From an uncultured Gammaproteobacteria bacterium (GTDB lineage Bacteria > Patescibacteriota > Patescibacteriia > 2-01-FULL-39-33), in the NCBI GenBank assembly GCA_964573235.1, contig CAZNIV010000004.1, positions 1-52,646 of the forward strand: a stretch of 52,646 nucleotides of DNA, given 5' to 3'. The position numbers and the translations under genes are program-made. The notes below the pieces were generated by a model. The model did no database searches, was not told the origin of the DNA, and was given only the letters and a program-made list of their open reading frames with translations. The number at the start of each line of letters is the position of its first letter. The stretch's first letter is position 1. This document shows positions 1 to 52,646 of this stretch, one piece after another.

Positions 1-81
1 TCTCTAAGGGGAGAAAAGTTAAGCACTACTCAAAAAATAAAATCTTTACTGAAAAAAATTCTCTATAAACTATCAAAATGA
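1..81 (+). CDS. 3' end of an upstream ORF cut by the window edge (product unknown)
   Basis: Frame 1 is open from base 1 and stops at TGA 79-81, overlapping the next start (ATGA 78-81). The same 4-nt coupling is seen at 977-980. Confidence 0.35.
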   Translation, partial: SLRGEKLSTTQKIKSLLKKILYKLSK

Positions 82-980
82 TTACCATAAGACTTAGTGG
101 CGGATTAGGCAATCAAATGTTTCAATACGCTGCCGGAAAATCATTAGCCCAAACCCAAGAAACTCAATTTAAATTGGATCTATCTTTTTTTAAACTAAAG
201 GGTTACACAAAAAGAAACTTTGAGCTTTCTAATTTTAATATTCAAGCAGAATTAGCAACGGAACAAGAAATGACCAAATACCAAACACCTCTTTGGTTAA
301 ATAAAATAAATCAGATATTCAAATCATCTTTAGGCAAACCTCGAGGTTACTTTTCTGAAAAAAAAGTTTCTTTTGATAAAGATTTTTTAATGTTGCCAAA
401 AGATTCATATATTGATGGGGTCTGGATGAGTGAAAAATATTTCTTAAACATCAGAAATGAGCTAATTGGGGATTTTACCATTCCACCTCAAAATCAAACT
501 ACTACCTATAAAAACTGGCTAAATAAAATCACCAGCACTAAAAACCCCGTTTCCCTTCATGTTCGCCGAGGAGACTATGTAAAATTCCCAAAAATCACCC
601 AGCTATACGGCATCTGCTCCCCCGAATATTATAATAAAGCTATAAACTTAATTAAAAAGAAAAATAATGACAATATAACAATTTTTGTTTTTTCTGACGA
701 CATTGAATGGTGCAAACAAAATCTAAATTTAAATACGACTACGTTTTTTGTTTCTGATACTACTGGATTTGAGGATATTATTCTCATGTCTAACTGTTCA
801 GGCAATATTATAGCTAACTCTACCTTCAGCTGGTGGGGAGCGTGGTTAAATCAAAGCCCAAATAAAACCGTTATTGCCCCCTGGCCTTGGTTTGATAAAA
901 AAAACATAGAAACCAAAGACATCCTACCAAATAATTGGATAAAAATAGGCAAAACCAACGGCATAACCATTAATCTATGA
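78..980 (+). CDS. Glycosyltransferase family 11, alpha-1,2-fucosyltransferase-like
   Basis: The IRLSGGLGNQMFQYA N-terminus and LHVRRGDY motif are GT11 (FutC-type) hallmarks. ATGA overlaps with both neighbours. Confidence 0.8.
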   Translation: MITIRLSGGLGNQMFQYAAGKSLAQTQETQFKLDLSFFKLKGYTKRNFELSNFNIQAELATEQEMTKYQTPLWLNKINQIFKSSLGKPRGYFSEKKVSFDKDFLMLPKDSYIDGVWMSEKYFLNIRNELIGDFTIPPQNQTTTYKNWLNKITSTKNPVSLHVRRGDYVKFPKITQLYGICSPEYYNKAINLIKKKNNDNITIFVFSDDIEWCKQNLNLNTTTFFVSDTTGFEDIILMSNCSGNIIANSTFSWWGAWLNQSPNKTVIAPWPWFDKKNIETKDILPNNWIKIGKTNGITINL

Positions 981-1870
981 AAGTCAGTATTATTATATCC
1001 GCCTATAATGGCGGTTATTTTCTAGAAAATTACTCATTGCCATCAATAATAAGCCAAGCGCACAGCGATTGGGAAGCTTTTATTATAGATGACGGTTCCA
1101 CCGATAATACCGAAGAAGTAGCAAAAAGATTTTGCGCCAAAGAAAAAAGATTCAAATATATCAAAAAAGAAAATAATAAGGGATTGGCAAATTCAATGAA
1201 TCTGGGCGTAAAAATAAGCAACGGTGAAATAATCTGCTTCTTAGAACAAGACGACATCTGGTTACCAAGCAAATTAACTCTTCAACTCGAACAAATTAGC
1301 CGTGGCAAAAAAATTATCTTCTGCAACTCCTTTCTTTTTACTCTCCCTAAAAAAGAAATCTATGCCCTTTCCGGAGGAAACCTTTCCTCTCTCATGCTAA
1401 CAAAGCCAACAGCTAATCTAATTTTCCCCCTGACAGAAAACAACGATCTACTCGGCATTGAAGATGGCGAAGTATCTGGTAAAATAGCTCTACTTTTGAC
1501 TAAAAAGTTACTATCCGAAAATGAAATTTTTAATATCAGCACTCCGTTGATCATTTTTAGCCAGAGTAATAATTCCCTTTCCGGAAAAAGAAACCCAGAA
1601 AAATTAATCACACGATACCATGCCGTAATAGAGCTATTTAAAAATTCTAAAAATAGCCCTGAATTAAAAAAACTTTTAACTTTCTGGAAAAGACATCTCT
1701 TCTTTAATGAGCTAGCAAAAAATTTACCTCATAGTCTAAGGGTGGCGTTATTTTTTTTAACTGACCTATTAAAAAACAGTAAAAGAAAATTAAGTTGTTT
1801 TAATTTTCAAAAAAAGTTTGAACCGGAACTAAAAATGGCCTTAAACTTAATAGCCAAAATAAAATCTTAA
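977..1870 (+). CDS. Glycosyltransferase family 2
   Basis: N-terminal SIIISAYNGG...FIIDDGSTDNT and a later EQDD fit the GT-A/GT2 fold. I do not recognise the C-terminal half. Confidence 0.75.
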   Translation: MKVSIIISAYNGGYFLENYSLPSIISQAHSDWEAFIIDDGSTDNTEEVAKRFCAKEKRFKYIKKENNKGLANSMNLGVKISNGEIICFLEQDDIWLPSKLTLQLEQISRGKKIIFCNSFLFTLPKKEIYALSGGNLSSLMLTKPTANLIFPLTENNDLLGIEDGEVSGKIALLLTKKLLSENEIFNISTPLIIFSQSNNSLSGKRNPEKLITRYHAVIELFKNSKNSPELKKLLTFWKRHLFFNELAKNLPHSLRVALFFLTDLLKNSKRKLSCFNFQKKFEPELKMALNLIAKIKS

Positions 1871-1873
1871 TTT

Positions 1874-2641
1874 ATGAGCCTTATTAGCATAATATTGCCA
1901 GTCTATAACTGCGAAAAATATGTTAGCCAATCAATTAAAAGCGTTCTAGAACAAACCTACGATAATTTTGAACTTATTATTATCGATGACGGCTCTACCG
2001 ATAAATCACTTGATATTATTAAGTCCTTTAACGATCCGAGAATAAATTTAGAAATTAATAAAACCAATCTTGGTTTACAAAAAACTTTAAATTTAGGACT
2101 TAAATTAAGTCGCGGGGAATATATTGCTAGGATTGATGCCGACGATGAATGGGGGGATAAAAACAAACTAAGGCTCCAGATTGATTATATGACCAACCAC
2201 AAGGATTGTGCAGTTATTGGTACTGGCGTAATCGTTATGAACGAATTTGGCATCGAAAAAAGCAGAACCCTACATTTATCATCCGATTCAGAAATCAAAA
2301 ACGATATACTGTGCCGATCAAACTTTGCCCATGGATCGGTTTTAATTAAAAAAAATAGATTAATCGAAGCCGGCGGCTACAGTGAATCCAGCAAATATAA
2401 ACACATTGAGGATTACGAATTGTGGCTAAGATTAGGCAGAACGGGGAGTTTCGCCAATTTAAATATATACGGATTAAAATATCGGGTATGGGACAATCAA
2501 ATTGGCTCCCTACACAAACTAGACCAACTAAAAAAACATATCCGACTTATCATTGAATATAAAAATCAATATCCGGGCTTTTTAAAAGCACTCACACTCG
2601 CCTACCTGCGATTATTGGTTTACGGTTATCTAAAATTTTAG
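1874..2641 (+). CDS. Glycosyltransferase family 2
   Basis: ISIILPVYNCEKYV...IIIDDGSTD...RIDADD is a classic GT2 N-terminal domain. Confidence 0.8.
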   Translation: MSLISIILPVYNCEKYVSQSIKSVLEQTYDNFELIIIDDGSTDKSLDIIKSFNDPRINLEINKTNLGLQKTLNLGLKLSRGEYIARIDADDEWGDKNKLRLQIDYMTNHKDCAVIGTGVIVMNEFGIEKSRTLHLSSDSEIKNDILCRSNFAHGSVLIKKNRLIEAGGYSESSKYKHIEDYELWLRLGRTGSFANLNIYGLKYRVWDNQIGSLHKLDQLKKHIRLIIEYKNQYPGFLKALTLAYLRLLVYGYLKF

Positions 2642-3520
2642 AAATCCGGCTATCATACCAAAAGCCTTTCTAAAATTGAAAGATAAAAATTGCCTAATTA
2701 CCCAGCCCAAACTCGCCCAAGCAAACCAAGCCATCCCCATAAGGTCATGTTGACCCAATCTTTTAAATATCTCTTTTCTATTAACACTTTCTTTAACCCC
2801 CAAAAGAAACATTTTTTCACGCGCTACCGGGCTTTGATTGTGAACAGTTTTAGCTTTAGGGTTTATTAAAAAATAATACCCTTCTTTTTTAGCCCTCAAA
2901 CAAAAATCAACATCCTCTAAACCAGTACGCCCACCAGAAAAAGTAGAAAAGCCTATTTTTTTAGTCACTCCTATATTTAACGAGCCAGCGCCACCGTGAG
3001 TATAAAAACTTTTTTCAACTTTAGTTATTCCTTCATCCCAAACCTGATAACCTACCGCATTCACATCCCAATTGAATTTCGATGATAGCCCAAAAAATCT
3101 ATGAAATATTTTTTCCGCAACAGTCACCCTTCTTGAATTAATAATCAAACCGCCCACCCCTATAAGTCTCTGATCAACATTATTTTCCCATACATTCATC
3201 ACTTCCTCACAAAATTTTTCTTCCAGTATAAGATCGTCATCAAAAATAAAAGCTACTGGGTGCGAAACCATGTTAATAGCAATATTTTTTGACTCCGACA
3301 ATCCTCTTCTTTCTTTTTGATGATCTTTTTTATAGTATCTTAGGGTTGTATTTTTACTTTGAAAAATATTTTTCCATTTTTCAATAAACACCACCTCAAC
3401 AGCTCCATCATCTACTATTAAAATCTCCTCAGGAATTTTTGTTTGTCTATTTACCGAATCAAGACAAGATTCTAAATCTTTTATTCTGTTATAAGTTGGA
3501 ATAACAATGCTATACTTCAT
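2630..3520 (-). CDS. Glycosyltransferase family 2
   Basis: YSIVIPTYNR...LIVDDGA...IFDDDL is a GT2 signature. The 3' end overlaps the convergent gene by 12 nt (2630-2641). Confidence 0.8.
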   Translation of the reverse strand: MKYSIVIPTYNRIKDLESCLDSVNRQTKIPEEILIVDDGAVEVVFIEKWKNIFQSKNTTLRYYKKDHQKERRGLSESKNIAINMVSHPVAFIFDDDLILEEKFCEEVMNVWENNVDQRLIGVGGLIINSRRVTVAEKIFHRFFGLSSKFNWDVNAVGYQVWDEGITKVEKSFYTHGGAGSLNIGVTKKIGFSTFSGGRTGLEDVDFCLRAKKEGYYFLINPKAKTVHNQSPVAREKMFLLGVKESVNRKEIFKRLGQHDLMGMAWFAWASLGWVIRQFLSFNFRKAFGMIAGFLKF

Positions 3521-4802
3521 CTTTTTTCTTTAAAAAATTATACGCGACAAATAAAAGCGGAACAGAATATGAAATAAGCGTTGCATAAGCCGCCCCAATC
3601 ACTCCCAACGCCGGTATTAACCATAAATTTAACAATACATTTAAAACGGCTGCTATTAAATTTATTAAGAACAATAACTTTGACTTATGTTCAGCTATTA
3701 ACTGATAATTTAACACATACATACAAAACATCCCCACATTTGACCAGATATACACGCCTAAAATCTTGCCCGAACCAATATAGTCATTACCAAGAAGAAT
3801 TTTTATTATCAAACCCGAAAAAGCTGTCATAAATATCGCCACACCAATGGCCAGCAAAAAAATAACAAGATACATTTTTTTTAATCGCTCAAAATAAATC
3901 ACCGCACTTATTTTTTTAGCATTAACTATTGCCGGAAACAACGACACACCGATAACCGTCGGAATGAAATACCAAATTTCCGTTAACCGCGCGGCCGCAG
4001 CATAAATTCCCACCTGAACGCTGTTCATCATTTGACCAATCATTACCTGATCAATTTTCATCAAAATAAGCGCCGATGTGGCCGAGAGGGCTAATGGCCA
4101 AGAGTCTCTCGTCATATTGATTGCTAACCTTCCATCAAATTTCCAATTTTGCACTTTCTTATTTTTAAAACCTAAAAATACAACCAATGCTAAATTAAAT
4201 ATTAATACATCAGCAACATAGGCGACCACTATCCATAAAAAACCTAAATGAAAAAAAACAACAGCTACCTTGAACAGTGCTGAGATTAGCGTCGCCACCA
4301 TTTGAGCAATCACCCCATATCTTGCTTTTACCTCAGATCTAAATAATGAGTCAATGACATTAAATGACTGGATTATAAAAGTCAAAGAGAAAAGTGAAAC
4401 AATAATAATGTGTGTAAAATCATTACTAGTCACATAAATGGCAACCGTCGCAATTAACCAAGCCAATAGGCCCGTAAAAAATTTAATAATACAACTCGTT
4501 CCCAATAAGGCGTTTTCATTTTCGGGGTTTTTTATTAATTCTCTTTGCAATATCCCATCAATACCAATTCCCGCTATTACTGAAAATAAACCAGCGAAGC
4601 TTAATGAATAACTTAGGGTGCCATAATTACCAGGGCCCAAATAGCGCATAATTAAAATCCCAACCACAAAAGACATTGCCAATGAAAAAAATTGCCCCAT
4701 TGTTAGCCAGCTAGTATTTTTTAAATACCGCTGAAATCCAACGTGTTGCCATTTTTCTTTTACATACAACCAAATTTTAGTCTTTTTTACTTCTTGTTCC
4801 AT
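3510..4802 (-). CDS. Wzx-like oligosaccharide flippase (MOP/polysaccharide biosynthesis family)
   Basis: 430 aa, hydrophobic throughout with many predicted helices. The N-terminal region resembles polysaccharide-biosynthesis flippases. The stop overlaps the downstream GT2 start. Confidence 0.75.
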   Translation of the reverse strand: MEQEVKKTKIWLYVKEKWQHVGFQRYLKNTSWLTMGQFFSLAMSFVVGILIMRYLGPGNYGTLSYSLSFAGLFSVIAGIGIDGILQRELIKNPENENALLGTSCIIKFFTGLLAWLIATVAIYVTSNDFTHIIIVSLFSLTFIIQSFNVIDSLFRSEVKARYGVIAQMVATLISALFKVAVVFFHLGFLWIVVAYVADVLIFNLALVVFLGFKNKKVQNWKFDGRLAINMTRDSWPLALSATSALILMKIDQVMIGQMMNSVQVGIYAAAARLTEIWYFIPTVIGVSLFPAIVNAKKISAVIYFERLKKMYLVIFLLAIGVAIFMTAFSGLIIKILLGNDYIGSGKILGVYIWSNVGMFCMYVLNYQLIAEHKSKLLFLINLIAAVLNVLLNLWLIPALGVIGAAYATLISYSVPLLFVAYNFLKKKDEV

Positions 4803-4803
4803 T

Positions 4804-5223
4804 TTAAATCTTTAATTTTGATCTAATCTCCGTCGTAGAAGTTGGCTCAATACAAATTCTCTTTGGCAAAACCACCAACTCAATTCCTAACTCCTGACAC
4901 AAATCTTTTTTTCTATCTTTGTTTCTATCATCTTCTGTTACTACCAAAATATCCGGCTTTTCTTTTTTAATGCTCGTTAAAAAATCAAAAACCGGATCTA
5001 AATCAGAACTTACAATCGCCTTATCTACATACCTGATAGCACTAATTAAAATTCTTTTATGGTCATCCGGCATCGCTGCCTCACGATTTTTAGCCAACCT
5101 CAAAACTTCCGCACTAGCAAAGCTGACTATCAAATAATCACCCAGGTTTTTAGCATCCTCAAAAAATTGCACATGACCAGCATGCAAAATATCATAACAA
5201 CCAGAAACAAAAACTTTTTTCAT
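4804..5223 (-). CDS. Cytidylyltransferase-family nucleotidyltransferase (TagD / RfaE domain II-like)
   Basis: GCYDILHAGHVQFF carries the HxGH nucleotidyltransferase motif; 139 aa. First gene of the minus-strand half of the glycan cluster. Confidence 0.75.
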   Translation of the reverse strand: MKKVFVSGCYDILHAGHVQFFEDAKNLGDYLIVSFASAEVLRLAKNREAAMPDDHKRILISAIRYVDKAIVSSDLDPVFDFLTSIKKEKPDILVVTEDDRNKDRKKDLCQELGIELVVLPKRICIEPTSTTEIRSKLKI

Positions 5224-5268
5224 AAACCAACAATAATTCCCTTAATTATTACCCTAATTCTACCCCAA

Positions 5269-5301
5269 TCTACCAACTAAATCAATTTTCTACCAACTAA
5301 A
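5269..5301. repeat. 13-bp direct repeat TCTACCAACTAAA x2 (5269-5281, 5289-5301), with a third TCTACC at 5259
   Basis: Read directly. It lies in the upstream region of the cytidylyltransferase/flippase/GT2 operon. Confidence 0.6.
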
Positions 5302-5326
5302 AAACCGCCTAGAGGGCGGTTTTTTG
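5299..5326. terminator. Bidirectional intrinsic terminator
   Basis: AAAACCGCC-TAGAG-GGCGGTTTT hairpin flanked by an A-run and a T-run, 17 nt downstream of the rpsP stop. Confidence 0.65.
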
Positions 5327-5342
5327 TATATTGAAATATAAA

Positions 5343-5669
5343 TTACGCTTTTACTGCTTCTGCCTTAGCTTTTGCAGCTATTGCAGCGCTTTTCTTTTTT
5401 CCAGGCAAAGATTTAGAAGCTCTAACCTTAGCCGTCTTCAAAATTCCCTTAGTAATCAACAAATTCTTAACTGATGGGGATGGTTGAGCGCCCTTAGCAA
5501 TCCAAGCCAAAGCTTTTTCAGCATCAATCACAGTTTTCTTAGTTTTTGGATCATAGTTGCCAATACAATCATTGTATTCGCCCCATGGATCACGGCCCTT
5601 TTCCACAACAATTATGCGGTAATTTGGTTTTTTGATCGTACCAGTTCTGGTAAATCTGATAGTTAACAT
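5343..5669 (-). CDS. rpsP: 30S ribosomal protein S16
   Basis: MLTIRFTRTGTIKKPNYRIIVVEKGRDPWGEY is the conserved S16 N-terminus, with a basic Ala/Lys C-terminal tail. Confidence 0.95.
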   Translation of the reverse strand: MLTIRFTRTGTIKKPNYRIIVVEKGRDPWGEYNDCIGNYDPKTKKTVIDAEKALAWIAKGAQPSPSVKNLLITKGILKTAKVRASKSLPGKKKSAAIAAKAKAEAVKA

Positions 5670-5732
5670 GTTTTTAGAAAATTAGTAGATATTAATTGAT
5701 AGCCGTTATATTACTTGAAAAACACCCAAATG

Positions 5733-8700
5733 TCAAGCCTGCTTGGCTATTTTCTCCGCTTCCTCTAATTTTAAAGAAATCAAGCGAGAAATACCATCAC
5801 CCTGCATGGTTACACCATAAAGCACATCACCTTTGGCCATAATAGCGCGATTATGCGTAATCACGATAAACTGCGTTTTATGAGCCAATTCTTGAATGAT
5901 ATTGCCAAATTTAGAAGAATTTACTTCGTCGAGCGCTGCATCCACTTCATCAAAAAGCACAAATGGTGACGGATTATTAGAAATAATGGCACAAATCAAT
6001 GCCAAAGCCGTCATTGTTTTTTCACCACCAGACAATACTGCAATGTTCTTAATTTTTTTACCAGGAGGGCAAGCTTCAATATCAATACCCATATTAGCTA
6101 AGAACAAATTATCTTCTACATTATCCTCTTCTTTTGGTTCTTCCCTTTCTGGCTTATCCGCTTCGGCCACTTCTTCGCCAACATTCTTTTCACTCGCCGA
6201 AACAATAGCCTCGGCTGCTTCTTCGCGCGCCTGCTCCGCTTCGGTTAACTCTTTTTGCGTTAATACCAATTTAGCGCTACCGCCATCAAACAACTGCTTA
6301 AAGTAATCCGAAAAATCTTTATTAATGCGTTTAAATTCCGTTTCAAATTGATCCTTAATTAATTTATCCAATTCCACCACAATCTTTTCTAAATCAATAA
6401 TCGCCTTTTCTAAGTCTTCGCTTTGCTGACTTAAAAAGTCAAAACGATCCTTAGTATCTTTATATTCTTGCTCTACCGATGGGTCAGTACCACCAATTAA
6501 TTCCAATTGCTTCTTAAATCGAGAAATCTTCGCCTCCATTTCCACCATATCAATCTCTTCGGTGTTTTCTACCGCCTTAGGACGATAATCTTCACCCAAA
6601 TCTTGCTTAATCGAATTAAACAAGTCATCTTTTCTAGTTTCCACCTTAGCCAATTCTACGCGCACATCATTCAACAAGAAGATAGCTTCATTAAGTTTGA
6701 TCTGCTGTTCGTGCATGGCTTGCTGAGTAGCAAAAATCTCTTGCTTCTTGCGCTCTTCTTCCAAATTAAACTGATCCACTTTTTGTTTAGCCACCTGAGT
6801 GGTTTCGGCCAAACTATTTAATTTCTTTTCTTTTTCTGCTTGTTGTTTTTTTAACTCATTCAAATATTCCGTGCGTTCTTCTGGCGACAATTGCGCCTCT
6901 TTAATATCTACTTCTAATCTAGCTTTTTCGCCCTGCCAATCTGAAACTTCCTGCGCCATTACGCGAGCGCGTTCTTCTTCGGAACGAATTTCAAAACGAA
7001 TATTATTAATACGATTAAGCATCTCATCTTTATGGCGATATTTTTGCTCAATATTAATTTTAAGTTGCCCTGCTTCTTTAATTTTTTCCGCCTGCGAAAA
7101 TTTATTATCACTCACTTTTTGCCATACTAAAAATTCTTTTTTCTGATAACCACCCTTAACCACACCACTCTTTTCAAAAGAATCTCCTTCTAAGGTCACC
7201 ATGCGACGATTACCAATACCAAAAGATCGAGCATCTTCTACTGTTTCTACTACCAAGGTATCACCAAAAATCTGCTGAAACACTTTAACAAATTTAGGAT
7301 CAAAATCCACCAAATCAATCGCCAAACCAATCACACCCTGCCCAGCAACCGGAGAATAATCCGCCGCATATTCGCGCAACTTATTCAATGGAAAAAAAGT
7401 CATCGAAGCTAAACGATTGTCTTTCAAAAATTTAATACATTGTACCGCCGTTTCATCATTATCTACCACGATTGCTAATAACCGATTGCCCGCCGCTGTA
7501 GATAAGGCGCCCTCATATCGACGATCCACCTTACCAATATCACTTACCGTGCCATAAATACCCGTCAGCTGATTTTTTAAATCCAACACTGCACGCACTG
7601 AATCTAATAAATAACTACTACGATTTTCACCCCGATTAGAATAAATTTCTTCCTGTAAAAACTGAAAGTTATTTTGCAAAACCGTTAATTCATCATTAAT
7701 ACCATTAATAATCTTTTCGGCATCAGCCAATTCCTTACGCTTCAAATCTAACTTCATTTTTTGATTACGCAACGCTTCTTGATTACTTGCCACCTTAGCA
7801 TCCAATTCTACTTTTTTATTTTCTAACCAAGATAAATTTTGTTTACCCACCTTAGCATATTCCAAATCCAATTTACCACGGATAATCGCTTGCTCTTGCA
7901 ACAAATCATTCTTTTGCGCCATTAACCTATTATATTCCTGTTGCAAATTATCAAATTCCTCTACGCGACTATTACCCAAAGATAATTTTTCTAATTTTTC
8001 TTGCAAGGATCCAATTTCGCTTTCCAATTTTAGGCGCTGTTTATCTTGCTGAGTAAAATTAATTACCAATTTTTTATAAGTGACATCCAATTCTGTCCAC
8101 AATCGCGCATAATAGGTTACTTGCAATTCCCGCAAATCATGTTCAATCTCTAAGCGCTTATGCAAACGATTAACTTGAGTGGTCAGCATCTTCAAATGCG
8201 GTTCCAATTCTTTAATCAACGCCTTAACCTGAGTAACATTCTCACGAGATTTTTTTAACTTACTTACCGAACGATCGCGCTTGATTTGAAATTGCTTAAC
8301 ACCCGTCGCATCATCAAAAAACGCCTTGCGATCTTGAGAAGAATAATTAACAATACGATCAATCATACCCTGACCAATCACACTATAAGTATTCTGACCA
8401 AAATTAGTTTTCGCCAACAACATTACGATATCGAACAAGCGCACTTCGTTTTTATTCAGCAAATATTCGCTATTACCATCGCGATAAATACGACGCGTAA
8501 TTACAATCTCGGTATAATCAATCGGCGCTTGACCATCTTCATTATTTAAATACAAAGAAACTTCGGCCATGCTCATTTGGGCCTTCTTTTCTGAACCAGC
8601 AAAAATCACATCCGTAGACTTTTTGCCTCGGAGTAACTTTAAACTTTGTTCGCCTAAAACCCAACGCACCGCATCTACTACATTCGATTTGCCAGACCCA

Positions 8701-8849
8701 TTCGGGCCGACGATCGCCGTAATACCGCGCGTGCCATTGTTTTTATTTGAATCGTTTTTTAATCTTTTATCATCTGGTGCCGGGAATTCTAAAATCGTTT
8801 TTTGAGCAAATGATTTGAATCCTGACAGCTCAATTCGTTGCAAATACAT
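5733..8849 (-). CDS. smc: Chromosome segregation protein SMC
   Basis: N-terminal Walker A (GPNGSGKSNVVDA), long coiled coils, a central hinge, and C-terminal LSGGEK signature with Walker B (FVLFDEVDAALD). Confidence 0.95.
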   Translation of the reverse strand: MYLQRIELSGFKSFAQKTILEFPAPDDKRLKNDSNKNNGTRGITAIVGPNGSGKSNVVDAVRWVLGEQSLKLLRGKKSTDVIFAGSEKKAQMSMAEVSLYLNNEDGQAPIDYTEIVITRRIYRDGNSEYLLNKNEVRLFDIVMLLAKTNFGQNTYSVIGQGMIDRIVNYSSQDRKAFFDDATGVKQFQIKRDRSVSKLKKSRENVTQVKALIKELEPHLKMLTTQVNRLHKRLEIEHDLRELQVTYYARLWTELDVTYKKLVINFTQQDKQRLKLESEIGSLQEKLEKLSLGNSRVEEFDNLQQEYNRLMAQKNDLLQEQAIIRGKLDLEYAKVGKQNLSWLENKKVELDAKVASNQEALRNQKMKLDLKRKELADAEKIINGINDELTVLQNNFQFLQEEIYSNRGENRSSYLLDSVRAVLDLKNQLTGIYGTVSDIGKVDRRYEGALSTAAGNRLLAIVVDNDETAVQCIKFLKDNRLASMTFFPLNKLREYAADYSPVAGQGVIGLAIDLVDFDPKFVKVFQQIFGDTLVVETVEDARSFGIGNRRMVTLEGDSFEKSGVVKGGYQKKEFLVWQKVSDNKFSQAEKIKEAGQLKINIEQKYRHKDEMLNRINNIRFEIRSEEERARVMAQEVSDWQGEKARLEVDIKEAQLSPEERTEYLNELKKQQAEKEKKLNSLAETTQVAKQKVDQFNLEEERKKQEIFATQQAMHEQQIKLNEAIFLLNDVRVELAKVETRKDDLFNSIKQDLGEDYRPKAVENTEEIDMVEMEAKISRFKKQLELIGGTDPSVEQEYKDTKDRFDFLSQQSEDLEKAIIDLEKIVVELDKLIKDQFETEFKRINKDFSDYFKQLFDGGSAKLVLTQKELTEAEQAREEAAEAIVSASEKNVGEEVAEADKPEREEPKEEDNVEDNLFLANMGIDIEACPPGKKIKNIAVLSGGEKTMTALALICAIISNNPSPFVLFDEVDAALDEVNSSKFGNIIQELAHKTQFIVITHNRAIMAKGDVLYGVTMQGDGISRLISLKLEEAEKIAKQA

Positions 8850-8956
8850 AATTTTGAAACCTTCCTTTAGCTTTTATTCTAACAAATTAAACCAAAAATA
8901 ACAACTAAAACCAAGAGCCTGTCCACTAACTCTCTTACCCATCATATGGCTAGACT

Positions 8957-9472
8957 CTACGCCTGCTTAATCATTTCTAATTCTATCAATTGAGCGCCAC
9001 TCTTAAAAACAAATCTTTCATTAATAATTCTCTTCCCCGTAAAAACAAAGCCTAATTTCTGATAAAAAGTTTGGGCCTTCTTATTATATTCTGCTACTCC
9101 TAAAAAAATATCCTTTTGTGGATTAAAATATTTCTGCGCCTCTTGCCATAATCGCCAACCAATCTTTTGTCCCTGATATTCTGGCAACACATACAAGGAT
9201 TGCAGTTTATTTATTTCTTCGGATATCACTAAGCGACAAACACCCACCACCTTATCGCCTTGCTTAGCCACTAAGCGCACCTCTCCGGATTCTATTTTTT
9301 TTACCCCTTTACAGGCGCGCTCTTTTTTAATTCGATCAAAAAAATCTTTAATATCTTCAATGGTTATGCCCGCCTCTGTATTAGGATAAGTATCTAGCCA
9401 AGTTTGGTATAAAACATCCCTAAACCCTTCGCCGTCTGATTTTTTAGCTAATTTTACACAAATATCTAACAT
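8957..9472 (-). CDS. GNAT family N-acetyltransferase
   Basis: 171 aa with an acetyl-CoA binding motif of the type YQGQKIGWRLWQEA and a GNAT-like C-terminus (YQKLGF). Confidence 0.8.
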   Translation of the reverse strand: MLDICVKLAKKSDGEGFRDVLYQTWLDTYPNTEAGITIEDIKDFFDRIKKERACKGVKKIESGEVRLVAKQGDKVVGVCRLVISEEINKLQSLYVLPEYQGQKIGWRLWQEAQKYFNPQKDIFLGVAEYNKKAQTFYQKLGFVFTGKRIINERFVFKSGAQLIELEMIKQA

Positions 9473-9558
9473 CTTTTGGTAAATTATACTTTTATAACAC
9501 CTCTTTTATATCTTTAATCATACCAAATTTTTCCCATAAGAAAAACCTTGCATTACTA

Positions 9559-9587
9559 TTGACAAAATACCAAAAAAATTGTAAATA
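9559..9587 (+). promoter_or_regulatory. Sigma-70-type promoter of the first sigma gene
   Basis: TTGACA (9559-9564), 17-nt spacer, TAAATA (9582-9587). A GGAGG Shine-Dalgarno precedes ATG 9630. Confidence 0.5.
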
Positions 9588-9629
9588 TACTGCCGTTGTA
9601 CCTTTAACCAACCATCATGGAGGATAATA

Positions 9630-10493
9630 ATGAAAAGAAAACCCAAGTCCGTAGATCCGATCACCCCAAGAAAAGATCCAGACACCGATACCATCCGCCT
9701 TTACATGAGAGATGCCTCCCAATTCCCCCTTGTTTCTATTTCGGAGGAAGTAGAGCTGGCCTTTAAAATCTCCCAAGGGGATGCTGGGGCACGAGAAAAA
9801 CTAATCAAAGCTAATCTACGATTGGTAGTAAAAATCTCCCATGATTATAAAGGCTTTGGCTTACCATTGCTCGACCTCATCTCTGAGGGCAATATCGGGC
9901 TAATGCGCGCCGTCGAAAAATTCGATCCCGCTAAGGGTTCTAAGTTCAGTACTTATGCCGCTTGGTGGATCAAGCAATCCATGCGTCGCGCTCTAGCCAA
10001 TAAGGCTCGCGTCATTCGTATCCCTGTTCAATCGGCTGGCAAGATCAACCGAATTAGGGCTACCCGAATTCGCTTGGAGCAGGAACTACAACGCAAGCCC
10101 ACCTATGCTGAGATTGGCTTCGCCTGCGGTCTGAGCGAAGCAGAAACTCAAACCGCCTCCAAGCATGAAGTTTCAATCATCTCGCTGGATGACAAAATCC
10201 AAGAAAGCGAAGAAGATTCGTTTAAATCGATTATTTCCGACACCTTAGCCCCCAGCCCGTCATCTGGCTCTGATGAAACGGAAAAAATCGAAATGGTAAA
10301 TCAGGCCTTTAAAGTCTTGGATAAGAGAGAGAAACTCATCTTAACTAAGCGTTTTGGCTTAGACGGTGGAAATCCTCTTATTTTGGAAGATGTGGCCAAA
10401 ATTACCCATCGCACTCGCGAACGAGTGCGCCAACTCCAAAATTTAGCCATCACCAAGTTAAAAGCTGAGCTAAACAGACTCACCACTTCTTAA
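9630..10493 (+). CDS. RNA polymerase sigma factor, sigma-70 family (RpoD-like, no region 1.1)
   Basis: Region 2 reads ANLRLVVKISHDY...LISEGNIGLMRAVEKFDPAKGSKFSTYAAWWIKQSMRRAL...IRIPV. Regions 3 and 4 are present (RERVRQLQNLAITKL). Confidence 0.9.
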   Translation: MKRKPKSVDPITPRKDPDTDTIRLYMRDASQFPLVSISEEVELAFKISQGDAGAREKLIKANLRLVVKISHDYKGFGLPLLDLISEGNIGLMRAVEKFDPAKGSKFSTYAAWWIKQSMRRALANKARVIRIPVQSAGKINRIRATRIRLEQELQRKPTYAEIGFACGLSEAETQTASKHEVSIISLDDKIQESEEDSFKSIISDTLAPSPSSGSDETEKIEMVNQAFKVLDKREKLILTKRFGLDGGNPLILEDVAKITHRTRERVRQLQNLAITKLKAELNRLTTS

Positions 10494-10500
10494 CCTCTTA

Positions 10501-10521
10501 GCGCCCCATGGGCGCTTTTTT
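10501..10521 (+). terminator. Intrinsic terminator
   Basis: GCGCCC-CAT-GGGCGC followed by TTTTTT, 8 nt after the stop codon. Confidence 0.7.
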
Positions 10522-10524
10522 ATC

Positions 10525-10553
10525 TTGACAAAATGCCAAAAAAGAGGTAGAAC
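10525..10553 (+). promoter_or_regulatory. Promoter of the second sigma gene
   Basis: TTGACA (10525-10530), 17-nt spacer, weak -10 TAGAAC. It shares the block TTGACAAAAT(A/G)CCAAAAAA with the promoter at 9559. Confidence 0.4.
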
Positions 10554-10606
10554 TAAAATTGTTTAGCAAAATCGCCCTTTAAAACCAACCCAAAAGTGGA
10601 GGAATT

Positions 10607-11458
10607 ATGAAAAACAACCCATCCGCCTTTAAATCGCGGGGAAAGGCAGTTTCGAACACAAAACTGCTTACCAGACAGCAAGAAGCGACGCTGGCCATTG
10701 CCATCGCTAATGGCGATGACGATGCCAAAAACCAGTTAATTTCTGCCAATCTGTGTTTGGTCATAAAAATCATCCGTGATGAGTTCCTCGATAAAGGGCT
10801 ACCCTTTGAGGAACTTACTTCTGCCGGCAACATGGCCCTAACCCGAGTCGCTAAAAAGTTTGATCCCACCAAGGGGGCCAAATTTTCCAGCTATGCCGCG
10901 TGGTACATCAAGGGCGATATTCGCCGAGCCATTGCCAGACACTCAAAAACCGTGCGCGTACCCGTCAGTCAGCATTACACCGCCACTAAATTGCTAGCCG
11001 TAGAAAAAAGACTGTCCGGAGGTCTTGGCCGACAACCCACCATTGAGGAATTAGCCCAAGAAACCAAGCTAAGCCCTCAAGCCATTTACCGCATCCGCGA
11101 TCGGGATGTCAGAATCGTTTCTCTAAGCGATTGTTCACCGCAAGATGAGCGTTGTTTAGAAGAAAAAATAGCCGACCAGTTCTTTCCCTCTCCTGATCAA
11201 AACATCATGTGCTCAGAATGTGCCCAATTGGACACCAAGCTACTTGAAACATTAACACCAGAAGAACAGAAGATCATTGATCTGTCTTTCGGTCTAAGTG
11301 GCGACCAGCCCCTTTCTCTGCGCAAGCTAAAAACGCACTTTAATCTCTCCCACGAAAAAATCCGTCAAATTAAAGATACCGCTATCATTAAAATGCGGAC
11401 TTCTCTCAGAGAAATCGTTGGGCACGATCCAGTGCCAAGCGACTTCCTCAGCGCCTAA
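10607..11458 (+). CDS. RNA polymerase sigma factor, divergent sigma-70 family paralog
   Basis: Same domain order as the upstream copy (ANLCLVIKIIRDE...AGNMALTRVAKKFDPTKGAKFSSYAAWYIKGDIRRAI...VRVPV; C-terminal HEKIRQIKDTAIIKM), but diverged at conserved region-2 positions. Confidence 0.85.
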   Translation: MKNNPSAFKSRGKAVSNTKLLTRQQEATLAIAIANGDDDAKNQLISANLCLVIKIIRDEFLDKGLPFEELTSAGNMALTRVAKKFDPTKGAKFSSYAAWYIKGDIRRAIARHSKTVRVPVSQHYTATKLLAVEKRLSGGLGRQPTIEELAQETKLSPQAIYRIRDRDVRIVSLSDCSPQDERCLEEKIADQFFPSPDQNIMCSECAQLDTKLLETLTPEEQKIIDLSFGLSGDQPLSLRKLKTHFNLSHEKIRQIKDTAIIKMRTSLREIVGHDPVPSDFLSA

Positions 11459-11472
11459 CTGGGCGCTTTTTT
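11450..11472 (+). terminator. Intrinsic terminator overlapping the stop codon
   Basis: AGCGCC-TAACTG-GGCGCT followed by TTTTTT. TAA 11456-11458 sits in the loop. Confidence 0.6.
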
Positions 11473-11501
11473 ATTTGAAATAAAATTGCTATACTGTAGC
11501 C

Positions 11502-14252
11502 ATGACTGAAACTAAACAAAAATTACTCATCATCGATAGTAATGCGATCATTCATCGCGCCTATCACGCCTTACCACCCCTAACCAATAAAGACGGGGTT
11601 TTGGTTAATGCGGTTTACGGTTTTTGTACTATCTTAATTAAAACCATCAAAGAATTAAAGCCGGATTACATTATTGCCACTTTCGATTTACCAGGTGGCA
11701 CTTTCCGCCATCAAATGTTTACTGAGTACAAGGCTCAGCGTACCAAACAGCCCGATGAATTTTATGCCCAAATCCCCATTGTCAAAAAGGTTTTAACCGC
11801 TTTTAATATTCCCATCTTTGAAAAATCCGGTTTTGAAGCCGATGATTTAATCGGCACCATCGCTCACTTAAAATCCGTCGATAATAAACATATCGACAGC
11901 ATTATTATGACCGGTGATCAAGATACTTTACAGTTAGTGGATAATAACACCTTTGTTTTGTCTCCTCACAAGGGTTTTAGTGAAACTATTTTATATAACG
12001 AAACTTTAGTTAAAGAAAAATACAACGGCTTAAGACCAGACCAGCTAATCGATTATAAGGGTTTGCGTGGCGACCCATCAGATAACATTCCGGGCGTGCA
12101 CGGCATTGGCCCCAAGGGCGCCACCGACTTATTAAACTCTTTTGGCACCATTGAAAATATTTATCAAAATATAGATAGTGATAAAATCCGCGATCGCATC
12201 CGTGAATTACTCAAAGAACAAAAAGATAACGCCTTATTATCTAAAAAACTGGCCACCATCATTACCGATGTGCCGGTGGATTTTGATTTAAACGCTTGTC
12301 GCTTTACTGGCTTTAACGAAGAAGCGCTCATCACCATTTTTCAGGAATTAAATTTCAAAAAATTACTCTCTACCATTTCTTCGCTCACACAAAAGCCAGC
12401 CGAAACTACTCAAGGTGATTTATTCGGCAGTGAAAATAAAGCCCAAATTCAAAAAGATCGCAGTCATCAAAAATACACCTTAGTAAACGATAAAAAAACC
12501 GCTCAAGATTTTGTTAAAAAATTAACCGAGCAAAACCAATTCTGTTTTGATACCGAAACCACCTCTGTTCGCGCTTTTGAAGCCGAGTTAGTGGGTATTA
12601 GTTTCTGTTGGCACAAAAACGAAGCATATTATTTGCCTAAAAATATTGTCGAACTAATTAAGTCCGATTTACAACCAATCTTTGCTAACCCCGACATCAA
12701 AAAAATTGGCCATAACTTAAAATACGACATAGAAATTTTAATGCAAAGTGGCTTGCCTGTTTCTGGGATTTATTTTGATTCCATGATCGCCTCCTATATC
12801 CTTAATCCCGGAACCAATCAGCATAGTTTAGATACCTTGGCTTTTGTGGAATTAGGTTATCGCATGCAATCAATCGAAGATTTAATTGGTAAAGGCAAAG
12901 AACAAATTACCATGGATCAAGTCGCCGTTGAAAAAGTCAGTTGGTATTCTTGCGAAGATGCCGATTTCACTTGGCAACTGTACCAAAAATCATTTATCGA
13001 ATTAGATAAGCAAGGCATGCTGGGGCTAATGACCAAAATCGATATGCCCTTAGTTCATGTTTTGGCGGAGATGGAAAAAAACGGTATCAAAGTAGATACT
13101 GCCAAGCTTAAAAAGTTATCCGACCAACTCACTAAAAAAATTGCGGAAATTGAACTTGAAGCCTATAAAATGGCTGGCAGTGAATTCAATCTGGGCTCGC
13201 CAAAACAATTAAAAGAAGTATTGTTTGAAAAACTTAATATCAGTTCTTCGGGCATTAAAAAAACTAAAACCGGCATTTCTACTTCCGCCGATGTGCTAGA
13301 AAAATTAGCGCACACTCATCCGATTATTGATTTGATTTTAAGCTACCGCGAATTATCTAAATTAAAAAACACTTATTTAGATGCGCTACCACTTTTGATT
13401 AATAAAAAAGATGGTCGCATTCATACCTCTTTCAATCAAACGGTCACCGCCACCGGTCGCCTGTCTTCTTCTGATCCTAACTTGCAAAATATTCCTATCC
13501 GTTCCGAAATCGGCGAACAAATTCGCCAATCTTTTATCGCGGAACCGGGTTGTAAAATAATCAAAGCGGATTATTCGCAAATTGAATTGCGTATCGTGGC
13601 TTCTTTAGCTAACGATCCTAAAATGCTCTCCGCCTTTCATTCCAAAACCGACATTCACACCCAAACCGCTGCCGCCATCAACGAAGTTTCTTTAGATAAG
13701 GTAGATAAAAATATGCGTCGCCAAGCAAAAGAAGTTAACTTTGGCGTGCTTTATGGCATGGGCGCTTGGGGTTTATCTGAACGCACCGGCATTACTCCGG
13801 CCGAAGCACAAAAATTCATCGCCAAATATTTTGCCACTTTTAAAGAAGTAAAAAGATATATCGACGAAACTATTATTTTAGCCAAAGAGCGTGGTTATGT
13901 CGAAACTTTATACGGTCGTCGTCGCTATTTACCAGAAATAAATTCCTCGGTAGTCCAAATCCAAAAATCGGCCGAGCGCATGGCGGTTAATATGCCCATT
14001 CAAGGCACCGCTGCCGATTTGCTCAAGGTAGCCATGATTAAAATTCATGAAGAACTATCAACAGTTTCTCCGAAAGCTAAAATGCTTTTGCAAGTGCACG
14101 ATGAATTAGTGCTCGAAGTACCCGAGGCCGAGGCCGACAAAGTGGCGCGCTTTATTAAAAAAACTATGGAAGATGTTTCTACTATGCGCGTGCCGATTAT
14201 CGCTGAAGTTTTAATTGGTGACAACTGGAGCGAAACCGAACCGCTGGAATAA
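11502..14252 (+). CDS. polA: DNA polymerase I
   Basis: 916 aa with a 5'-3' exonuclease N-terminus (LLIIDSNAIIHRAYHALP), a 3'-5' exo domain (FDTETTS) and Pol A motifs (DYSQIELRI, QVHDELVLE). Confidence 0.95.
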   Translation: MTETKQKLLIIDSNAIIHRAYHALPPLTNKDGVLVNAVYGFCTILIKTIKELKPDYIIATFDLPGGTFRHQMFTEYKAQRTKQPDEFYAQIPIVKKVLTAFNIPIFEKSGFEADDLIGTIAHLKSVDNKHIDSIIMTGDQDTLQLVDNNTFVLSPHKGFSETILYNETLVKEKYNGLRPDQLIDYKGLRGDPSDNIPGVHGIGPKGATDLLNSFGTIENIYQNIDSDKIRDRIRELLKEQKDNALLSKKLATIITDVPVDFDLNACRFTGFNEEALITIFQELNFKKLLSTISSLTQKPAETTQGDLFGSENKAQIQKDRSHQKYTLVNDKKTAQDFVKKLTEQNQFCFDTETTSVRAFEAELVGISFCWHKNEAYYLPKNIVELIKSDLQPIFANPDIKKIGHNLKYDIEILMQSGLPVSGIYFDSMIASYILNPGTNQHSLDTLAFVELGYRMQSIEDLIGKGKEQITMDQVAVEKVSWYSCEDADFTWQLYQKSFIELDKQGMLGLMTKIDMPLVHVLAEMEKNGIKVDTAKLKKLSDQLTKKIAEIELEAYKMAGSEFNLGSPKQLKEVLFEKLNISSSGIKKTKTGISTSADVLEKLAHTHPIIDLILSYRELSKLKNTYLDALPLLINKKDGRIHTSFNQTVTATGRLSSSDPNLQNIPIRSEIGEQIRQSFIAEPGCKIIKADYSQIELRIVASLANDPKMLSAFHSKTDIHTQTAAAINEVSLDKVDKNMRRQAKEVNFGVLYGMGAWGLSERTGITPAEAQKFIAKYFATFKEVKRYIDETIILAKERGYVETLYGRRRYLPEINSSVVQIQKSAERMAVNMPIQGTAADLLKVAMIKIHEELSTVSPKAKMLLQVHDELVLEVPEAEADKVARFIKKTMEDVSTMRVPIIAEVLIGDNWSETEPLE

Positions 14253-14254
14253 TT

Positions 14255-15220
14255 ATGATTTTTTGCATTTACGGCACCGATCATTATCGTTGCCAAGAAA
14301 AATTAGATGAATTAAAAAACAGCTTTATCCAAAAAAAAGATAAAAGCGGGGTTAATATTGTGCACTTAGAATACATCGAAAAAACTCGAGGTAAAAAATC
14401 CGAAGGCCATGACGAAAACTTTCTCGATAACTTAAAACAAGAAGCACTCGCCACTTCCTTTTTGGGCGATAAAAAATTGATTATCGTTAAAAATGCCTTG
14501 AAAGATAAAAAGGATGAAGAAGCGATCATTACCTTCTTAAAAAACAACGAGGCCACCATCGAAAACAGCTTATGTTTCATTGATTTAATCGAGCGACCAA
14601 AAAGCAAAAAAGATTATCCACCCAAAAGCGCTTTATTTCATTACTTAAGTGGGCAAAAATTCAAATGGGAATTTACGGAACTGTCAGATAACGATGCTTT
14701 GCGCTGGATTAAAAATTATTGCCAAGAAAAAAATATCGCTATCGCCAATGACGCCGTTTCAGAATTATTTTTTTTAGTCGGCAACGACACCCCCGCCTTA
14801 ATCAACGAAATAAAAAAGTTATCCGCTTACAGTAACAAAAATATTGATTTAGCATCGGTTAAATTATTAGTCAACAACCGTTTAGATGATGATATTTTTG
14901 CTTTGGCCGATGCTATTGGTCAAAAAAACCGCCAGCGTGCCTGGCTCTTAACTGCTAATCAATTGCGCCAAGGCGATCACCCGCTACAAATTCTCACTAT
15001 GATCAGTCGGCAATTTAACATTCTGTTTAAAATCAAGTCTGGCGCCACCACCGGCATGAATGATTGGATTTTAAATAAGAACCGTGGCCAAGCCAACAAT
15101 TTCTCTGTTGAACAAATCAAAAAAATCTTAGGTGATATTATGGATTTAGAAATCCGCTTTAAGCGTGACGCTGGCGATCCAGAACTGTTGTTTGATGTAT
15201 TTATTGCGAATAATTGTTAA
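14255..15220 (+). CDS. holA: DNA polymerase III subunit delta
   Basis: 321 aa with a delta-like N-terminus (IFCIYGTDHYRCQEKLDEL). It lies 2 nt after polA. Similarity is judged by eye only. Confidence 0.75.
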   Translation: MIFCIYGTDHYRCQEKLDELKNSFIQKKDKSGVNIVHLEYIEKTRGKKSEGHDENFLDNLKQEALATSFLGDKKLIIVKNALKDKKDEEAIITFLKNNEATIENSLCFIDLIERPKSKKDYPPKSALFHYLSGQKFKWEFTELSDNDALRWIKNYCQEKNIAIANDAVSELFFLVGNDTPALINEIKKLSAYSNKNIDLASVKLLVNNRLDDDIFALADAIGQKNRQRAWLLTANQLRQGDHPLQILTMISRQFNILFKIKSGATTGMNDWILNKNRGQANNFSVEQIKKILGDIMDLEIRFKRDAGDPELLFDVFIANNC

Positions 15221-15235
15221 TACCTATTTTTACTT

Positions 15236-15267
15236 AAAAAAACGACCCCCTTTCGGGAGTCGTTTTA
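15236..15267. terminator. Bidirectional terminator between holA and rpsT
   Basis: A-run, ACGACCCCC-TTTC-GGGAGTCGT hairpin (one mismatch), then a T-run. Confidence 0.6.
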
Positions 15268-15274
15268 AATAAAT

Positions 15275-15535
15275 TTACTTGGTGCTATTGAGTTTCTTCA
15301 TTAATCTGGATTTTCTTCTAGCAGCGGCATTCTTCTTGATAATACCCTTTTGAGCGGCCTTATCTAATCCAATAATTGCTTCTTTTACCTTTTCTACCGC
15401 AGATTTCTCTTTGGCAACGATCAAAGTTTTAGCATCTTTAATCAAAGTTTTAACTACTCTTCTTGCTTTAGCATTTCTTAAAGCATGCTTAATGCTTTGT
15501 CTTAATGCTTTTTTAGCTGACTCCTTGATTGGCAT
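15275..15535 (-). CDS. rpsT: 30S ribosomal protein S20
   Basis: MPIKESAKKALRQSIKHALRNAKARR is the typical S20 N-terminus; 86 aa, very basic. Confidence 0.9.
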   Translation of the reverse strand: MPIKESAKKALRQSIKHALRNAKARRVVKTLIKDAKTLIVAKEKSAVEKVKEAIIGLDKAAQKGIIKKNAAARRKSRLMKKLNSTK

Positions 15536-15577
15536 AATTCTTTATTAAACAATAATTTAACTAACTTAATGCTCGTT

Positions 15578-15606
15578 AATATATCACATTTTTTGCTTTT
15601 TGACAA
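15578..15606 (-). promoter_or_regulatory. rpsT promoter
   Basis: On the minus strand: TTGTCA (15606-15601), 17-nt spacer, TATATT (15583-15578). Confidence 0.45.
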
Positions 15607-15628
15607 GAGGGCCAACTTTAGTTAAAAT
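15600..15628 (+). promoter_or_regulatory. Bactofilin operon promoter
   Basis: TTGACA (15600-15605), 17-nt spacer, TAAAAT (15623-15628). The -35 overlaps the rpsT -35 on the other strand. Confidence 0.55.
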
Positions 15629-15661
15629 TAAGCTGAAATAATTAATTAATTCCTGATTCAT

Positions 15662-16153
15662 ATGTTCAAAGAAACTCCGGTCGTCAATGAAACCGAAACA
15701 ATCATTGGCCCATCTGTTAAAGTAGAAGGTGATTTCGTTACTGAGGGCAATATTATCGTAGAAGGCACCATTTGTGGCACTATCAAAACCGCTAAAAATT
15801 TACGCATTGGTACCAAGTCTAGAATTTTCGCTAATATTACAGCCGAAAACGCTCTAATCGCTGGGGAGGTTCAAGGAAACATTAAGGTCAGAAACAAGCT
15901 AGAATTAACTTCTACCGCTAAAATTTTTGGTGATATCAAAGCTGAGGTCCTAGTTATCTCTCCGGGCTGTGCCTTTAACGGAAAATGCCAAATGTCCAGT
16001 GAAAAAGCTAAATCCCCTCGACCTGACTTTTCTCGCCAAGAAAAAATAGAATTTAAGGGCAACCAATCCGAAACCGAAGAAATTGAAACCCCAGCCACTC
16101 CTGAAGAAAAAACTGATAATCCAACAACCAAACAGACCAAAAAGGTTAAATAA
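15662..16153 (+). CDS. Bactofilin (polymer-forming cytoskeletal protein)
   Basis: Repetitive beta-helix pattern (VEGDFVTEGNIIVEGTICGTIKTAKNLRIG...IAGEVQGNIKV...IFGDIKAEVLVI) with a charged Pro/Thr/Glu-rich tail. Confidence 0.85.
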   Translation: MFKETPVVNETETIIGPSVKVEGDFVTEGNIIVEGTICGTIKTAKNLRIGTKSRIFANITAENALIAGEVQGNIKVRNKLELTSTAKIFGDIKAEVLVISPGCAFNGKCQMSSEKAKSPRPDFSRQEKIEFKGNQSETEEIETPATPEEKTDNPTTKQTKKVK

Positions 16154-16155
16154 CT

Positions 16156-16914
16156 TTGTCTTTAGTCTTCATGTATTATTACATTTACGACGCTGCTTTG
16201 GCTGACAAAAAATATTCAAAGATTGTGGCGCGCATTGAAAATCGCCTCACCGATCTTGGTATTAACGGAAAAATTCACCGCCTCTCTTTTTTAAAAAATA
16301 TTCAACAAATCCTAATTGAAGAATTTCGACGCGGTATTAAAACCGTCGTGGTAGTCGGCACTGATCGCACCTTAGGTCAAATCATTAACCTACTGCCCGA
16401 TTTTGAAAATATCACCATTGGCTTTATTCCCGTTGAATCAACTCATATCGCTAGCTGTTTAAATATTCCTATCGAAGAAAAGGCTTGTGATACTTTATCC
16501 CAAAGAATTGTCCGTCAAATAAATCTCGCCAAAATCAACGACGCCTATTTTCTTTCCGCCCTAGAAATCAATGGTGGCAAATTTTCTTTAGAATGCGACA
16601 ATAACTACTTTTTAACCTTAGAAGAAAAAAACAATCGCGTGCTCATCGAAAATATTAACCGCATTAGTTATGAACAAGACATTTTGTCCGATAATTTATT
16701 TGATGTTCATATTACTACCACTAAAAAACATTTATTCAAATCAGAAATTTCTTCTTCTACTTTAAAAAATGCCCAAATTAAAGTTACCGCTACCGAACCA
16801 TTAAATATCATTCTGCACGACGAGAAAAAAATTATTAAAACTCCGGCTAAAATCGAAATCACTCCCCAAACTATAAAAATGATCATTGGCAAAACCGCTA
16901 ACTATACCAAATAA
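16156..16914 (+). CDS. Diacylglycerol-kinase-like (YegS/BmrU-type) domain protein with a degenerate nucleotide motif
   Basis: Overall resemblance to DAGK-catalytic-domain lipid kinases, but the expected GGDGT reads GTDRT (VVVVGTDRTLGQIINLL). The start is uncertain: TTG 16156 or ATG 16171. Confidence 0.5.
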   Translation: MSLVFMYYYIYDAALADKKYSKIVARIENRLTDLGINGKIHRLSFLKNIQQILIEEFRRGIKTVVVVGTDRTLGQIINLLPDFENITIGFIPVESTHIASCLNIPIEEKACDTLSQRIVRQINLAKINDAYFLSALEINGGKFSLECDNNYFLTLEEKNNRVLIENINRISYEQDILSDNLFDVHITTTKKHLFKSEISSSTLKNAQIKVTATEPLNIILHDEKKIIKTPAKIEITPQTIKMIIGKTANYTK

Positions 16915-16919
16915 ATATA

Positions 16920-16945
16920 AAAACCCCAGCATTGCTGGGGTTTTT
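16920..16945. terminator. Bidirectional intrinsic terminator
   Basis: AAAA-CCCCAGC-ATT-GCTGGGG-TTTTT, between convergent genes. Confidence 0.75.
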
Positions 16946-16956
16946 GGTTCACTAAT

Positions 16957-17697
16957 CTATTTTTTATCAATCACTTGCACCGTCAATTCTTTACGCTTTC
17001 TAAAAGCAATTTTTTGTTGAGCTACCGCAAACAAAGAGTTAACACACCAATACAACATTAAGCCACCGGGTAAACTTAAACCAATAAATAAAGTCATTAT
17101 TGGCATAAAATAAGTCATCTGCTTATTTACCATCACGGCCATATTTTCATCTTTACTACCATCACCGCCAATTGCCGGCTTTTGCATCGGCATCATTTTA
17201 GCTTGCCAAAATTGCGCCGCGCCCGCCAATACCGCCAAAAACCAATTTGGTGTTCCTAAATTTAAAAAACCAAAAGCAATATGATTCAAAGTTCCAGGGT
17301 TAGCCACAAACGGATAAAGCACTAACGCTGTTTTACTTGATAAGCCAGCCGCAAATACTTGATAGATGGCAATAAAAAATGGGATTTGAACTAATAATGG
17401 AAAACAAGATGACAGCGGATTAATTTTCTCTTCCTTATACAACTTCATTAACTCTTGCGCCATCAATTCCTTTTGATCTTTATATTTTATTTTTAAAGCA
17501 TCAATCTTTGGCTGTAAATCCTGCATCATTCTTTGTGATTTCAAAGAATGCGCCGTCAAAGGATAAAGCACCAATTTAATCAATAAAGTAATAATAATAA
17601 TTGCTACGCCAATATCATGACCAGGAATTATATTATAAATATAAACCAATAAGTTTAATAACGGCTGATAAAAAGCAATGTCAAACCATCCAAACAT
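16957..17697 (-). CDS. yidC: Membrane protein insertase YidC (short form)
   Basis: 246 aa with conserved YidC core helices (PLTAHSLKSQRMMQDLQPKI...NPLSSCFPLLVQIPFFIA). Canonical position next to yidD-rnpA-rpmH. Confidence 0.9.
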   Translation of the reverse strand: MFGWFDIAFYQPLLNLLVYIYNIIPGHDIGVAIIIITLLIKLVLYPLTAHSLKSQRMMQDLQPKIDALKIKYKDQKELMAQELMKLYKEEKINPLSSCFPLLVQIPFFIAIYQVFAAGLSSKTALVLYPFVANPGTLNHIAFGFLNLGTPNWFLAVLAGAAQFWQAKMMPMQKPAIGGDGSKDENMAVMVNKQMTYFMPIMTLFIGLSLPGGLMLYWCVNSLFAVAQQKIAFRKRKELTVQVIDKK

Positions 17698-17719
17698 AAA
17701 TATTTATTTAATTTAATAA

Positions 17720-17974
17720 TTATACTAACGGATCATGTCCGCCACGATTAAACGGATTACAACGAATCACCCGCCAAAGCGCCTTTAATCCGCCCTTGAT
17801 AATACCATATTTTTCTATCGCACGATAGCCATACTCCGAACAAGTGGGCGTAAAACGACAATAACCGTAAGGAAACATTGATTTAAAAAATCCATGATCA
17901 AAAGATAGCGTCTTTTGATAAATCCTGATCATTTTCAAAACCAGCATCCTCAAAGGCAAAAAAATCTTATCCAT
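17720..17974 (-). CDS. yidD: Membrane protein insertion efficiency factor YidD
   Basis: IRIYQKTLS...CRFTPTCSEYGYRAIEKYG...RVIRCNPF is the YidD signature. Confidence 0.9.
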   Translation of the reverse strand: MDKIFLPLRMLVLKMIRIYQKTLSFDHGFFKSMFPYGYCRFTPTCSEYGYRAIEKYGIIKGGLKALWRVIRCNPFNRGGHDPLV

Positions 17975-18313
17975 TTATAATAATTTGATTTTTTTAAGAG
18001 TTTTTAGCAAATCTTCCGATAATTCAGCATATTCCTTGCCCACGGCCCGAGGCAAGACATTAATCATAATATCTGAATTTTGCTTAAAATTAGCAAAATT
18101 TGATTGGATCACGGCTCGCACCTGACGCTTAAGAATATTGCGCTCAACCGCCTTTTTAGACACCTTATTATTAACCACCACGGCTACTCGACAATAATCT
18201 AGATTATTTGCGAAAAAACGAATACAAAAAAGACTACCAAAACCCTTTTGCCCTCCCTCAAAAATCCTTTTGAAGTCGTTCTGTTTTGTTAGTCTGTATT
18301 TTTTTGCCAGCAT
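17975..18313 (-). CDS. rnpA: Ribonuclease P protein component
   Basis: 112 aa, basic, with KKYRLTKQNDFKRIF and the RNR-like motif (VERNILKRQVR). The stop abuts the yidD start. Confidence 0.9.
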   Translation of the reverse strand: MLAKKYRLTKQNDFKRIFEGGQKGFGSLFCIRFFANNLDYCRVAVVVNNKVSKKAVERNILKRQVRAVIQSNFANFKQNSDIMINVLPRAVGKEYAELSEDLLKTLKKIKLL

Positions 18314-18322
18314 GAAAGCTGT

Positions 18323-18466
18323 TTAAACCTTGGTTATCTTTTTTCGGCCCTTGGCTCTACGTCTAGCCAAAACCTTTCTACCACCCTTAGTTTCCATTCT
18401 TTGTCTGAAGCCATGCTTGCGGACGCGTTTGATTTTACTAGGATGATAAGTTCTCTTCGTGGACAT
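18323..18466 (-). CDS. rpmH: 50S ribosomal protein L34 (below the ORF-track length cutoff)
   Basis: Hand translation of the minus strand gives [47 protein letters not shown] (47 aa), the L34 consensus. It sits immediately upstream of rnpA. Confidence 0.9.
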
Positions 18467-18762
18467 CTTGCAAAATTTATTACTAATAATCTACACCAGA
18501 TAATAACATCTTTTTATTAATTAGTCAATGCCAAAACTTTTTCCACCATTTTTACTAATCGTCGCTATTTAATGCACAGCTTATAAACATGTCATCATCC
18601 TAGCCAATAATGACGCCCTTTTTCTTTCAGCCTCTTGTGTTAAGATGAATTTCGTTATAAGATATTTCAATGTAATCGGCTCACTGGAACAAAAAAATAT
18701 TATTTTTATTCATTTTTCCACTAGCCCCTCAAATTTTTAGAAAAATTAACTTTCATTAGAGC

Positions 18763-20172
18763 ATGAATCCTCAACAACTCTGGCAAGCGGCCCTCGGTGA
18801 ATTAGAATTACTCTTATCTAAAGCAAACTTCACCACTTGGTTTAAAAACACTGCCATTTCCAACTTCGAAAACGAAAAAATTGTGGTTTCTGTTCCTAAT
18901 GGCTTTACCAAAGAGTGGCTAGAAAAAAAATATCATGCCACAATTTTAAAAGCACTCAAAAGCGTTACTAATAATCAGGTCAAAGAAGTAACTTACAAAA
19001 TTGAACCCATTAAAGAGGGTGGTTTTGTCATTTCTGCTTCTGGTACCACTCCCACTGAAGAAGTTAAAATTGCCGTGGCCGAAAATCCTAAAACTCAAGA
19101 AGGTGCTGCTACCATTGTTAAAACTGCTTACAAAAATGGTGAACTCGGCCTTAATCCCAAATATACCTTTACTACCTTTATTGTCGGTAAGAATAATGAA
19201 CTAGCTCACGCCGCTGCCTTAGCGATCGCTAAAACTCCGGGTCATGCCTATAACCCACTATTTATTTATGGTGGCGTTGGTTTAGGTAAAACTCATTTAA
19301 TGCAAGCCGTCGGCCACGAAATCCAAAAGGCCAATCCTAATGCCAAGATTCTATACGTTTCCTGCGAAAAGTTTACTAACGACTTTGTCAGCACGGTTCA
19401 AAAAGGCAAAGAGGCAATGGAAGAATTTAACAAGAAATACCGTTCCGTTGATGTTCTCTTGATGGATGATGTGCAGTTTTTATCTAATAAAGAAATGACT
19501 CAGGAAGCCTTTTTTCATACCTTTAATGAATTACACCAACAAAATAAGCAGGTGGTTTTAACTTCCGATCGCCCACCAAAAGCCATTGCCACCCTAGAAC
19601 ACCGTTTAGTGTCTCGTTTTGAGTGGGGGATGATCGCTGATGTTTCTTCTCCTGATTTAGAAACTAAAATGGCGATCATTAAAACTAAGGCTAAAGAAAA
19701 GAATTATAAAATTGCCGACGAGATTGTAAATTATTTAGCCACCGTCGTTCATAACAACATTAGAGAACTAGAAGGCGCTTTAAATAGCATTATCGCTCAC
19801 AGCCAGTTACGTAACCGTGATTTAGAACTCGAAGAAGTTAAACAAATAACCTCTTCAATTACTACCAACTCCCAAAAGAAGCCTTTGACCCCTAAACACA
19901 TCATTACTACCGTCGCTGAATATTTTGATATTGAAATTTCTGATATTACTGGTGCTTGCCGTAAGAAAAATTTAACCGAACCTCGTCAGATAATTATGTA
20001 TATAATGCGCGAGGAGATGAAAGCCTCTTATCCTACTATCGGACATGAATTAGGTGGGCGCGATCATACTACCGCCATGCATGCTTACGAAAAGATTTCT
20101 CGACAAATTAAGCTTGATGAAAAGTTAAGACAAGATGTTAATGTTTTGAAGCAACGGTTATTTATTTCTTAA
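18763..20172 (+). CDS. dnaA: Chromosomal replication initiator DnaA
   Basis: Domain I N-terminus (LWQAALGELE), AAA+ Walker A (GGVGLGKTHLMQA), Walker B (LLMDDVQFL) and a C-terminal DNA-binding domain (GGRDHTTAMHAYEKI). Confidence 0.97.
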   Translation: MNPQQLWQAALGELELLLSKANFTTWFKNTAISNFENEKIVVSVPNGFTKEWLEKKYHATILKALKSVTNNQVKEVTYKIEPIKEGGFVISASGTTPTEEVKIAVAENPKTQEGAATIVKTAYKNGELGLNPKYTFTTFIVGKNNELAHAAALAIAKTPGHAYNPLFIYGGVGLGKTHLMQAVGHEIQKANPNAKILYVSCEKFTNDFVSTVQKGKEAMEEFNKKYRSVDVLLMDDVQFLSNKEMTQEAFFHTFNELHQQNKQVVLTSDRPPKAIATLEHRLVSRFEWGMIADVSSPDLETKMAIIKTKAKEKNYKIADEIVNYLATVVHNNIRELEGALNSIIAHSQLRNRDLELEEVKQITSSITTNSQKKPLTPKHIITTVAEYFDIEISDITGACRKKNLTEPRQIIMYIMREEMKASYPTIGHELGGRDHTTAMHAYEKISRQIKLDEKLRQDVNVLKQRLFIS

Positions 20173-20518
20173 TTTTTTGGATAAGCGGTGTATAACTTGT
20201 TATCACCTATAGGTAAAATTATTAATAACTTATTAACAACTAACCCTAAATTAAAAAATGTTCTGGTGATAACTTCTGGATAGTTGAACAAGAATTGTGT
20301 ACAACTTTTACCACCCTCACTTATCCACTTTTATACCCACTAAAATTTCAGTTTATAAGTCAGTTTTCAATATAGTTATCAAGTATTTATACCCAGAGAA
20401 AAGATCATTTTAAGTTAGTATTTATAAGGGTTAGGTAACGAACACAAAAGTTATTCACTTTTATATTACTATTACTATTAATTATATATACATAAAAATA
20501 AATAACTAACCCACCTCT
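20173..20518. other. Putative oriC (DnaA-box cluster plus AT-rich unwinding element)
   Basis: About eight DnaA-box-like 9-mers: TTATCCACT 20321-20329; TTATCCAAA on the minus strand 20176-20184; TTATACCCA twice, at 20331 and 20387; TTATTCACT 20451-20459; and others. They are followed by an almost pure A/T stretch at 20461-20505, in the classic dnaA-dnaN spacer. Confidence 0.65.
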
Positions 20519-21658
20519 ATGAAGATATCTTGTACACAAGAGAATTTAAATCAAGGTTTATCGGTTATCAGTCATATAGCAAATAAGAATACTAACCTAC
20601 CTATCTTATCTAATATCTTAGTTAAGGTAGAAGATAAGGTTGTTACTTTGGCAGCTACTAATTTAGAAATAGGTGTTTCTATTCAAGTTAGAGCTAAGGT
20701 AGAATCCGAAGGCGACTTTACTGTTGAAGCTAAATTATTTAGCGATTATATTTCTTTATTACCAAAAGAAAGAGTTGATCTAGAATTGGATGGCGATAGT
20801 ATTAAGATTAAGTGCCAAAAACAGAAAACCAAAATCAAAGGCCAAGTCGCTACTGACTTCCCTCTTATCCCTACTATCAAAAAAGAAAATCCTTATCTTA
20901 TTAAAGCTAAAGATTTAAAACAGATAATCTCCGAAGTGGCTTTCGCCGCTTCTAAATCAGAAACCCGCCCAGAAATTTCCGGAGTGTTACTTAATTTTAT
21001 TGGTGATAAATTAGTAATGGCCGCTACGGATACTTATCGTTTAGCGGAAAAGAAAATAAAGTTAATTGAAAGTAATGAAAATCAACGTCGCCTAATCGTG
21101 CCAGTTAAAACTTTAATGGAAGTAGCTAGAATTTTAGGTATTTTTAAAGATGAGGCTTCTTTAGAAAATTCAGAAAATATAGAAATTTATATTTCCGACA
21201 ATCAAATTATGTTCTCTTTTAATAATATTGATTTAATTTCCCGCCTAATTGATGGTATGTATCCGGAATACGAACAAATTATTCCCCCAGCATTTAAAAA
21301 CAAAGTTACCATTAATCGCCAAGCTTTAATTAAGGCAGTCAAAACCTCAAGCTTGTTTACTAAAAATAGTGTCTGTGATGTTAAGTTAGAATTTTTGAAA
21401 GAAAAAAATGAAATCATCGTTACCTCTTCTTCGGCTCAGACAGGTGAAAATTCTGATGACCTAGAGGCTCAAATTGAAGGTGAGAGCTTGCTAGTGGTGT
21501 TTAATTATAATTATCTACTAGATGGCTTAAATAACATCAATGGCGACGAAGTAGTGATGGAAATGAATTCCCCAAGTGCCCCAATTCTCTTAAGGGCTAA
21601 AGAATTAAATGATTACTTATATATTGTAATGCCTATTAAGCAAGAAGCCACCGCTTAA
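20519..21658 (+). CDS. dnaN: DNA polymerase III subunit beta (sliding clamp)
   Basis: 379 aa with an MKISCTQENLNQGLSVISHIA... N-terminus and three-domain clamp length. Canonical position after dnaA. Confidence 0.95.
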   Translation: MKISCTQENLNQGLSVISHIANKNTNLPILSNILVKVEDKVVTLAATNLEIGVSIQVRAKVESEGDFTVEAKLFSDYISLLPKERVDLELDGDSIKIKCQKQKTKIKGQVATDFPLIPTIKKENPYLIKAKDLKQIISEVAFAASKSETRPEISGVLLNFIGDKLVMAATDTYRLAEKKIKLIESNENQRRLIVPVKTLMEVARILGIFKDEASLENSENIEIYISDNQIMFSFNNIDLISRLIDGMYPEYEQIIPPAFKNKVTINRQALIKAVKTSSLFTKNSVCDVKLEFLKEKNEIIVTSSSAQTGENSDDLEAQIEGESLLVVFNYNYLLDGLNNINGDEVVMEMNSPSAPILLRAKELNDYLYIVMPIKQEATA

Positions 21659-21669
21659 TTGAAAATTTA

Positions 21670-21701
21670 AAAAAGTCCCGATTACCTTCGGGACTTTTTT
21701 T
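21670..21701. terminator. Bidirectional intrinsic terminator
   Basis: AAAA-AGTCCCG-ATTACCTT-CGGGACT-TTTTTT, between the convergent dnaN and PBP genes. Confidence 0.75.
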
Positions 21702-21713
21702 ATTTAAGATTTT

Positions 21714-24569
21714 CTAGTTAACAATTACTTTTAATTCCTCGGTTTTGTATTTTTTACCCGCTTGGTCAAACATATAACCGTAAATAGTATAATTTCCCAA
21801 ATCTACTTTTTTATCCCACTTAATGGTTACATTAGAAGTGGTGGGTTCGATAAAATTAAGATATTGTTCAGTGCTACTTCCCTGTTTGATAAAATAGAAA
21901 TCTACTTTTTTAATAAGAGAAGAATTAACAATCGAGGCTTTAAGAGTAATTGGTAAGGTGATAGATTCATTGTTTTTGGGCGAAGTCCAATTTAAAACAG
22001 GCATTATTCGGCCACCTAATAAGTTAATTTCTACTGAGGCCGTGCCCATATTTTTCAAATCATCTTTAGCCTTAATAGTTAAGGTATGAAAGCCGTTATC
22101 AAAACCACTAATATCTAAATTGGTTTCGGATACATTGTTGGTAGTAGAAAGTAGTGTATCATCTAAGTAAAAAAACAGCTCTTTAATTCCTCGACGGCTA
22201 TTGGCCGTTACTTCAACATTAATAATGCTTTCTTTAATATTTTGTTTAGGTAATGGGGTAACAATAATAACCTGTGGTTGGTCTTCTGCTAAATGGGTGT
22301 TGTCATAGTCGGTTGGAATGCCTTGCGCGCTACTGGTGGCACTGTAGCCCTGTTCAGAGGCCCATCGTTGCACAGCATCCTCCCAGTTAGAATATTGGGA
22401 ATCAGAAGCCGGATTAGTTGGAACATCACCACGAGGATTATCTTTGTTTACAAATTGTAAAATTGAATGATCAGCGCGTACCCGAATTTCTTTAATTGTT
22501 TCTTTTGGCGTATATTGAGTAGCTAATTTTCCAGACATAGTATCAATCTGATAAATTTTTTCAGCCACCTTAACACCATCAAGAACGGGTTTACCTGTAA
22601 TAATTGTTTGGGGGGCAATAAAATTTTCTGGAGGAGTGTTTTTAAGAGCCTCCAACATAAATTGATTCCAAATAGGGGCGGCGATTACTGAACCATCGGC
22701 GCCAGTTTTCATTGCTTGATTATTATTATTACCTACCCACACGCCAGCCACTAAACTAGGAGTAAAACCCATAGTCCAAGCATCATGAAAATCATTAGTA
22801 GTGCCCGTTTTAGCTGCCACTGGTCGATCAGGTAAAATTAATTTATTGTTAGCGCCAAAGGTTGGAGTGCGAGCTTCATTATCAGACATAACATCGGCCG
22901 TTAAACGAGTAATTTCTGGGTCAATGATATTTTCTGACTTATCTTTAAATTCATAAAGTACTTTACCATCTTTATTTTCAATGCGTAAAATAGGATTTAT
23001 TTCATGTCTAACGCCTTCAGCAGCTAGAGTGGCATAAGCGCCAGCATGTTCCAAAAGCTTTACTTCCCCACCGCCTAATACTAAAGATAATCCAAAGCGA
23101 CTACGATCTTTTAGAGTGGTATAGCCAAGTTTATCGGTTAAATCTAAAATCGTATCAATACCCGTTAAATAAGTAGCTTTAACGGCCGGAGTATTTAATG
23201 ATTGAGCCAAAGCCTCTCGAATAGTAACGGGGCCGCGCTCTTTTAAATCATAATCTTTAGGTGAGTATTCTTTATTGCCAGTGGTGTCAAAGTTAGTGTT
23301 TACATCGTATAAAACAGTGCTTGGCGTGTAACCCTTAATAAAGGCGGCCGTATAAACAATGGGTTTCATAGAAGATCCGGGTTGGCGTGGGCGCAAAGAG
23401 ACATTAACTTGGCCATCGATAGCGTTGTTAAAATAATCAACCGATCCAACCATTGCCAAAACCTGACCCGTTTTTGGATCCAAGGCAACCAAAGAAGCAT
23501 TATTAAATAGATATTTAGCGCCATTTTTTTCTACCCCGTCTTTAACCGCCTTCTCGGCAATTTTTTGTTTATCTAAATCCAAAGAAGTAATTACTTTTAA
23601 GCCTTCTTGATCAATATATTCCTCACCATATTGCTCAGACAATAAGTCTTTGATATACATTACAAAATGGGGAGCGATAATGGAATCGCGTAACGGTTTA
23701 AAAATAATTTTTTCTTTTTTTGCTTTATCACCATCAGCTTGAGTGATATAACCCAAAGAAACCATTTGATCAATAATCCATTGTTGACGCCCAAATAAGC
23801 GATCTAAATTATTACCATAAGGAGAATAAAGTGTAGTGGCTTTAGGAATAGAAGCTAAAATAGCAGATTCGGCAATAGTTAAATCTTTAGCTGATTTACC
23901 AAAAAATGATTGCGAAGCCGCTTCAATGCCATAGTTAACTGAGCCGTAAGGGATTTCATTAAAGTACATTTGCAAAATCTGATCTTTAGTGAAAGAGCTT
24001 TCAATGCGATAAGAAATAATAATCTCTTTTAATTTTCGAGTATAAGTTTTTTCAGAAGTTAAAATAGCATTTTTTACAAATTGCTGAGTTAAGGTAGAAC
24101 CACCTTGAGATTTTTCTCCCGTAATGGCATTAACTAGAGCTGAACGTAAAATACCCAGAACACTAAAGCCTTTATGATTATAAAAATTACGATCTTCGGC
24201 AGCTAAGGTGGCATCGATAGTATATTTTGGCAAATCCCCTATTTTAATAAGAGTTCTTTTGATATTGCCATGGATATCGTATAGCACGGTTTGACTGGTG
24301 CGATCATAAATTTTAGTGCTGACAGATATTTTACGATTAATTACGCCATCAGGTGAAGGTAAGTCTTTAGAAACCCAAGCAAAAACGCCGATTGAGGCAA
24401 TGCCACCGATTAATAAACATAAAATACCAGCTAAAAATAAAAAATTAAATAGTTTTTTAAAACCACCTTTTTTAATTTTATGTTTAGCGGAGTGATATTT
24501 ATCACTGATGCTCGTTGTTGCAGAGCGCTCCCTTTTAATCGCGGTTGGATGACGCCAGTCTTGCGACAT
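21714..24569 (-). CDS. Class A penicillin-binding protein (PBP1A-type glycosyltransferase/transpeptidase) with a C-terminal beta-domain extension
   Basis: GT51 motifs (EDRNFYNHKGF, GGSTLTQQ), transpeptidase SxxK (PGSSMKP) and KTGT (AKTGTTND), an N-terminal TM anchor, and about 185 extra C-terminal residues forming two repeats. Confidence 0.9.
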   Translation of the reverse strand: MSQDWRHPTAIKRERSATTSISDKYHSAKHKIKKGGFKKLFNFLFLAGILCLLIGGIASIGVFAWVSKDLPSPDGVINRKISVSTKIYDRTSQTVLYDIHGNIKRTLIKIGDLPKYTIDATLAAEDRNFYNHKGFSVLGILRSALVNAITGEKSQGGSTLTQQFVKNAILTSEKTYTRKLKEIIISYRIESSFTKDQILQMYFNEIPYGSVNYGIEAASQSFFGKSAKDLTIAESAILASIPKATTLYSPYGNNLDRLFGRQQWIIDQMVSLGYITQADGDKAKKEKIIFKPLRDSIIAPHFVMYIKDLLSEQYGEEYIDQEGLKVITSLDLDKQKIAEKAVKDGVEKNGAKYLFNNASLVALDPKTGQVLAMVGSVDYFNNAIDGQVNVSLRPRQPGSSMKPIVYTAAFIKGYTPSTVLYDVNTNFDTTGNKEYSPKDYDLKERGPVTIREALAQSLNTPAVKATYLTGIDTILDLTDKLGYTTLKDRSRFGLSLVLGGGEVKLLEHAGAYATLAAEGVRHEINPILRIENKDGKVLYEFKDKSENIIDPEITRLTADVMSDNEARTPTFGANNKLILPDRPVAAKTGTTNDFHDAWTMGFTPSLVAGVWVGNNNNQAMKTGADGSVIAAPIWNQFMLEALKNTPPENFIAPQTIITGKPVLDGVKVAEKIYQIDTMSGKLATQYTPKETIKEIRVRADHSILQFVNKDNPRGDVPTNPASDSQYSNWEDAVQRWASEQGYSATSSAQGIPTDYDNTHLAEDQPQVIIVTPLPKQNIKESIINVEVTANSRRGIKELFFYLDDTLLSTTNNVSETNLDISGFDNGFHTLTIKAKDDLKNMGTASVEINLLGGRIMPVLNWTSPKNNESITLPITLKASIVNSSLIKKVDFYFIKQGSSTEQYLNFIEPTTSNVTIKWDKKVDLGNYTIYGYMFDQAGKKYKTEELKVIVN

Positions 24570-24578
24570 AGATTTAAA

Positions 24579-25493
24579 TTATTTCTTTTTAAATTGGCTA
24601 ACAGCGTATTTAATAATTTCTCCGGCGATGTCTTTACCAGTGGCCAAGGTAATGCCTTCTAATCCGGGGTTGGCATTAACTTCTAAAATTCTTGGTCCAT
24701 TATTTGAGCGGATAATATCGACCCCAGCAAAATCTAAACCACAAGCTTTAGTGGCTTTTAGAGAAATACTTTTTTCTTGAGCGCTTAAATCAGTAATTTG
24801 TACTTTGCCACCCAAATGAAAATTTGATCTAAACTCCCCTTCTTTAGTGGCGATTCTTTCCATCGCGCCTACTACTTTGTTGCCCACTACAAAAACGCGT
24901 ACATCACGGCCCTCAGCTTCACGGATATATTCTTGTAAAATAATAGGTTCGGAATAATTTTCTTTAACGATTAAATCCACTACGGATTTTAATCCGCGCT
25001 GACTTTCGATAATCGAAACGCCAGCCCCTTTAGAGCCACTAACAGTTTTTAGGATAACCGGAAAATGCCCGATATCTTTAACGAGCTCATCTAAGTCTTC
25101 GGCGTGGCGCACCACATAAGTTTTAGGTATGGGGATGTGATTTTTGGATAAAATTTGGAGCGTGCGAATTTTATTTTTAGCGCACATAATTGGCGTTTCT
25201 TTGTTAATGACGGTGATGCCCATTAACTCTAATTGGCCAACAAAACTACTGCGGAAATTAAGTTTTTTGCCAGAAGTATTTGCCTTAACAATGACCAGTT
25301 TAATATTTTTTAGCGCATGATCTTTAACGATTAGTCCGGGTTTGCCGTTAAATTTTAATTGACAATCATAATCGTAAATAAATTTAATTTCATGGCCTAA
25401 TTTTTTGGCCGAGGCAACAAAAAAATCCAAATTCGTAGTGGTAGAATCTTCGGTTTTATTAGAATTGGAAAAAACTAAAATGTGAATAATCAT
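24579..25493 (-). CDS. RimK-family ATP-grasp alpha-L-glutamate ligase-like protein
   Basis: ATP-grasp pattern: PVILKTVSGSKGAGV...QEYIREAEGRDVRVFVVG...GEFRSNFHLGG...GLDFAGVDII...ILEVNANPG. Confidence 0.8.
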   Translation of the reverse strand: MIIHILVFSNSNKTEDSTTTNLDFFVASAKKLGHEIKFIYDYDCQLKFNGKPGLIVKDHALKNIKLVIVKANTSGKKLNFRSSFVGQLELMGITVINKETPIMCAKNKIRTLQILSKNHIPIPKTYVVRHAEDLDELVKDIGHFPVILKTVSGSKGAGVSIIESQRGLKSVVDLIVKENYSEPIILQEYIREAEGRDVRVFVVGNKVVGAMERIATKEGEFRSNFHLGGKVQITDLSAQEKSISLKATKACGLDFAGVDIIRSNNGPRILEVNANPGLEGITLATGKDIAGEIIKYAVSQFKKK

Positions 25494-25495
25494 AA

Positions 25496-26032
25496 TTAAC
25501 GATAAGTGGGGTTTTTATAACAACTAGCTAAACAGATAGCGATGGCTAGGGCGTCAGCGGCATCGTCTGGCCTAGGAATTTCTTTTAAACCGCAAATACT
25601 TTTGACCATTTGTTGAATTTGTTTTTTGTCGGCTTGACCGTAACCGGTAACCGATTGCTTAACTTGAAGTGGCGTAAATTCTAGTGTGGGTAAGGCGTTA
25701 TTAGCTAGTATGAGCATTAGTATTCCCCGCACTTGGCTTACTAGCATGGCGGTAGTGACATTCCTTTGAAAAAATAATTTTTCAATTCCGGCCGCTTCCG
25801 GTTGGTATTTTTCGATAATTGCTTTTATTTCTTGCTCAATTTGCTTAAGGCGTTCTTGAAGAGTTAGAGTTTTGGCGGTTTTGATTGAGCCATAGGTTAT
25901 AACCGTAATTTTTTGTCCGTCAGCACTAATCACGCCATAGCCGGTATCGGCTAAACCAGGATCGATTCCTAAAAGAATCTTCGGTTTACCATTCGGCATT
26001 AGTATAGACATTATTAATGTCCCCAATTTCAT
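25496..26032 (-). CDS. ruvC: Crossover junction endodeoxyribonuclease RuvC
   Basis: ILLGIDPGLADTGYGVI..., a catalytic acidic pattern and a C-terminal DAADALAIAI. The true start is probably internal (for example ATG at 25999), because the ORF N-terminus overlaps yebC. Confidence 0.9.
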   Translation of the reverse strand: MKLGTLIMSILMPNGKPKILLGIDPGLADTGYGVISADGQKITVITYGSIKTAKTLTLQERLKQIEQEIKAIIEKYQPEAAGIEKLFFQRNVTTAMLVSQVRGILMLILANNALPTLEFTPLQVKQSVTGYGQADKKQIQQMVKSICGLKEIPRPDDAADALAIAICLASCYKNPTYR

Positions 26033-26717
26033 CTAGGGCATTATATAAATTTTCAATTTTGGTTTGAATTGAGGGATCAGAAATTTTTACCTGCTCTTTA
26101 GCCAGGCAAGTTAGAGTGGATTCTTTAGGATTGAGTCCCATGGCAGTAATAGCCTTATTAGTTTCTTGTAATTTTTCTGGAGCGGTATAGATTTCCCATT
26201 CCTCATCAGACTTTTCAATATTATCCGCGCCAGCATCGATTAAGTTTAGTTCTATTTCATCAGTATTTTTATTAGCTAGTTGCTCAATGGGAATAATAAT
26301 TAAGCCTTTATTTTCAAACATCCACATTACCGAACCAGAAGCGCCCAAGTTACCGCCAGTTTTGTTTAAAATAGTTTTAATATCAGTAATGGTGCGATTA
26401 CGATTGTCGGTCACTGCGTGGGCAATAAAAGCCGATCCGGCCGGACCAAAAACTTCATAAGACACTTCTTCAAAAACTTTGCCGTCATTACCTTCACCAG
26501 TGCCACGCTTGATTGAGCGATCAATATTATCTTTAGGCATATTAATTTCTCTGGCTTTTTCGATAGCTAGTCGTAATTGAAAATTAGCATCAGGGTCTCC
26601 GCCCTTAGAGGCGGCGATAGAAATTAAATTACCAACCTTGGTGAACATAGCGCCACGCTTGGCGTCGGAAACACCTTTCTTTCTGGCGATTTTAGCCCAT
26701 TTATTGTGTCCAGACAT
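25986..26717 (-). CDS. yebC: YebC/PmpR family DNA-binding transcriptional regulator
   Basis: Start trimmed to the canonical MSGHNKWAKIARKKG N-terminus. The family is conserved throughout. Confidence 0.9.
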   Translation of the reverse strand: MSGHNKWAKIARKKGVSDAKRGAMFTKVGNLISIAASKGGDPDANFQLRLAIEKAREINMPKDNIDRSIKRGTGEGNDGKVFEEVSYEVFGPAGSAFIAHAVTDNRNRTITDIKTILNKTGGNLGASGSVMWMFENKGLIIIPIEQLANKNTDEIELNLIDAGADNIEKSDEEWEIYTAPEKLQETNKAITAMGLNPKESTLTCLAKEQVKISDPSIQTKIENLYNALDEIGDINNVYTNAEW

Positions 26718-26798
26718 AACTGCAAAATTAATAATTAGCAAACAAAAAACTTGCTACATTTTGTATAAATATAACATTAAAGGGTTAAAAAATCAATT

Positions 26799-27923
26799 GT
26801 GAGAAAAGCCGTTTCTTGGTATAATAAAAGCATAAGAAATTTAATTAGTAATATGGGATTTTTAGATATTAAAATGTTTTTGCGTCGTTATAACAAATCT
26901 AAAGTGGCCGATGCCATTGCTTTATTGCCAGAGCAAATTATTTCTGGTTGGAATTCGGCGCAATCGATTAAATTACCCAAAGCATACGGCGCCATTGAAA
27001 ACATTGTGATTTGTGGTATGGGTGGTTCTAATTTGGCTAGCGAATTAATTCGTAGCGCCTTAGGTGATGAATTAAAAAAGCCGGTAATACTCACCCGTGA
27101 TTATCATATCCCTGCTTTTGTGAACACCAAAACTTTAGTGTTGGCAATTAGTTATTCTGGCTCTACTGAAGAAACTTTAAATTGCGTAGCCGAGGCGATT
27201 AAAGCAAAAACTAAAGTTTGTTGCTTAGCTTCCGGTGGTAAGTTATTAGAAATAGCGGCAAGTAAAAAAATACCCGTAGTTAAATTTTCTACCGAATATA
27301 ATCCGTCTAATCAACCAAGATATGCCGTTGGTATTCAATTGGGAGCAATTCTAGCTATATTTAAAGCGGTTAAGGTATTAGATGTTAAATCAGCCGATTT
27401 AAAGCGAGTAGTAGATTATGTGGCTGAGGCGGGTCAAAAATTTAATTGGGACAGTAAAACTAAACATAATCCAGCTAAAAAAATCGCTTTGCAATTCAAG
27501 CAAGTGGCGCCCATGATTGTTTCGGCTGGCAATTTATCGGCCAATGGTCATATCTTGGTTAATCAAATTAATGAGAGCGCCAAGTGTGTTGCTGATTATT
27601 TTAATTTACCAGAACTAAATCATCATTTATTAGAAGGTTTAAAAAATCCCAAAAAGATTAATAAGCAGATTAAGTTTTTATTTTTAAACTCCCCTGCTTA
27701 CGATGCTGTGATTCAAAAACGCGCTTTATTAACTAAAAAAGTTTTAGCTAAACAAAAAATTAAATCTGTTGATTTTACCGTTAAAACTGAGCACGGTTTG
27801 GCAGGGGCGCTGGAGGCATTGGCGTTTGGTTCTTGGTTTAGTTTTTATTTAGCGGTTTTATACAAACAAGATCCGGCGAATATCCCATTTGTTAATTGGT
27901 TTAAAGGAGAATTAAAGAAATAA
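26799..27923 (+). CDS. Bifunctional phosphoglucose/phosphomannose isomerase (SIS domain)
   Basis: SIS motifs ICGMGGSNLASELI and AISYSGSTEETL. The track start is GTG and the true start may be downstream. Confidence 0.75.
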   Translation: MRKAVSWYNKSIRNLISNMGFLDIKMFLRRYNKSKVADAIALLPEQIISGWNSAQSIKLPKAYGAIENIVICGMGGSNLASELIRSALGDELKKPVILTRDYHIPAFVNTKTLVLAISYSGSTEETLNCVAEAIKAKTKVCCLASGGKLLEIAASKKIPVVKFSTEYNPSNQPRYAVGIQLGAILAIFKAVKVLDVKSADLKRVVDYVAEAGQKFNWDSKTKHNPAKKIALQFKQVAPMIVSAGNLSANGHILVNQINESAKCVADYFNLPELNHHLLEGLKNPKKINKQIKFLFLNSPAYDAVIQKRALLTKKVLAKQKIKSVDFTVKTEHGLAGALEALAFGSWFSFYLAVLYKQDPANIPFVNWFKGELKK

Positions 27924-27966
27924 TTGAAGTATATAGCCTAATTTAGATAAAAAATGCCAAAAGATG

Positions 27967-27995
27967 TTGACATTTTTTATTTTATGTGGTATAGT
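27967..27995 (+). promoter_or_regulatory. Near-consensus sigma-70 promoter of the GC-rich lipoprotein gene
   Basis: TTGACA (27967-27972), 17-nt spacer, TATAGT (27990-27995). The leader to ATG 28113 is about 110 nt, with an AAAGGAG Shine-Dalgarno. Confidence 0.6.
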
Positions 27996-28112
27996 GGAGG
28001 GTCGCAAAGTCTCAAAAAATAGATGGCGCGATGTTAAGGTTGTTCGTTCTTTTCATATAAAAACGGTCATGTCGACCGAAAATGAACCCAAAAAGAAAAG
28101 GAGTAAGGCAAG

Positions 28113-28784
28113 ATGAAAACAAACAAATGGTGTCTTGGTTTCTTTGGTCTGATTCTGATGGTGGCAGTCGGGTGCGGTACCACAGTCGGTCCGGATGGCT
28201 CTCGCACTAGTGGCATTCTGATGCCCCAGCGCAAGGTGTTGGATCAATCGGGAGCACCTGTCGACAACAGTCGAATCGCCGTCGCCGCGGTCAATGCTGG
28301 CGGGATGGACAACAACACCGCTATCTTGGCCTTAGCCAACAACCCCGATCCGCAAGCGCGTGATCAAGCTGAGCGATTGCTTGGCAAAAGCATCGACGCT
28401 CAGGCGGAGATGTGGGGTGGACTTGGCGGGCGCGGTGCTGGACAGATGATGATTGGTCGCGGAAATATGGTTGTTCTAAATGGCATCGCCATGAACAAAA
28501 ATCCGTATTCGGCGATCGTGACGGCCTGTAGCTCTGGTACTGATATCCAGGTGGCGGCGGTCACAATTCCGGCAAGGTCGTATTCTTGGATACGCATGCG
28601 TCCAGGTAAATATGACTTTTATTTCTTTCGCCAAACAATGGTTGACGGAAAGATGGTCATGATTGACCAGTCGAAGATTCTTGGCTTTGAGGTCTTTGAA
28701 AAAGACATGGCTCAAGCAAGACCGGATGGTATGACTACCATTAATTGTAATTTTATTGTTAACGCCGCACAAACGGAGCGTTAA
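28113..28784 (+). CDS. Orphan lipoprotein, unknown function
   Basis: Signal peptide plus lipobox (GLILMVAVG-C). Visibly higher G+C than its neighbours. It has its own promoter and terminator. No family recognised. Confidence 0.7.
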   Translation: MKTNKWCLGFFGLILMVAVGCGTTVGPDGSRTSGILMPQRKVLDQSGAPVDNSRIAVAAVNAGGMDNNTAILALANNPDPQARDQAERLLGKSIDAQAEMWGGLGGRGAGQMMIGRGNMVVLNGIAMNKNPYSAIVTACSSGTDIQVAAVTIPARSYSWIRMRPGKYDFYFFRQTMVDGKMVMIDQSKILGFEVFEKDMAQARPDGMTTINCNFIVNAAQTER

Positions 28785-28798
28785 CACAACCTCACCCC

Positions 28799-28826
28799 CC
28801 CCGTGCCAGCAAGGCGCGGGGTTTTT
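28799..28826. terminator. Strong bidirectional terminator shared by convergent units
   Basis: CCCCGTGCC-AGCAA-GGCGCGGGG (9 bp, one G-U pair) followed by TTTTT, with a C-run on the other side. Confidence 0.75.
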
Positions 28827-28831
28827 ATTTA

Positions 28832-29254
28832 TTATGGCGTTTGACCAGTTGCTTCTTTGCCGGTGTTTTGACCAAGATTAGCTTTAATATTATTAATCAC
28901 AAAAGTGGCAATAATATAAGAAGACATTATGATAACTATGCCAATAACTGCTGCGCTAATAGTGGCTTTAGCTTTTTTAATTTTGTCTTCATCATCCATA
29001 GCCGTCATCCAATTCCAGCCCGCCCAAAGGATTAACAGAATTAAAATTATACTAAGAAAGCCTAATACAAAACTTACTAATTTACCAATTACAGTAACCA
29101 GATCTGCTTTAGCAAGTCCATTGCCGGCAATATCAAGATTAGCTATTGTTTTATCGGTAGCACCAGCTGCTCCGCAAAAAGGAGCAATTAAAAAGAATAA
29201 AGAAAAAAGAGACAATGAGATTAAAATATGGGTAATAATTTTTTTATTTTTCAT
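28832..29254 (-). CDS. VirB2/TrbC-like two-helix pilin-like protein, paralog 6 of 6
   Basis: Start trimmed to MKNKKIITHILISL (signal peptide). Core: ILLILWAGWNWMTAMDDEDKIKKAKATISAAVIGIVIIMSSYIIATFVI. Confidence 0.7.
   Translation of the reverse strand: MKNKKIITHILISLSLFSLFFLIAPFCGAAGATDKTIANLDIAGNGLAKADLVTVIGKLVSFVLGFLSIILILLILWAGWNWMTAMDDEDKIKKAKATISAAVIGIVIIMSSYIIATFVINNIKANLGQNTGKEATGQTP
28967..29037. repeat. 71-nt block nearly identical to 29451-29521 (3 mismatches)
   Basis: Hand alignment of paralogs 6 and 5 over the segment encoding WAGWNWMTAMDDEDKIKKAK. The flanks are much more diverged. Confidence 0.8.
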
Positions 29255-29264
29255 AGTATTAATT

Positions 29265-29729
29265 TTAGTAAATCGCTTTAGAATTGTTGTCGTTAATATT
29301 TTGAAGGGTGTCATCCATGTTTTTTTGTAAAGCCTTATTATCGACTTCGATAGGATATAAATTTGATCCAGCGCTATTGATAATAAAACTAACAATGGCG
29401 TAAGCAGATAATATTATTACCATGCCAATAACCGCTGCTGTAATGGTGCTTTTAGCTTTTTTAATTTTGTCTTCATCGTCCATGGCTGTCATCCAATTCC
29501 AGCCCGCCCAAAGGATTAACAAAACAAGTATTATAGCTAAAAAGCCCAAAGCCCAATTAATAATATTGATAATAATTGTTGTCAGTTCGTTAGTGTTTTG
29601 ACCAGTTCCTGCCAGCCCCGAAGCCGTTTTGAAGGCGTCTATTGGCTCAACGGCAAAGATAGGGTTAATAATGGTAAAAAAGCCGATGAGCAATAAAAAT
29701 GGGATTAAATATTGAGCTATTTTTTTCAT
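29265..29729 (-). CDS. VirB2/TrbC-like two-helix pilin-like protein, paralog 5 of 6
   Basis: Start trimmed to MKKIAQYLIPFLLLIG (signal peptide). Core: VLLILWAGWNWMTAMDDEDKIKKAKSTITAAVIGMVIILSAYAIVSFII. Confidence 0.7.
   Translation of the reverse strand: MKKIAQYLIPFLLLIGFFTIINPIFAVEPIDAFKTASGLAGTGQNTNELTTIIINIINWALGFLAIILVLLILWAGWNWMTAMDDEDKIKKAKSTITAAVIGMVIILSAYAIVSFIINSAGSNLYPIEVDNKALQKNMDDTLQNINDNNSKAIY
29451..29521. repeat. Partner of the 71-nt near-identical block at 28967-29037
   Basis: Same as above; the two copies lie 484 nt apart in the same orientation. Confidence 0.8.
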
Positions 29730-29745
29730 AGCAATTTGATATGTT

Positions 29746-30141
29746 TTATTTAGTAACTTGACCAATCGATTGAATTACAAAAGTGGCAATAATATAAGCA
29801 CTTAACATAATGATTACGCCAATGACTCCCTTTTTAATAGTTTCTTTGGCTTCATCGATTTTTTTACTGTCATCTCCCGCGGTCATCCATTCAAAACCAG
29901 CCTTGATGATTAATAAAAAAAGTAAAACACCAATTAAGCCAATAATAACATTGATGGTAAAACTAACGATTTCAAAAAAACCTGTTTGGCCGGTTAATCC
30001 GCTATTACCATAAGCTACGCTTACCTTGTCTAGTCCTTGACCCAATGGATTTTCTTCAGGAGCGCCCTCTGCGAAAACCAACCCAGGTGCAAGCAGGAGT
30101 ATCGTTAAAAAAAAATAGTTAATGGTTTCCTTTATCTTCAT
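29746..30141 (-). CDS. VirB2/TrbC-like two-helix pilin-like protein, paralog 4 of 6
   Basis: Signal peptide MKIKETINYFFLTILLLAPGLVFA. Core: FLLIIKAGFEWMTAGDDSKKIDEAKETIKKGVIGVIIMLSAYIIATFVI. Confidence 0.7.
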   Translation of the reverse strand: MKIKETINYFFLTILLLAPGLVFAEGAPEENPLGQGLDKVSVAYGNSGLTGQTGFFEIVSFTINVIIGLIGVLLFLLIIKAGFEWMTAGDDSKKIDEAKETIKKGVIGVIIMLSAYIIATFVIQSIGQVTK

Positions 30142-30183
30142 ATAGTTGTTAAGCCACTTATTTAAAATGGATTAACAACTATA
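30141..30183 (-). promoter_or_regulatory. 12-bp perfect inverted repeat abutting the paralog-4 start codon
   Basis: TATAGTTGTTAA (30141-30152) and TTAACAACTATA (30172-30183) with a 19-nt spacer. On the mRNA the 3' arm ends at the A of ATG 30141. No Shine-Dalgarno is visible. Confidence 0.45.
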
Positions 30184-30215
30184 TACCAAGAAAGGCCATT
30201 GGCCAGTCTTGGTAT
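30183..30215 (-). terminator. Hairpin directly after the paralog-3 stop (terminator-like, no clear U-tract)
   Basis: ATACCAAGA / TCTTGGTAT 9-bp stem with a 15-nt loop containing GGCCATTGGCC. Confidence 0.4.
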
Positions 30216-30223
30216 AGTAGTAA

Positions 30224-30631
30224 CTAGTTAGTAGCTCCGGTGAAATTAGCAATATTGGAGATGACGAAAGCGGCAATACTCCAAGAGGCAAGAATGATTA
30301 CCAAGCCAATAATACCGTTTTTCATTAAATCCTGAGCTTTTTTAACTTTGTCTTCGTCGCCCATAGCGGTCATCCAGATGAAGCCGGCCCATAGGATCAA
30401 CAAAACAGCGATCAAAGTTAAGAAACCAAGAATCCAATTAATAAAGTTTTTAACAAGAGTAATTAAATCTGTGTTTTGAGACACATTAATGCCAGTAGAC
30501 ATGTTACCTCTGTCGTAGTTAGTAGGAATAGTGGTCTGAGCATTTGCGCTCAATACAGGAACGATAACTAAAGCGGCCAAAGCCAAAGAAATGACAGTAG
30601 CAGCGATCTTTTTAATGGTTGTTTTTTTCAT
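30224..30631 (-). CDS. VirB2/TrbC-like two-helix pilin-like protein, paralog 3 of 6 (candidate major subunit)
   Basis: ATG 30631 lies 5 nt after a GGGGGUG Shine-Dalgarno; the track's TTG start at 30649 was rejected. Signal peptide ends ...VLSANA. Core: VLLILWAGFIWMTAMGDEDKVKKAQDLMKNGIIGLVIILASWSIAAFVI. Confidence 0.75.
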   Translation of the reverse strand: MKKTTIKKIAATVISLALAALVIVPVLSANAQTTIPTNYDRGNMSTGINVSQNTDLITLVKNFINWILGFLTLIAVLLILWAGFIWMTAMGDEDKVKKAQDLMKNGIIGLVIILASWSIAAFVISNIANFTGATN

Positions 30632-30682
30632 TATTTCACCCCCTTTCAAAATAGATTTTCAGTGAATTCATCACTGCTGTAT

Positions 30683-30711
30683 ATTATACTATATACCGCT
30701 TGGTTAAGCAA
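30683..30711 (-). promoter_or_regulatory. Dedicated promoter of paralog 3
   Basis: On the minus strand: TTGCTT (30711-30706), 17-nt spacer, TATAAT (30688-30683). Confidence 0.6.
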
Positions 30712-30718
30712 AATTAAT

Positions 30719-31072
30719 TTATACTTTAGGTGCAACAAAAAAGTCTAAGATAAAATTAATAATGGCGTAAGAGGCAAACAAAACAAATAAGCCGATAACT
30801 GCCCATTTCATCATATCCTTACCTTTAGTAATTCTTTTTTCATCGCCCTGAGATAAAATCCATTCCAAAGACCCCCAGACAAAAGCGATCAAGGCTAAGA
30901 TACCAGCCGAACCAATAGCGCCACTAATTAAGATGCTGGCAGCTCCAGCTAAATCCATAGTATTAGAGCCTAACGGATTGTTTAATTTGGAAGCAGGAGC
31001 CTGAGCTAGAATAGCAGACGGCATTATTAAAAATAAGGTGATTAAATAAAAATAATGTTTTTGTTTTTTCAT
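30719..31072 (-). CDS. VirB2/TrbC-like two-helix pilin-like protein, paralog 2 of 6
   Basis: Signal peptide MKKQKHYFYLITLFLIMPSAILAQA. Core: LIAFVWGSLEWILSQGDEKRITKGKDMMKWAVIGLFVLFASYAIINFIL. Confidence 0.65.
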   Translation of the reverse strand: MKKQKHYFYLITLFLIMPSAILAQAPASKLNNPLGSNTMDLAGAASILISGAIGSAGILALIAFVWGSLEWILSQGDEKRITKGKDMMKWAVIGLFVLFASYAIINFILDFFVAPKV

Positions 31073-31085
31073 ATGGTGGTTAAAA

Positions 31086-31625
31086 TTATTGCTTTACTTC
31101 AGGTATTTTATTTAAATTAGAGCAGGTTGTAGACCAACCAGTTATTTGAAATGGCTGAGCTTCACCAGCGCCATCGCTTAGTTGAATCTCATTTTTATTT
31201 GCACTTCCCCCAGCTAAAATGGTCATTATAGTATTAACAATTACCCAAGCTAATAAAACAATAAATAAACCGATTACGACCGCGACCATCATTTCTTTGG
31301 CCCACTTAATTCTCGCTTCATTGCCGTAAGAGGTGATCATAATAAAACCGGCCCAAATAAAGCCAATAACCGCTAAGACGCCACTTAAATAAACAATTAA
31401 ATTAGTAATGCCAATAATTAAACCGATCATGTCGCATAAAGTGCAGTTGCCACATTTAAAACAAGCCTCACCTAAGCCAGATAACAAATAGGGGCTAGCG
31501 GTGGTAGGTTTGGTTGTTTGTGTTTTACAGTCAGTAGATTGAGCAAAGACCCCAGATAGAGCTGGCAACAATAGACCAGCAGTAATAAGAGTAATGACAA
31601 ATATTTTTTTTAGGCCGTTTTTCAT
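31086..31625 (-). CDS. VirB2/TrbC-like two-helix pilin-like protein, paralog 1 of 6 (Cys-rich, extended variant)
   Basis: Signal peptide; six Cys (TDC, ACFKCGNCTLCD, TTCS). Core: VIGFIWAGFIMITSYGNEARIKWAKEMMVAVVIGLFIVLLAWVIVNTIM. The ATG overlaps the stop of the upstream solute-binding protein (SBP) gene. Confidence 0.65.
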   Translation of the reverse strand: MKNGLKKIFVITLITAGLLLPALSGVFAQSTDCKTQTTKPTTASPYLLSGLGEACFKCGNCTLCDMIGLIIGITNLIVYLSGVLAVIGFIWAGFIMITSYGNEARIKWAKEMMVAVVIGLFIVLLAWVIVNTIMTILAGGSANKNEIQLSDGAGEAQPFQITGWSTTCSNLNKIPEVKQ

Positions 31626-33016
31626 TATTTTAGGCTTTGGTTTATTTTAGATAAAGCGTTTTCTATAAAGAGAGTAAACTTTTCTCCCATTGGTAAATTA
31701 ACTAGATTATCTATCATTTCATTGTAAGCACTTTCGGCGGCTTGAGGATTTTTGCCTGTATACCAATTTTTAGCCGACAAAGTTTGACCGACAGCGGCCA
31801 CGGTATCTTCATTTTGGGTTTGAGAATCTAGTAAACTGCGTAAAGCAGCGGGGCGATTTGTTTTAGCTAAATATTTAGTCGCTTCTTTTTCACTGGCCGA
31901 AAAAATAACAAAATCCCAAGCCTCATTAGGGTATTTACTCTTTTTAGCAACAGATTGTAGCCAGTAGCTAGCATAGTTTACCGGATAAAAGGCATCAATT
32001 TGAGGTATTTTGGCGGTACCAAAATTTAATCGAGGTGCCTGACCGCGGATGGTAGGAATATCATAGTTATAGCCAAAAGTATAGCCCACTTTGCCGTTGT
32101 AAAATGCTTGCAAAGAATTAGGCATGTCTTTATTCCAAGTATAGACCGCTCTAACGGGATTAGAAAAATCTAAATAAAAGTTAATGGCGTCTAATCCGGG
32201 ATTAGAGCGATTAATGGTGTTCTTAGTAAAATTAACTGAGCCATTTTCATCTATCGGGGATAAGCCAAACTGGGCCATGTTTTGCATCATGATAATTGAA
32301 GCAACGTCAAAGCAACGATTAACGTTAGTGCACGTTCCCATGGCCGTTCCGGCCTGAATAATATTGCTCTTGTTGTCAATTTGTTTCATTTTTGTGACAT
32401 GCTCTTGAAAATCTTTCCAAGTAAAAGCAGGCTGGGCAATATTGGCACTATTCATAATATCTTTATTATAAAACAACACCAATGATTCTACGCTTAGGGG
32501 CAAGCCATAAACCTGATTATTTAATAAAATATCTTTATAAACCGCATCAGGATAATTGGTTTTTAGCTGAAGTAAAGTGGGGCTATTTTTGGCCACGGTG
32601 CGATAAATCACCTGCTTTTGAATGGTTCCCTCTTCAAAGCGATAAGCCATTTCAATGGTGCTTGGCATTGGTGCTAGTTTGGTTTCGTATTTTTGTACCC
32701 AATCATTATGAATGGTGTAAATATCTGGCCCACGATCTTCGGCAAAAGCATTTAATAAGGCTTGCTCATATTCATCAAAGCGAAATTTGCGGTAGTTAAT
32801 AGTAATATTTGGGTGTAGTGTTTGATAATCTTTAATAATATCAGTAAAAGCGTCGGCGTCATCCCAAAGGCTCCAATAATTTAAGGTAATTGGTTGCATT
32901 TTGCTTTGGGTTTTAGCATCGGTTAATTTACAGCCGAAGCCACTGGTTAACACAAAAACACCAACCAAAAATAAGCTGGTTAGTTGAAAAAAACTTTTGA
33001 CCTTAAGTTTATTCAT
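31625..33016 (-). CDS. Extracellular solute-binding lipoprotein (sugar-type ABC substrate-binding protein family), orphan
   Basis: Start trimmed to MNKLKVKSFF...LTSGFG-C (lipobox). SBP family 1-like features (ITLNYWSLWDD..., GPDIYTIHNDW, LVLFYNKD). No permease or ATPase gene is adjacent. Confidence 0.85.
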   Translation of the reverse strand: MNKLKVKSFFQLTSLFLVGVFVLTSGFGCKLTDAKTQSKMQPITLNYWSLWDDADAFTDIIKDYQTLHPNITINYRKFRFDEYEQALLNAFAEDRGPDIYTIHNDWVQKYETKLAPMPSTIEMAYRFEEGTIQKQVIYRTVAKNSPTLLQLKTNYPDAVYKDILLNNQVYGLPLSVESLVLFYNKDIMNSANIAQPAFTWKDFQEHVTKMKQIDNKSNIIQAGTAMGTCTNVNRCFDVASIIMMQNMAQFGLSPIDENGSVNFTKNTINRSNPGLDAINFYLDFSNPVRAVYTWNKDMPNSLQAFYNGKVGYTFGYNYDIPTIRGQAPRLNFGTAKIPQIDAFYPVNYASYWLQSVAKKSKYPNEAWDFVIFSASEKEATKYLAKTNRPAALRSLLDSQTQNEDTVAAVGQTLSAKNWYTGKNPQAAESAYNEMIDNLVNLPMGEKFTLFIENALSKINQSLK

Positions 33017-33037
33017 AGAGGATAAGTAATTGACTAT

Positions 33038-33067
33038 ATTATAACATTGAATATTATCTTCATGCAA
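33038..33067 (-). promoter_or_regulatory. Promoter of the SBP / pilin-like operon
   Basis: On the minus strand: TTGCAT (33067-33062), 18-nt spacer, TATAAT (33043-33038). It lies inside the rejected N-terminal extension of the track ORF. Confidence 0.5.
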
Positions 33068-33100
33068 ATAAGGTGACTAATAAATTAAATGAGCCCATTG

Positions 33101-34024
33101 TTAGGCAATGGCTAATTTTTTGTTATGAAGATGTGATTTAAAGAAAAAATAACCGACGACGCCAAAGGTGGTGATTGGTGAAATGTAGTTTGGTATTTCA
33201 AGGCCAAAACTATCTAAAAGCATAATGATACCTAAAAATAAAACCGAGTACATGGCGCCATTTTTAAGATAAATATATTTTTTTATATTATCAATATTGC
33301 CCACAGTGATTTGTCTGACGACAATTGCCCCTAAGCCATTGCCAATTAAAATAATCGGTACGGATAAAGTAAATGCAAAAGCGCCTAAAACACCATCAAT
33401 AGAGAAAGTAGCATCAATTACTTCTAGATATAATATTTTAGCGATGTCAGAGGCGCCACTAGATTTGCTTAACATTTTTTTCTCGGCCACCTCGGCATTC
33501 TGTTTAAAGCCGTGAGTAATAAAAAAGGCGGTAGAGCCAGTAACCGCACCAAGAGCCAATAGTGGGTTGATTTGGCCCGCCAAATAGACAGTTACCAGTA
33601 AAATAATAGAAACAATGGCATAAAACCAAGCCCCTTGAGAGGCAAAAAACTTTTCTCCGGGTAAGCCAAATGCTTTATCTTCCAAAAAGAGCCAATGAAA
33701 AAATAGGAACACTAAAAAGATACCACCACCAATAAGTAAAATTGGAGCGGATTGTTCTATGGCATGAATAACTGACGGATCATTAGAAAAGGTGGCGGTT
33801 AAAGCACCAATGACTCCTAATTTAGGATTAACTGCCCAGACAATAGCCCAGGGTAATAGACCTCGTACTACAAACACAGCAAAAATAATACCCCAAACCA
33901 AAAACCATTGGCGATATTTAGGCTTCATGGTTTGTAGAACATCAGCGTTGATAATGGCGTTATCAATACTGCAAATAACTTCAAACAAGCATAGCCCAGC
34001 GATCATGAGAAGTAGAGAAAACAT
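33101..34024 (-). CDS. TerC/DUF475-like integral membrane protein
   Basis: 307 aa, multi-pass, with N-terminal EVICSIDNAIINADVL resembling the DUF475/TerC-type motif. Confidence 0.65.
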   Translation of the reverse strand: MFSLLLMIAGLCLFEVICSIDNAIINADVLQTMKPKYRQWFLVWGIIFAVFVVRGLLPWAIVWAVNPKLGVIGALTATFSNDPSVIHAIEQSAPILLIGGGIFLVFLFFHWLFLEDKAFGLPGEKFFASQGAWFYAIVSIILLVTVYLAGQINPLLALGAVTGSTAFFITHGFKQNAEVAEKKMLSKSSGASDIAKILYLEVIDATFSIDGVLGAFAFTLSVPIILIGNGLGAIVVRQITVGNIDNIKKYIYLKNGAMYSVLFLGIIMLLDSFGLEIPNYISPITTFGVVGYFFFKSHLHNKKLAIA

Positions 34025-34073
34025 AATGAAATAAGTTATTAAGTGATTGCTGTATTATAATATATTTTAGACA

Positions 34074-34113
34074 AAATAAAAAGATCGCCTAAGCACACAG
34101 GGTGTGCACTTAG
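34074..34113 (-). terminator. Terminator-like hairpin after the 84-aa gene
   Basis: CTAAGCACAC / GTGTGC(AC)TTAG 10-bp stem with a 2-nt bulge. A T-rich run (CTTTTTATTTT) follows on the minus strand. Confidence 0.45.
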
Positions 34114-34127
34114 ACGACCAGATGACC

Positions 34128-34382
34128 TTAGGCCATTTTTTTTGCGGGTTGTTGCCCCGCGAGAGTTTGTCTCATGGCGTTATAGGCAGGAATTGGATCG
34201 TGGACCATCGGACCGCCCACATGGGTGGGGATGTTATGACGGCGGGGAATTTTGTGCACTTGGTTGTGGGCGCTGAATCTTTTTTCCATGCGGGAACCTA
34301 TGGTGGAAGTTCCTTCTTCACTCCCCAGGTCCGCTTTTTTTTCATTGCTCACAATTCGAGTTATTGGACGGTGATGATTCAT
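34128..34382 (-). CDS. Small soluble His/Pro-rich orphan protein (84 aa)
   Basis: ATG 34382 lies 8 nt after GGAGGAAG. It has its own promoter and terminator and is GC-rich. No family recognised. Confidence 0.5.
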   Translation of the reverse strand: MNHHRPITRIVSNEKKADLGSEEGTSTIGSRMEKRFSAHNQVHKIPRRHNIPTHVGGPMVHDPIPAYNAMRQTLAGQQPAKKMA

Positions 34383-34435
34383 GGGCACTTCCTCCACTTT
34401 TCTTGTTGCTTGTTATTAAAAAGGGCAAATAAAAC

Positions 34436-34492
34436 GGACCAATTTGGTCCATTCGTGCCTATAATAATAGCACCATTTATCGTTTTTGTCAA
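34436..34492 (-). promoter_or_regulatory. Promoter plus downstream palindrome of the 84-aa gene
   Basis: On the minus strand: TTGACA (34492-34487), 17-nt spacer, TATTAT (34469-34464). The palindrome GGACCAA-A-TTGGTCC (34450-34436) follows just after the predicted transcription start. Confidence 0.5.
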
Positions 34493-34560
34493 TAGTGATA
34501 GTTGTAAATTGAAAATAAAATTGCTATATTTAGCCAATAATATAAACAGTGATGGCGAGA

Positions 34561-34586
34561 TAAAAAGACGCGTCACAAGACGCGTC
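34561..34586 (-). terminator. Intrinsic terminator of the 133-aa gene
   Basis: GACGCGTC-ACAA-GACGCGTC hairpin followed on the minus strand by TTTTTA, 10 nt after the stop. Confidence 0.6.
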
Positions 34587-34595
34587 GGGTGGCTG

Positions 34596-34997
34596 TTAGG
34601 TTTTTATATTTTCCATCTTGATAAATGGACGGCCGTCTTTCTTAAGAAGGGTTAGTTGCACGGTGGGGTTTTTGACTGTGTTTGCCGGTGGCAAATATTG
34701 CATTTGGGCATAAACAGACTTAAGATTCCCCAGGTGACCTTCCAAAAAATTAATGATAATAGTTCGGTGGTTTTCGCTAGCCAGAAAGACCCCATTTTTT
34801 TTGGGATCAATGACGATAAGGGTTTTTTTGCCACACCCTTTGTCGCCAACTTCACTGAGACTAATTGACCACTCGGTTTCGTTGCTGATTTTCACCTGAC
34901 AGTAGCGAGATGGTTTTTTCAGTCGTTTGCCGATAATAACCAAGGCGGTTATGACTAGCAGACAGAGCACCAATAAACAGGTGGTTGTTGGGTTCAC
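34596..34997 (-). CDS. Membrane-anchored orphan protein (133 aa)
   Basis: GTG 34997 lies 7 nt after AAAGGAGG. N-terminal TM (CLLVLCLLVITALVIIG) followed by a roughly 100-aa domain. GC-rich; no family recognised. Confidence 0.5.
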   Translation of the reverse strand: MNPTTTCLLVLCLLVITALVIIGKRLKKPSRYCQVKISNETEWSISLSEVGDKGCGKKTLIVIDPKKNGVFLASENHRTIIINFLEGHLGNLKSVYAQMQYLPPANTVKNPTVQLTLLKKDGRPFIKMENIKT

Positions 34998-35044
34998 GAT
35001 CGCCTCCTTTAGTGGGTTGTTATAAAAGGTGCTTTGATATATCA

Positions 35045-35073
35045 ACTCTAGTATAAATTTAGGTTTTTGTAAA
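35045..35073 (-). promoter_or_regulatory. Candidate promoter of the 133-aa gene
   Basis: On the minus strand: TTTACA (35073-35068), 17-nt spacer, TAGAGT (35050-35045). Confidence 0.35.
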
Positions 35074-35084
35074 TACAAATTTAA

Positions 35085-35110
35085 AAGCCTCAGCATATTG
35101 GCCGAGGCTT
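35085..35110 (-). terminator. Hairpin, possible terminator of the 146-aa gene
   Basis: AAGCCTC / GAGGCTT 7-bp stem with a 12-nt loop. TTTAAATTT follows on the minus strand. Confidence 0.35.
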
Positions 35111-35117
35111 GATGATG

Positions 35118-35171
35118 AAGGAGTAGGTCGCCCCGGCAGATTTGCCCGACAGCGTTTGCGACCTACTCCTT
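35118..35171 (-). other. 14-bp perfect inverted repeat (long stem-loop) in the 3' UTR of the 146-aa gene
   Basis: AAGGAGTAGGTCGC (35118-35131) and GCGACCTACTCCTT (35158-35171) with a 26-nt GC-rich loop. It lies 13 nt from the stop codon. Confidence 0.6.
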
Positions 35172-35183
35172 GGGAGGAACCAG

Positions 35184-35624
35184 TTACCGAATACCGCACT
35201 TGCCATATTTGAGATAATACGGGAAGCACTCTAAGGCGGGAATTTCCGTACCTTTTTTGATCGCGCCCTTGGTGATCAATGAGGCTTTGACGGCCTCAAT
35301 TGCTTTGGCGCGACTGACTTCGGGATTGGCGGCGCGGTAGTTGTCCCACGCTATTTCCCATTGAGCATTACTGCTCTTTATTCCCGTGCCTCGATCCAGC
35401 CGTTCAGCCAGATCGAAGGTCATCGCCCAGGCTATGATCGCTAAGATGACGATGATAGCGCTGACGCCGATAATCCCGATAACGCGACTGAGCATGTGGC
35501 GGAAATTCTTTTTCTGCTCAGTTTGCTTCTGTTTTTGGCGGAGCAGGTTTCCCAGTCCCGTCAAATTAACAAACGGCGACCGACCATCTTCTTTCATGGC
35601 TTCCGTCCAGTTTTTTGTTTTCAT
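35184..35624 (-). CDS. Single-pass membrane orphan protein (146 aa)
   Basis: ATG 35624 follows AAAGGAGAAG. Basic N-terminus, central TM (VIGIIGVSAIIVILAIIAWAM) and a C-terminal domain ending CFPYYLKYGKCG. GC-rich. Confidence 0.5.
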   Translation of the reverse strand: MKTKNWTEAMKEDGRSPFVNLTGLGNLLRQKQKQTEQKKNFRHMLSRVIGIIGVSAIIVILAIIAWAMTFDLAERLDRGTGIKSSNAQWEIAWDNYRAANPEVSRAKAIEAVKASLITKGAIKKGTEIPALECFPYYLKYGKCGIR

Positions 35625-35715
35625 GGCGTCTTCTCCTTTTAGTTGGCGTTGGTTTATTTGGTTCCTCAAATTTTATGTACAAACCAGTGTGCCATTGGCT
35701 TCCACTAGTTTTTAG

Positions 35716-35744
35716 AGTATAGCATATTATATGCTATTTGTCAA
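35716..35744 (-). promoter_or_regulatory. Consensus promoter with an embedded palindrome for the 146-aa gene
   Basis: On the minus strand: TTGACA (35744-35739), 17-nt spacer, TATACT (35721-35716). The 8-1-8 palindrome TAGCATAT-T-ATATGCTA (35720-35736) fills the spacer and -10. Confidence 0.55.
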
Positions 35745-35780
35745 TAGTAAAAATAGCTTTATGTTTAAATTTAGCTAAAT

Positions 35781-36113
35781 TTATTTTAAAATAATAACTA
35801 TTACCCTTTTCATCCCCACAAAACAGTAACCCCACAAAACAGGCAACCAAATAGGGATGGCGCCTAAAAAACTTCGGCGCAAAAAGGTTTCTACGCCAGT
35901 ATTGATGAAAAATAATTCAGATAGTGACATAATAATCACGCCGAAGATAAAAAATAAATAATCTTTTCTTTCTTTTCTAATTACAAAGGCGGCAATAATA
36001 ACCAGCAAATAAAAAGCGGTTAAAATATAATCGTTTTTGATCACCGGAATGCCAGCGATCATAAAAACAATCGGCAAGATGTTTAAAATAATGGCAGAAG
36101 TTTTGGAGATCAT
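35781..36113 (-). CDS. Small multi-pass membrane protein, unknown function
   Basis: 110 aa with three or four hydrophobic helices. Last gene of the long minus-strand gene train. Confidence 0.5.
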   Translation of the reverse strand: MISKTSAIILNILPIVFMIAGIPVIKNDYILTAFYLLVIIAAFVIRKERKDYLFFIFGVIIMSLSELFFINTGVETFLRRSFLGAIPIWLPVLWGYCFVGMKRVIVIILK

Positions 36114-36145
36114 AATTTGTCTTAATATAAAAACTGTTTACTAAT

Positions 36146-36535
36146 TTATCTAATCCATTGCTGGCTTTCGGGATGAAAGTCTACTTGATATTCGGGAATG
36201 CCCAAGCTGATACCGTAAGTCTTAGCCTCGTCGTATTGTTTTTGGTTAAAATCCTTAACACAAAAAACTTTATTTTTAAAAATAATATAATGAGTGGTGT
36301 CATTTTGAAAATCAGCAAACCAAGCATGTTGCGAATCTAAGGCTTGGCTAATTTTTTCTGCTACGCTCCCCGCTTGTGCTTCTGGGATTTCTACGGTTTT
36401 CATCGTCCAAGTTTTAATCCAGGGTGTTTTGTGTTCTTCAGTTACCTCTTCGACTTCAATTTTTTTAATTTCTAATTGATCGAGGATAGATTTATTTTCC
36501 AAGCTTTCTTCTACGATAATTCCTTGGTAGTTCAT
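36146..36535 (-). CDS. Hypothetical acidic cytoplasmic protein
   Basis: 129-aa ORF in tight operon context. No motif recognised. Confidence 0.5.
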   Translation of the reverse strand: MNYQGIIVEESLENKSILDQLEIKKIEVEEVTEEHKTPWIKTWTMKTVEIPEAQAGSVAEKISQALDSQHAWFADFQNDTTHYIIFKNKVFCVKDFNQKQYDEAKTYGISLGIPEYQVDFHPESQQWIR

Positions 36536-36542
36536 ATGGTTT

Positions 36543-36884
36543 TTATAGATGAAGCCGGCAATCGCACGGTTTTTTCTTTAATATTTCCCTTTGTTCTTTG
36601 ATGGTGTTGATAAAAGATTTTTGACTACCCTCTCCGGTGGCTAATTTTTCATCCAACGGCGAATGATGCTGATAATCTCGGCGTTTAAATTCCGTAATTA
36701 ATTTTTCATGTCGCAAGTAAAGCGCTTTTTGTTTTCCTATCCAGCGCCGAGTTTCGGGATGATGAGAGTAGCCACCTTTTCCGCCATGTTTAGTTAAGAT
36801 ATTCCATAATCCATGAAGTTCGCGGTGCTCGGCTAATAAATGTTTTCGGCACAAATGTTGTGGATGAATATCCCAAACACGCAT
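36543..36884 (-). CDS. Pyrimidine dimer DNA glycosylase (endonuclease V/DenV-like) family protein
   Basis: MRVWDIHPQHLCRKHLLAEHRELHGLWNIL...GYSHHPE resembles the family's conserved N-terminus (MRxW..HP..L....L..EHRE). Confidence 0.6.
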   Translation of the reverse strand: MRVWDIHPQHLCRKHLLAEHRELHGLWNILTKHGGKGGYSHHPETRRWIGKQKALYLRHEKLITEFKRRDYQHHSPLDEKLATGEGSQKSFINTIKEQREILKKKPCDCRLHL

Positions 36885-36886
36885 AA

Positions 36887-37852
36887 TTAATTTAATCTTG
36901 ATTTAAACCAGTCAATAGTTTTTATTAGGCCGTCGGTAAAATTTATTTTTGGGGCGTAACCCAACCATTCTTTGGCTTTAGAAATATCCGCATGAGTATC
37001 GCGAGCATCGCCCAAGCGCCCCGGGCGTTGTTCTAAATCCAATTTTTGTTCAGTATATTTTTCAATTAACGCTTTAATTTGATTAACACTAATTCTTTCA
37101 CTATGAGCGATGTTAAAAATTTCCCCGCCTAATTTTTTTTCACATTTCATTGCTAAGATATTGGCCAACACCACATTATCAATATAACAAAAATCTCTAG
37201 TTTGCTCGCCATCACCTTCTAGATAAGCTTTTTTACCTTTAGGAAAATATAATGTTTCTAGCCAAGCCGAAATAACGGTGGAATAGGGCGAATCGCCGTA
37301 TTGCCCCGGACCATAAGCATTAAAATAGCGGAAACAAACAGTGTCTAGTCCGTATAATTCAGAAAACATTTTGCAAAAAAATTCATCAGAAAGTTTTTGT
37401 ACTCCATAAGGAGTGAGTGGCGCCGGATCGTTAACCGCTTCTTTGACGGGTAAGCTTTTGGCATTGCCATAAACGGCCGAGGTGGAAGAAAACATGAAAC
37501 GCTTTACGCCATAATTTTTAGCTTTTTCCAAAAGTAAAACGGCACCGTAAGTGTTGTCTAAGGTAGTTTCGGCTGGGTTTTCAACACTATAAGAAACGCG
37601 AGGTAGGGCGGCAAAATGAAAAATATAATCGATCGGATGTTTGGCAAAAATAGTTTCTAAGGCGATCGGGTCAGTAATAGATGCTTCATAGAAAGTGATT
37701 TCTGAATGAACTGCCTCTCGCTTGCCGGTAGAAAAATTATCTAAACCGATGATTTGGGTTTCGGGAAATTCGCTTTTAAATTGTTTAACAAAGTTGCTGG
37801 CAATAAATCCGGCGCAACCGGTAACTAAAATTGTTTTAGGAGAGATTGTCAT
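36887..37852 (-). CDS. NAD-dependent epimerase/dehydratase (UDP-sugar 4-epimerase-like SDR)
   Basis: Rossmann motif VTGCAGFIASN, catalytic S...YxxxK (PYGVQK); 321 aa. Confidence 0.85.
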   Translation of the reverse strand: MTISPKTILVTGCAGFIASNFVKQFKSEFPETQIIGLDNFSTGKREAVHSEITFYEASITDPIALETIFAKHPIDYIFHFAALPRVSYSVENPAETTLDNTYGAVLLLEKAKNYGVKRFMFSSTSAVYGNAKSLPVKEAVNDPAPLTPYGVQKLSDEFFCKMFSELYGLDTVCFRYFNAYGPGQYGDSPYSTVISAWLETLYFPKGKKAYLEGDGEQTRDFCYIDNVVLANILAMKCEKKLGGEIFNIAHSERISVNQIKALIEKYTEQKLDLEQRPGRLGDARDTHADISKAKEWLGYAPKINFTDGLIKTIDWFKSRLN

Positions 37853-37854
37853 AT

Positions 37855-38307
37855 TTATTGAAGGCTAGGTGTTGGGCAAGAGCCGTTATAAAAATCTATA
37901 GTAGAACATTTGGAACCATCTTTAAGGGTACAAATAGAATTTGGCACGGCAAAGGTTTGCCCACCTAGCCAAGCGCAATATTTTTGATCAATACTATCAA
38001 AGCCGGTAGTTTTAAAACCACCAATTGGGCAATCGCCTCGCAACAAGGCCCATTCTTCGCAGGCGCGGTTATCTTCAAAATAGCATAAACCGTATTCACC
38101 ACCATCGCCACGCTTTTCGATTACTAAATTACCGCCAACCTTAGTGCAATTAACTGAGGCCGGGTTAGCGATTTGAGTCACGGGCTGATCATTAATTGGT
38201 TTTTCGGTTTCAATAATTTTTGCGGTTGGTTTTTGATTAAATAAAATAACGCCGGCAGTGGTCGCTAGTAAAACGATTAGGATAATAATGAGATAAGTTT
38301 TTTTCAT
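37855..38307 (-). CDS. DUF333-like secreted Cys-rich protein (putative hemolysin family)
   Basis: N-terminal TM/signal. NPASVNCTKVGGNLVIEKRGDGGEYGLCYFEDNRACEEWALLRGDCP matches the DUF333 pattern, partly duplicated. Confidence 0.65.
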   Translation of the reverse strand: MKKTYLIIILIVLLATTAGVILFNQKPTAKIIETEKPINDQPVTQIANPASVNCTKVGGNLVIEKRGDGGEYGLCYFEDNRACEEWALLRGDCPIGGFKTTGFDSIDQKYCAWLGGQTFAVPNSICTLKDGSKCSTIDFYNGSCPTPSLQ

Positions 38308-38349
38308 AGTAATGGTTAATGGTATAGGGTATAAAAATGCGTCTTTGCG

Positions 38350-38739
38350 CTAAATATTTTTTTCGTCCAATATATTTTTAATTCCTTCTATAATTGTATC
38401 TAATTTAAAATCAGATTTAGTGTAATACTTATTGACGCCTAAGGCAAGATAGCCCTTAACTTTATCGGGACTAGCGGTGTTAGAAACTACAAAAATAGGA
38501 ATTTTTTGCCATTTTGTGCTGATTTTCAGTTCGATTACAAAGTCTAGTCCATTTTTAGGCCCTATAAGGTAGTGATCCAGCCAGATGACATCTATTTCTT
38601 GATCGCCGTTTAATTGTTTTTCAGCTTCCTCAATAGTTCGGGCGGTTAATACATCAAAGCCTTTTTTGTTCAGTTTTATTTTTATGGCGTCCTGTAATGA
38701 CATTTCATCCTCTACTACTAAAACTGTTTTATTCAGCAT
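38350..38739 (-). CDS. Stand-alone response regulator receiver protein
   Basis: VLVVEDE...VIWLDHYL (phospho-acceptor Asp) ...VVSNT...K. There is no output domain. Confidence 0.85.
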   Translation of the reverse strand: MLNKTVLVVEDEMSLQDAIKIKLNKKGFDVLTARTIEEAEKQLNGDQEIDVIWLDHYLIGPKNGLDFVIELKISTKWQKIPIFVVSNTASPDKVKGYLALGVNKYYTKSDFKLDTIIEGIKNILDEKNI

Positions 38740-38755
38740 ATATTAAATTATTAAA

Positions 38756-41101
38756 TTAAGCTAAGGCTTTCGTTCCTTCTTTTTTCTTCATGCCACCCAA
38801 GGGGATGGTTATAAAGAAGGTTGAACCTTTATTTTCTTCTGATTTAAAACTAACGCTTCCCCCAGTAGCCTCCATAATTGATTTAACTAGATACAATCCC
38901 AGACCCGTGCCCTCTGTGCTTGTTTGGCGTACATTATCTGCTCGGAATAGTTTCTCAAAAATTTTGTTTTGTTGGCCCTTTGGCACGCCTAGGCCGGTAT
39001 CAGAAATGGCTATTGTTAAGTCTTTTTTGCCCACCGTAATGTCTAGATTAACCTTGCCACCGTCGGGGGTATATTTTACGGCATTAGATAGTAAGTTTTG
39101 AAAAATAATGGTGGTTAATTTTTCATCTAGCATCATTATTTTTATTTTGGGGTCATAGTTTTTGGTAAAAATAATGTGCTTTGAAATGACTTGTGGCTTT
39201 AAGTCACTAATGGCGCTGTCGGCTATGGTTCTTATGTCAACCTCTTTTGGTTCTACTAAAAAAGTGCCAAGCTCTAGGCGGGAAACATTAAGTAAGGCAT
39301 TGACCAGTTCTACCATGCGTTGGTTACCACGATATATTTCATTAAGAAATTCTTTTTGTTGCTTATTTATTTTTCCGGCGTCGCCCGCTAAAAGCATCTC
39401 AGTGTACCAGTTAATGGCTGAAAGCGGAGTGCGTAGCTGGTGTGAAGCCAAAGAAACAAATTCTGTTTTTGCCTTATCAATTAAAGCTTCTTTTGAGATA
39501 TCTGTAGTAATCATAGAAGCCCCAACTACTTTTCCAGAGACATCTTTGATTGGGGATCCGGAAATGAGAACTGCCACCAGGGTGCCATCCTTTCTCTTTC
39601 TTTTGGTTTGGATATGCTTTAAGCTTTTTCCGCTAAGAAGATTGTTATATAATTTGGCTGTTTCGGGAAGCTCTTCTTTTGGGATGATAATTTTAATGGG
39701 TTGGCCAATCATTTCGCTGGCTGAATAACCATAAACTAATTCAGCGCCATCATTCCAGCTCGTTATTATATTGTTTAAATCTATGCTTATAATTGGTTCA
39801 TTAGCACTTCTAACGATTGTGGCCAATTCATCGGAAATATTTTTTTCCTTTCCCATATCCTCAAGTACATTTAAAAGGGCCTTCTTCTGATTTTCAACCT
39901 CAATTTGCTTGTTTTCTAACACTTGGGTTTTTTCGATAATCTTTTCATCGAGGTTTTTATAGAGATCATTTAAATTGTTAGACATTGTATTAAAAGCGTC
40001 AGATAATTGCCCAAACTCATCTCGGCGTTTAATTTTTATGGTTTGATTGAAGGTGCCTTGGGAAATTTTTTTAGCAAAAGCGATTAAAGCGGTCATTGGT
40101 TGGGTAAAAATAGAAATCATCTTAAATAAAGCGTAGGAAACTAAAAAAATGGAGAAAAAAATTAATATTATTAAGAGAGAAATAGTGGAATAGATTGTTG
40201 CACTAATGCTTTCGGTACCAATTTCGGATACTAGATAAAAAGGATATTTTTCGATTTTAATCACATTGAGAAATTCTATTTCGCCGTCGATTTTGTCGTT
40301 ATATTTTACTATTTGGTTGATGTGTTTATTGCGAATGGTGTCTAGGGCACTGTCGTATTGTAATGCGGTTATTTTTTTATTTAAAAATTTTTGCGATGAA
40401 TTGATAATCGCTTCTTCTTTGGCGGTGAGTTGGCCGAGGCTTTTTAAGAAACGATCTGGCATGGTATTGCTGATAATCACACCAAAGGCGTCCGTTAGCA
40501 TTATTTTTGAATTTTTTCTTAATTCGCTAAAAGAAAGGGCGGTATTGATTTTATTTCCCGATATTTTAGATACAAAAACACCAATGACTTTTTTATCTTT
40601 ATTTAAAACGGGATGTGAAAAATAGTAACCTAATTCATTACTTGTTTTTCCAAGTAGCATATCAACATGAGGAATGCCCATTATTGATTGTTTAAAATAT
40701 TCCCTAAAGCTATAATTTCCCCCCACAAATGACGGGTCAGTAGAAATTAGGGTTTTACCAGTCTCGTCCAATAAGTATAAGGATAGAATTTCGCTATCAG
40801 TTTGAGCATAATCCAAAAAAATATTTAGAAGCTCCTCTCTTCGTGGTTCAGTGCGGTCTAATAAGTATTCAGTAACCCTAGTTCTAGTGCCGAGCATTTT
40901 TGCAAAAAGCGCATTATTTTCAAATATTTGAAAGAGTTCATGCCCTTGTTCAATATTTAAAGATTCAACCTGTTTTTGATTTTCGTTTTGAAGGGTTGAG
41001 TTTAGATAAAAGTAGGTAGTGAAACCAACTAATAAACATAGAAAAATACCCCCAACGATTAAGAGGCTGACGAGCTTGGTTTTTAATGGTACTATGCGCA
41101 T
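38756..41101 (-). CDS. Sensor histidine kinase (extracellular Cache-like domain, HAMP, PAS, HisKA, HATPase)
   Basis: Two TMs flank a roughly 270-aa outside domain. HAMP (DEFGQLSDAFNTM), PAS, H-box (SHQLRTPLSAI), N box (LLSNAVKYTP) and G boxes (DTGLGV, GTGLGLYLV). Confidence 0.9.
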   Translation of the reverse strand: MRIVPLKTKLVSLLIVGGIFLCLLVGFTTYFYLNSTLQNENQKQVESLNIEQGHELFQIFENNALFAKMLGTRTRVTEYLLDRTEPRREELLNIFLDYAQTDSEILSLYLLDETGKTLISTDPSFVGGNYSFREYFKQSIMGIPHVDMLLGKTSNELGYYFSHPVLNKDKKVIGVFVSKISGNKINTALSFSELRKNSKIMLTDAFGVIISNTMPDRFLKSLGQLTAKEEAIINSSQKFLNKKITALQYDSALDTIRNKHINQIVKYNDKIDGEIEFLNVIKIEKYPFYLVSEIGTESISATIYSTISLLIILIFFSIFLVSYALFKMISIFTQPMTALIAFAKKISQGTFNQTIKIKRRDEFGQLSDAFNTMSNNLNDLYKNLDEKIIEKTQVLENKQIEVENQKKALLNVLEDMGKEKNISDELATIVRSANEPIISIDLNNIITSWNDGAELVYGYSASEMIGQPIKIIIPKEELPETAKLYNNLLSGKSLKHIQTKRKRKDGTLVAVLISGSPIKDVSGKVVGASMITTDISKEALIDKAKTEFVSLASHQLRTPLSAINWYTEMLLAGDAGKINKQQKEFLNEIYRGNQRMVELVNALLNVSRLELGTFLVEPKEVDIRTIADSAISDLKPQVISKHIIFTKNYDPKIKIMMLDEKLTTIIFQNLLSNAVKYTPDGGKVNLDITVGKKDLTIAISDTGLGVPKGQQNKIFEKLFRADNVRQTSTEGTGLGLYLVKSIMEATGGSVSFKSEENKGSTFFITIPLGGMKKKEGTKALA

Positions 41102-41107
41102 GGGTGG

Positions 41108-42262
41108 TTAGTTTTTAGATTTTAAATCACTAATTATTTTTTTAAGTTCCATCATTTTTATTTCTCTGTTTACCATTAGTCTGTTTAATTTTTCAGACTC
41201 CGCTAGCATTTGGCTATTTTTTTCATTTGATTTAATAAGTTTTTCCTCTACTTCTTTGCGGGAAGAGATATCTCTCATAACACATATGGAATGTGTTTGA
41301 TTGTTTATTTTAACCATGGAGACGGATAATTCGACAATAAATTTTTTTCCAAGTTTATTTTTTACTCGTAAGTCGATTATTTTACCTAATTCTCCATTTT
41401 CATCCGGACTAGTAATGTTTAGGATGTTTTTTGTGCCATTTTTATTTTCATCGGCAATAATATATTCATTAAGGTTTCTTTTTAATATTTCCGATTCGGC
41501 ATAGCCAAACATTTTTTCTGCTGTTTTGTTCCATAAAATAACTTTATTCTCCGCATTAGTAATGGCCACGGCTTCTTTGACGGAAGAGGAAAAAGAACGA
41601 AACATTTCAGCATTTTGTTTTATTTTGTTGGCGTTTTTTTCAATATTATAAAAAATATATAAGATTAAAAATAAAATAATGACTAAAATACCAGCTTGGT
41701 CGGTTTTTAAAAACGCTTCATTATGCCATTTATTGGCCGGATAATCCATGGCAAATACGGCAGTAATTTTTTTTGTTTCGTAATCAACGATGGGAACCAA
41801 AACACTAACCCAAGTTCCCCAGCGGTCGGTAGCCGGGGTGGTTATGAGGGGTTGTTTGGTGGTAAATGGTTTATGATATTGAGGATTAGCCTCGGAATAT
41901 TCTTGTCCGGGTGGTGAATAATCTTTAGAATCAACTGGTTCGGAATCGGCTATAAAAAAAAGCTTATCCTCAACTTGAGTATAAAGATACGCAAAACGAG
42001 CATTGGTATTTAATTTAATGAGATTTAATAAGCTGGTTTTTAGTTGTTGATACTCTTTTTTTTCAAGATCAGTAGTATTTAGACTGAGCTTATTTAAAGC
42101 ATCCCTAGGAAGCATTGATTCCGCCGCCAAAGATAAGTTTAGAGTTATCTCTGAGGTGATTAAAAGGCTTTTATTCCAGACATAAAATACATACCATACG
42201 CTTAGGGTAAGTAATACCGCAAAGAGGAGTAAAAATATTATTTTTATTTTATTTGTTTTCAT
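41108..42262 (-). CDS. Membrane sensor protein with an extracellular domain, PAS and coiled coil, and no output domain
   Basis: Start trimmed to MKTNKIKIIFLLLF. Two TMs, then PAS-like (AVAITNAENKVILWNKTAEKMFGY...) and a C-terminal coiled coil. It ends 6 nt before the kinase gene. Confidence 0.65.
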   Translation of the reverse strand: MKTNKIKIIFLLLFAVLLTLSVWYVFYVWNKSLLITSEITLNLSLAAESMLPRDALNKLSLNTTDLEKKEYQQLKTSLLNLIKLNTNARFAYLYTQVEDKLFFIADSEPVDSKDYSPPGQEYSEANPQYHKPFTTKQPLITTPATDRWGTWVSVLVPIVDYETKKITAVFAMDYPANKWHNEAFLKTDQAGILVIILFLILYIFYNIEKNANKIKQNAEMFRSFSSSVKEAVAITNAENKVILWNKTAEKMFGYAESEILKRNLNEYIIADENKNGTKNILNITSPDENGELGKIIDLRVKNKLGKKFIVELSVSMVKINNQTHSICVMRDISSRKEVEEKLIKSNEKNSQMLAESEKLNRLMVNREIKMMELKKIISDLKSKN

Positions 42263-42288
42263 GGGGTTTGCGGTATAGTTTGCAAAAA

Positions 42289-42702
42289 TTATTTTAATTT
42301 TTGAGAAATAAAACAAGCTTTATATTTTTGATCGGCGTTCATAATGTGGTCAATTAGCCAATCTTCTAAAAAGTCTATTAGCATGAAGGCGACTTCCGTG
42401 GTATCTTCTGGGTATTTTTCTTTTAATGCCGTCAAAGAAGCATTAAATTTCTCGTGTTCCTTAATATGTTCTGTGGCCCCGCTATAGTTAAAATCTTTAA
42501 AATACTTTTCTTCAGTTTGAAAATGAAATTTTTTGTACTCTACCAAGCCATTAAAAATATTTTTTAATTTTTCTTTACTGGTATTAGTATTTATTGCCTC
42601 TAGTAACTCATTAATTATAGCAAATAGATGTTTGTGCTGATCATCAATTAATTTTACGCCAACGCTATATCTTTCTTCCCATTCTAGCTTTTTGGTAGTC
42701 AT
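42289..42702 (-). CDS. Bacteriohemerythrin (hemerythrin-like metal-binding protein)
   Basis: LEWEERYSVGVKLIDDQHKHLFAIINEL..., with the His/Glu/Asp ligand pattern (HF..EE..., H..EH..F, DWL..HI). Confidence 0.85.
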   Translation of the reverse strand: MTTKKLEWEERYSVGVKLIDDQHKHLFAIINELLEAINTNTSKEKLKNIFNGLVEYKKFHFQTEEKYFKDFNYSGATEHIKEHEKFNASLTALKEKYPEDTTEVAFMLIDFLEDWLIDHIMNADQKYKACFISQKLK

Positions 42703-42727
42703 AATTTTATGGTTAATTGGATTAAGG

Positions 42728-43126
42728 TTATTGGGTTTCTAGCCAAGAAGATATGGTTAGCGGATTAAAGGAATTAGTAATAATGGTTAATTTACTAATT
42801 ACAGTATTGATTGTTCCAGAAACAATAATTTTTTTACTTGCCCCGCCATTATTGGTGACGGTATAATCGCAACTATTATTATTTAAGGTGATATTATTTG
42901 TTCCGGCGTAGCTATTATTTTGTCTTATGTTTTCAAGGGCAATTTCAGCGCAAGCATTAACTAGGGCCTTCCCTTGGATTGAATTTTTTGCGGCTGTGCT
43001 TCTTTGTATTGACCAAAAGTTACTAGTAGAAATAGCTAAGGCAAAGGATAGTATGGCGCTTCCTAGTAATATTACCACAAATAGAGTGGAAAATCCCCTA
43101 TTATTTTTATTTTTATCTTTTTTCAT
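42728..43126 (-). CDS. Pilin-like minor component (PilX/ComGG-style; N-terminal hydrophobic segment, no Glu5)
   Basis: Start trimmed to MKKDKNKNNRGFSTLFVVILLGSAILSFALAI. 132 aa. Last pilin-like gene of the cluster. Confidence 0.5.
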   Translation of the reverse strand: MKKDKNKNNRGFSTLFVVILLGSAILSFALAISTSNFWSIQRSTAAKNSIQGKALVNACAEIALENIRQNNSYAGTNNITLNNNSCDYTVTNNGGASKKIIVSGTINTVISKLTIITNSFNPLTISSWLETQ

Positions 43127-43130
43127 TTTA

Positions 43131-43658
43131 TTATTTTCGTAAATTGGCGCTACCGCTAAAGTTAAGGGAATAAGCATCGCTCACAATAACAGAAGTAGAA
43201 GAACTCTTCAGGGTAAAGCTAATTTTTATTATATCAGGCGTGCTCGGAAGAGAAAGATTAGAAAAAAGTAAGTTACTCGCCGTAACTTTACTATTAGTTA
43301 GAGCTATAGGCGCATTGCTTCCTTCGGTTATATAAAGTACGCCATTATTTTCTGAAAAAACCGTTGGATTGGTGGCTGATTGTTGGGTGGCAATGCTTAA
43401 ATTATTAGCGCTATTATAAATGGTGGGGCTATTAATTTGGTTGCCGTCTCGAATCGTTTGAGTTATTGTTTTTATAACAGAAAACCCCTGGTCATTTACT
43501 TCAAGAATCATTTGATGTCGTAGTCTAGAAGCAGTTAGGCTATTTGAAAAAGAGGCCATGGATATTATAAAAATAGCAAAGATGGCGATATAAATTAGGG
43601 TTTCTATGAGGGTAAAACCAAGGGGGAAGTTTTTTTTGTCTGATAATTTATTTGTCAT
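43131..43658 (-). CDS. Prepilin-type N-terminal cleavage/methylation domain protein (minor pilin)
   Basis: Class III signal ...FPLG-FTLIETLIYIAIFAIFI with Glu at +5; 175 aa. Confidence 0.75.
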   Translation of the reverse strand: MTNKLSDKKNFPLGFTLIETLIYIAIFAIFIISMASFSNSLTASRLRHQMILEVNDQGFSVIKTITQTIRDGNQINSPTIYNSANNLSIATQQSATNPTVFSENNGVLYITEGSNAPIALTNSKVTASNLLFSNLSLPSTPDIIKISFTLKSSSTSVIVSDAYSLNFSGSANLRK

Positions 43659-43659
43659 A

Positions 43660-46206
43660 TTAGTGTCTCCAGAAGGCGAATGAAAAGGGGTTATTTATTG
43701 ACTGTGGTAAAGTTGTTTCTAGTGCAGTTACATCGGCATTGGTTAAGGTAAATGTACCACTAGAGGTCATAGTCAATTTTTTAGCTAATAAATTATTAGC
43801 ACCATCAGAAACCATAAACATTAGCTCCGATTCGTTTAGTGGGTTAGTTTGTATATCAAAAGAACCAAATGGGCTAATAGGGGCTGGAGCGAGGATTAGG
43901 TCGGACTGAAGAGTAAAAGTTGAGCCATTGCCCACATACCAGTCAAAAGCGGTTGAAGTTTTATCGGCGTATCTTATAACTGATCTAGTGGTAGCGCCAG
44001 AAATTAACCAACCGGTAGAGACTAATTTTTTGCCAGCCAAGGGGGTGTCACAAGAATTATCAATATTAGCAGTGTTGGTCCAAGAACTACCGCTCCAGTA
44101 GCCAATTTGTAATACGCTACCGTCATTTCCGATTGAGGCAAAAACAATCTCATTACTATGTGGATTAGCTGAAATGTCTAAGTTGGTTGCGTCGTCTTTA
44201 AAAGTCGGTGGCGTAGTTACTGATCCCCAAGTACAAGTTGCGGTGCCACCAGTGCAGGTGCGGTATCTGACACCATTGGTATTGCGCTTGCCAACCGAAT
44301 TAGCCCAAACGATCATAACATCTCCAGATAGTGATTCGTATTCAACATCAAAGTCCTCAACATCCTGAGCGTTACCAACTACCTCTAAGGAAGTTTCTGA
44401 GGCCGTTGTTGGTTCGTTACCCCAGGCGGTACCACTCCAAATCATAGTGGATAAATCAGAATTTGAATCAGCCCAAATAGTTGAAATTAAATCTTTTCCT
44501 GCCCGTTTATCCCAAGCCATTTTAACCCACTGTATAATGCCAGAGGTTCTTACTGGATTTAGGTTGGTGGCGGTTGTCCAATTTGCGGTGCCACAGCCAG
44601 AGCTACCCAATTTTGTGACATAAGCGAGTTCGTTGGTGGTGGCGACATTGGTACTGTATAAAATCATTGCATCGCCAGAATTATTTTCGTAGGCAATATC
44701 AAAGCGTCTGGTTGATCCGGTTCCACCTACAGTTTTTGAAAATTCTTGAGTCCAAGTAGATCCATTAAAACACATAACATTTAATACGCCAGCGGAAGTA
44801 ACAAAGCCGACTATTGCTTCTTTTTTGGTAGGAGATGTTCTGATAACAAAAGAGTTTCCAGATGAAGAAGTTATGGTGTTTATTTGTGATCCAAAAGTGT
44901 CAGTGTATTTATCATACTGTCTATATTTGGGGATTGTAGTGCCGTCACCATAAACAATCACCCCATCGCCACCCTTTTCCTCGTTGGTAATGGTGCAATT
45001 TTTAGTAGTTCCAGGGGTTAGGGTTACCGAACCGCTTGAATTGCAGTCACCACTAAAGGTTTGAGTGTAATCTTGATTATTTGATTCAGATAAGGCATAA
45101 GTGCCAGAATTAAGAGTGGTGGATGCTCCTAATATAATAACTGAGGTACTGGCTTTGTAAGGAGCGAAATCAGCCGCTACTTTTGTTCCGCTATGATTTA
45201 TAACAGTTTTATTTACGGTAAGAAAGGATAATTTTTCTTCGTTGGTTAGTAGGCAATTTTTTGTTGTATTGGGGTAAAGAGTGACCAATCCCGATCCGTT
45301 GCAATCACCGCTAATGGTTAAGTTGTAATTAGAATCAGCTACCTGAGAAACAGTGTGGTTGCCCGAATTAAATACATTAGCAATTCCCGAAGTTACTGGG
45401 TTAGTATCAACTTTTATTTGAAAATCAGATATTGTTTTGGTTAGGCCGTGATTAATGACATTATTGGTCGCTATGAGATTGGATGGCTTTTCTTCGTTGG
45501 TAATAAGGCAGGTATTATTAGTGCTCGTGCCAATAGTGATGAGACCAGTGGAATTACAATCACCGCTGAAGGTTTGAGTATAGTCAGGATCATTTTTTTC
45601 AGAAATAGCATAAGTCCCCTCGTTAAATATAGAAGAGGTGCCAACGGTTATAGTAGTGGTGCCCACAGTAAAAGGAGCAAAATCAGCTGCTATTTTTGAT
45701 CCCCCATGATTAATAACTGTTTTATTTACTGTTAAGCCAATGCCAGTATTTAAAATAGCTCTCCAGTTTGTAAAATAGGTACTTAGAGTTAGGGAGTTTG
45801 TTTTAGATACTTGATCGGCCCAAGAAATAGTGACATCTACCTTTTTTTGATCTGGATTAATTGTTGAAATATTCAGGGTTCGATTAAAAATTCCTATAAT
45901 ATCCGAACTTCCTGAAAGATTCCATTGATTACTTGATGTGGATAGGCCATGATTTCCGTCTGATAAATTGATAAAATTAGCATCGCGAATATTTCTTGAT
46001 GCCTCTAAGGCCTCCTCGGCTAAAATAGTGGCTAATTCTTTATTGGCGGAGTTTTGTGTTCCGTTACTTACATTTATTAAAATATTAGTTACCACAATAA
46101 CAAAAATTAAAAAAATAGAAATAGAAACTAAAATTTCTACCAAAGAAAAGCCCGCCGTTTGGTGTTTGGTAGATTTATTTTTAATAAAAAATAGTTCCCT
46201 TTTCAT
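43660..46206 (-). CDS. Giant prepilin-type protein: pilin N-domain, three tandem ~85-aa Cys-pair domains, and a ~435-aa Trp-rich beta-repeat C-domain
   Basis: ...HQTAG-FSLVEILVSISIFLIF prepilin signal, three repeats ending C(L/T)(I/L)TNEEK, and a C-terminal region with recurring FD(I/V)xYExxSGDxM(I)(L/V) and WSG(S/T)xW modules. Confidence 0.8.
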   Translation of the reverse strand: MKRELFFIKNKSTKHQTAGFSLVEILVSISIFLIFVIVVTNILINVSNGTQNSANKELATILAEEALEASRNIRDANFINLSDGNHGLSTSSNQWNLSGSSDIIGIFNRTLNISTINPDQKKVDVTISWADQVSKTNSLTLSTYFTNWRAILNTGIGLTVNKTVINHGGSKIAADFAPFTVGTTTITVGTSSIFNEGTYAISEKNDPDYTQTFSGDCNSTGLITIGTSTNNTCLITNEEKPSNLIATNNVINHGLTKTISDFQIKVDTNPVTSGIANVFNSGNHTVSQVADSNYNLTISGDCNGSGLVTLYPNTTKNCLLTNEEKLSFLTVNKTVINHSGTKVAADFAPYKASTSVIILGASTTLNSGTYALSESNNQDYTQTFSGDCNSSGSVTLTPGTTKNCTITNEEKGGDGVIVYGDGTTIPKYRQYDKYTDTFGSQINTITSSSGNSFVIRTSPTKKEAIVGFVTSAGVLNVMCFNGSTWTQEFSKTVGGTGSTRRFDIAYENNSGDAMILYSTNVATTNELAYVTKLGSSGCGTANWTTATNLNPVRTSGIIQWVKMAWDKRAGKDLISTIWADSNSDLSTMIWSGTAWGNEPTTASETSLEVVGNAQDVEDFDVEYESLSGDVMIVWANSVGKRNTNGVRYRTCTGGTATCTWGSVTTPPTFKDDATNLDISANPHSNEIVFASIGNDGSVLQIGYWSGSSWTNTANIDNSCDTPLAGKKLVSTGWLISGATTRSVIRYADKTSTAFDWYVGNGSTFTLQSDLILAPAPISPFGSFDIQTNPLNESELMFMVSDGANNLLAKKLTMTSSGTFTLTNADVTALETTLPQSINNPFSFAFWRH
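44974..45738 (-). repeat. Three tandem in-frame ~255-nt repeats encoding aa 157-411 of the giant pilin
   Basis: Units begin (L)TVNKTVINHGG/NNVINHGL/TVNKTVINHSG and end ...DCN..G......(T/N)..C.ITNEEK. Repeats 1 and 3 are the closest pair. Confidence 0.7.
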
Positions 46207-46660
46207 TTATGGTAATGTTCTTATTCTTGGCGCTGTTTGTGATGGTAATGGTTCCGGTTGTTAGTGTTGAGCCAGTTACTTTTTCGAAAATTATTTCTGA
46301 AAGACCAGTGGCTGTTATATTGCTCGGGAAAGTTAATCCGTTATTAGTTGGAGCGCTTTGCGCATAACTATTGCCTTTAAATATTTTAACTTCAGTAGAA
46401 AATATTTTTATTCCCCAACGAGAATCATCTTTTCCGGATTGAGCGTTGGCCTTGGCTAAGCGAAGTGCTTCTACGATAGTAGTAGTGGTTATTTCTAGAT
46501 TGCTATTTGATTTGAAAGAATTAAATAGCAGGCTAGATAGGGAAAATAAAATGGAAAAAATACTAATAACTACCAAAATTTCTATCAAAGAAAATCCTTT
46601 TTTAGTAGCGATTAGATTGGATTTTTTGTAAAAAATATTATATTTGATTGGATAAATCAT
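46181..46660 (-). CDS. Prepilin-type protein, GspH/FimT-like minor pseudopilin
   Basis: ...ATKKG-FSLIEILVVISIFSILF, then IVEALRLAKANAQSG typical of the GspH/FimT family. Overlaps pilC by 23 nt and the giant pilin gene by 26 nt. Confidence 0.75.
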   Translation of the reverse strand: MIYPIKYNIFYKKSNLIATKKGFSLIEILVVISIFSILFSLSSLLFNSFKSNSNLEITTTTIVEALRLAKANAQSGKDDSRWGIKIFSTEVKIFKGNSYAQSAPTNNGLTFPSNITATGLSEIIFEKVTGSTLTTGTITITNSAKNKNITINEKGTIFY

Positions 46661-47771
46661 AGATTGGTCCCAAGATAGCTAAGGCAATGAAACCTACAAC
46701 CAAGCCAACAAAGATTAAAATTATTGGTTCTAATACCGTTGCTAAATCTCTAGACATCGCTTCGGTTTTTTCTTCAAAAATAACGCCTACCTTAAGGGCG
46801 GTTTCGGGTAGTCGCCCAGATTTTTCTGATGCTATAAAGAGCTGTTGGATTGGCGCAGGCATGTAGCTGTTGGTTTTGTGGTAACTAGAGAAGGCTATTT
46901 TAAAAGTCTCACCTTGCATAATGCAGTCTTGCAAGTGGGTATAAAACTTTCGGTATCGGGAGTAACTAGAGCCTTTTTTTACTGACTCTAGCGCTTCATT
47001 GGCTTGAAACCCAGCTTGGAGCAATACGCCAAAAATATAACCAAAACGAGCTAATTCTAGTCCTTGGATTAAGTTTTTTATACCAGGAATGCTAAACAAA
47101 ATGGCGTCGCCAATAAATTTAGTTTTTTTATAAAAAAAGACAAAGAAAACTGTTAATATTAATAAAACTATAGTTAAAGGCACAACAATAATGCCGTAAT
47201 GCGAAAAGAAATAACCAACCAAAAGGAGAATTCTGGTACTAATCGGCAGTACGCCACTAGCTGATTCAAAGATAGAAACTATCTTTGGTAGTATGGCCCA
47301 AGAACTGACTAGGGCGATTGAAAAAGATAGAAAAAGAACTACCCCAGGATAAATTAGAGCAGATCGTAAACGAGAGATGAATATTTTTTCTTTATGCTGT
47401 TGAATAGTTACCAGATTAAGATGTTCTGGTAATTTTCCACTTTCTTCACCGGAACGAATAAGGGAAACAACTCTTTCTGAAAGAAAATTAGTTGCTTCAA
47501 AGGCCTTCCATAGAGGCATGCCATCATTGACCATATTTTCGATGGCGGTAATGATTTTTTTTAGGCGCCTTCCTTTAATAGATAAATTAACCGATGATAA
47601 TGCGGTGGATATGCCCATGCCAGAAGCAACTAAAAGGCTTAAATTTTCTATAAAGTAGTCTTGTTCGTCACCAAATCCAACACTAATATATGGCCAGTCT
47701 GGGCGATATTCAAAAACAGGCTTGGTAAAACCTTGTTTTTCATAAGATCTTCTGACCTTAAGCTCTCTCAT
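46638..47771 (-). CDS. pilC: Type IV pilus / T2SS platform protein (GspF/PilC family)
   Basis: 377 aa with two T2SS-F-type repeats and three TM segments. Follows the ATPase gene by 3 nt. Confidence 0.9.
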   Translation of the reverse strand: MRELKVRRSYEKQGFTKPVFEYRPDWPYISVGFGDEQDYFIENLSLLVASGMGISTALSSVNLSIKGRRLKKIITAIENMVNDGMPLWKAFEATNFLSERVVSLIRSGEESGKLPEHLNLVTIQQHKEKIFISRLRSALIYPGVVLFLSFSIALVSSWAILPKIVSIFESASGVLPISTRILLLVGYFFSHYGIIVVPLTIVLLILTVFFVFFYKKTKFIGDAILFSIPGIKNLIQGLELARFGYIFGVLLQAGFQANEALESVKKGSSYSRYRKFYTHLQDCIMQGETFKIAFSSYHKTNSYMPAPIQQLFIASEKSGRLPETALKVGVIFEEKTEAMSRDLATVLEPIILIFVGLVVGFIALAILGPIYDLSNQI

Positions 47772-47774
47772 ATA

Positions 47775-49424
47775 TTATTGCGGTAAGATTACTCGCATTA
47801 ATTCTTCCATGGTGGTGGTTCCGGCTTTTACTTTTTCGACACCATCTTCAAACATAGACACAAATCCTTGTCTTGTGGCTAAATCAGCCACTTCTTTGGT
47901 AGAGGGGCTTTTACCTATCAGATCTTGTAGTTCTGGTGAGGTAGATAAAAATTCAAAAACACCAATACGTCCATTAAAGCCGGTATGTGAGCAGGCCTCA
48001 CAACCCTTTCCTTTATAAAAAGTAAAAGATTTTCCTGTAAAGAATTTACTTACATTTTTACCGAATTTATCCAAGTCTGATTTTGAAACAGTATAACTTG
48101 TTTTGCAGGATTCACAAACCTTGCGAACAAGTCTTTGAGCAATGATTAGCTCTAGCGTTGATCCCACAAGAAAAGGCTCAATTCCCATGTCAATAAATCT
48201 TGGAATGGCTGTAGCAGCGTTATTGGCATGAAAGGTAGAAAGAAGAAGATGCCCAGTAAGTGCGGCATTAACGGCTATTGAGGCGGTTTCTATATCTCTA
48301 ATTTCGCCCACAAAAATAACATTAGGATCTTGGCGAGAAATAGCTCTTAATCCCCTAGCAAAAGTTAATTCCGTTTGGTTATTCACCTGAATTTGATTAA
48401 TTCCAGGTATTTTATATTCCACGGGGTCTTCAATGGTGGTGATATTGATTTTTTTTGTGTTGATGATTTTTATAATGGAATAAAGAGTAGTAGTTTTTCC
48501 GCTACCGGTTGGGCCGGTAACTAATATCATACCGAAAGGTTTTTTAGAACTTTCTATGATTTTATCCTGAAGGGCTTCTGACAATCCAATATCGCCTAAA
48601 GTTAAATCGCGAACGTATGAAGATAAAACTCTGACGGCAATTTTTTCGCCATTTAGCGTGGGAACAATAGAAATACGTAAATCAATAGGGCTATTACCAT
48701 TTTTAGGGGAATATCTTACAGCGCCATCTTGGGTGCTTAAGTGCTCATCGATGCGAAGCTTGGCCTGAACTTTTAAGCGATTCACAATGCCTTCATAATA
48801 TTCTTTTGGTAATTCCCCAGCATCATGAAGAATGCCATCTATTCTAAAGCGAATAGTGATTTTTTTCTCTTGTGGTTCGCAGTGAATATCGGAGGCTTTG
48901 AGTATTAGGGCGTCTTCAAAAATTTGATCCAGTATTTCTGGGGCAATGCGACCCTTTGATTCAATAATTTTTGAAAATTGGGTTTTTAATGCTTGTTGGT
49001 AATTTACAAAAATACTATCAATATCTTCTGATAAAGAAAAAGTGATTTGAATTTTTTTAGTTGGAAATAATTTGGCTAATTCTGGCTTTAAATTTTCATT
49101 TTTTGGCTCATCAGTCGCTATGATTACTTCTTTTTTGTTTTGTTCAAAGACAACTGCTCTAATTTTTTTTGCTATATCTTCAGGGATGAGAAGTACTTGT
49201 TCTTTTGGTGGTTGTTTTGCTAGTAAATTGGAATACGGCAAATTAAAAGACTCAGCTATTGCTTGCCCTATTATATCAACACTAGTAATGCCTTCGGTAA
49301 GTAAATATTCCACTGCAGAACTTCGATGATCATCAGCGTAGATCACCGCTTTTTTTATATCATCAGGAGTAACATAGTTGCCATCGAGGAGAATTTTTTT
49401 TATTGCTATCTCGTCGTATTTCAT
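47775..49424 (-). CDS. pilB: Type IV pilus assembly / T2SS ATPase (GspE/PilB family)
   Basis: Walker A GPTGSGKTTTLYS, Asp box, Walker B (VIFVGEIRD), His box and a tetra-Cys motif (CESC...CEAC). Confidence 0.92.
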   Translation of the reverse strand: MKYDEIAIKKILLDGNYVTPDDIKKAVIYADDHRSSAVEYLLTEGITSVDIIGQAIAESFNLPYSNLLAKQPPKEQVLLIPEDIAKKIRAVVFEQNKKEVIIATDEPKNENLKPELAKLFPTKKIQITFSLSEDIDSIFVNYQQALKTQFSKIIESKGRIAPEILDQIFEDALILKASDIHCEPQEKKITIRFRIDGILHDAGELPKEYYEGIVNRLKVQAKLRIDEHLSTQDGAVRYSPKNGNSPIDLRISIVPTLNGEKIAVRVLSSYVRDLTLGDIGLSEALQDKIIESSKKPFGMILVTGPTGSGKTTTLYSIIKIINTKKINITTIEDPVEYKIPGINQIQVNNQTELTFARGLRAISRQDPNVIFVGEIRDIETASIAVNAALTGHLLLSTFHANNAATAIPRFIDMGIEPFLVGSTLELIIAQRLVRKVCESCKTSYTVSKSDLDKFGKNVSKFFTGKSFTFYKGKGCEACSHTGFNGRIGVFEFLSTSPELQDLIGKSPSTKEVADLATRQGFVSMFEDGVEKVKAGTTTMEELMRVILPQ

Positions 49425-49429
49425 AAGGA

Positions 49430-49795
49430 TTATTTAACCTTTTGTTTTATTCTTTTTATGACTTCTACTATAGGCGTATTTGATTTGATGATAAATTCAG
49501 TTGCTCCAAGTGATCGTACTCTTTTTTCATCCTCCGATTGACTTAGATTGGTTAATACAAAGACAGGAGTTGTTATTTTGTTATCTTTAAGAATTTGTAA
49601 AACCTGAAAACCATCTACTTCTGGCATCATTAAATCGCAAACAATTAAAGAAAAAGCATCTTTTTTGATGATTTCTAAAATTCCCTTACCACTTTGCATG
49701 GATTTAACTTCAAAACCCTCATGAATAAGTTTTAATTCAAGGGCTTTAGCTAGGGGTCTTTCGTCTTCTAGTATTAAAATTTTACTCTTCGCCAT
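49430..49795 (-). CDS. Stand-alone response regulator receiver protein (first gene of the pilus operon)
   Basis: ILILEDE...LIVCDLMMPEVDG...VLTNL...K receiver pattern. 121 aa with no output domain. Confidence 0.85.
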   Translation of the reverse strand: MAKSKILILEDERPLAKALELKLIHEGFEVKSMQSGKGILEIIKKDAFSLIVCDLMMPEVDGFQVLQILKDNKITTPVFVLTNLSQSEDEKRVRSLGATEFIIKSNTPIVEVIKRIKQKVK

Positions 49796-49818
49796 GACTA
49801 TTTTTTAATAATACATTT

Positions 49819-49850
49819 ATTATAACACTTTTTTAGTTTTTTAGCACATT
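49819..49850 (-). promoter_or_regulatory. Extended -10 promoter of the receiver/pilB operon
   Basis: On the minus strand: TGTTATAAT (49827-49819). The -35 is weak. It lies 24 nt upstream of ATG 49795. Confidence 0.45.
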
Positions 49851-49869
49851 TTTTTGCCTAGAATAATAT

Positions 49870-50457
49870 TTATTCCTTATTTTTTTTAAAGGCGTCCGGA
49901 TTGTTAAATTTTTCGTTCCATTCTTCTGGGTTGCCGTAATCGGCAAAGTCACTATACCATCCATGACTAAATTTCGGCTTACGAGCCGCCTTGATCGGGC
50001 ACCAATATCTTTCAGTGCGCCCGGCAATTTCAACGGAATAAGCGAGTAGACCATTGGCGTAAGAGCAATATAGGCAATGTATTTTTTCAAGTAAATTTAG
50101 GTAATCAAGAAACTGGCGATCATAAACAATAAAGTCGCGGCGTTTAACTTTGGGGATTTGGTAAAGAGGAAAGGCAACCGCGTGGTACAATGTGATGAAT
50201 AAGTCTAAGAGTACTAGGGGTACAACCATCATATAAATAAATGGCAAAGATAAAAGATGCCTAATATTTTTAGGGATGACGTATTTCCAGGTAGGGATTC
50301 GGAAAGTCTTGTTTTTTTGGCGAACGGGTTGGGAAAAAACGATTTTTTTGCCAGAAAAAGAAAAACCGTATTTTTCTGCTAATTGATTGTATTTTTTCGA
50401 TAGTTGTTTGTTTAAAGCGTTGATTTTTTCTAATAGCTCTTGGATGTTTTGTTTCAT
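49870..50457 (-). CDS. Conserved-looking hypothetical membrane protein
   Basis: 195 aa with an N-terminal coiled coil, one hydrophobic hairpin (LLSLPFIYMMVVPLVLLDLFITLYHAVAF) and a Cys/His-containing C-domain (CLYCSY...YWCP). Confidence 0.55.
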   Translation of the reverse strand: MKQNIQELLEKINALNKQLSKKYNQLAEKYGFSFSGKKIVFSQPVRQKNKTFRIPTWKYVIPKNIRHLLSLPFIYMMVVPLVLLDLFITLYHAVAFPLYQIPKVKRRDFIVYDRQFLDYLNLLEKIHCLYCSYANGLLAYSVEIAGRTERYWCPIKAARKPKFSHGWYSDFADYGNPEEWNEKFNNPDAFKKNKE

Positions 50458-50502
50458 GATACTGGTTATGCCTTGTTAGTTAAGAGATTTTTAGGTTTAA
50501 AA

Positions 50503-50991
50503 TTATTTTAGATAACTACCAAAATGAATAACATGGCAAGTATAGCCATCGGGATTTTTTTGTAAGTAATCTTGGTGATATTCTTCGGCCGGATAAAACT
50601 TTTGAAGAGGCTCAAGTGTGGTTATGACTGGGCCTTTCCAGCGCTTAGAATTATTAACGATTTCAATAAAACTCTCAGCCTCTTTTTTCTCTTCCTCATT
50701 TTCATAAAAAATAGCTGATCGATAAGATGAACCGATATCGTTTCCCTGGCGATTTAGGGTGGTGGGATTATGAATTTGAAAGAAAAAATCCAACATATTT
50801 TTATAGGATGTTTTCTCAGAATCGTAAATTATTTCAATTGCTTCAGCATGGCCTTCATGATTTTCGTATGTGGGATTTTCTACTTTACCTCCAGTATAAC
50901 CAACGGTGGTACTTATTACTCCTGGTTGTTTTCTGATTAACTCTTCCATTCCCCAAAAACAACCGCCAGCTAAAACTATTCTTTTAGTCAT
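50503..50991 (-). CDS. msrA: Peptide-methionine (S)-S-oxide reductase
   Basis: [31 protein letters not shown] is the MsrA active-site motif (GCFWG). Confidence 0.92.
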
Positions 50992-50995
50992 ATAT

Positions 50996-51631
50996 TTATT
51001 TTATCTCAACTAATACTTCATTTCTGGTCATCCATGGCGGAGTCCATGGCGCATTATATCCGGCATAAGCCACATTCCCTTCGGTTATAATCCCATCACG
51101 CTTTAAGGCTAGAAGTAGTTTTTCTTGTAGGCTCTTGATTCGCGTGCCTGATCGATACCAGGAAAAGCGCATCACCGCATATTTTTTGGTAGGAATAGTT
51201 GTTATTTTTACCCTAGAATCATTGGGGGTCGGTAAAGTTTCTAGTGTTTGAGATTGAGGCATACCAAATGAGATAATATATTCATTGCCATTATTGATTG
51301 CCAATACTGGGGCGGTCATAGAAATATTTTCTGAAACTTTTTTTGTTTCCTCTGTTTTGGCAATTACCGGAGCAGTCATGGCGATACTTTCTTTTTTGGT
51401 GTTACCGCCAAAAATGTATCCCGCTAAAATACTAAAACCACCATTTAAAGATTCATCGTAAGATCCCTTTATTGTTGTTTGAGCCACGATATGGGCTGGA
51501 TATTCTCGTAACTCATAGCCATTCATTTTTTTTGTCACAATATAGTTAGCTTGTTCAACGTGAGAGCCGAAAAATCCCCAGACAGACCAGAGTGCGATAA
51601 TGGCTATAAAAACGATGATGGTATACAGCAT
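50996..51631 (-). CDS. SOUL heme-binding family protein with an N-terminal membrane anchor
   Basis: [14 protein letters not shown]...[13 protein letters not shown]...IAMTAPV...MTAPV... pattern typical of SOUL/HBP. Confidence 0.8.
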
Positions 51632-51635
51632 ATTT

Positions 51636-51989
51636 TTAGGTATTTATGGATTTATTAGTTTTGTTTTTTGTCTTTGATGCCTTTAGATTATCAGCAGTAA
51701 TGCGAACCAACTCACTTAACCATTCACAATCTTCAATCTGATCTCCATTAATCAACATTGAGGCTTTTGCTCCTTTGTATGCGTGCCCTTCTTTATAATG
51801 CCCGTCAGCGAATTTTTTTCCTTGATTTGTGATTTTTATAAACAATGTATCACGACACACTAAACCAACGACTTTATCGTTACAATATAACGCGTACTCG
51901 CCGAACATTTTACGAGTACGCACATTTTGTACTGATATTAGTTGGTCTAAGATAAAATCAATTGTAGCTTGCCTTGTTTTAAGGTTCAT
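51636..51989 (-). CDS. TfoX N-terminal domain protein
   Basis: RKMFGEYALYCNDKVVGLVCRDTLFIK resembles the TfoX_N core (MFGG.G.Y.....F..I..D.LY.K). Confidence 0.7.
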   Translation of the reverse strand: MNLKTRQATIDFILDQLISVQNVRTRKMFGEYALYCNDKVVGLVCRDTLFIKITNQGKKFADGHYKEGHAYKGAKASMLINGDQIEDCEWLSELVRITADNLKASKTKNKTNKSINT

Positions 51990-52078
51990 AATTGAATTTA
52001 CGTAAATCTCTGAGAATTTATATTACTGTTTACCGATTCAATATAAGGGTACCTGCTCCCCTATTTTTAAAACATTTT

Positions 52079-52339
52079 TTATCGCTCGATTTTATTAACA
52101 GTTATAACTCTAAAGGTATTTGAATTTACTGTAACTTTAATGTTATTTTTTGCATTTGTTACATAAAAATTTTTTCCAATCTTTGAATAAAAGTTTTCTT
52201 CAGTCTCTTCTAAAATTTTAAATATAAATTTTTCAATTTGTTTTTTAGAAAAATTGAGATTAATTTTTTTATTTATTCTCCCGTAAACAAGTTTAGTGTA
52301 ACAAATATTTTCTAAAATTTTTTCTTTATTTATGATCAT
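52079..52339 (-). CDS. Small hypothetical protein (DUF3781-like?)
   Basis: IGKNFYVTN...IKVTVNSNTFRVITVNK resembles the GKNWYV...ITVN..S..IIT core that I recall for DUF3781. The start is uncertain: the track ORF runs to 52423 but would then overlap the GC-rich structured element. Confidence 0.4.
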   Translation of the reverse strand: MIINKEKILENICYTKLVYGRINKKINLNFSKKQIEKFIFKILEETEENFYSKIGKNFYVTNAKNNIKVTVNSNTFRVITVNKIER

Positions 52340-52395
52340 AATACTTTTAAAAGTACAGCTTATAAAATACTTAAAAAATTTCGAACTTGGTAATC

Positions 52396-52577
52396 TGGCG
52401 GAGAGGGTGGGATTTTTCGTCATAATTTGTCGTCGAATTATGGCAAATTATTTTGTCCGGGGTGGTCGCCAATTCTGCGTCAGCTCGAATTGGCTAGTAG
52501 TTTCGCTTCGTCGCTCGTCTTCCGACTCGCTCCTTACTCAACTAGCCACCCGTTCGAATTTCTTTATCCTCTCACCT
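52396..52577 (-). ncRNA. Candidate structured ncRNA (~180 nt, class unknown) ending in a tRNA-like ...AAAUCCCACCCUCUCCGCCA
   Basis: GC-rich island in noncoding sequence with nested helices. Outer helix 52397-52406/52568-52576. Inner helix GGGTGG/CCACCC 52460-52465/52546-52551. Hairpins at 52422-52441, 52442-52458, 52470-52492 and 52492-52547. A GGAA tetraloop and a G-U pair exist only on the minus strand. Confidence 0.35.
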
Positions 52578-52646
52578 TGCTACGCTACATTCGGTGTTTG
52601 TTGGACAAAGTTCGAATGTTTTTCGAGCAAAATCCAAATGAATAAA

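Follow-up and report, generated by a model that had tools for sequence, protein, structure and literature searches.

A VirB2-like pilin array coupled to the gene of a carbohydrate-type solute-binding protein in Patescibacteria

What is the role of six tandem pilin-like genes that follow the gene of a sugar-type solute-binding protein (SBP), a putative lipoprotein, in a region with no type IV secretion system (T4SS) machinery in view? We addressed this question in a window of 52,646 nucleotides, a single contig that represents the region of the chromosomal origin and carries rnpA, yidC, dnaA, dnaN, polA, and smc. The T4SS of Patescibacteria is essential in the sole species tested, its role has been called "completely unknown" in one review (PMC11665869), and reviews speculate that the T4SS and its pilus import host molecules (PMC12857230).

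The six minus-strand open reading frames reported between 28,832 and 31,625 by a first-pass annotation of this DNA are present at those positions (Table 1). Profile searches, which that annotation had called for, placed all six translations at 33.7–41.1 bits, above the gathering score of the Pfam family PF18895 T4SS_pilin (26.6 bits). Six neighboring ORFs over one curated family threshold exclude chance as the source of the pattern. The family named in the first-pass annotation as a CPR-enriched "T4SS pilin" was the right one: PF18895 is enriched in Patescibacteria. Hydrophobicity analysis showed three hydrophobic segments in each of the six pilins, a signal-peptide-like N-terminus and two transmembrane helices, and the AlphaFold model of pilin 3 is a helical hairpin (helices at residues 5–30, 56–88, and 93–131; pLDDT 77.7, about 90 in the core). 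This agrees with the signal peptide and two helices described earlier; the joining loop, described as basic, is instead charged but approximately net-neutral, acidic and then basic (e.g. DDEDKIKKAK). The helix and turn motifs quoted at the same time describe pilins 3, 5, and 6 well, whereas their agreement with pilins 1, 2, and 4 is only loose. The traits of the family, namely the PF18895 match, a signal peptide with two transmembrane helices and a short charged loop, and an arrangement as tandem divergent paralogues, were all found.

Table 1. Coordinates of the features at the SBP–pilin locus, in the order of minus-strand transcription
Feature	Coordinates	Strand	Basis and remarks
TerC/DUF475 membrane protein	33101..34024	-	PF04332, 159 bits; directly upstream, possibly co-transcribed
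Family-1 (carbohydrate-type) solute-binding protein (putative lipoprotein), 463 aa	31625..33016	-	PF01547 SBP_bac_1, 78.4 bits
Pilin 1	31086..31625	-	PF18895, 38.4 bits; SBP-adjacent orthogroup; Cys-rich ectodomain; start overlaps SBP stop
Pilin 2	30719..31072	-	PF18895, 39.2 bits; TrbC E 5e-4; divergent paralogue; 13 nt past pilin 1
Spacer of 87 nt before pilin 3	30632..30718	-	Possible internal promoter TTGCTT-17 nt-TATAAT and strong Shine-Dalgarno GGGGGTG, as judged from the sequence
Pilin 3	30224..30631	-	PF18895, 40.5 bits; orthologue of first array pilin
Twin-hairpin RNA element after pilin 3	30142..30223	-	MFE -36.9 kcal/mol, z -8.1; 0/200 shuffles fold as well
Pilin 4	29746..30141	-	PF18895, 38.1 bits
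Pilin 5	29265..29729	-	PF18895, 41.1 bits; recent duplicate partner of pilin 6
Pilin 6	28832..29254	-	PF18895, 33.7 bits; end gene of array
GC-rich terminator-like hairpin	28799..28821	.	9 pairs, 8 G-C; between array and convergent gene 28113-28784; operon end

The six-gene array itself is already described, as VirB2-like pilins of the Patescibacteria T4SS. Such tandem PF18895 arrays have been published as part of this system (PMC12102498, PMC10633639, PMC12857230), and arrays of 2–11 pilins have been documented in 383 assemblies. The arrays of Quinonero-Coronel et al. 2025 (PMC12102498) resemble the window in family, tandem divergent paralogues, chromosomal location, lack of a relaxase, and frequent distance from virB4. 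Pairwise identity among the six window pilins was 20–47%, with a mean of 30.5% against approximately 25% in the published arrays, and pilins 5 and 6 share 80% DNA identity over a 175-nt core and 47% amino-acid identity. That survey was centered on virB4 neighborhoods, and the term "solute-binding" is absent from its main text. Ca. Southlakia epibionticum ML1, a monoderm, likewise has six essential VirB2-like pilins that are structurally similar and sequence-divergent (Wang et al. 2023, PMC10633639); these saccharimonadial genes lie inside the T4SS cluster with no SBP mentioned, whereas those of the window, which belongs to ABY1, are detached from the machinery and coupled to an SBP.

Like canonical VirB2/TrbC/TraA pilins, those of the window combine a signal peptide with two hydrophobic helices that flank a short charged loop; the canonical pilin, however, is usually encoded by one gene in a virB/trb operon of diderm bacteria, and the window holds a six-gene array outside such an operon. 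Similarity in sequence and in fold both fell short of significance. The threshold of PF04956 TrbC (27.9 bits) was missed by the window pilins, three of which scored at all (best 22.7 bits); matches to PF04956 are present among the array genes of some relatives, which a published survey detected with the CONJScan T_virB2 profile. Profile comparison with the solved VirB2 entries 8cue and 8exh gave non-significant E-values of 1.4–7.6, VirB2 being the sole pilin among the weak PDB matches, and Foldseek searches with the pilin model returned generic helical hairpins at the top (E at least 1.7), a two-helix hairpin being poorly discriminating in either comparison. A fold search that yields generic membrane hairpins alone, the ATP-synthase c subunit among the best, and leaves solved pili unmatched at significance would also suit hairpins that stay in the membrane and oligomerize as a channel fed by the SBP, which has no permease near it. 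Such a new kind of SBP-dependent transporter is highly improbable in our assessment, given the family-level ties to TrbC/VirB2 profiles and a major-plus-minor gene layout typical of filaments; it would also be without precedent and without an energy-coupling component.

To locate the T4SS machinery, we compared every non-overlapping ORF of at least 110 aa in the 52.6-kb contig with Pfam. No VirB4, VirB6, VirD4, or relaxase was found in the 52 kb, which bears out the earlier remark that this stretch holds no other T4SS part, and neither was a coupling protein or integrase of a conjugative element. Among 80 relatives, no T4SS part was found within 10 kb on either side of the cassette, and the context of a virB/trb operon, with VirB3 or VirB4 beside the pilins, was absent from these regions as from the window. 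At 43–50 kb lies a type IV pilus cluster (PilB, PilC, and prepilins), a machine different from the T4SS. Distance between pilins and motor has been documented: pilin genes lay near virB4 in 1135 of 1948 assemblies, and in approximately 40% of pilin-bearing assemblies none was close to it (PMC12102498). Published tables list three ABY1 relatives (L017, L066, and L070) as VirB4-positive, each with the same SBP–pilin cassette, and in L017 and L066, the two genomes with gene indices, VirB4/TrsD lies 70–140 genes from the VirB2 pilins. The evidence for VirB4 comes from these three relatives, the genome of the window being covered over 52.6 kb. Since VirB4 is encoded elsewhere in these relatives, the lack of machinery in view indicates a dispersed gene layout, not absence.

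These observations bear on the earlier proposal that the SBP and the pilins constitute a self-contained module (surface, filament, or membrane) rather than a fragment of a T4SS. The lack of T4SS parts in the 52 kb and in the 10-kb flanks of the 80 related loci is consistent with a module operating without a T4SS ATPase, as is a free-standing array of seven pilins in another lineage (L085), which has neither SBP nor VirB4 in view. Extraction of VirB2/TraA pilins from the membrane, however, requires a VirB4-containing machine. In the relatives examined, VirB4/TrsD genes are present at other sites, and in Saccharimonadia the same pilin family lies inside a T4SS cluster, both being essential. We therefore consider the proposal very unlikely, and it finds no support here because tandem arrays are already published for the T4SS and VirB4/TrsD is distal in cassette-bearing relatives.

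We then turn to the SBP. Its start is most likely the ATG at 33,016, which gives a length within that of its homologues (453–465 aa); the longest ORF reaches a TTG at 33,067, the start implied earlier, which homologue lengths make less likely. The SBP profile matched 301 PDB sequences, the best being the sugar SBP 4r9f MBP1 (E 1.3e-24), and 1796 homologues of approximately 50% identity are labelled Buchananbacteria, Falkowbacteria, or Patescibacteria. A lipobox-like site, G-F-G-C-K, follows the hydrophobic N-terminus and is invariant in 14 homologues, although it departs from the L-x-x-C pattern of a canonical lipobox; genes for Lgt and LspA were seen in regions neighboring the cassette in relatives. 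The structure model was poor (pLDDT 58, too low for pocket analysis). As noted in the first-pass annotation, the SBP stop and the pilin 1 start overlap in the sequence TAATG (31,623–31,627), and its view of an SBP without a nearby transporter partner held in the Pfam scan of the window, in which no ABC permease or ATPase was found; nor did any such family recur as a conserved feature of the 10-kb flanks of the 80 related loci.

Translation of the SBP and of pilin 1 is coupled, and the pair is conserved across species. A pilin directly follows the SBP in 76 of 79 species-level related loci, at a median gap of 9 nt (20 nt or less in 54 of 77), the SBPs of these species being approximately 45–50% identical to that of the window. 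The linkage is thus not confined to this contig. The gene upstream of the cassette varies (ComM in 46 loci, TerC in the window, others elsewhere), and in 39 loci the main array lies 2–7 kb from the SBP while pilin 1 stays with it. The first-pass annotation had named two outcomes that would count against it: no significant profile or structure similarity to VirB2-type hairpins, or an array beside a full T4SS in relatives with an SBP link unique to this contig. Given the PF18895 match, the recurrent link, and no full T4SS adjoining in the relatives, neither outcome was observed. The fusion of the SBP in an operon with the first pilin in nearly all related species appears to be new.

An ordinary explanation for this pairing would be that the SBP serves as the receptor of an ABC importer whose permease and ATPase are distal, its adjacency to a pilin reflecting shared envelope expression alone. 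Its membership of family 1 is genuine, it strongly matches the SBPs of sugar importers, and the search for a permease covered the window and the surroundings of the related loci, so one may be encoded elsewhere in the genome. Some orphan SBPs do rely on a permease encoded at a distance, as does PrgZ of pCF10 (MPF-FATA, to which the Patescibacteria T4SS is related), which works with the chromosomal Opp: like the window SBP, itself a putative lipoprotein, PrgZ is a lipoprotein SBP beside T4SS genes with no permease of its own, but it is oligopeptide-binding, recruits the chromosomal permease, and imports a pheromone that leads to conjugation, whereas the window SBP is carbohydrate-type and pilin-coupled. 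Against a mere importer receptor stand the 9-nt median adjacency held in 76 of 79 species despite changing upstream genes, the departure of the main array while the SBP–pilin 1 pair stays, and the dedicated orthogroup of the pilin beside the SBP; on balance we regard this explanation as unlikely.

That orthogroup became apparent when the paralogues were compared between loci. Pilin 1 found its best match at position 1, next to the SBP, in 25 of 30 split loci, and a cysteine occurs in 60 of 77 pilin 1 orthologues and is absent from 268 of 289 array pilins; the pilin beside the SBP is an orthogroup in its own right, marked by cysteine. Pilin 3 matched the first-of-array position in all 30 split loci, among which pilin 2 had no consistent positional orthologue. 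Best matches between loci fell on the same position in 90% of cases, and seven paralogues are positionally orthologous in 30 species, indicating that the paralogues have ancient fixed roles and are not recent variants. The published proposal (PMC12102498) is that arrays serve variation or host range; the ABY1 loci show instead order-conserved orthogroups and a major-subunit signature, and this positional orthology speaks against variation as their purpose and for a filament of several kinds of subunit, one of them major. Apparently new, then, are the SBP–pilin adjacency, the Cys-bearing orthogroup, the positional orthology, and the hairpin after the first array pilin.

Taken together, these results make it probable that the array encodes VirB2-like subunits of an ABY1 Patescibacteria T4SS with a distal motor, and that the SBP is a clade-specific glycan receptor. 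The chromosomal PF18895 array of this Buchananbacteria/Falkowbacteria-like member of ABY1 would furnish subunits of an MPF-FATA-related T4SS, whose VirB4/TrsD ATPase genes would lie elsewhere on the chromosome, as in the class. The six pilins would be Sec-exported and inserted in the membrane as two-helix hairpins, from which the distal VirB4 machinery would extract and polymerize them, pilin 3 in abundance, as the major subunit, and the remaining five as minor subunits of fixed role. To our knowledge, a pilus has never been seen in any Patescibacterium. At the cell surface, the SBP, presumably lipid-anchored, and the Cys-bearing pilin 1 may form a ligand receptor for the pilus or T4SS; the SBP would then recognize a glycan on the host surface or capture a sugar that the host supplies, and would not serve a neighboring ABC importer.

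A sugar-binding SBP that informs a T4SS has a counterpart in ChvE–VirA of Agrobacterium tumefaciens, which reports host-derived sugars to the T4SS and shapes host range; the gene of ChvE, however, is not linked to the vir genes, and ChvE has a second role with an ABC transporter and signals via a sensor kinase, whereas no kinase is adjacent in the window. A bolder version of the receptor model, which we consider decidedly doubtful, is that the ABY1 T4SS pilus serves acquisition, not export: the SBP would dock on the Cys-bearing pilin and pass a host-derived sugar or glycan to the VirB2-type filament or channel, while the twin-hairpin RNA, conserved in the lineage, would determine how much major subunit is made relative to the minor ones. 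If true, this would be an SBP-dependent route of uptake or host recognition that needs no ABC permease. That dozens of species keep a carbohydrate-type SBP in one operon with a specific pilin is independent evidence from genomes, if only a hint, of the system's target, and because the SBP is a soluble protein, its expression and a ligand screen do not depend on a culture of the organism.

Pilins 4–6 are positioned behind the twin hairpin, whose second hairpin adjoins the pilin 4 start codon, and a strong Shine-Dalgarno-like sequence stands ahead of pilin 3. The twin hairpin is a candidate attenuator or 3' stabilizer. All 30 split loci have a structured spacer right after the first array pilin (median z -6.2), as do most contiguous loci (z -1.6 to -9.1); 24 of its 26 pairs covary, and the spacer RNA model matches solely at this position. 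With a strong hairpin invariably behind it, the first array pilin, pilin 3 in the window, resembles a major subunit that precedes an attenuator. The -35 hexamer of the candidate internal promoter matches three of six consensus positions, a partial match, which is why a consensus scan did not list it. At the far end of the operon, the 90 nt 3' of the pilin 6 stop fold at -34.6 kcal/mol (z -3.5). At the near end, no homologue of the TerC/DUF475 gene was found in the 80 related loci, so this gene does not belong to the conserved cassette; it is preceded by a strong terminator (34,119–34,083).

Six pilin genes in a row on the minus strand were recovered in the ORF listing, with exactly the boundaries given by the first-pass annotation, and are numbered 1–6 from the adjacent gene for a solute-binding protein (SBP). 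All six scored above the curated threshold of the T4SS_pilin family PF18895 (33.7–41.1 bits versus 26.6), confirming the family suggested there; the TrbC/VirB2 profile matched three of the six, always below threshold. The NCBIfam model "pilin-like conjugal transfer protein" gave near- or sub-threshold matches for all six, and pairwise identity among them was 20–47% (mean 30.5%). Each protein carries the three hydrophobic segments described earlier, namely a signal-peptide-like N-terminus and two helices separated by a short charged loop. This loop, previously called basic, is about net-neutral, and the motifs quoted for the whole set fit best in pilins 3, 5 and 6.

The AlphaFold model of pilin 3 is a helical hairpin with a core pLDDT of about 90. 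A fold search of the PDB with the pilin model, an uninformative test for a two-helix protein, returned nothing significant: the top places went to generic helical hairpins (ATP-synthase c, CnrX), with an archaeal conjugation pilus no higher than rank 38 (E 7.7). Pilin profiles searched against PDB sequences reached VirB2 only at E 1.4–7.6, and a deeper profile ranked chemokine-receptor transmembrane segments higher. Direct similarity to solved VirB2 structures did not emerge, so the label "VirB2-like" is founded on the family profiles and on annotation in the literature. A membrane channel formed by the pilin hairpins and fed by the SBP could be built on such a fold; set beside the pilin family assignments, we regard it as highly improbable.

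The gene upstream of the pilins is an ORF of 463–480 aa, probably starting at ATG 33016, that encodes a family-1 SBP (PF01547 at 78 bits), and its TAA stop does overlap the ATG of pilin 1. Its profile matched solved carbohydrate SBPs, the best being MBP1 (4r9f, E 1.3e-24). Fourteen SBP homologues share 81 invariant positions; among these are numerous aromatics and, behind the hydrophobic N-terminus, a G-F-G-C-K site that fits lipid anchoring. The AlphaFold model built from 14 sequences (pLDDT 58, second lobe unresolved) was too poor for pocket or fold analysis. The gene lgt, encoding lipoprotein diacylglyceryl transferase, lies a few genes downstream of the array in both related loci inspected (L003, 18619–19434; L086, 14278–15069), consistent with an SBP that is lipid-anchored.

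The SBP–pilin linkage was then followed across relatives. SBP homologues numbered 1,796, the closest being about 50% identical and named Buchananbacteria, Falkowbacteria or Patescibacteria, and a PF18895 gene immediately followed the SBP in 4/4 of the first contigs inspected. At least 486 of the species-representative genomes scanned encode an SBP relative; 80 loci were fetched, and an HMM of the six window pilins was run against all their ORFs. A same-strand pilin lay directly downstream of the SBP in 76 of 79 evaluable loci, demonstrating that the linkage recurs well beyond this contig, at a median intergenic distance of 9 nt (20 nt or less, or overlapping, in 54/77). Fourteen loci have the contiguous layout of the window, with the SBP followed by 4–9 pilins. 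Another 39 have a split layout, comprising the SBP with one pilin, 2–7 kb of unrelated genes (including an HTH/RodZ-like protein, a methyltransferase, UPF0102 and a GT2 glycosyltransferase) and an array of about six; seven is the commonest pilin total per locus. The upstream neighbour is not fixed: 46 loci have ComM, the window alone has TerC/DUF475, and L002 has something else. The SBP–pilin 1 pair therefore persists in changing surroundings. In L085, a more distant lineage, a seven-pilin array lacks the SBP, indicating that the link is clade-specific.

When each pilin of 30 split-type species was paired with its best match in another species, the two shared their ordinal position in 90% of the comparisons, a proportion that approached 100% at positions 1, 2, 3 and 7; the paralogues are therefore old and order-conserved. 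Fixed structural roles would fit this sequence pattern better than variation. Window pilin 1 belongs to the SBP-adjacent orthogroup, whose members carry ectodomain cysteines in 60 of 77 cases, compared with almost never in array pilins. Window pilin 3 falls in the first-of-array orthogroup (30/30 comparisons), and pilins 5 and 6 represent a lineage-specific duplication (80% DNA identity over 175 nt).

Folding of the spacer downstream of pilin 3 gives two strong hairpins (−36.9 kcal/mol, z −8.1), the second reaching the pilin 4 start codon. In 30/30 split loci, strong structure marked the 90 nt that follow the first array pilin (median z −6.2); a terminator-like fold occurred at the last array gene in 87%, and none at the other junctions. 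In most contiguous loci, too, the spacer behind the first-of-array orthologue is strongly structured (z −1.6 to −9.1). The split-clade twin hairpin comprises 26 base pairs, of which 24 covary (alignment A4), with 92% pairing cells versus 75% in shuffles and 35–44% with slid partners. R1, a covariance model of this motif, found it only at the position after the first array pilin and in coding-strand orientation, also at loci on which the model had not been trained, and sequences from six loci had no Rfam match. R1 matched neither the window nor other contiguous-type loci; the window hairpins are analogous to the split-clade motif, not demonstrably homologous. One locus, L059, holds three twin-hairpin copies, one behind each of three tandem first-type pilins. 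Upstream of pilin 3, a partial promoter match accompanies a strong SD-like sequence; a promoter scan of the window gave a site count not above shuffles and did not list this candidate. Taken together, the structured spacer, SD-like sequence and partial promoter match suggest the layout of a major-subunit gene that is followed by a putative attenuator or stabiliser and, beyond it, by minor subunits.

Pfam scans of every non-overlapping window ORF of at least 110 aa revealed no VirB4, VirB6, VirD4, relaxase, ABC permease or ATPase, as the first-pass annotation had reported, and no conserved VirB4-sized or ABC-transporter family emerged when the neighbouring genes of the 80 loci, about 1,500 in all, were clustered. 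That annotation had proposed a self-contained module in which SBP and pilins assemble without a T4SS. The relatives' genomes speak against this: published tables place three surveyed genomes (L017, L066, L070) in class ABY1 as VirB4-positive. In the L066 genome, TrsD and VirB4 are genes 209–210 and VirB2 genes 281 and 294–299; in that of L017, VirB4 and TrsD are genes 572–573 and VirB2 gene 711. The tables mark every one of these VirB2 genes as not close to virB4, and for L070 the presence of VirB4 alone is recorded. In these relatives the machinery is thus elsewhere rather than absent, and T4SS-free assembly is quite improbable.

Such dispersal, like the pilin array itself, has been described before. 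A 2025 survey that applied PF18895 and VirB2 profiles to 3,035 Patescibacteria genomes found pilins in 1,948 VirB4-positive assemblies, near virB4 in only 1,135 of these, and 441 tandem arrays of 2–11 genes in 383 assemblies (mean identity 25%); ABY1 T4SS loci tended to adjoin comF, recG and radA (PMC12102498). In Ca. Southlakia epibionticum, a pilin gene series inside the T4SS cluster is essential (PMC10633639), and a later review puts the number of VirB2-like pilins there at six (PMC12857230). The role of the Patescibacteria T4SS has been described as "completely unknown" (PMC11665869).

We favour, with somewhat better than even confidence, a reading in which the window pilin genes would encode subunits of a dispersed Patescibacteria T4SS, pilin 3 would be the major subunit, and the clade-specific SBP, as a surface-anchored glycan-binding protein, would act together with pilin 1 to recognise the host or to capture a host-derived sugar. 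Two SBPs serving a T4SS offer precedents: PrgZ of pCF10, which borrows a chromosomal permease, and ChvE, which reports plant sugars to VirA. The SBP might instead serve a distant ABC permease, its adjacency to pilins being only regulatory; the PrgZ case shows such borrowing, the pairing with pilin 1 persists across changing neighbourhoods, and we consider this rather unlikely. The term "solute-binding" is absent from the main text of the 2025 survey (PMC12102498), and our literature search found no paper bringing CPR, VirB2 and substrate-binding protein together. The conserved SBP–pilin 1 cassette, the positional orthology of the paralogues and the RNA element after the putative major pilin each appear to be undescribed.

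Features of the window and the related-locus RNA motif, with coordinates
Feature	Coordinates	Strand	Remarks
Two sigma-70-family genes in tandem	9630–10493 and 10607–11458	+	just upstream of polA
Lipoprotein-like ORF, 223 aa, no known family	28113–28784	+	converges on array end
Pilins 1–6	31625 to 28832	−	
Spacer after pilin 3	30142–30223	−	
GC-richer stretch, about 570 nt	34025–34600		upstream of TerC/DUF475 gene
17-bp terminator of this stretch	34119–34083	−	
Sensory block	38350–42702	−	dCache-HAMP-PAS histidine kinase, receiver-only response regulator, PAS protein, hemerythrin
Type IV pilus cluster	43131–49424, plus 51636–51989	− (43131–49424)	PilB 47775–49424, PilC 46638–47771, prepilins
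848-aa protein, N-terminal methylation motif and SpaA-like domain	43660–46206	−	within type IV pilus cluster
Twin-hairpin motif	L001 16745–16839, L017 14577–14675, about 38 other loci		Falkowbacteria-type genomes, directly after first array pilin

Pfam also identified a replication-origin region (rnpA, yidC, dnaA, dnaN), along with polA, smc, PBP1, ruvC and glycosyltransferases; the window yielded neither tRNA genes nor matches to Rfam. A mobile-element fragment was rejected as the identity of the region, which is a chromosomal origin. The cluster at 43–50 kb was likewise rejected as the missing T4SS, being a type IV pilus system (PilB/PilC/prepilins). It is accompanied by a histidine kinase and response regulators (38–50 kb), the sensory block lying between it and the pilin array, and a TfoX-like gene is nearby. 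The lipoprotein-like ORF was rejected as a conserved partner: it only weakly matched a gene in the same convergent position at L007 (24% over 192 aa, E 0.07 in a small database).

The GC-richer stretch has neither a Pfam-positive ORF nor, even at E ≤ 1, a match in Rfam. Its fold is more stable than those of shuffles (z −3.5), and it may represent a small gene or RNA that has escaped annotation. Many cassette-bearing species-representative MAGs (L006, L008, L013–L015 and others) are titled "uncultured Gammaproteobacteria bacterium", which looks like a labelling error for genomes with a Patescibacteria cassette.
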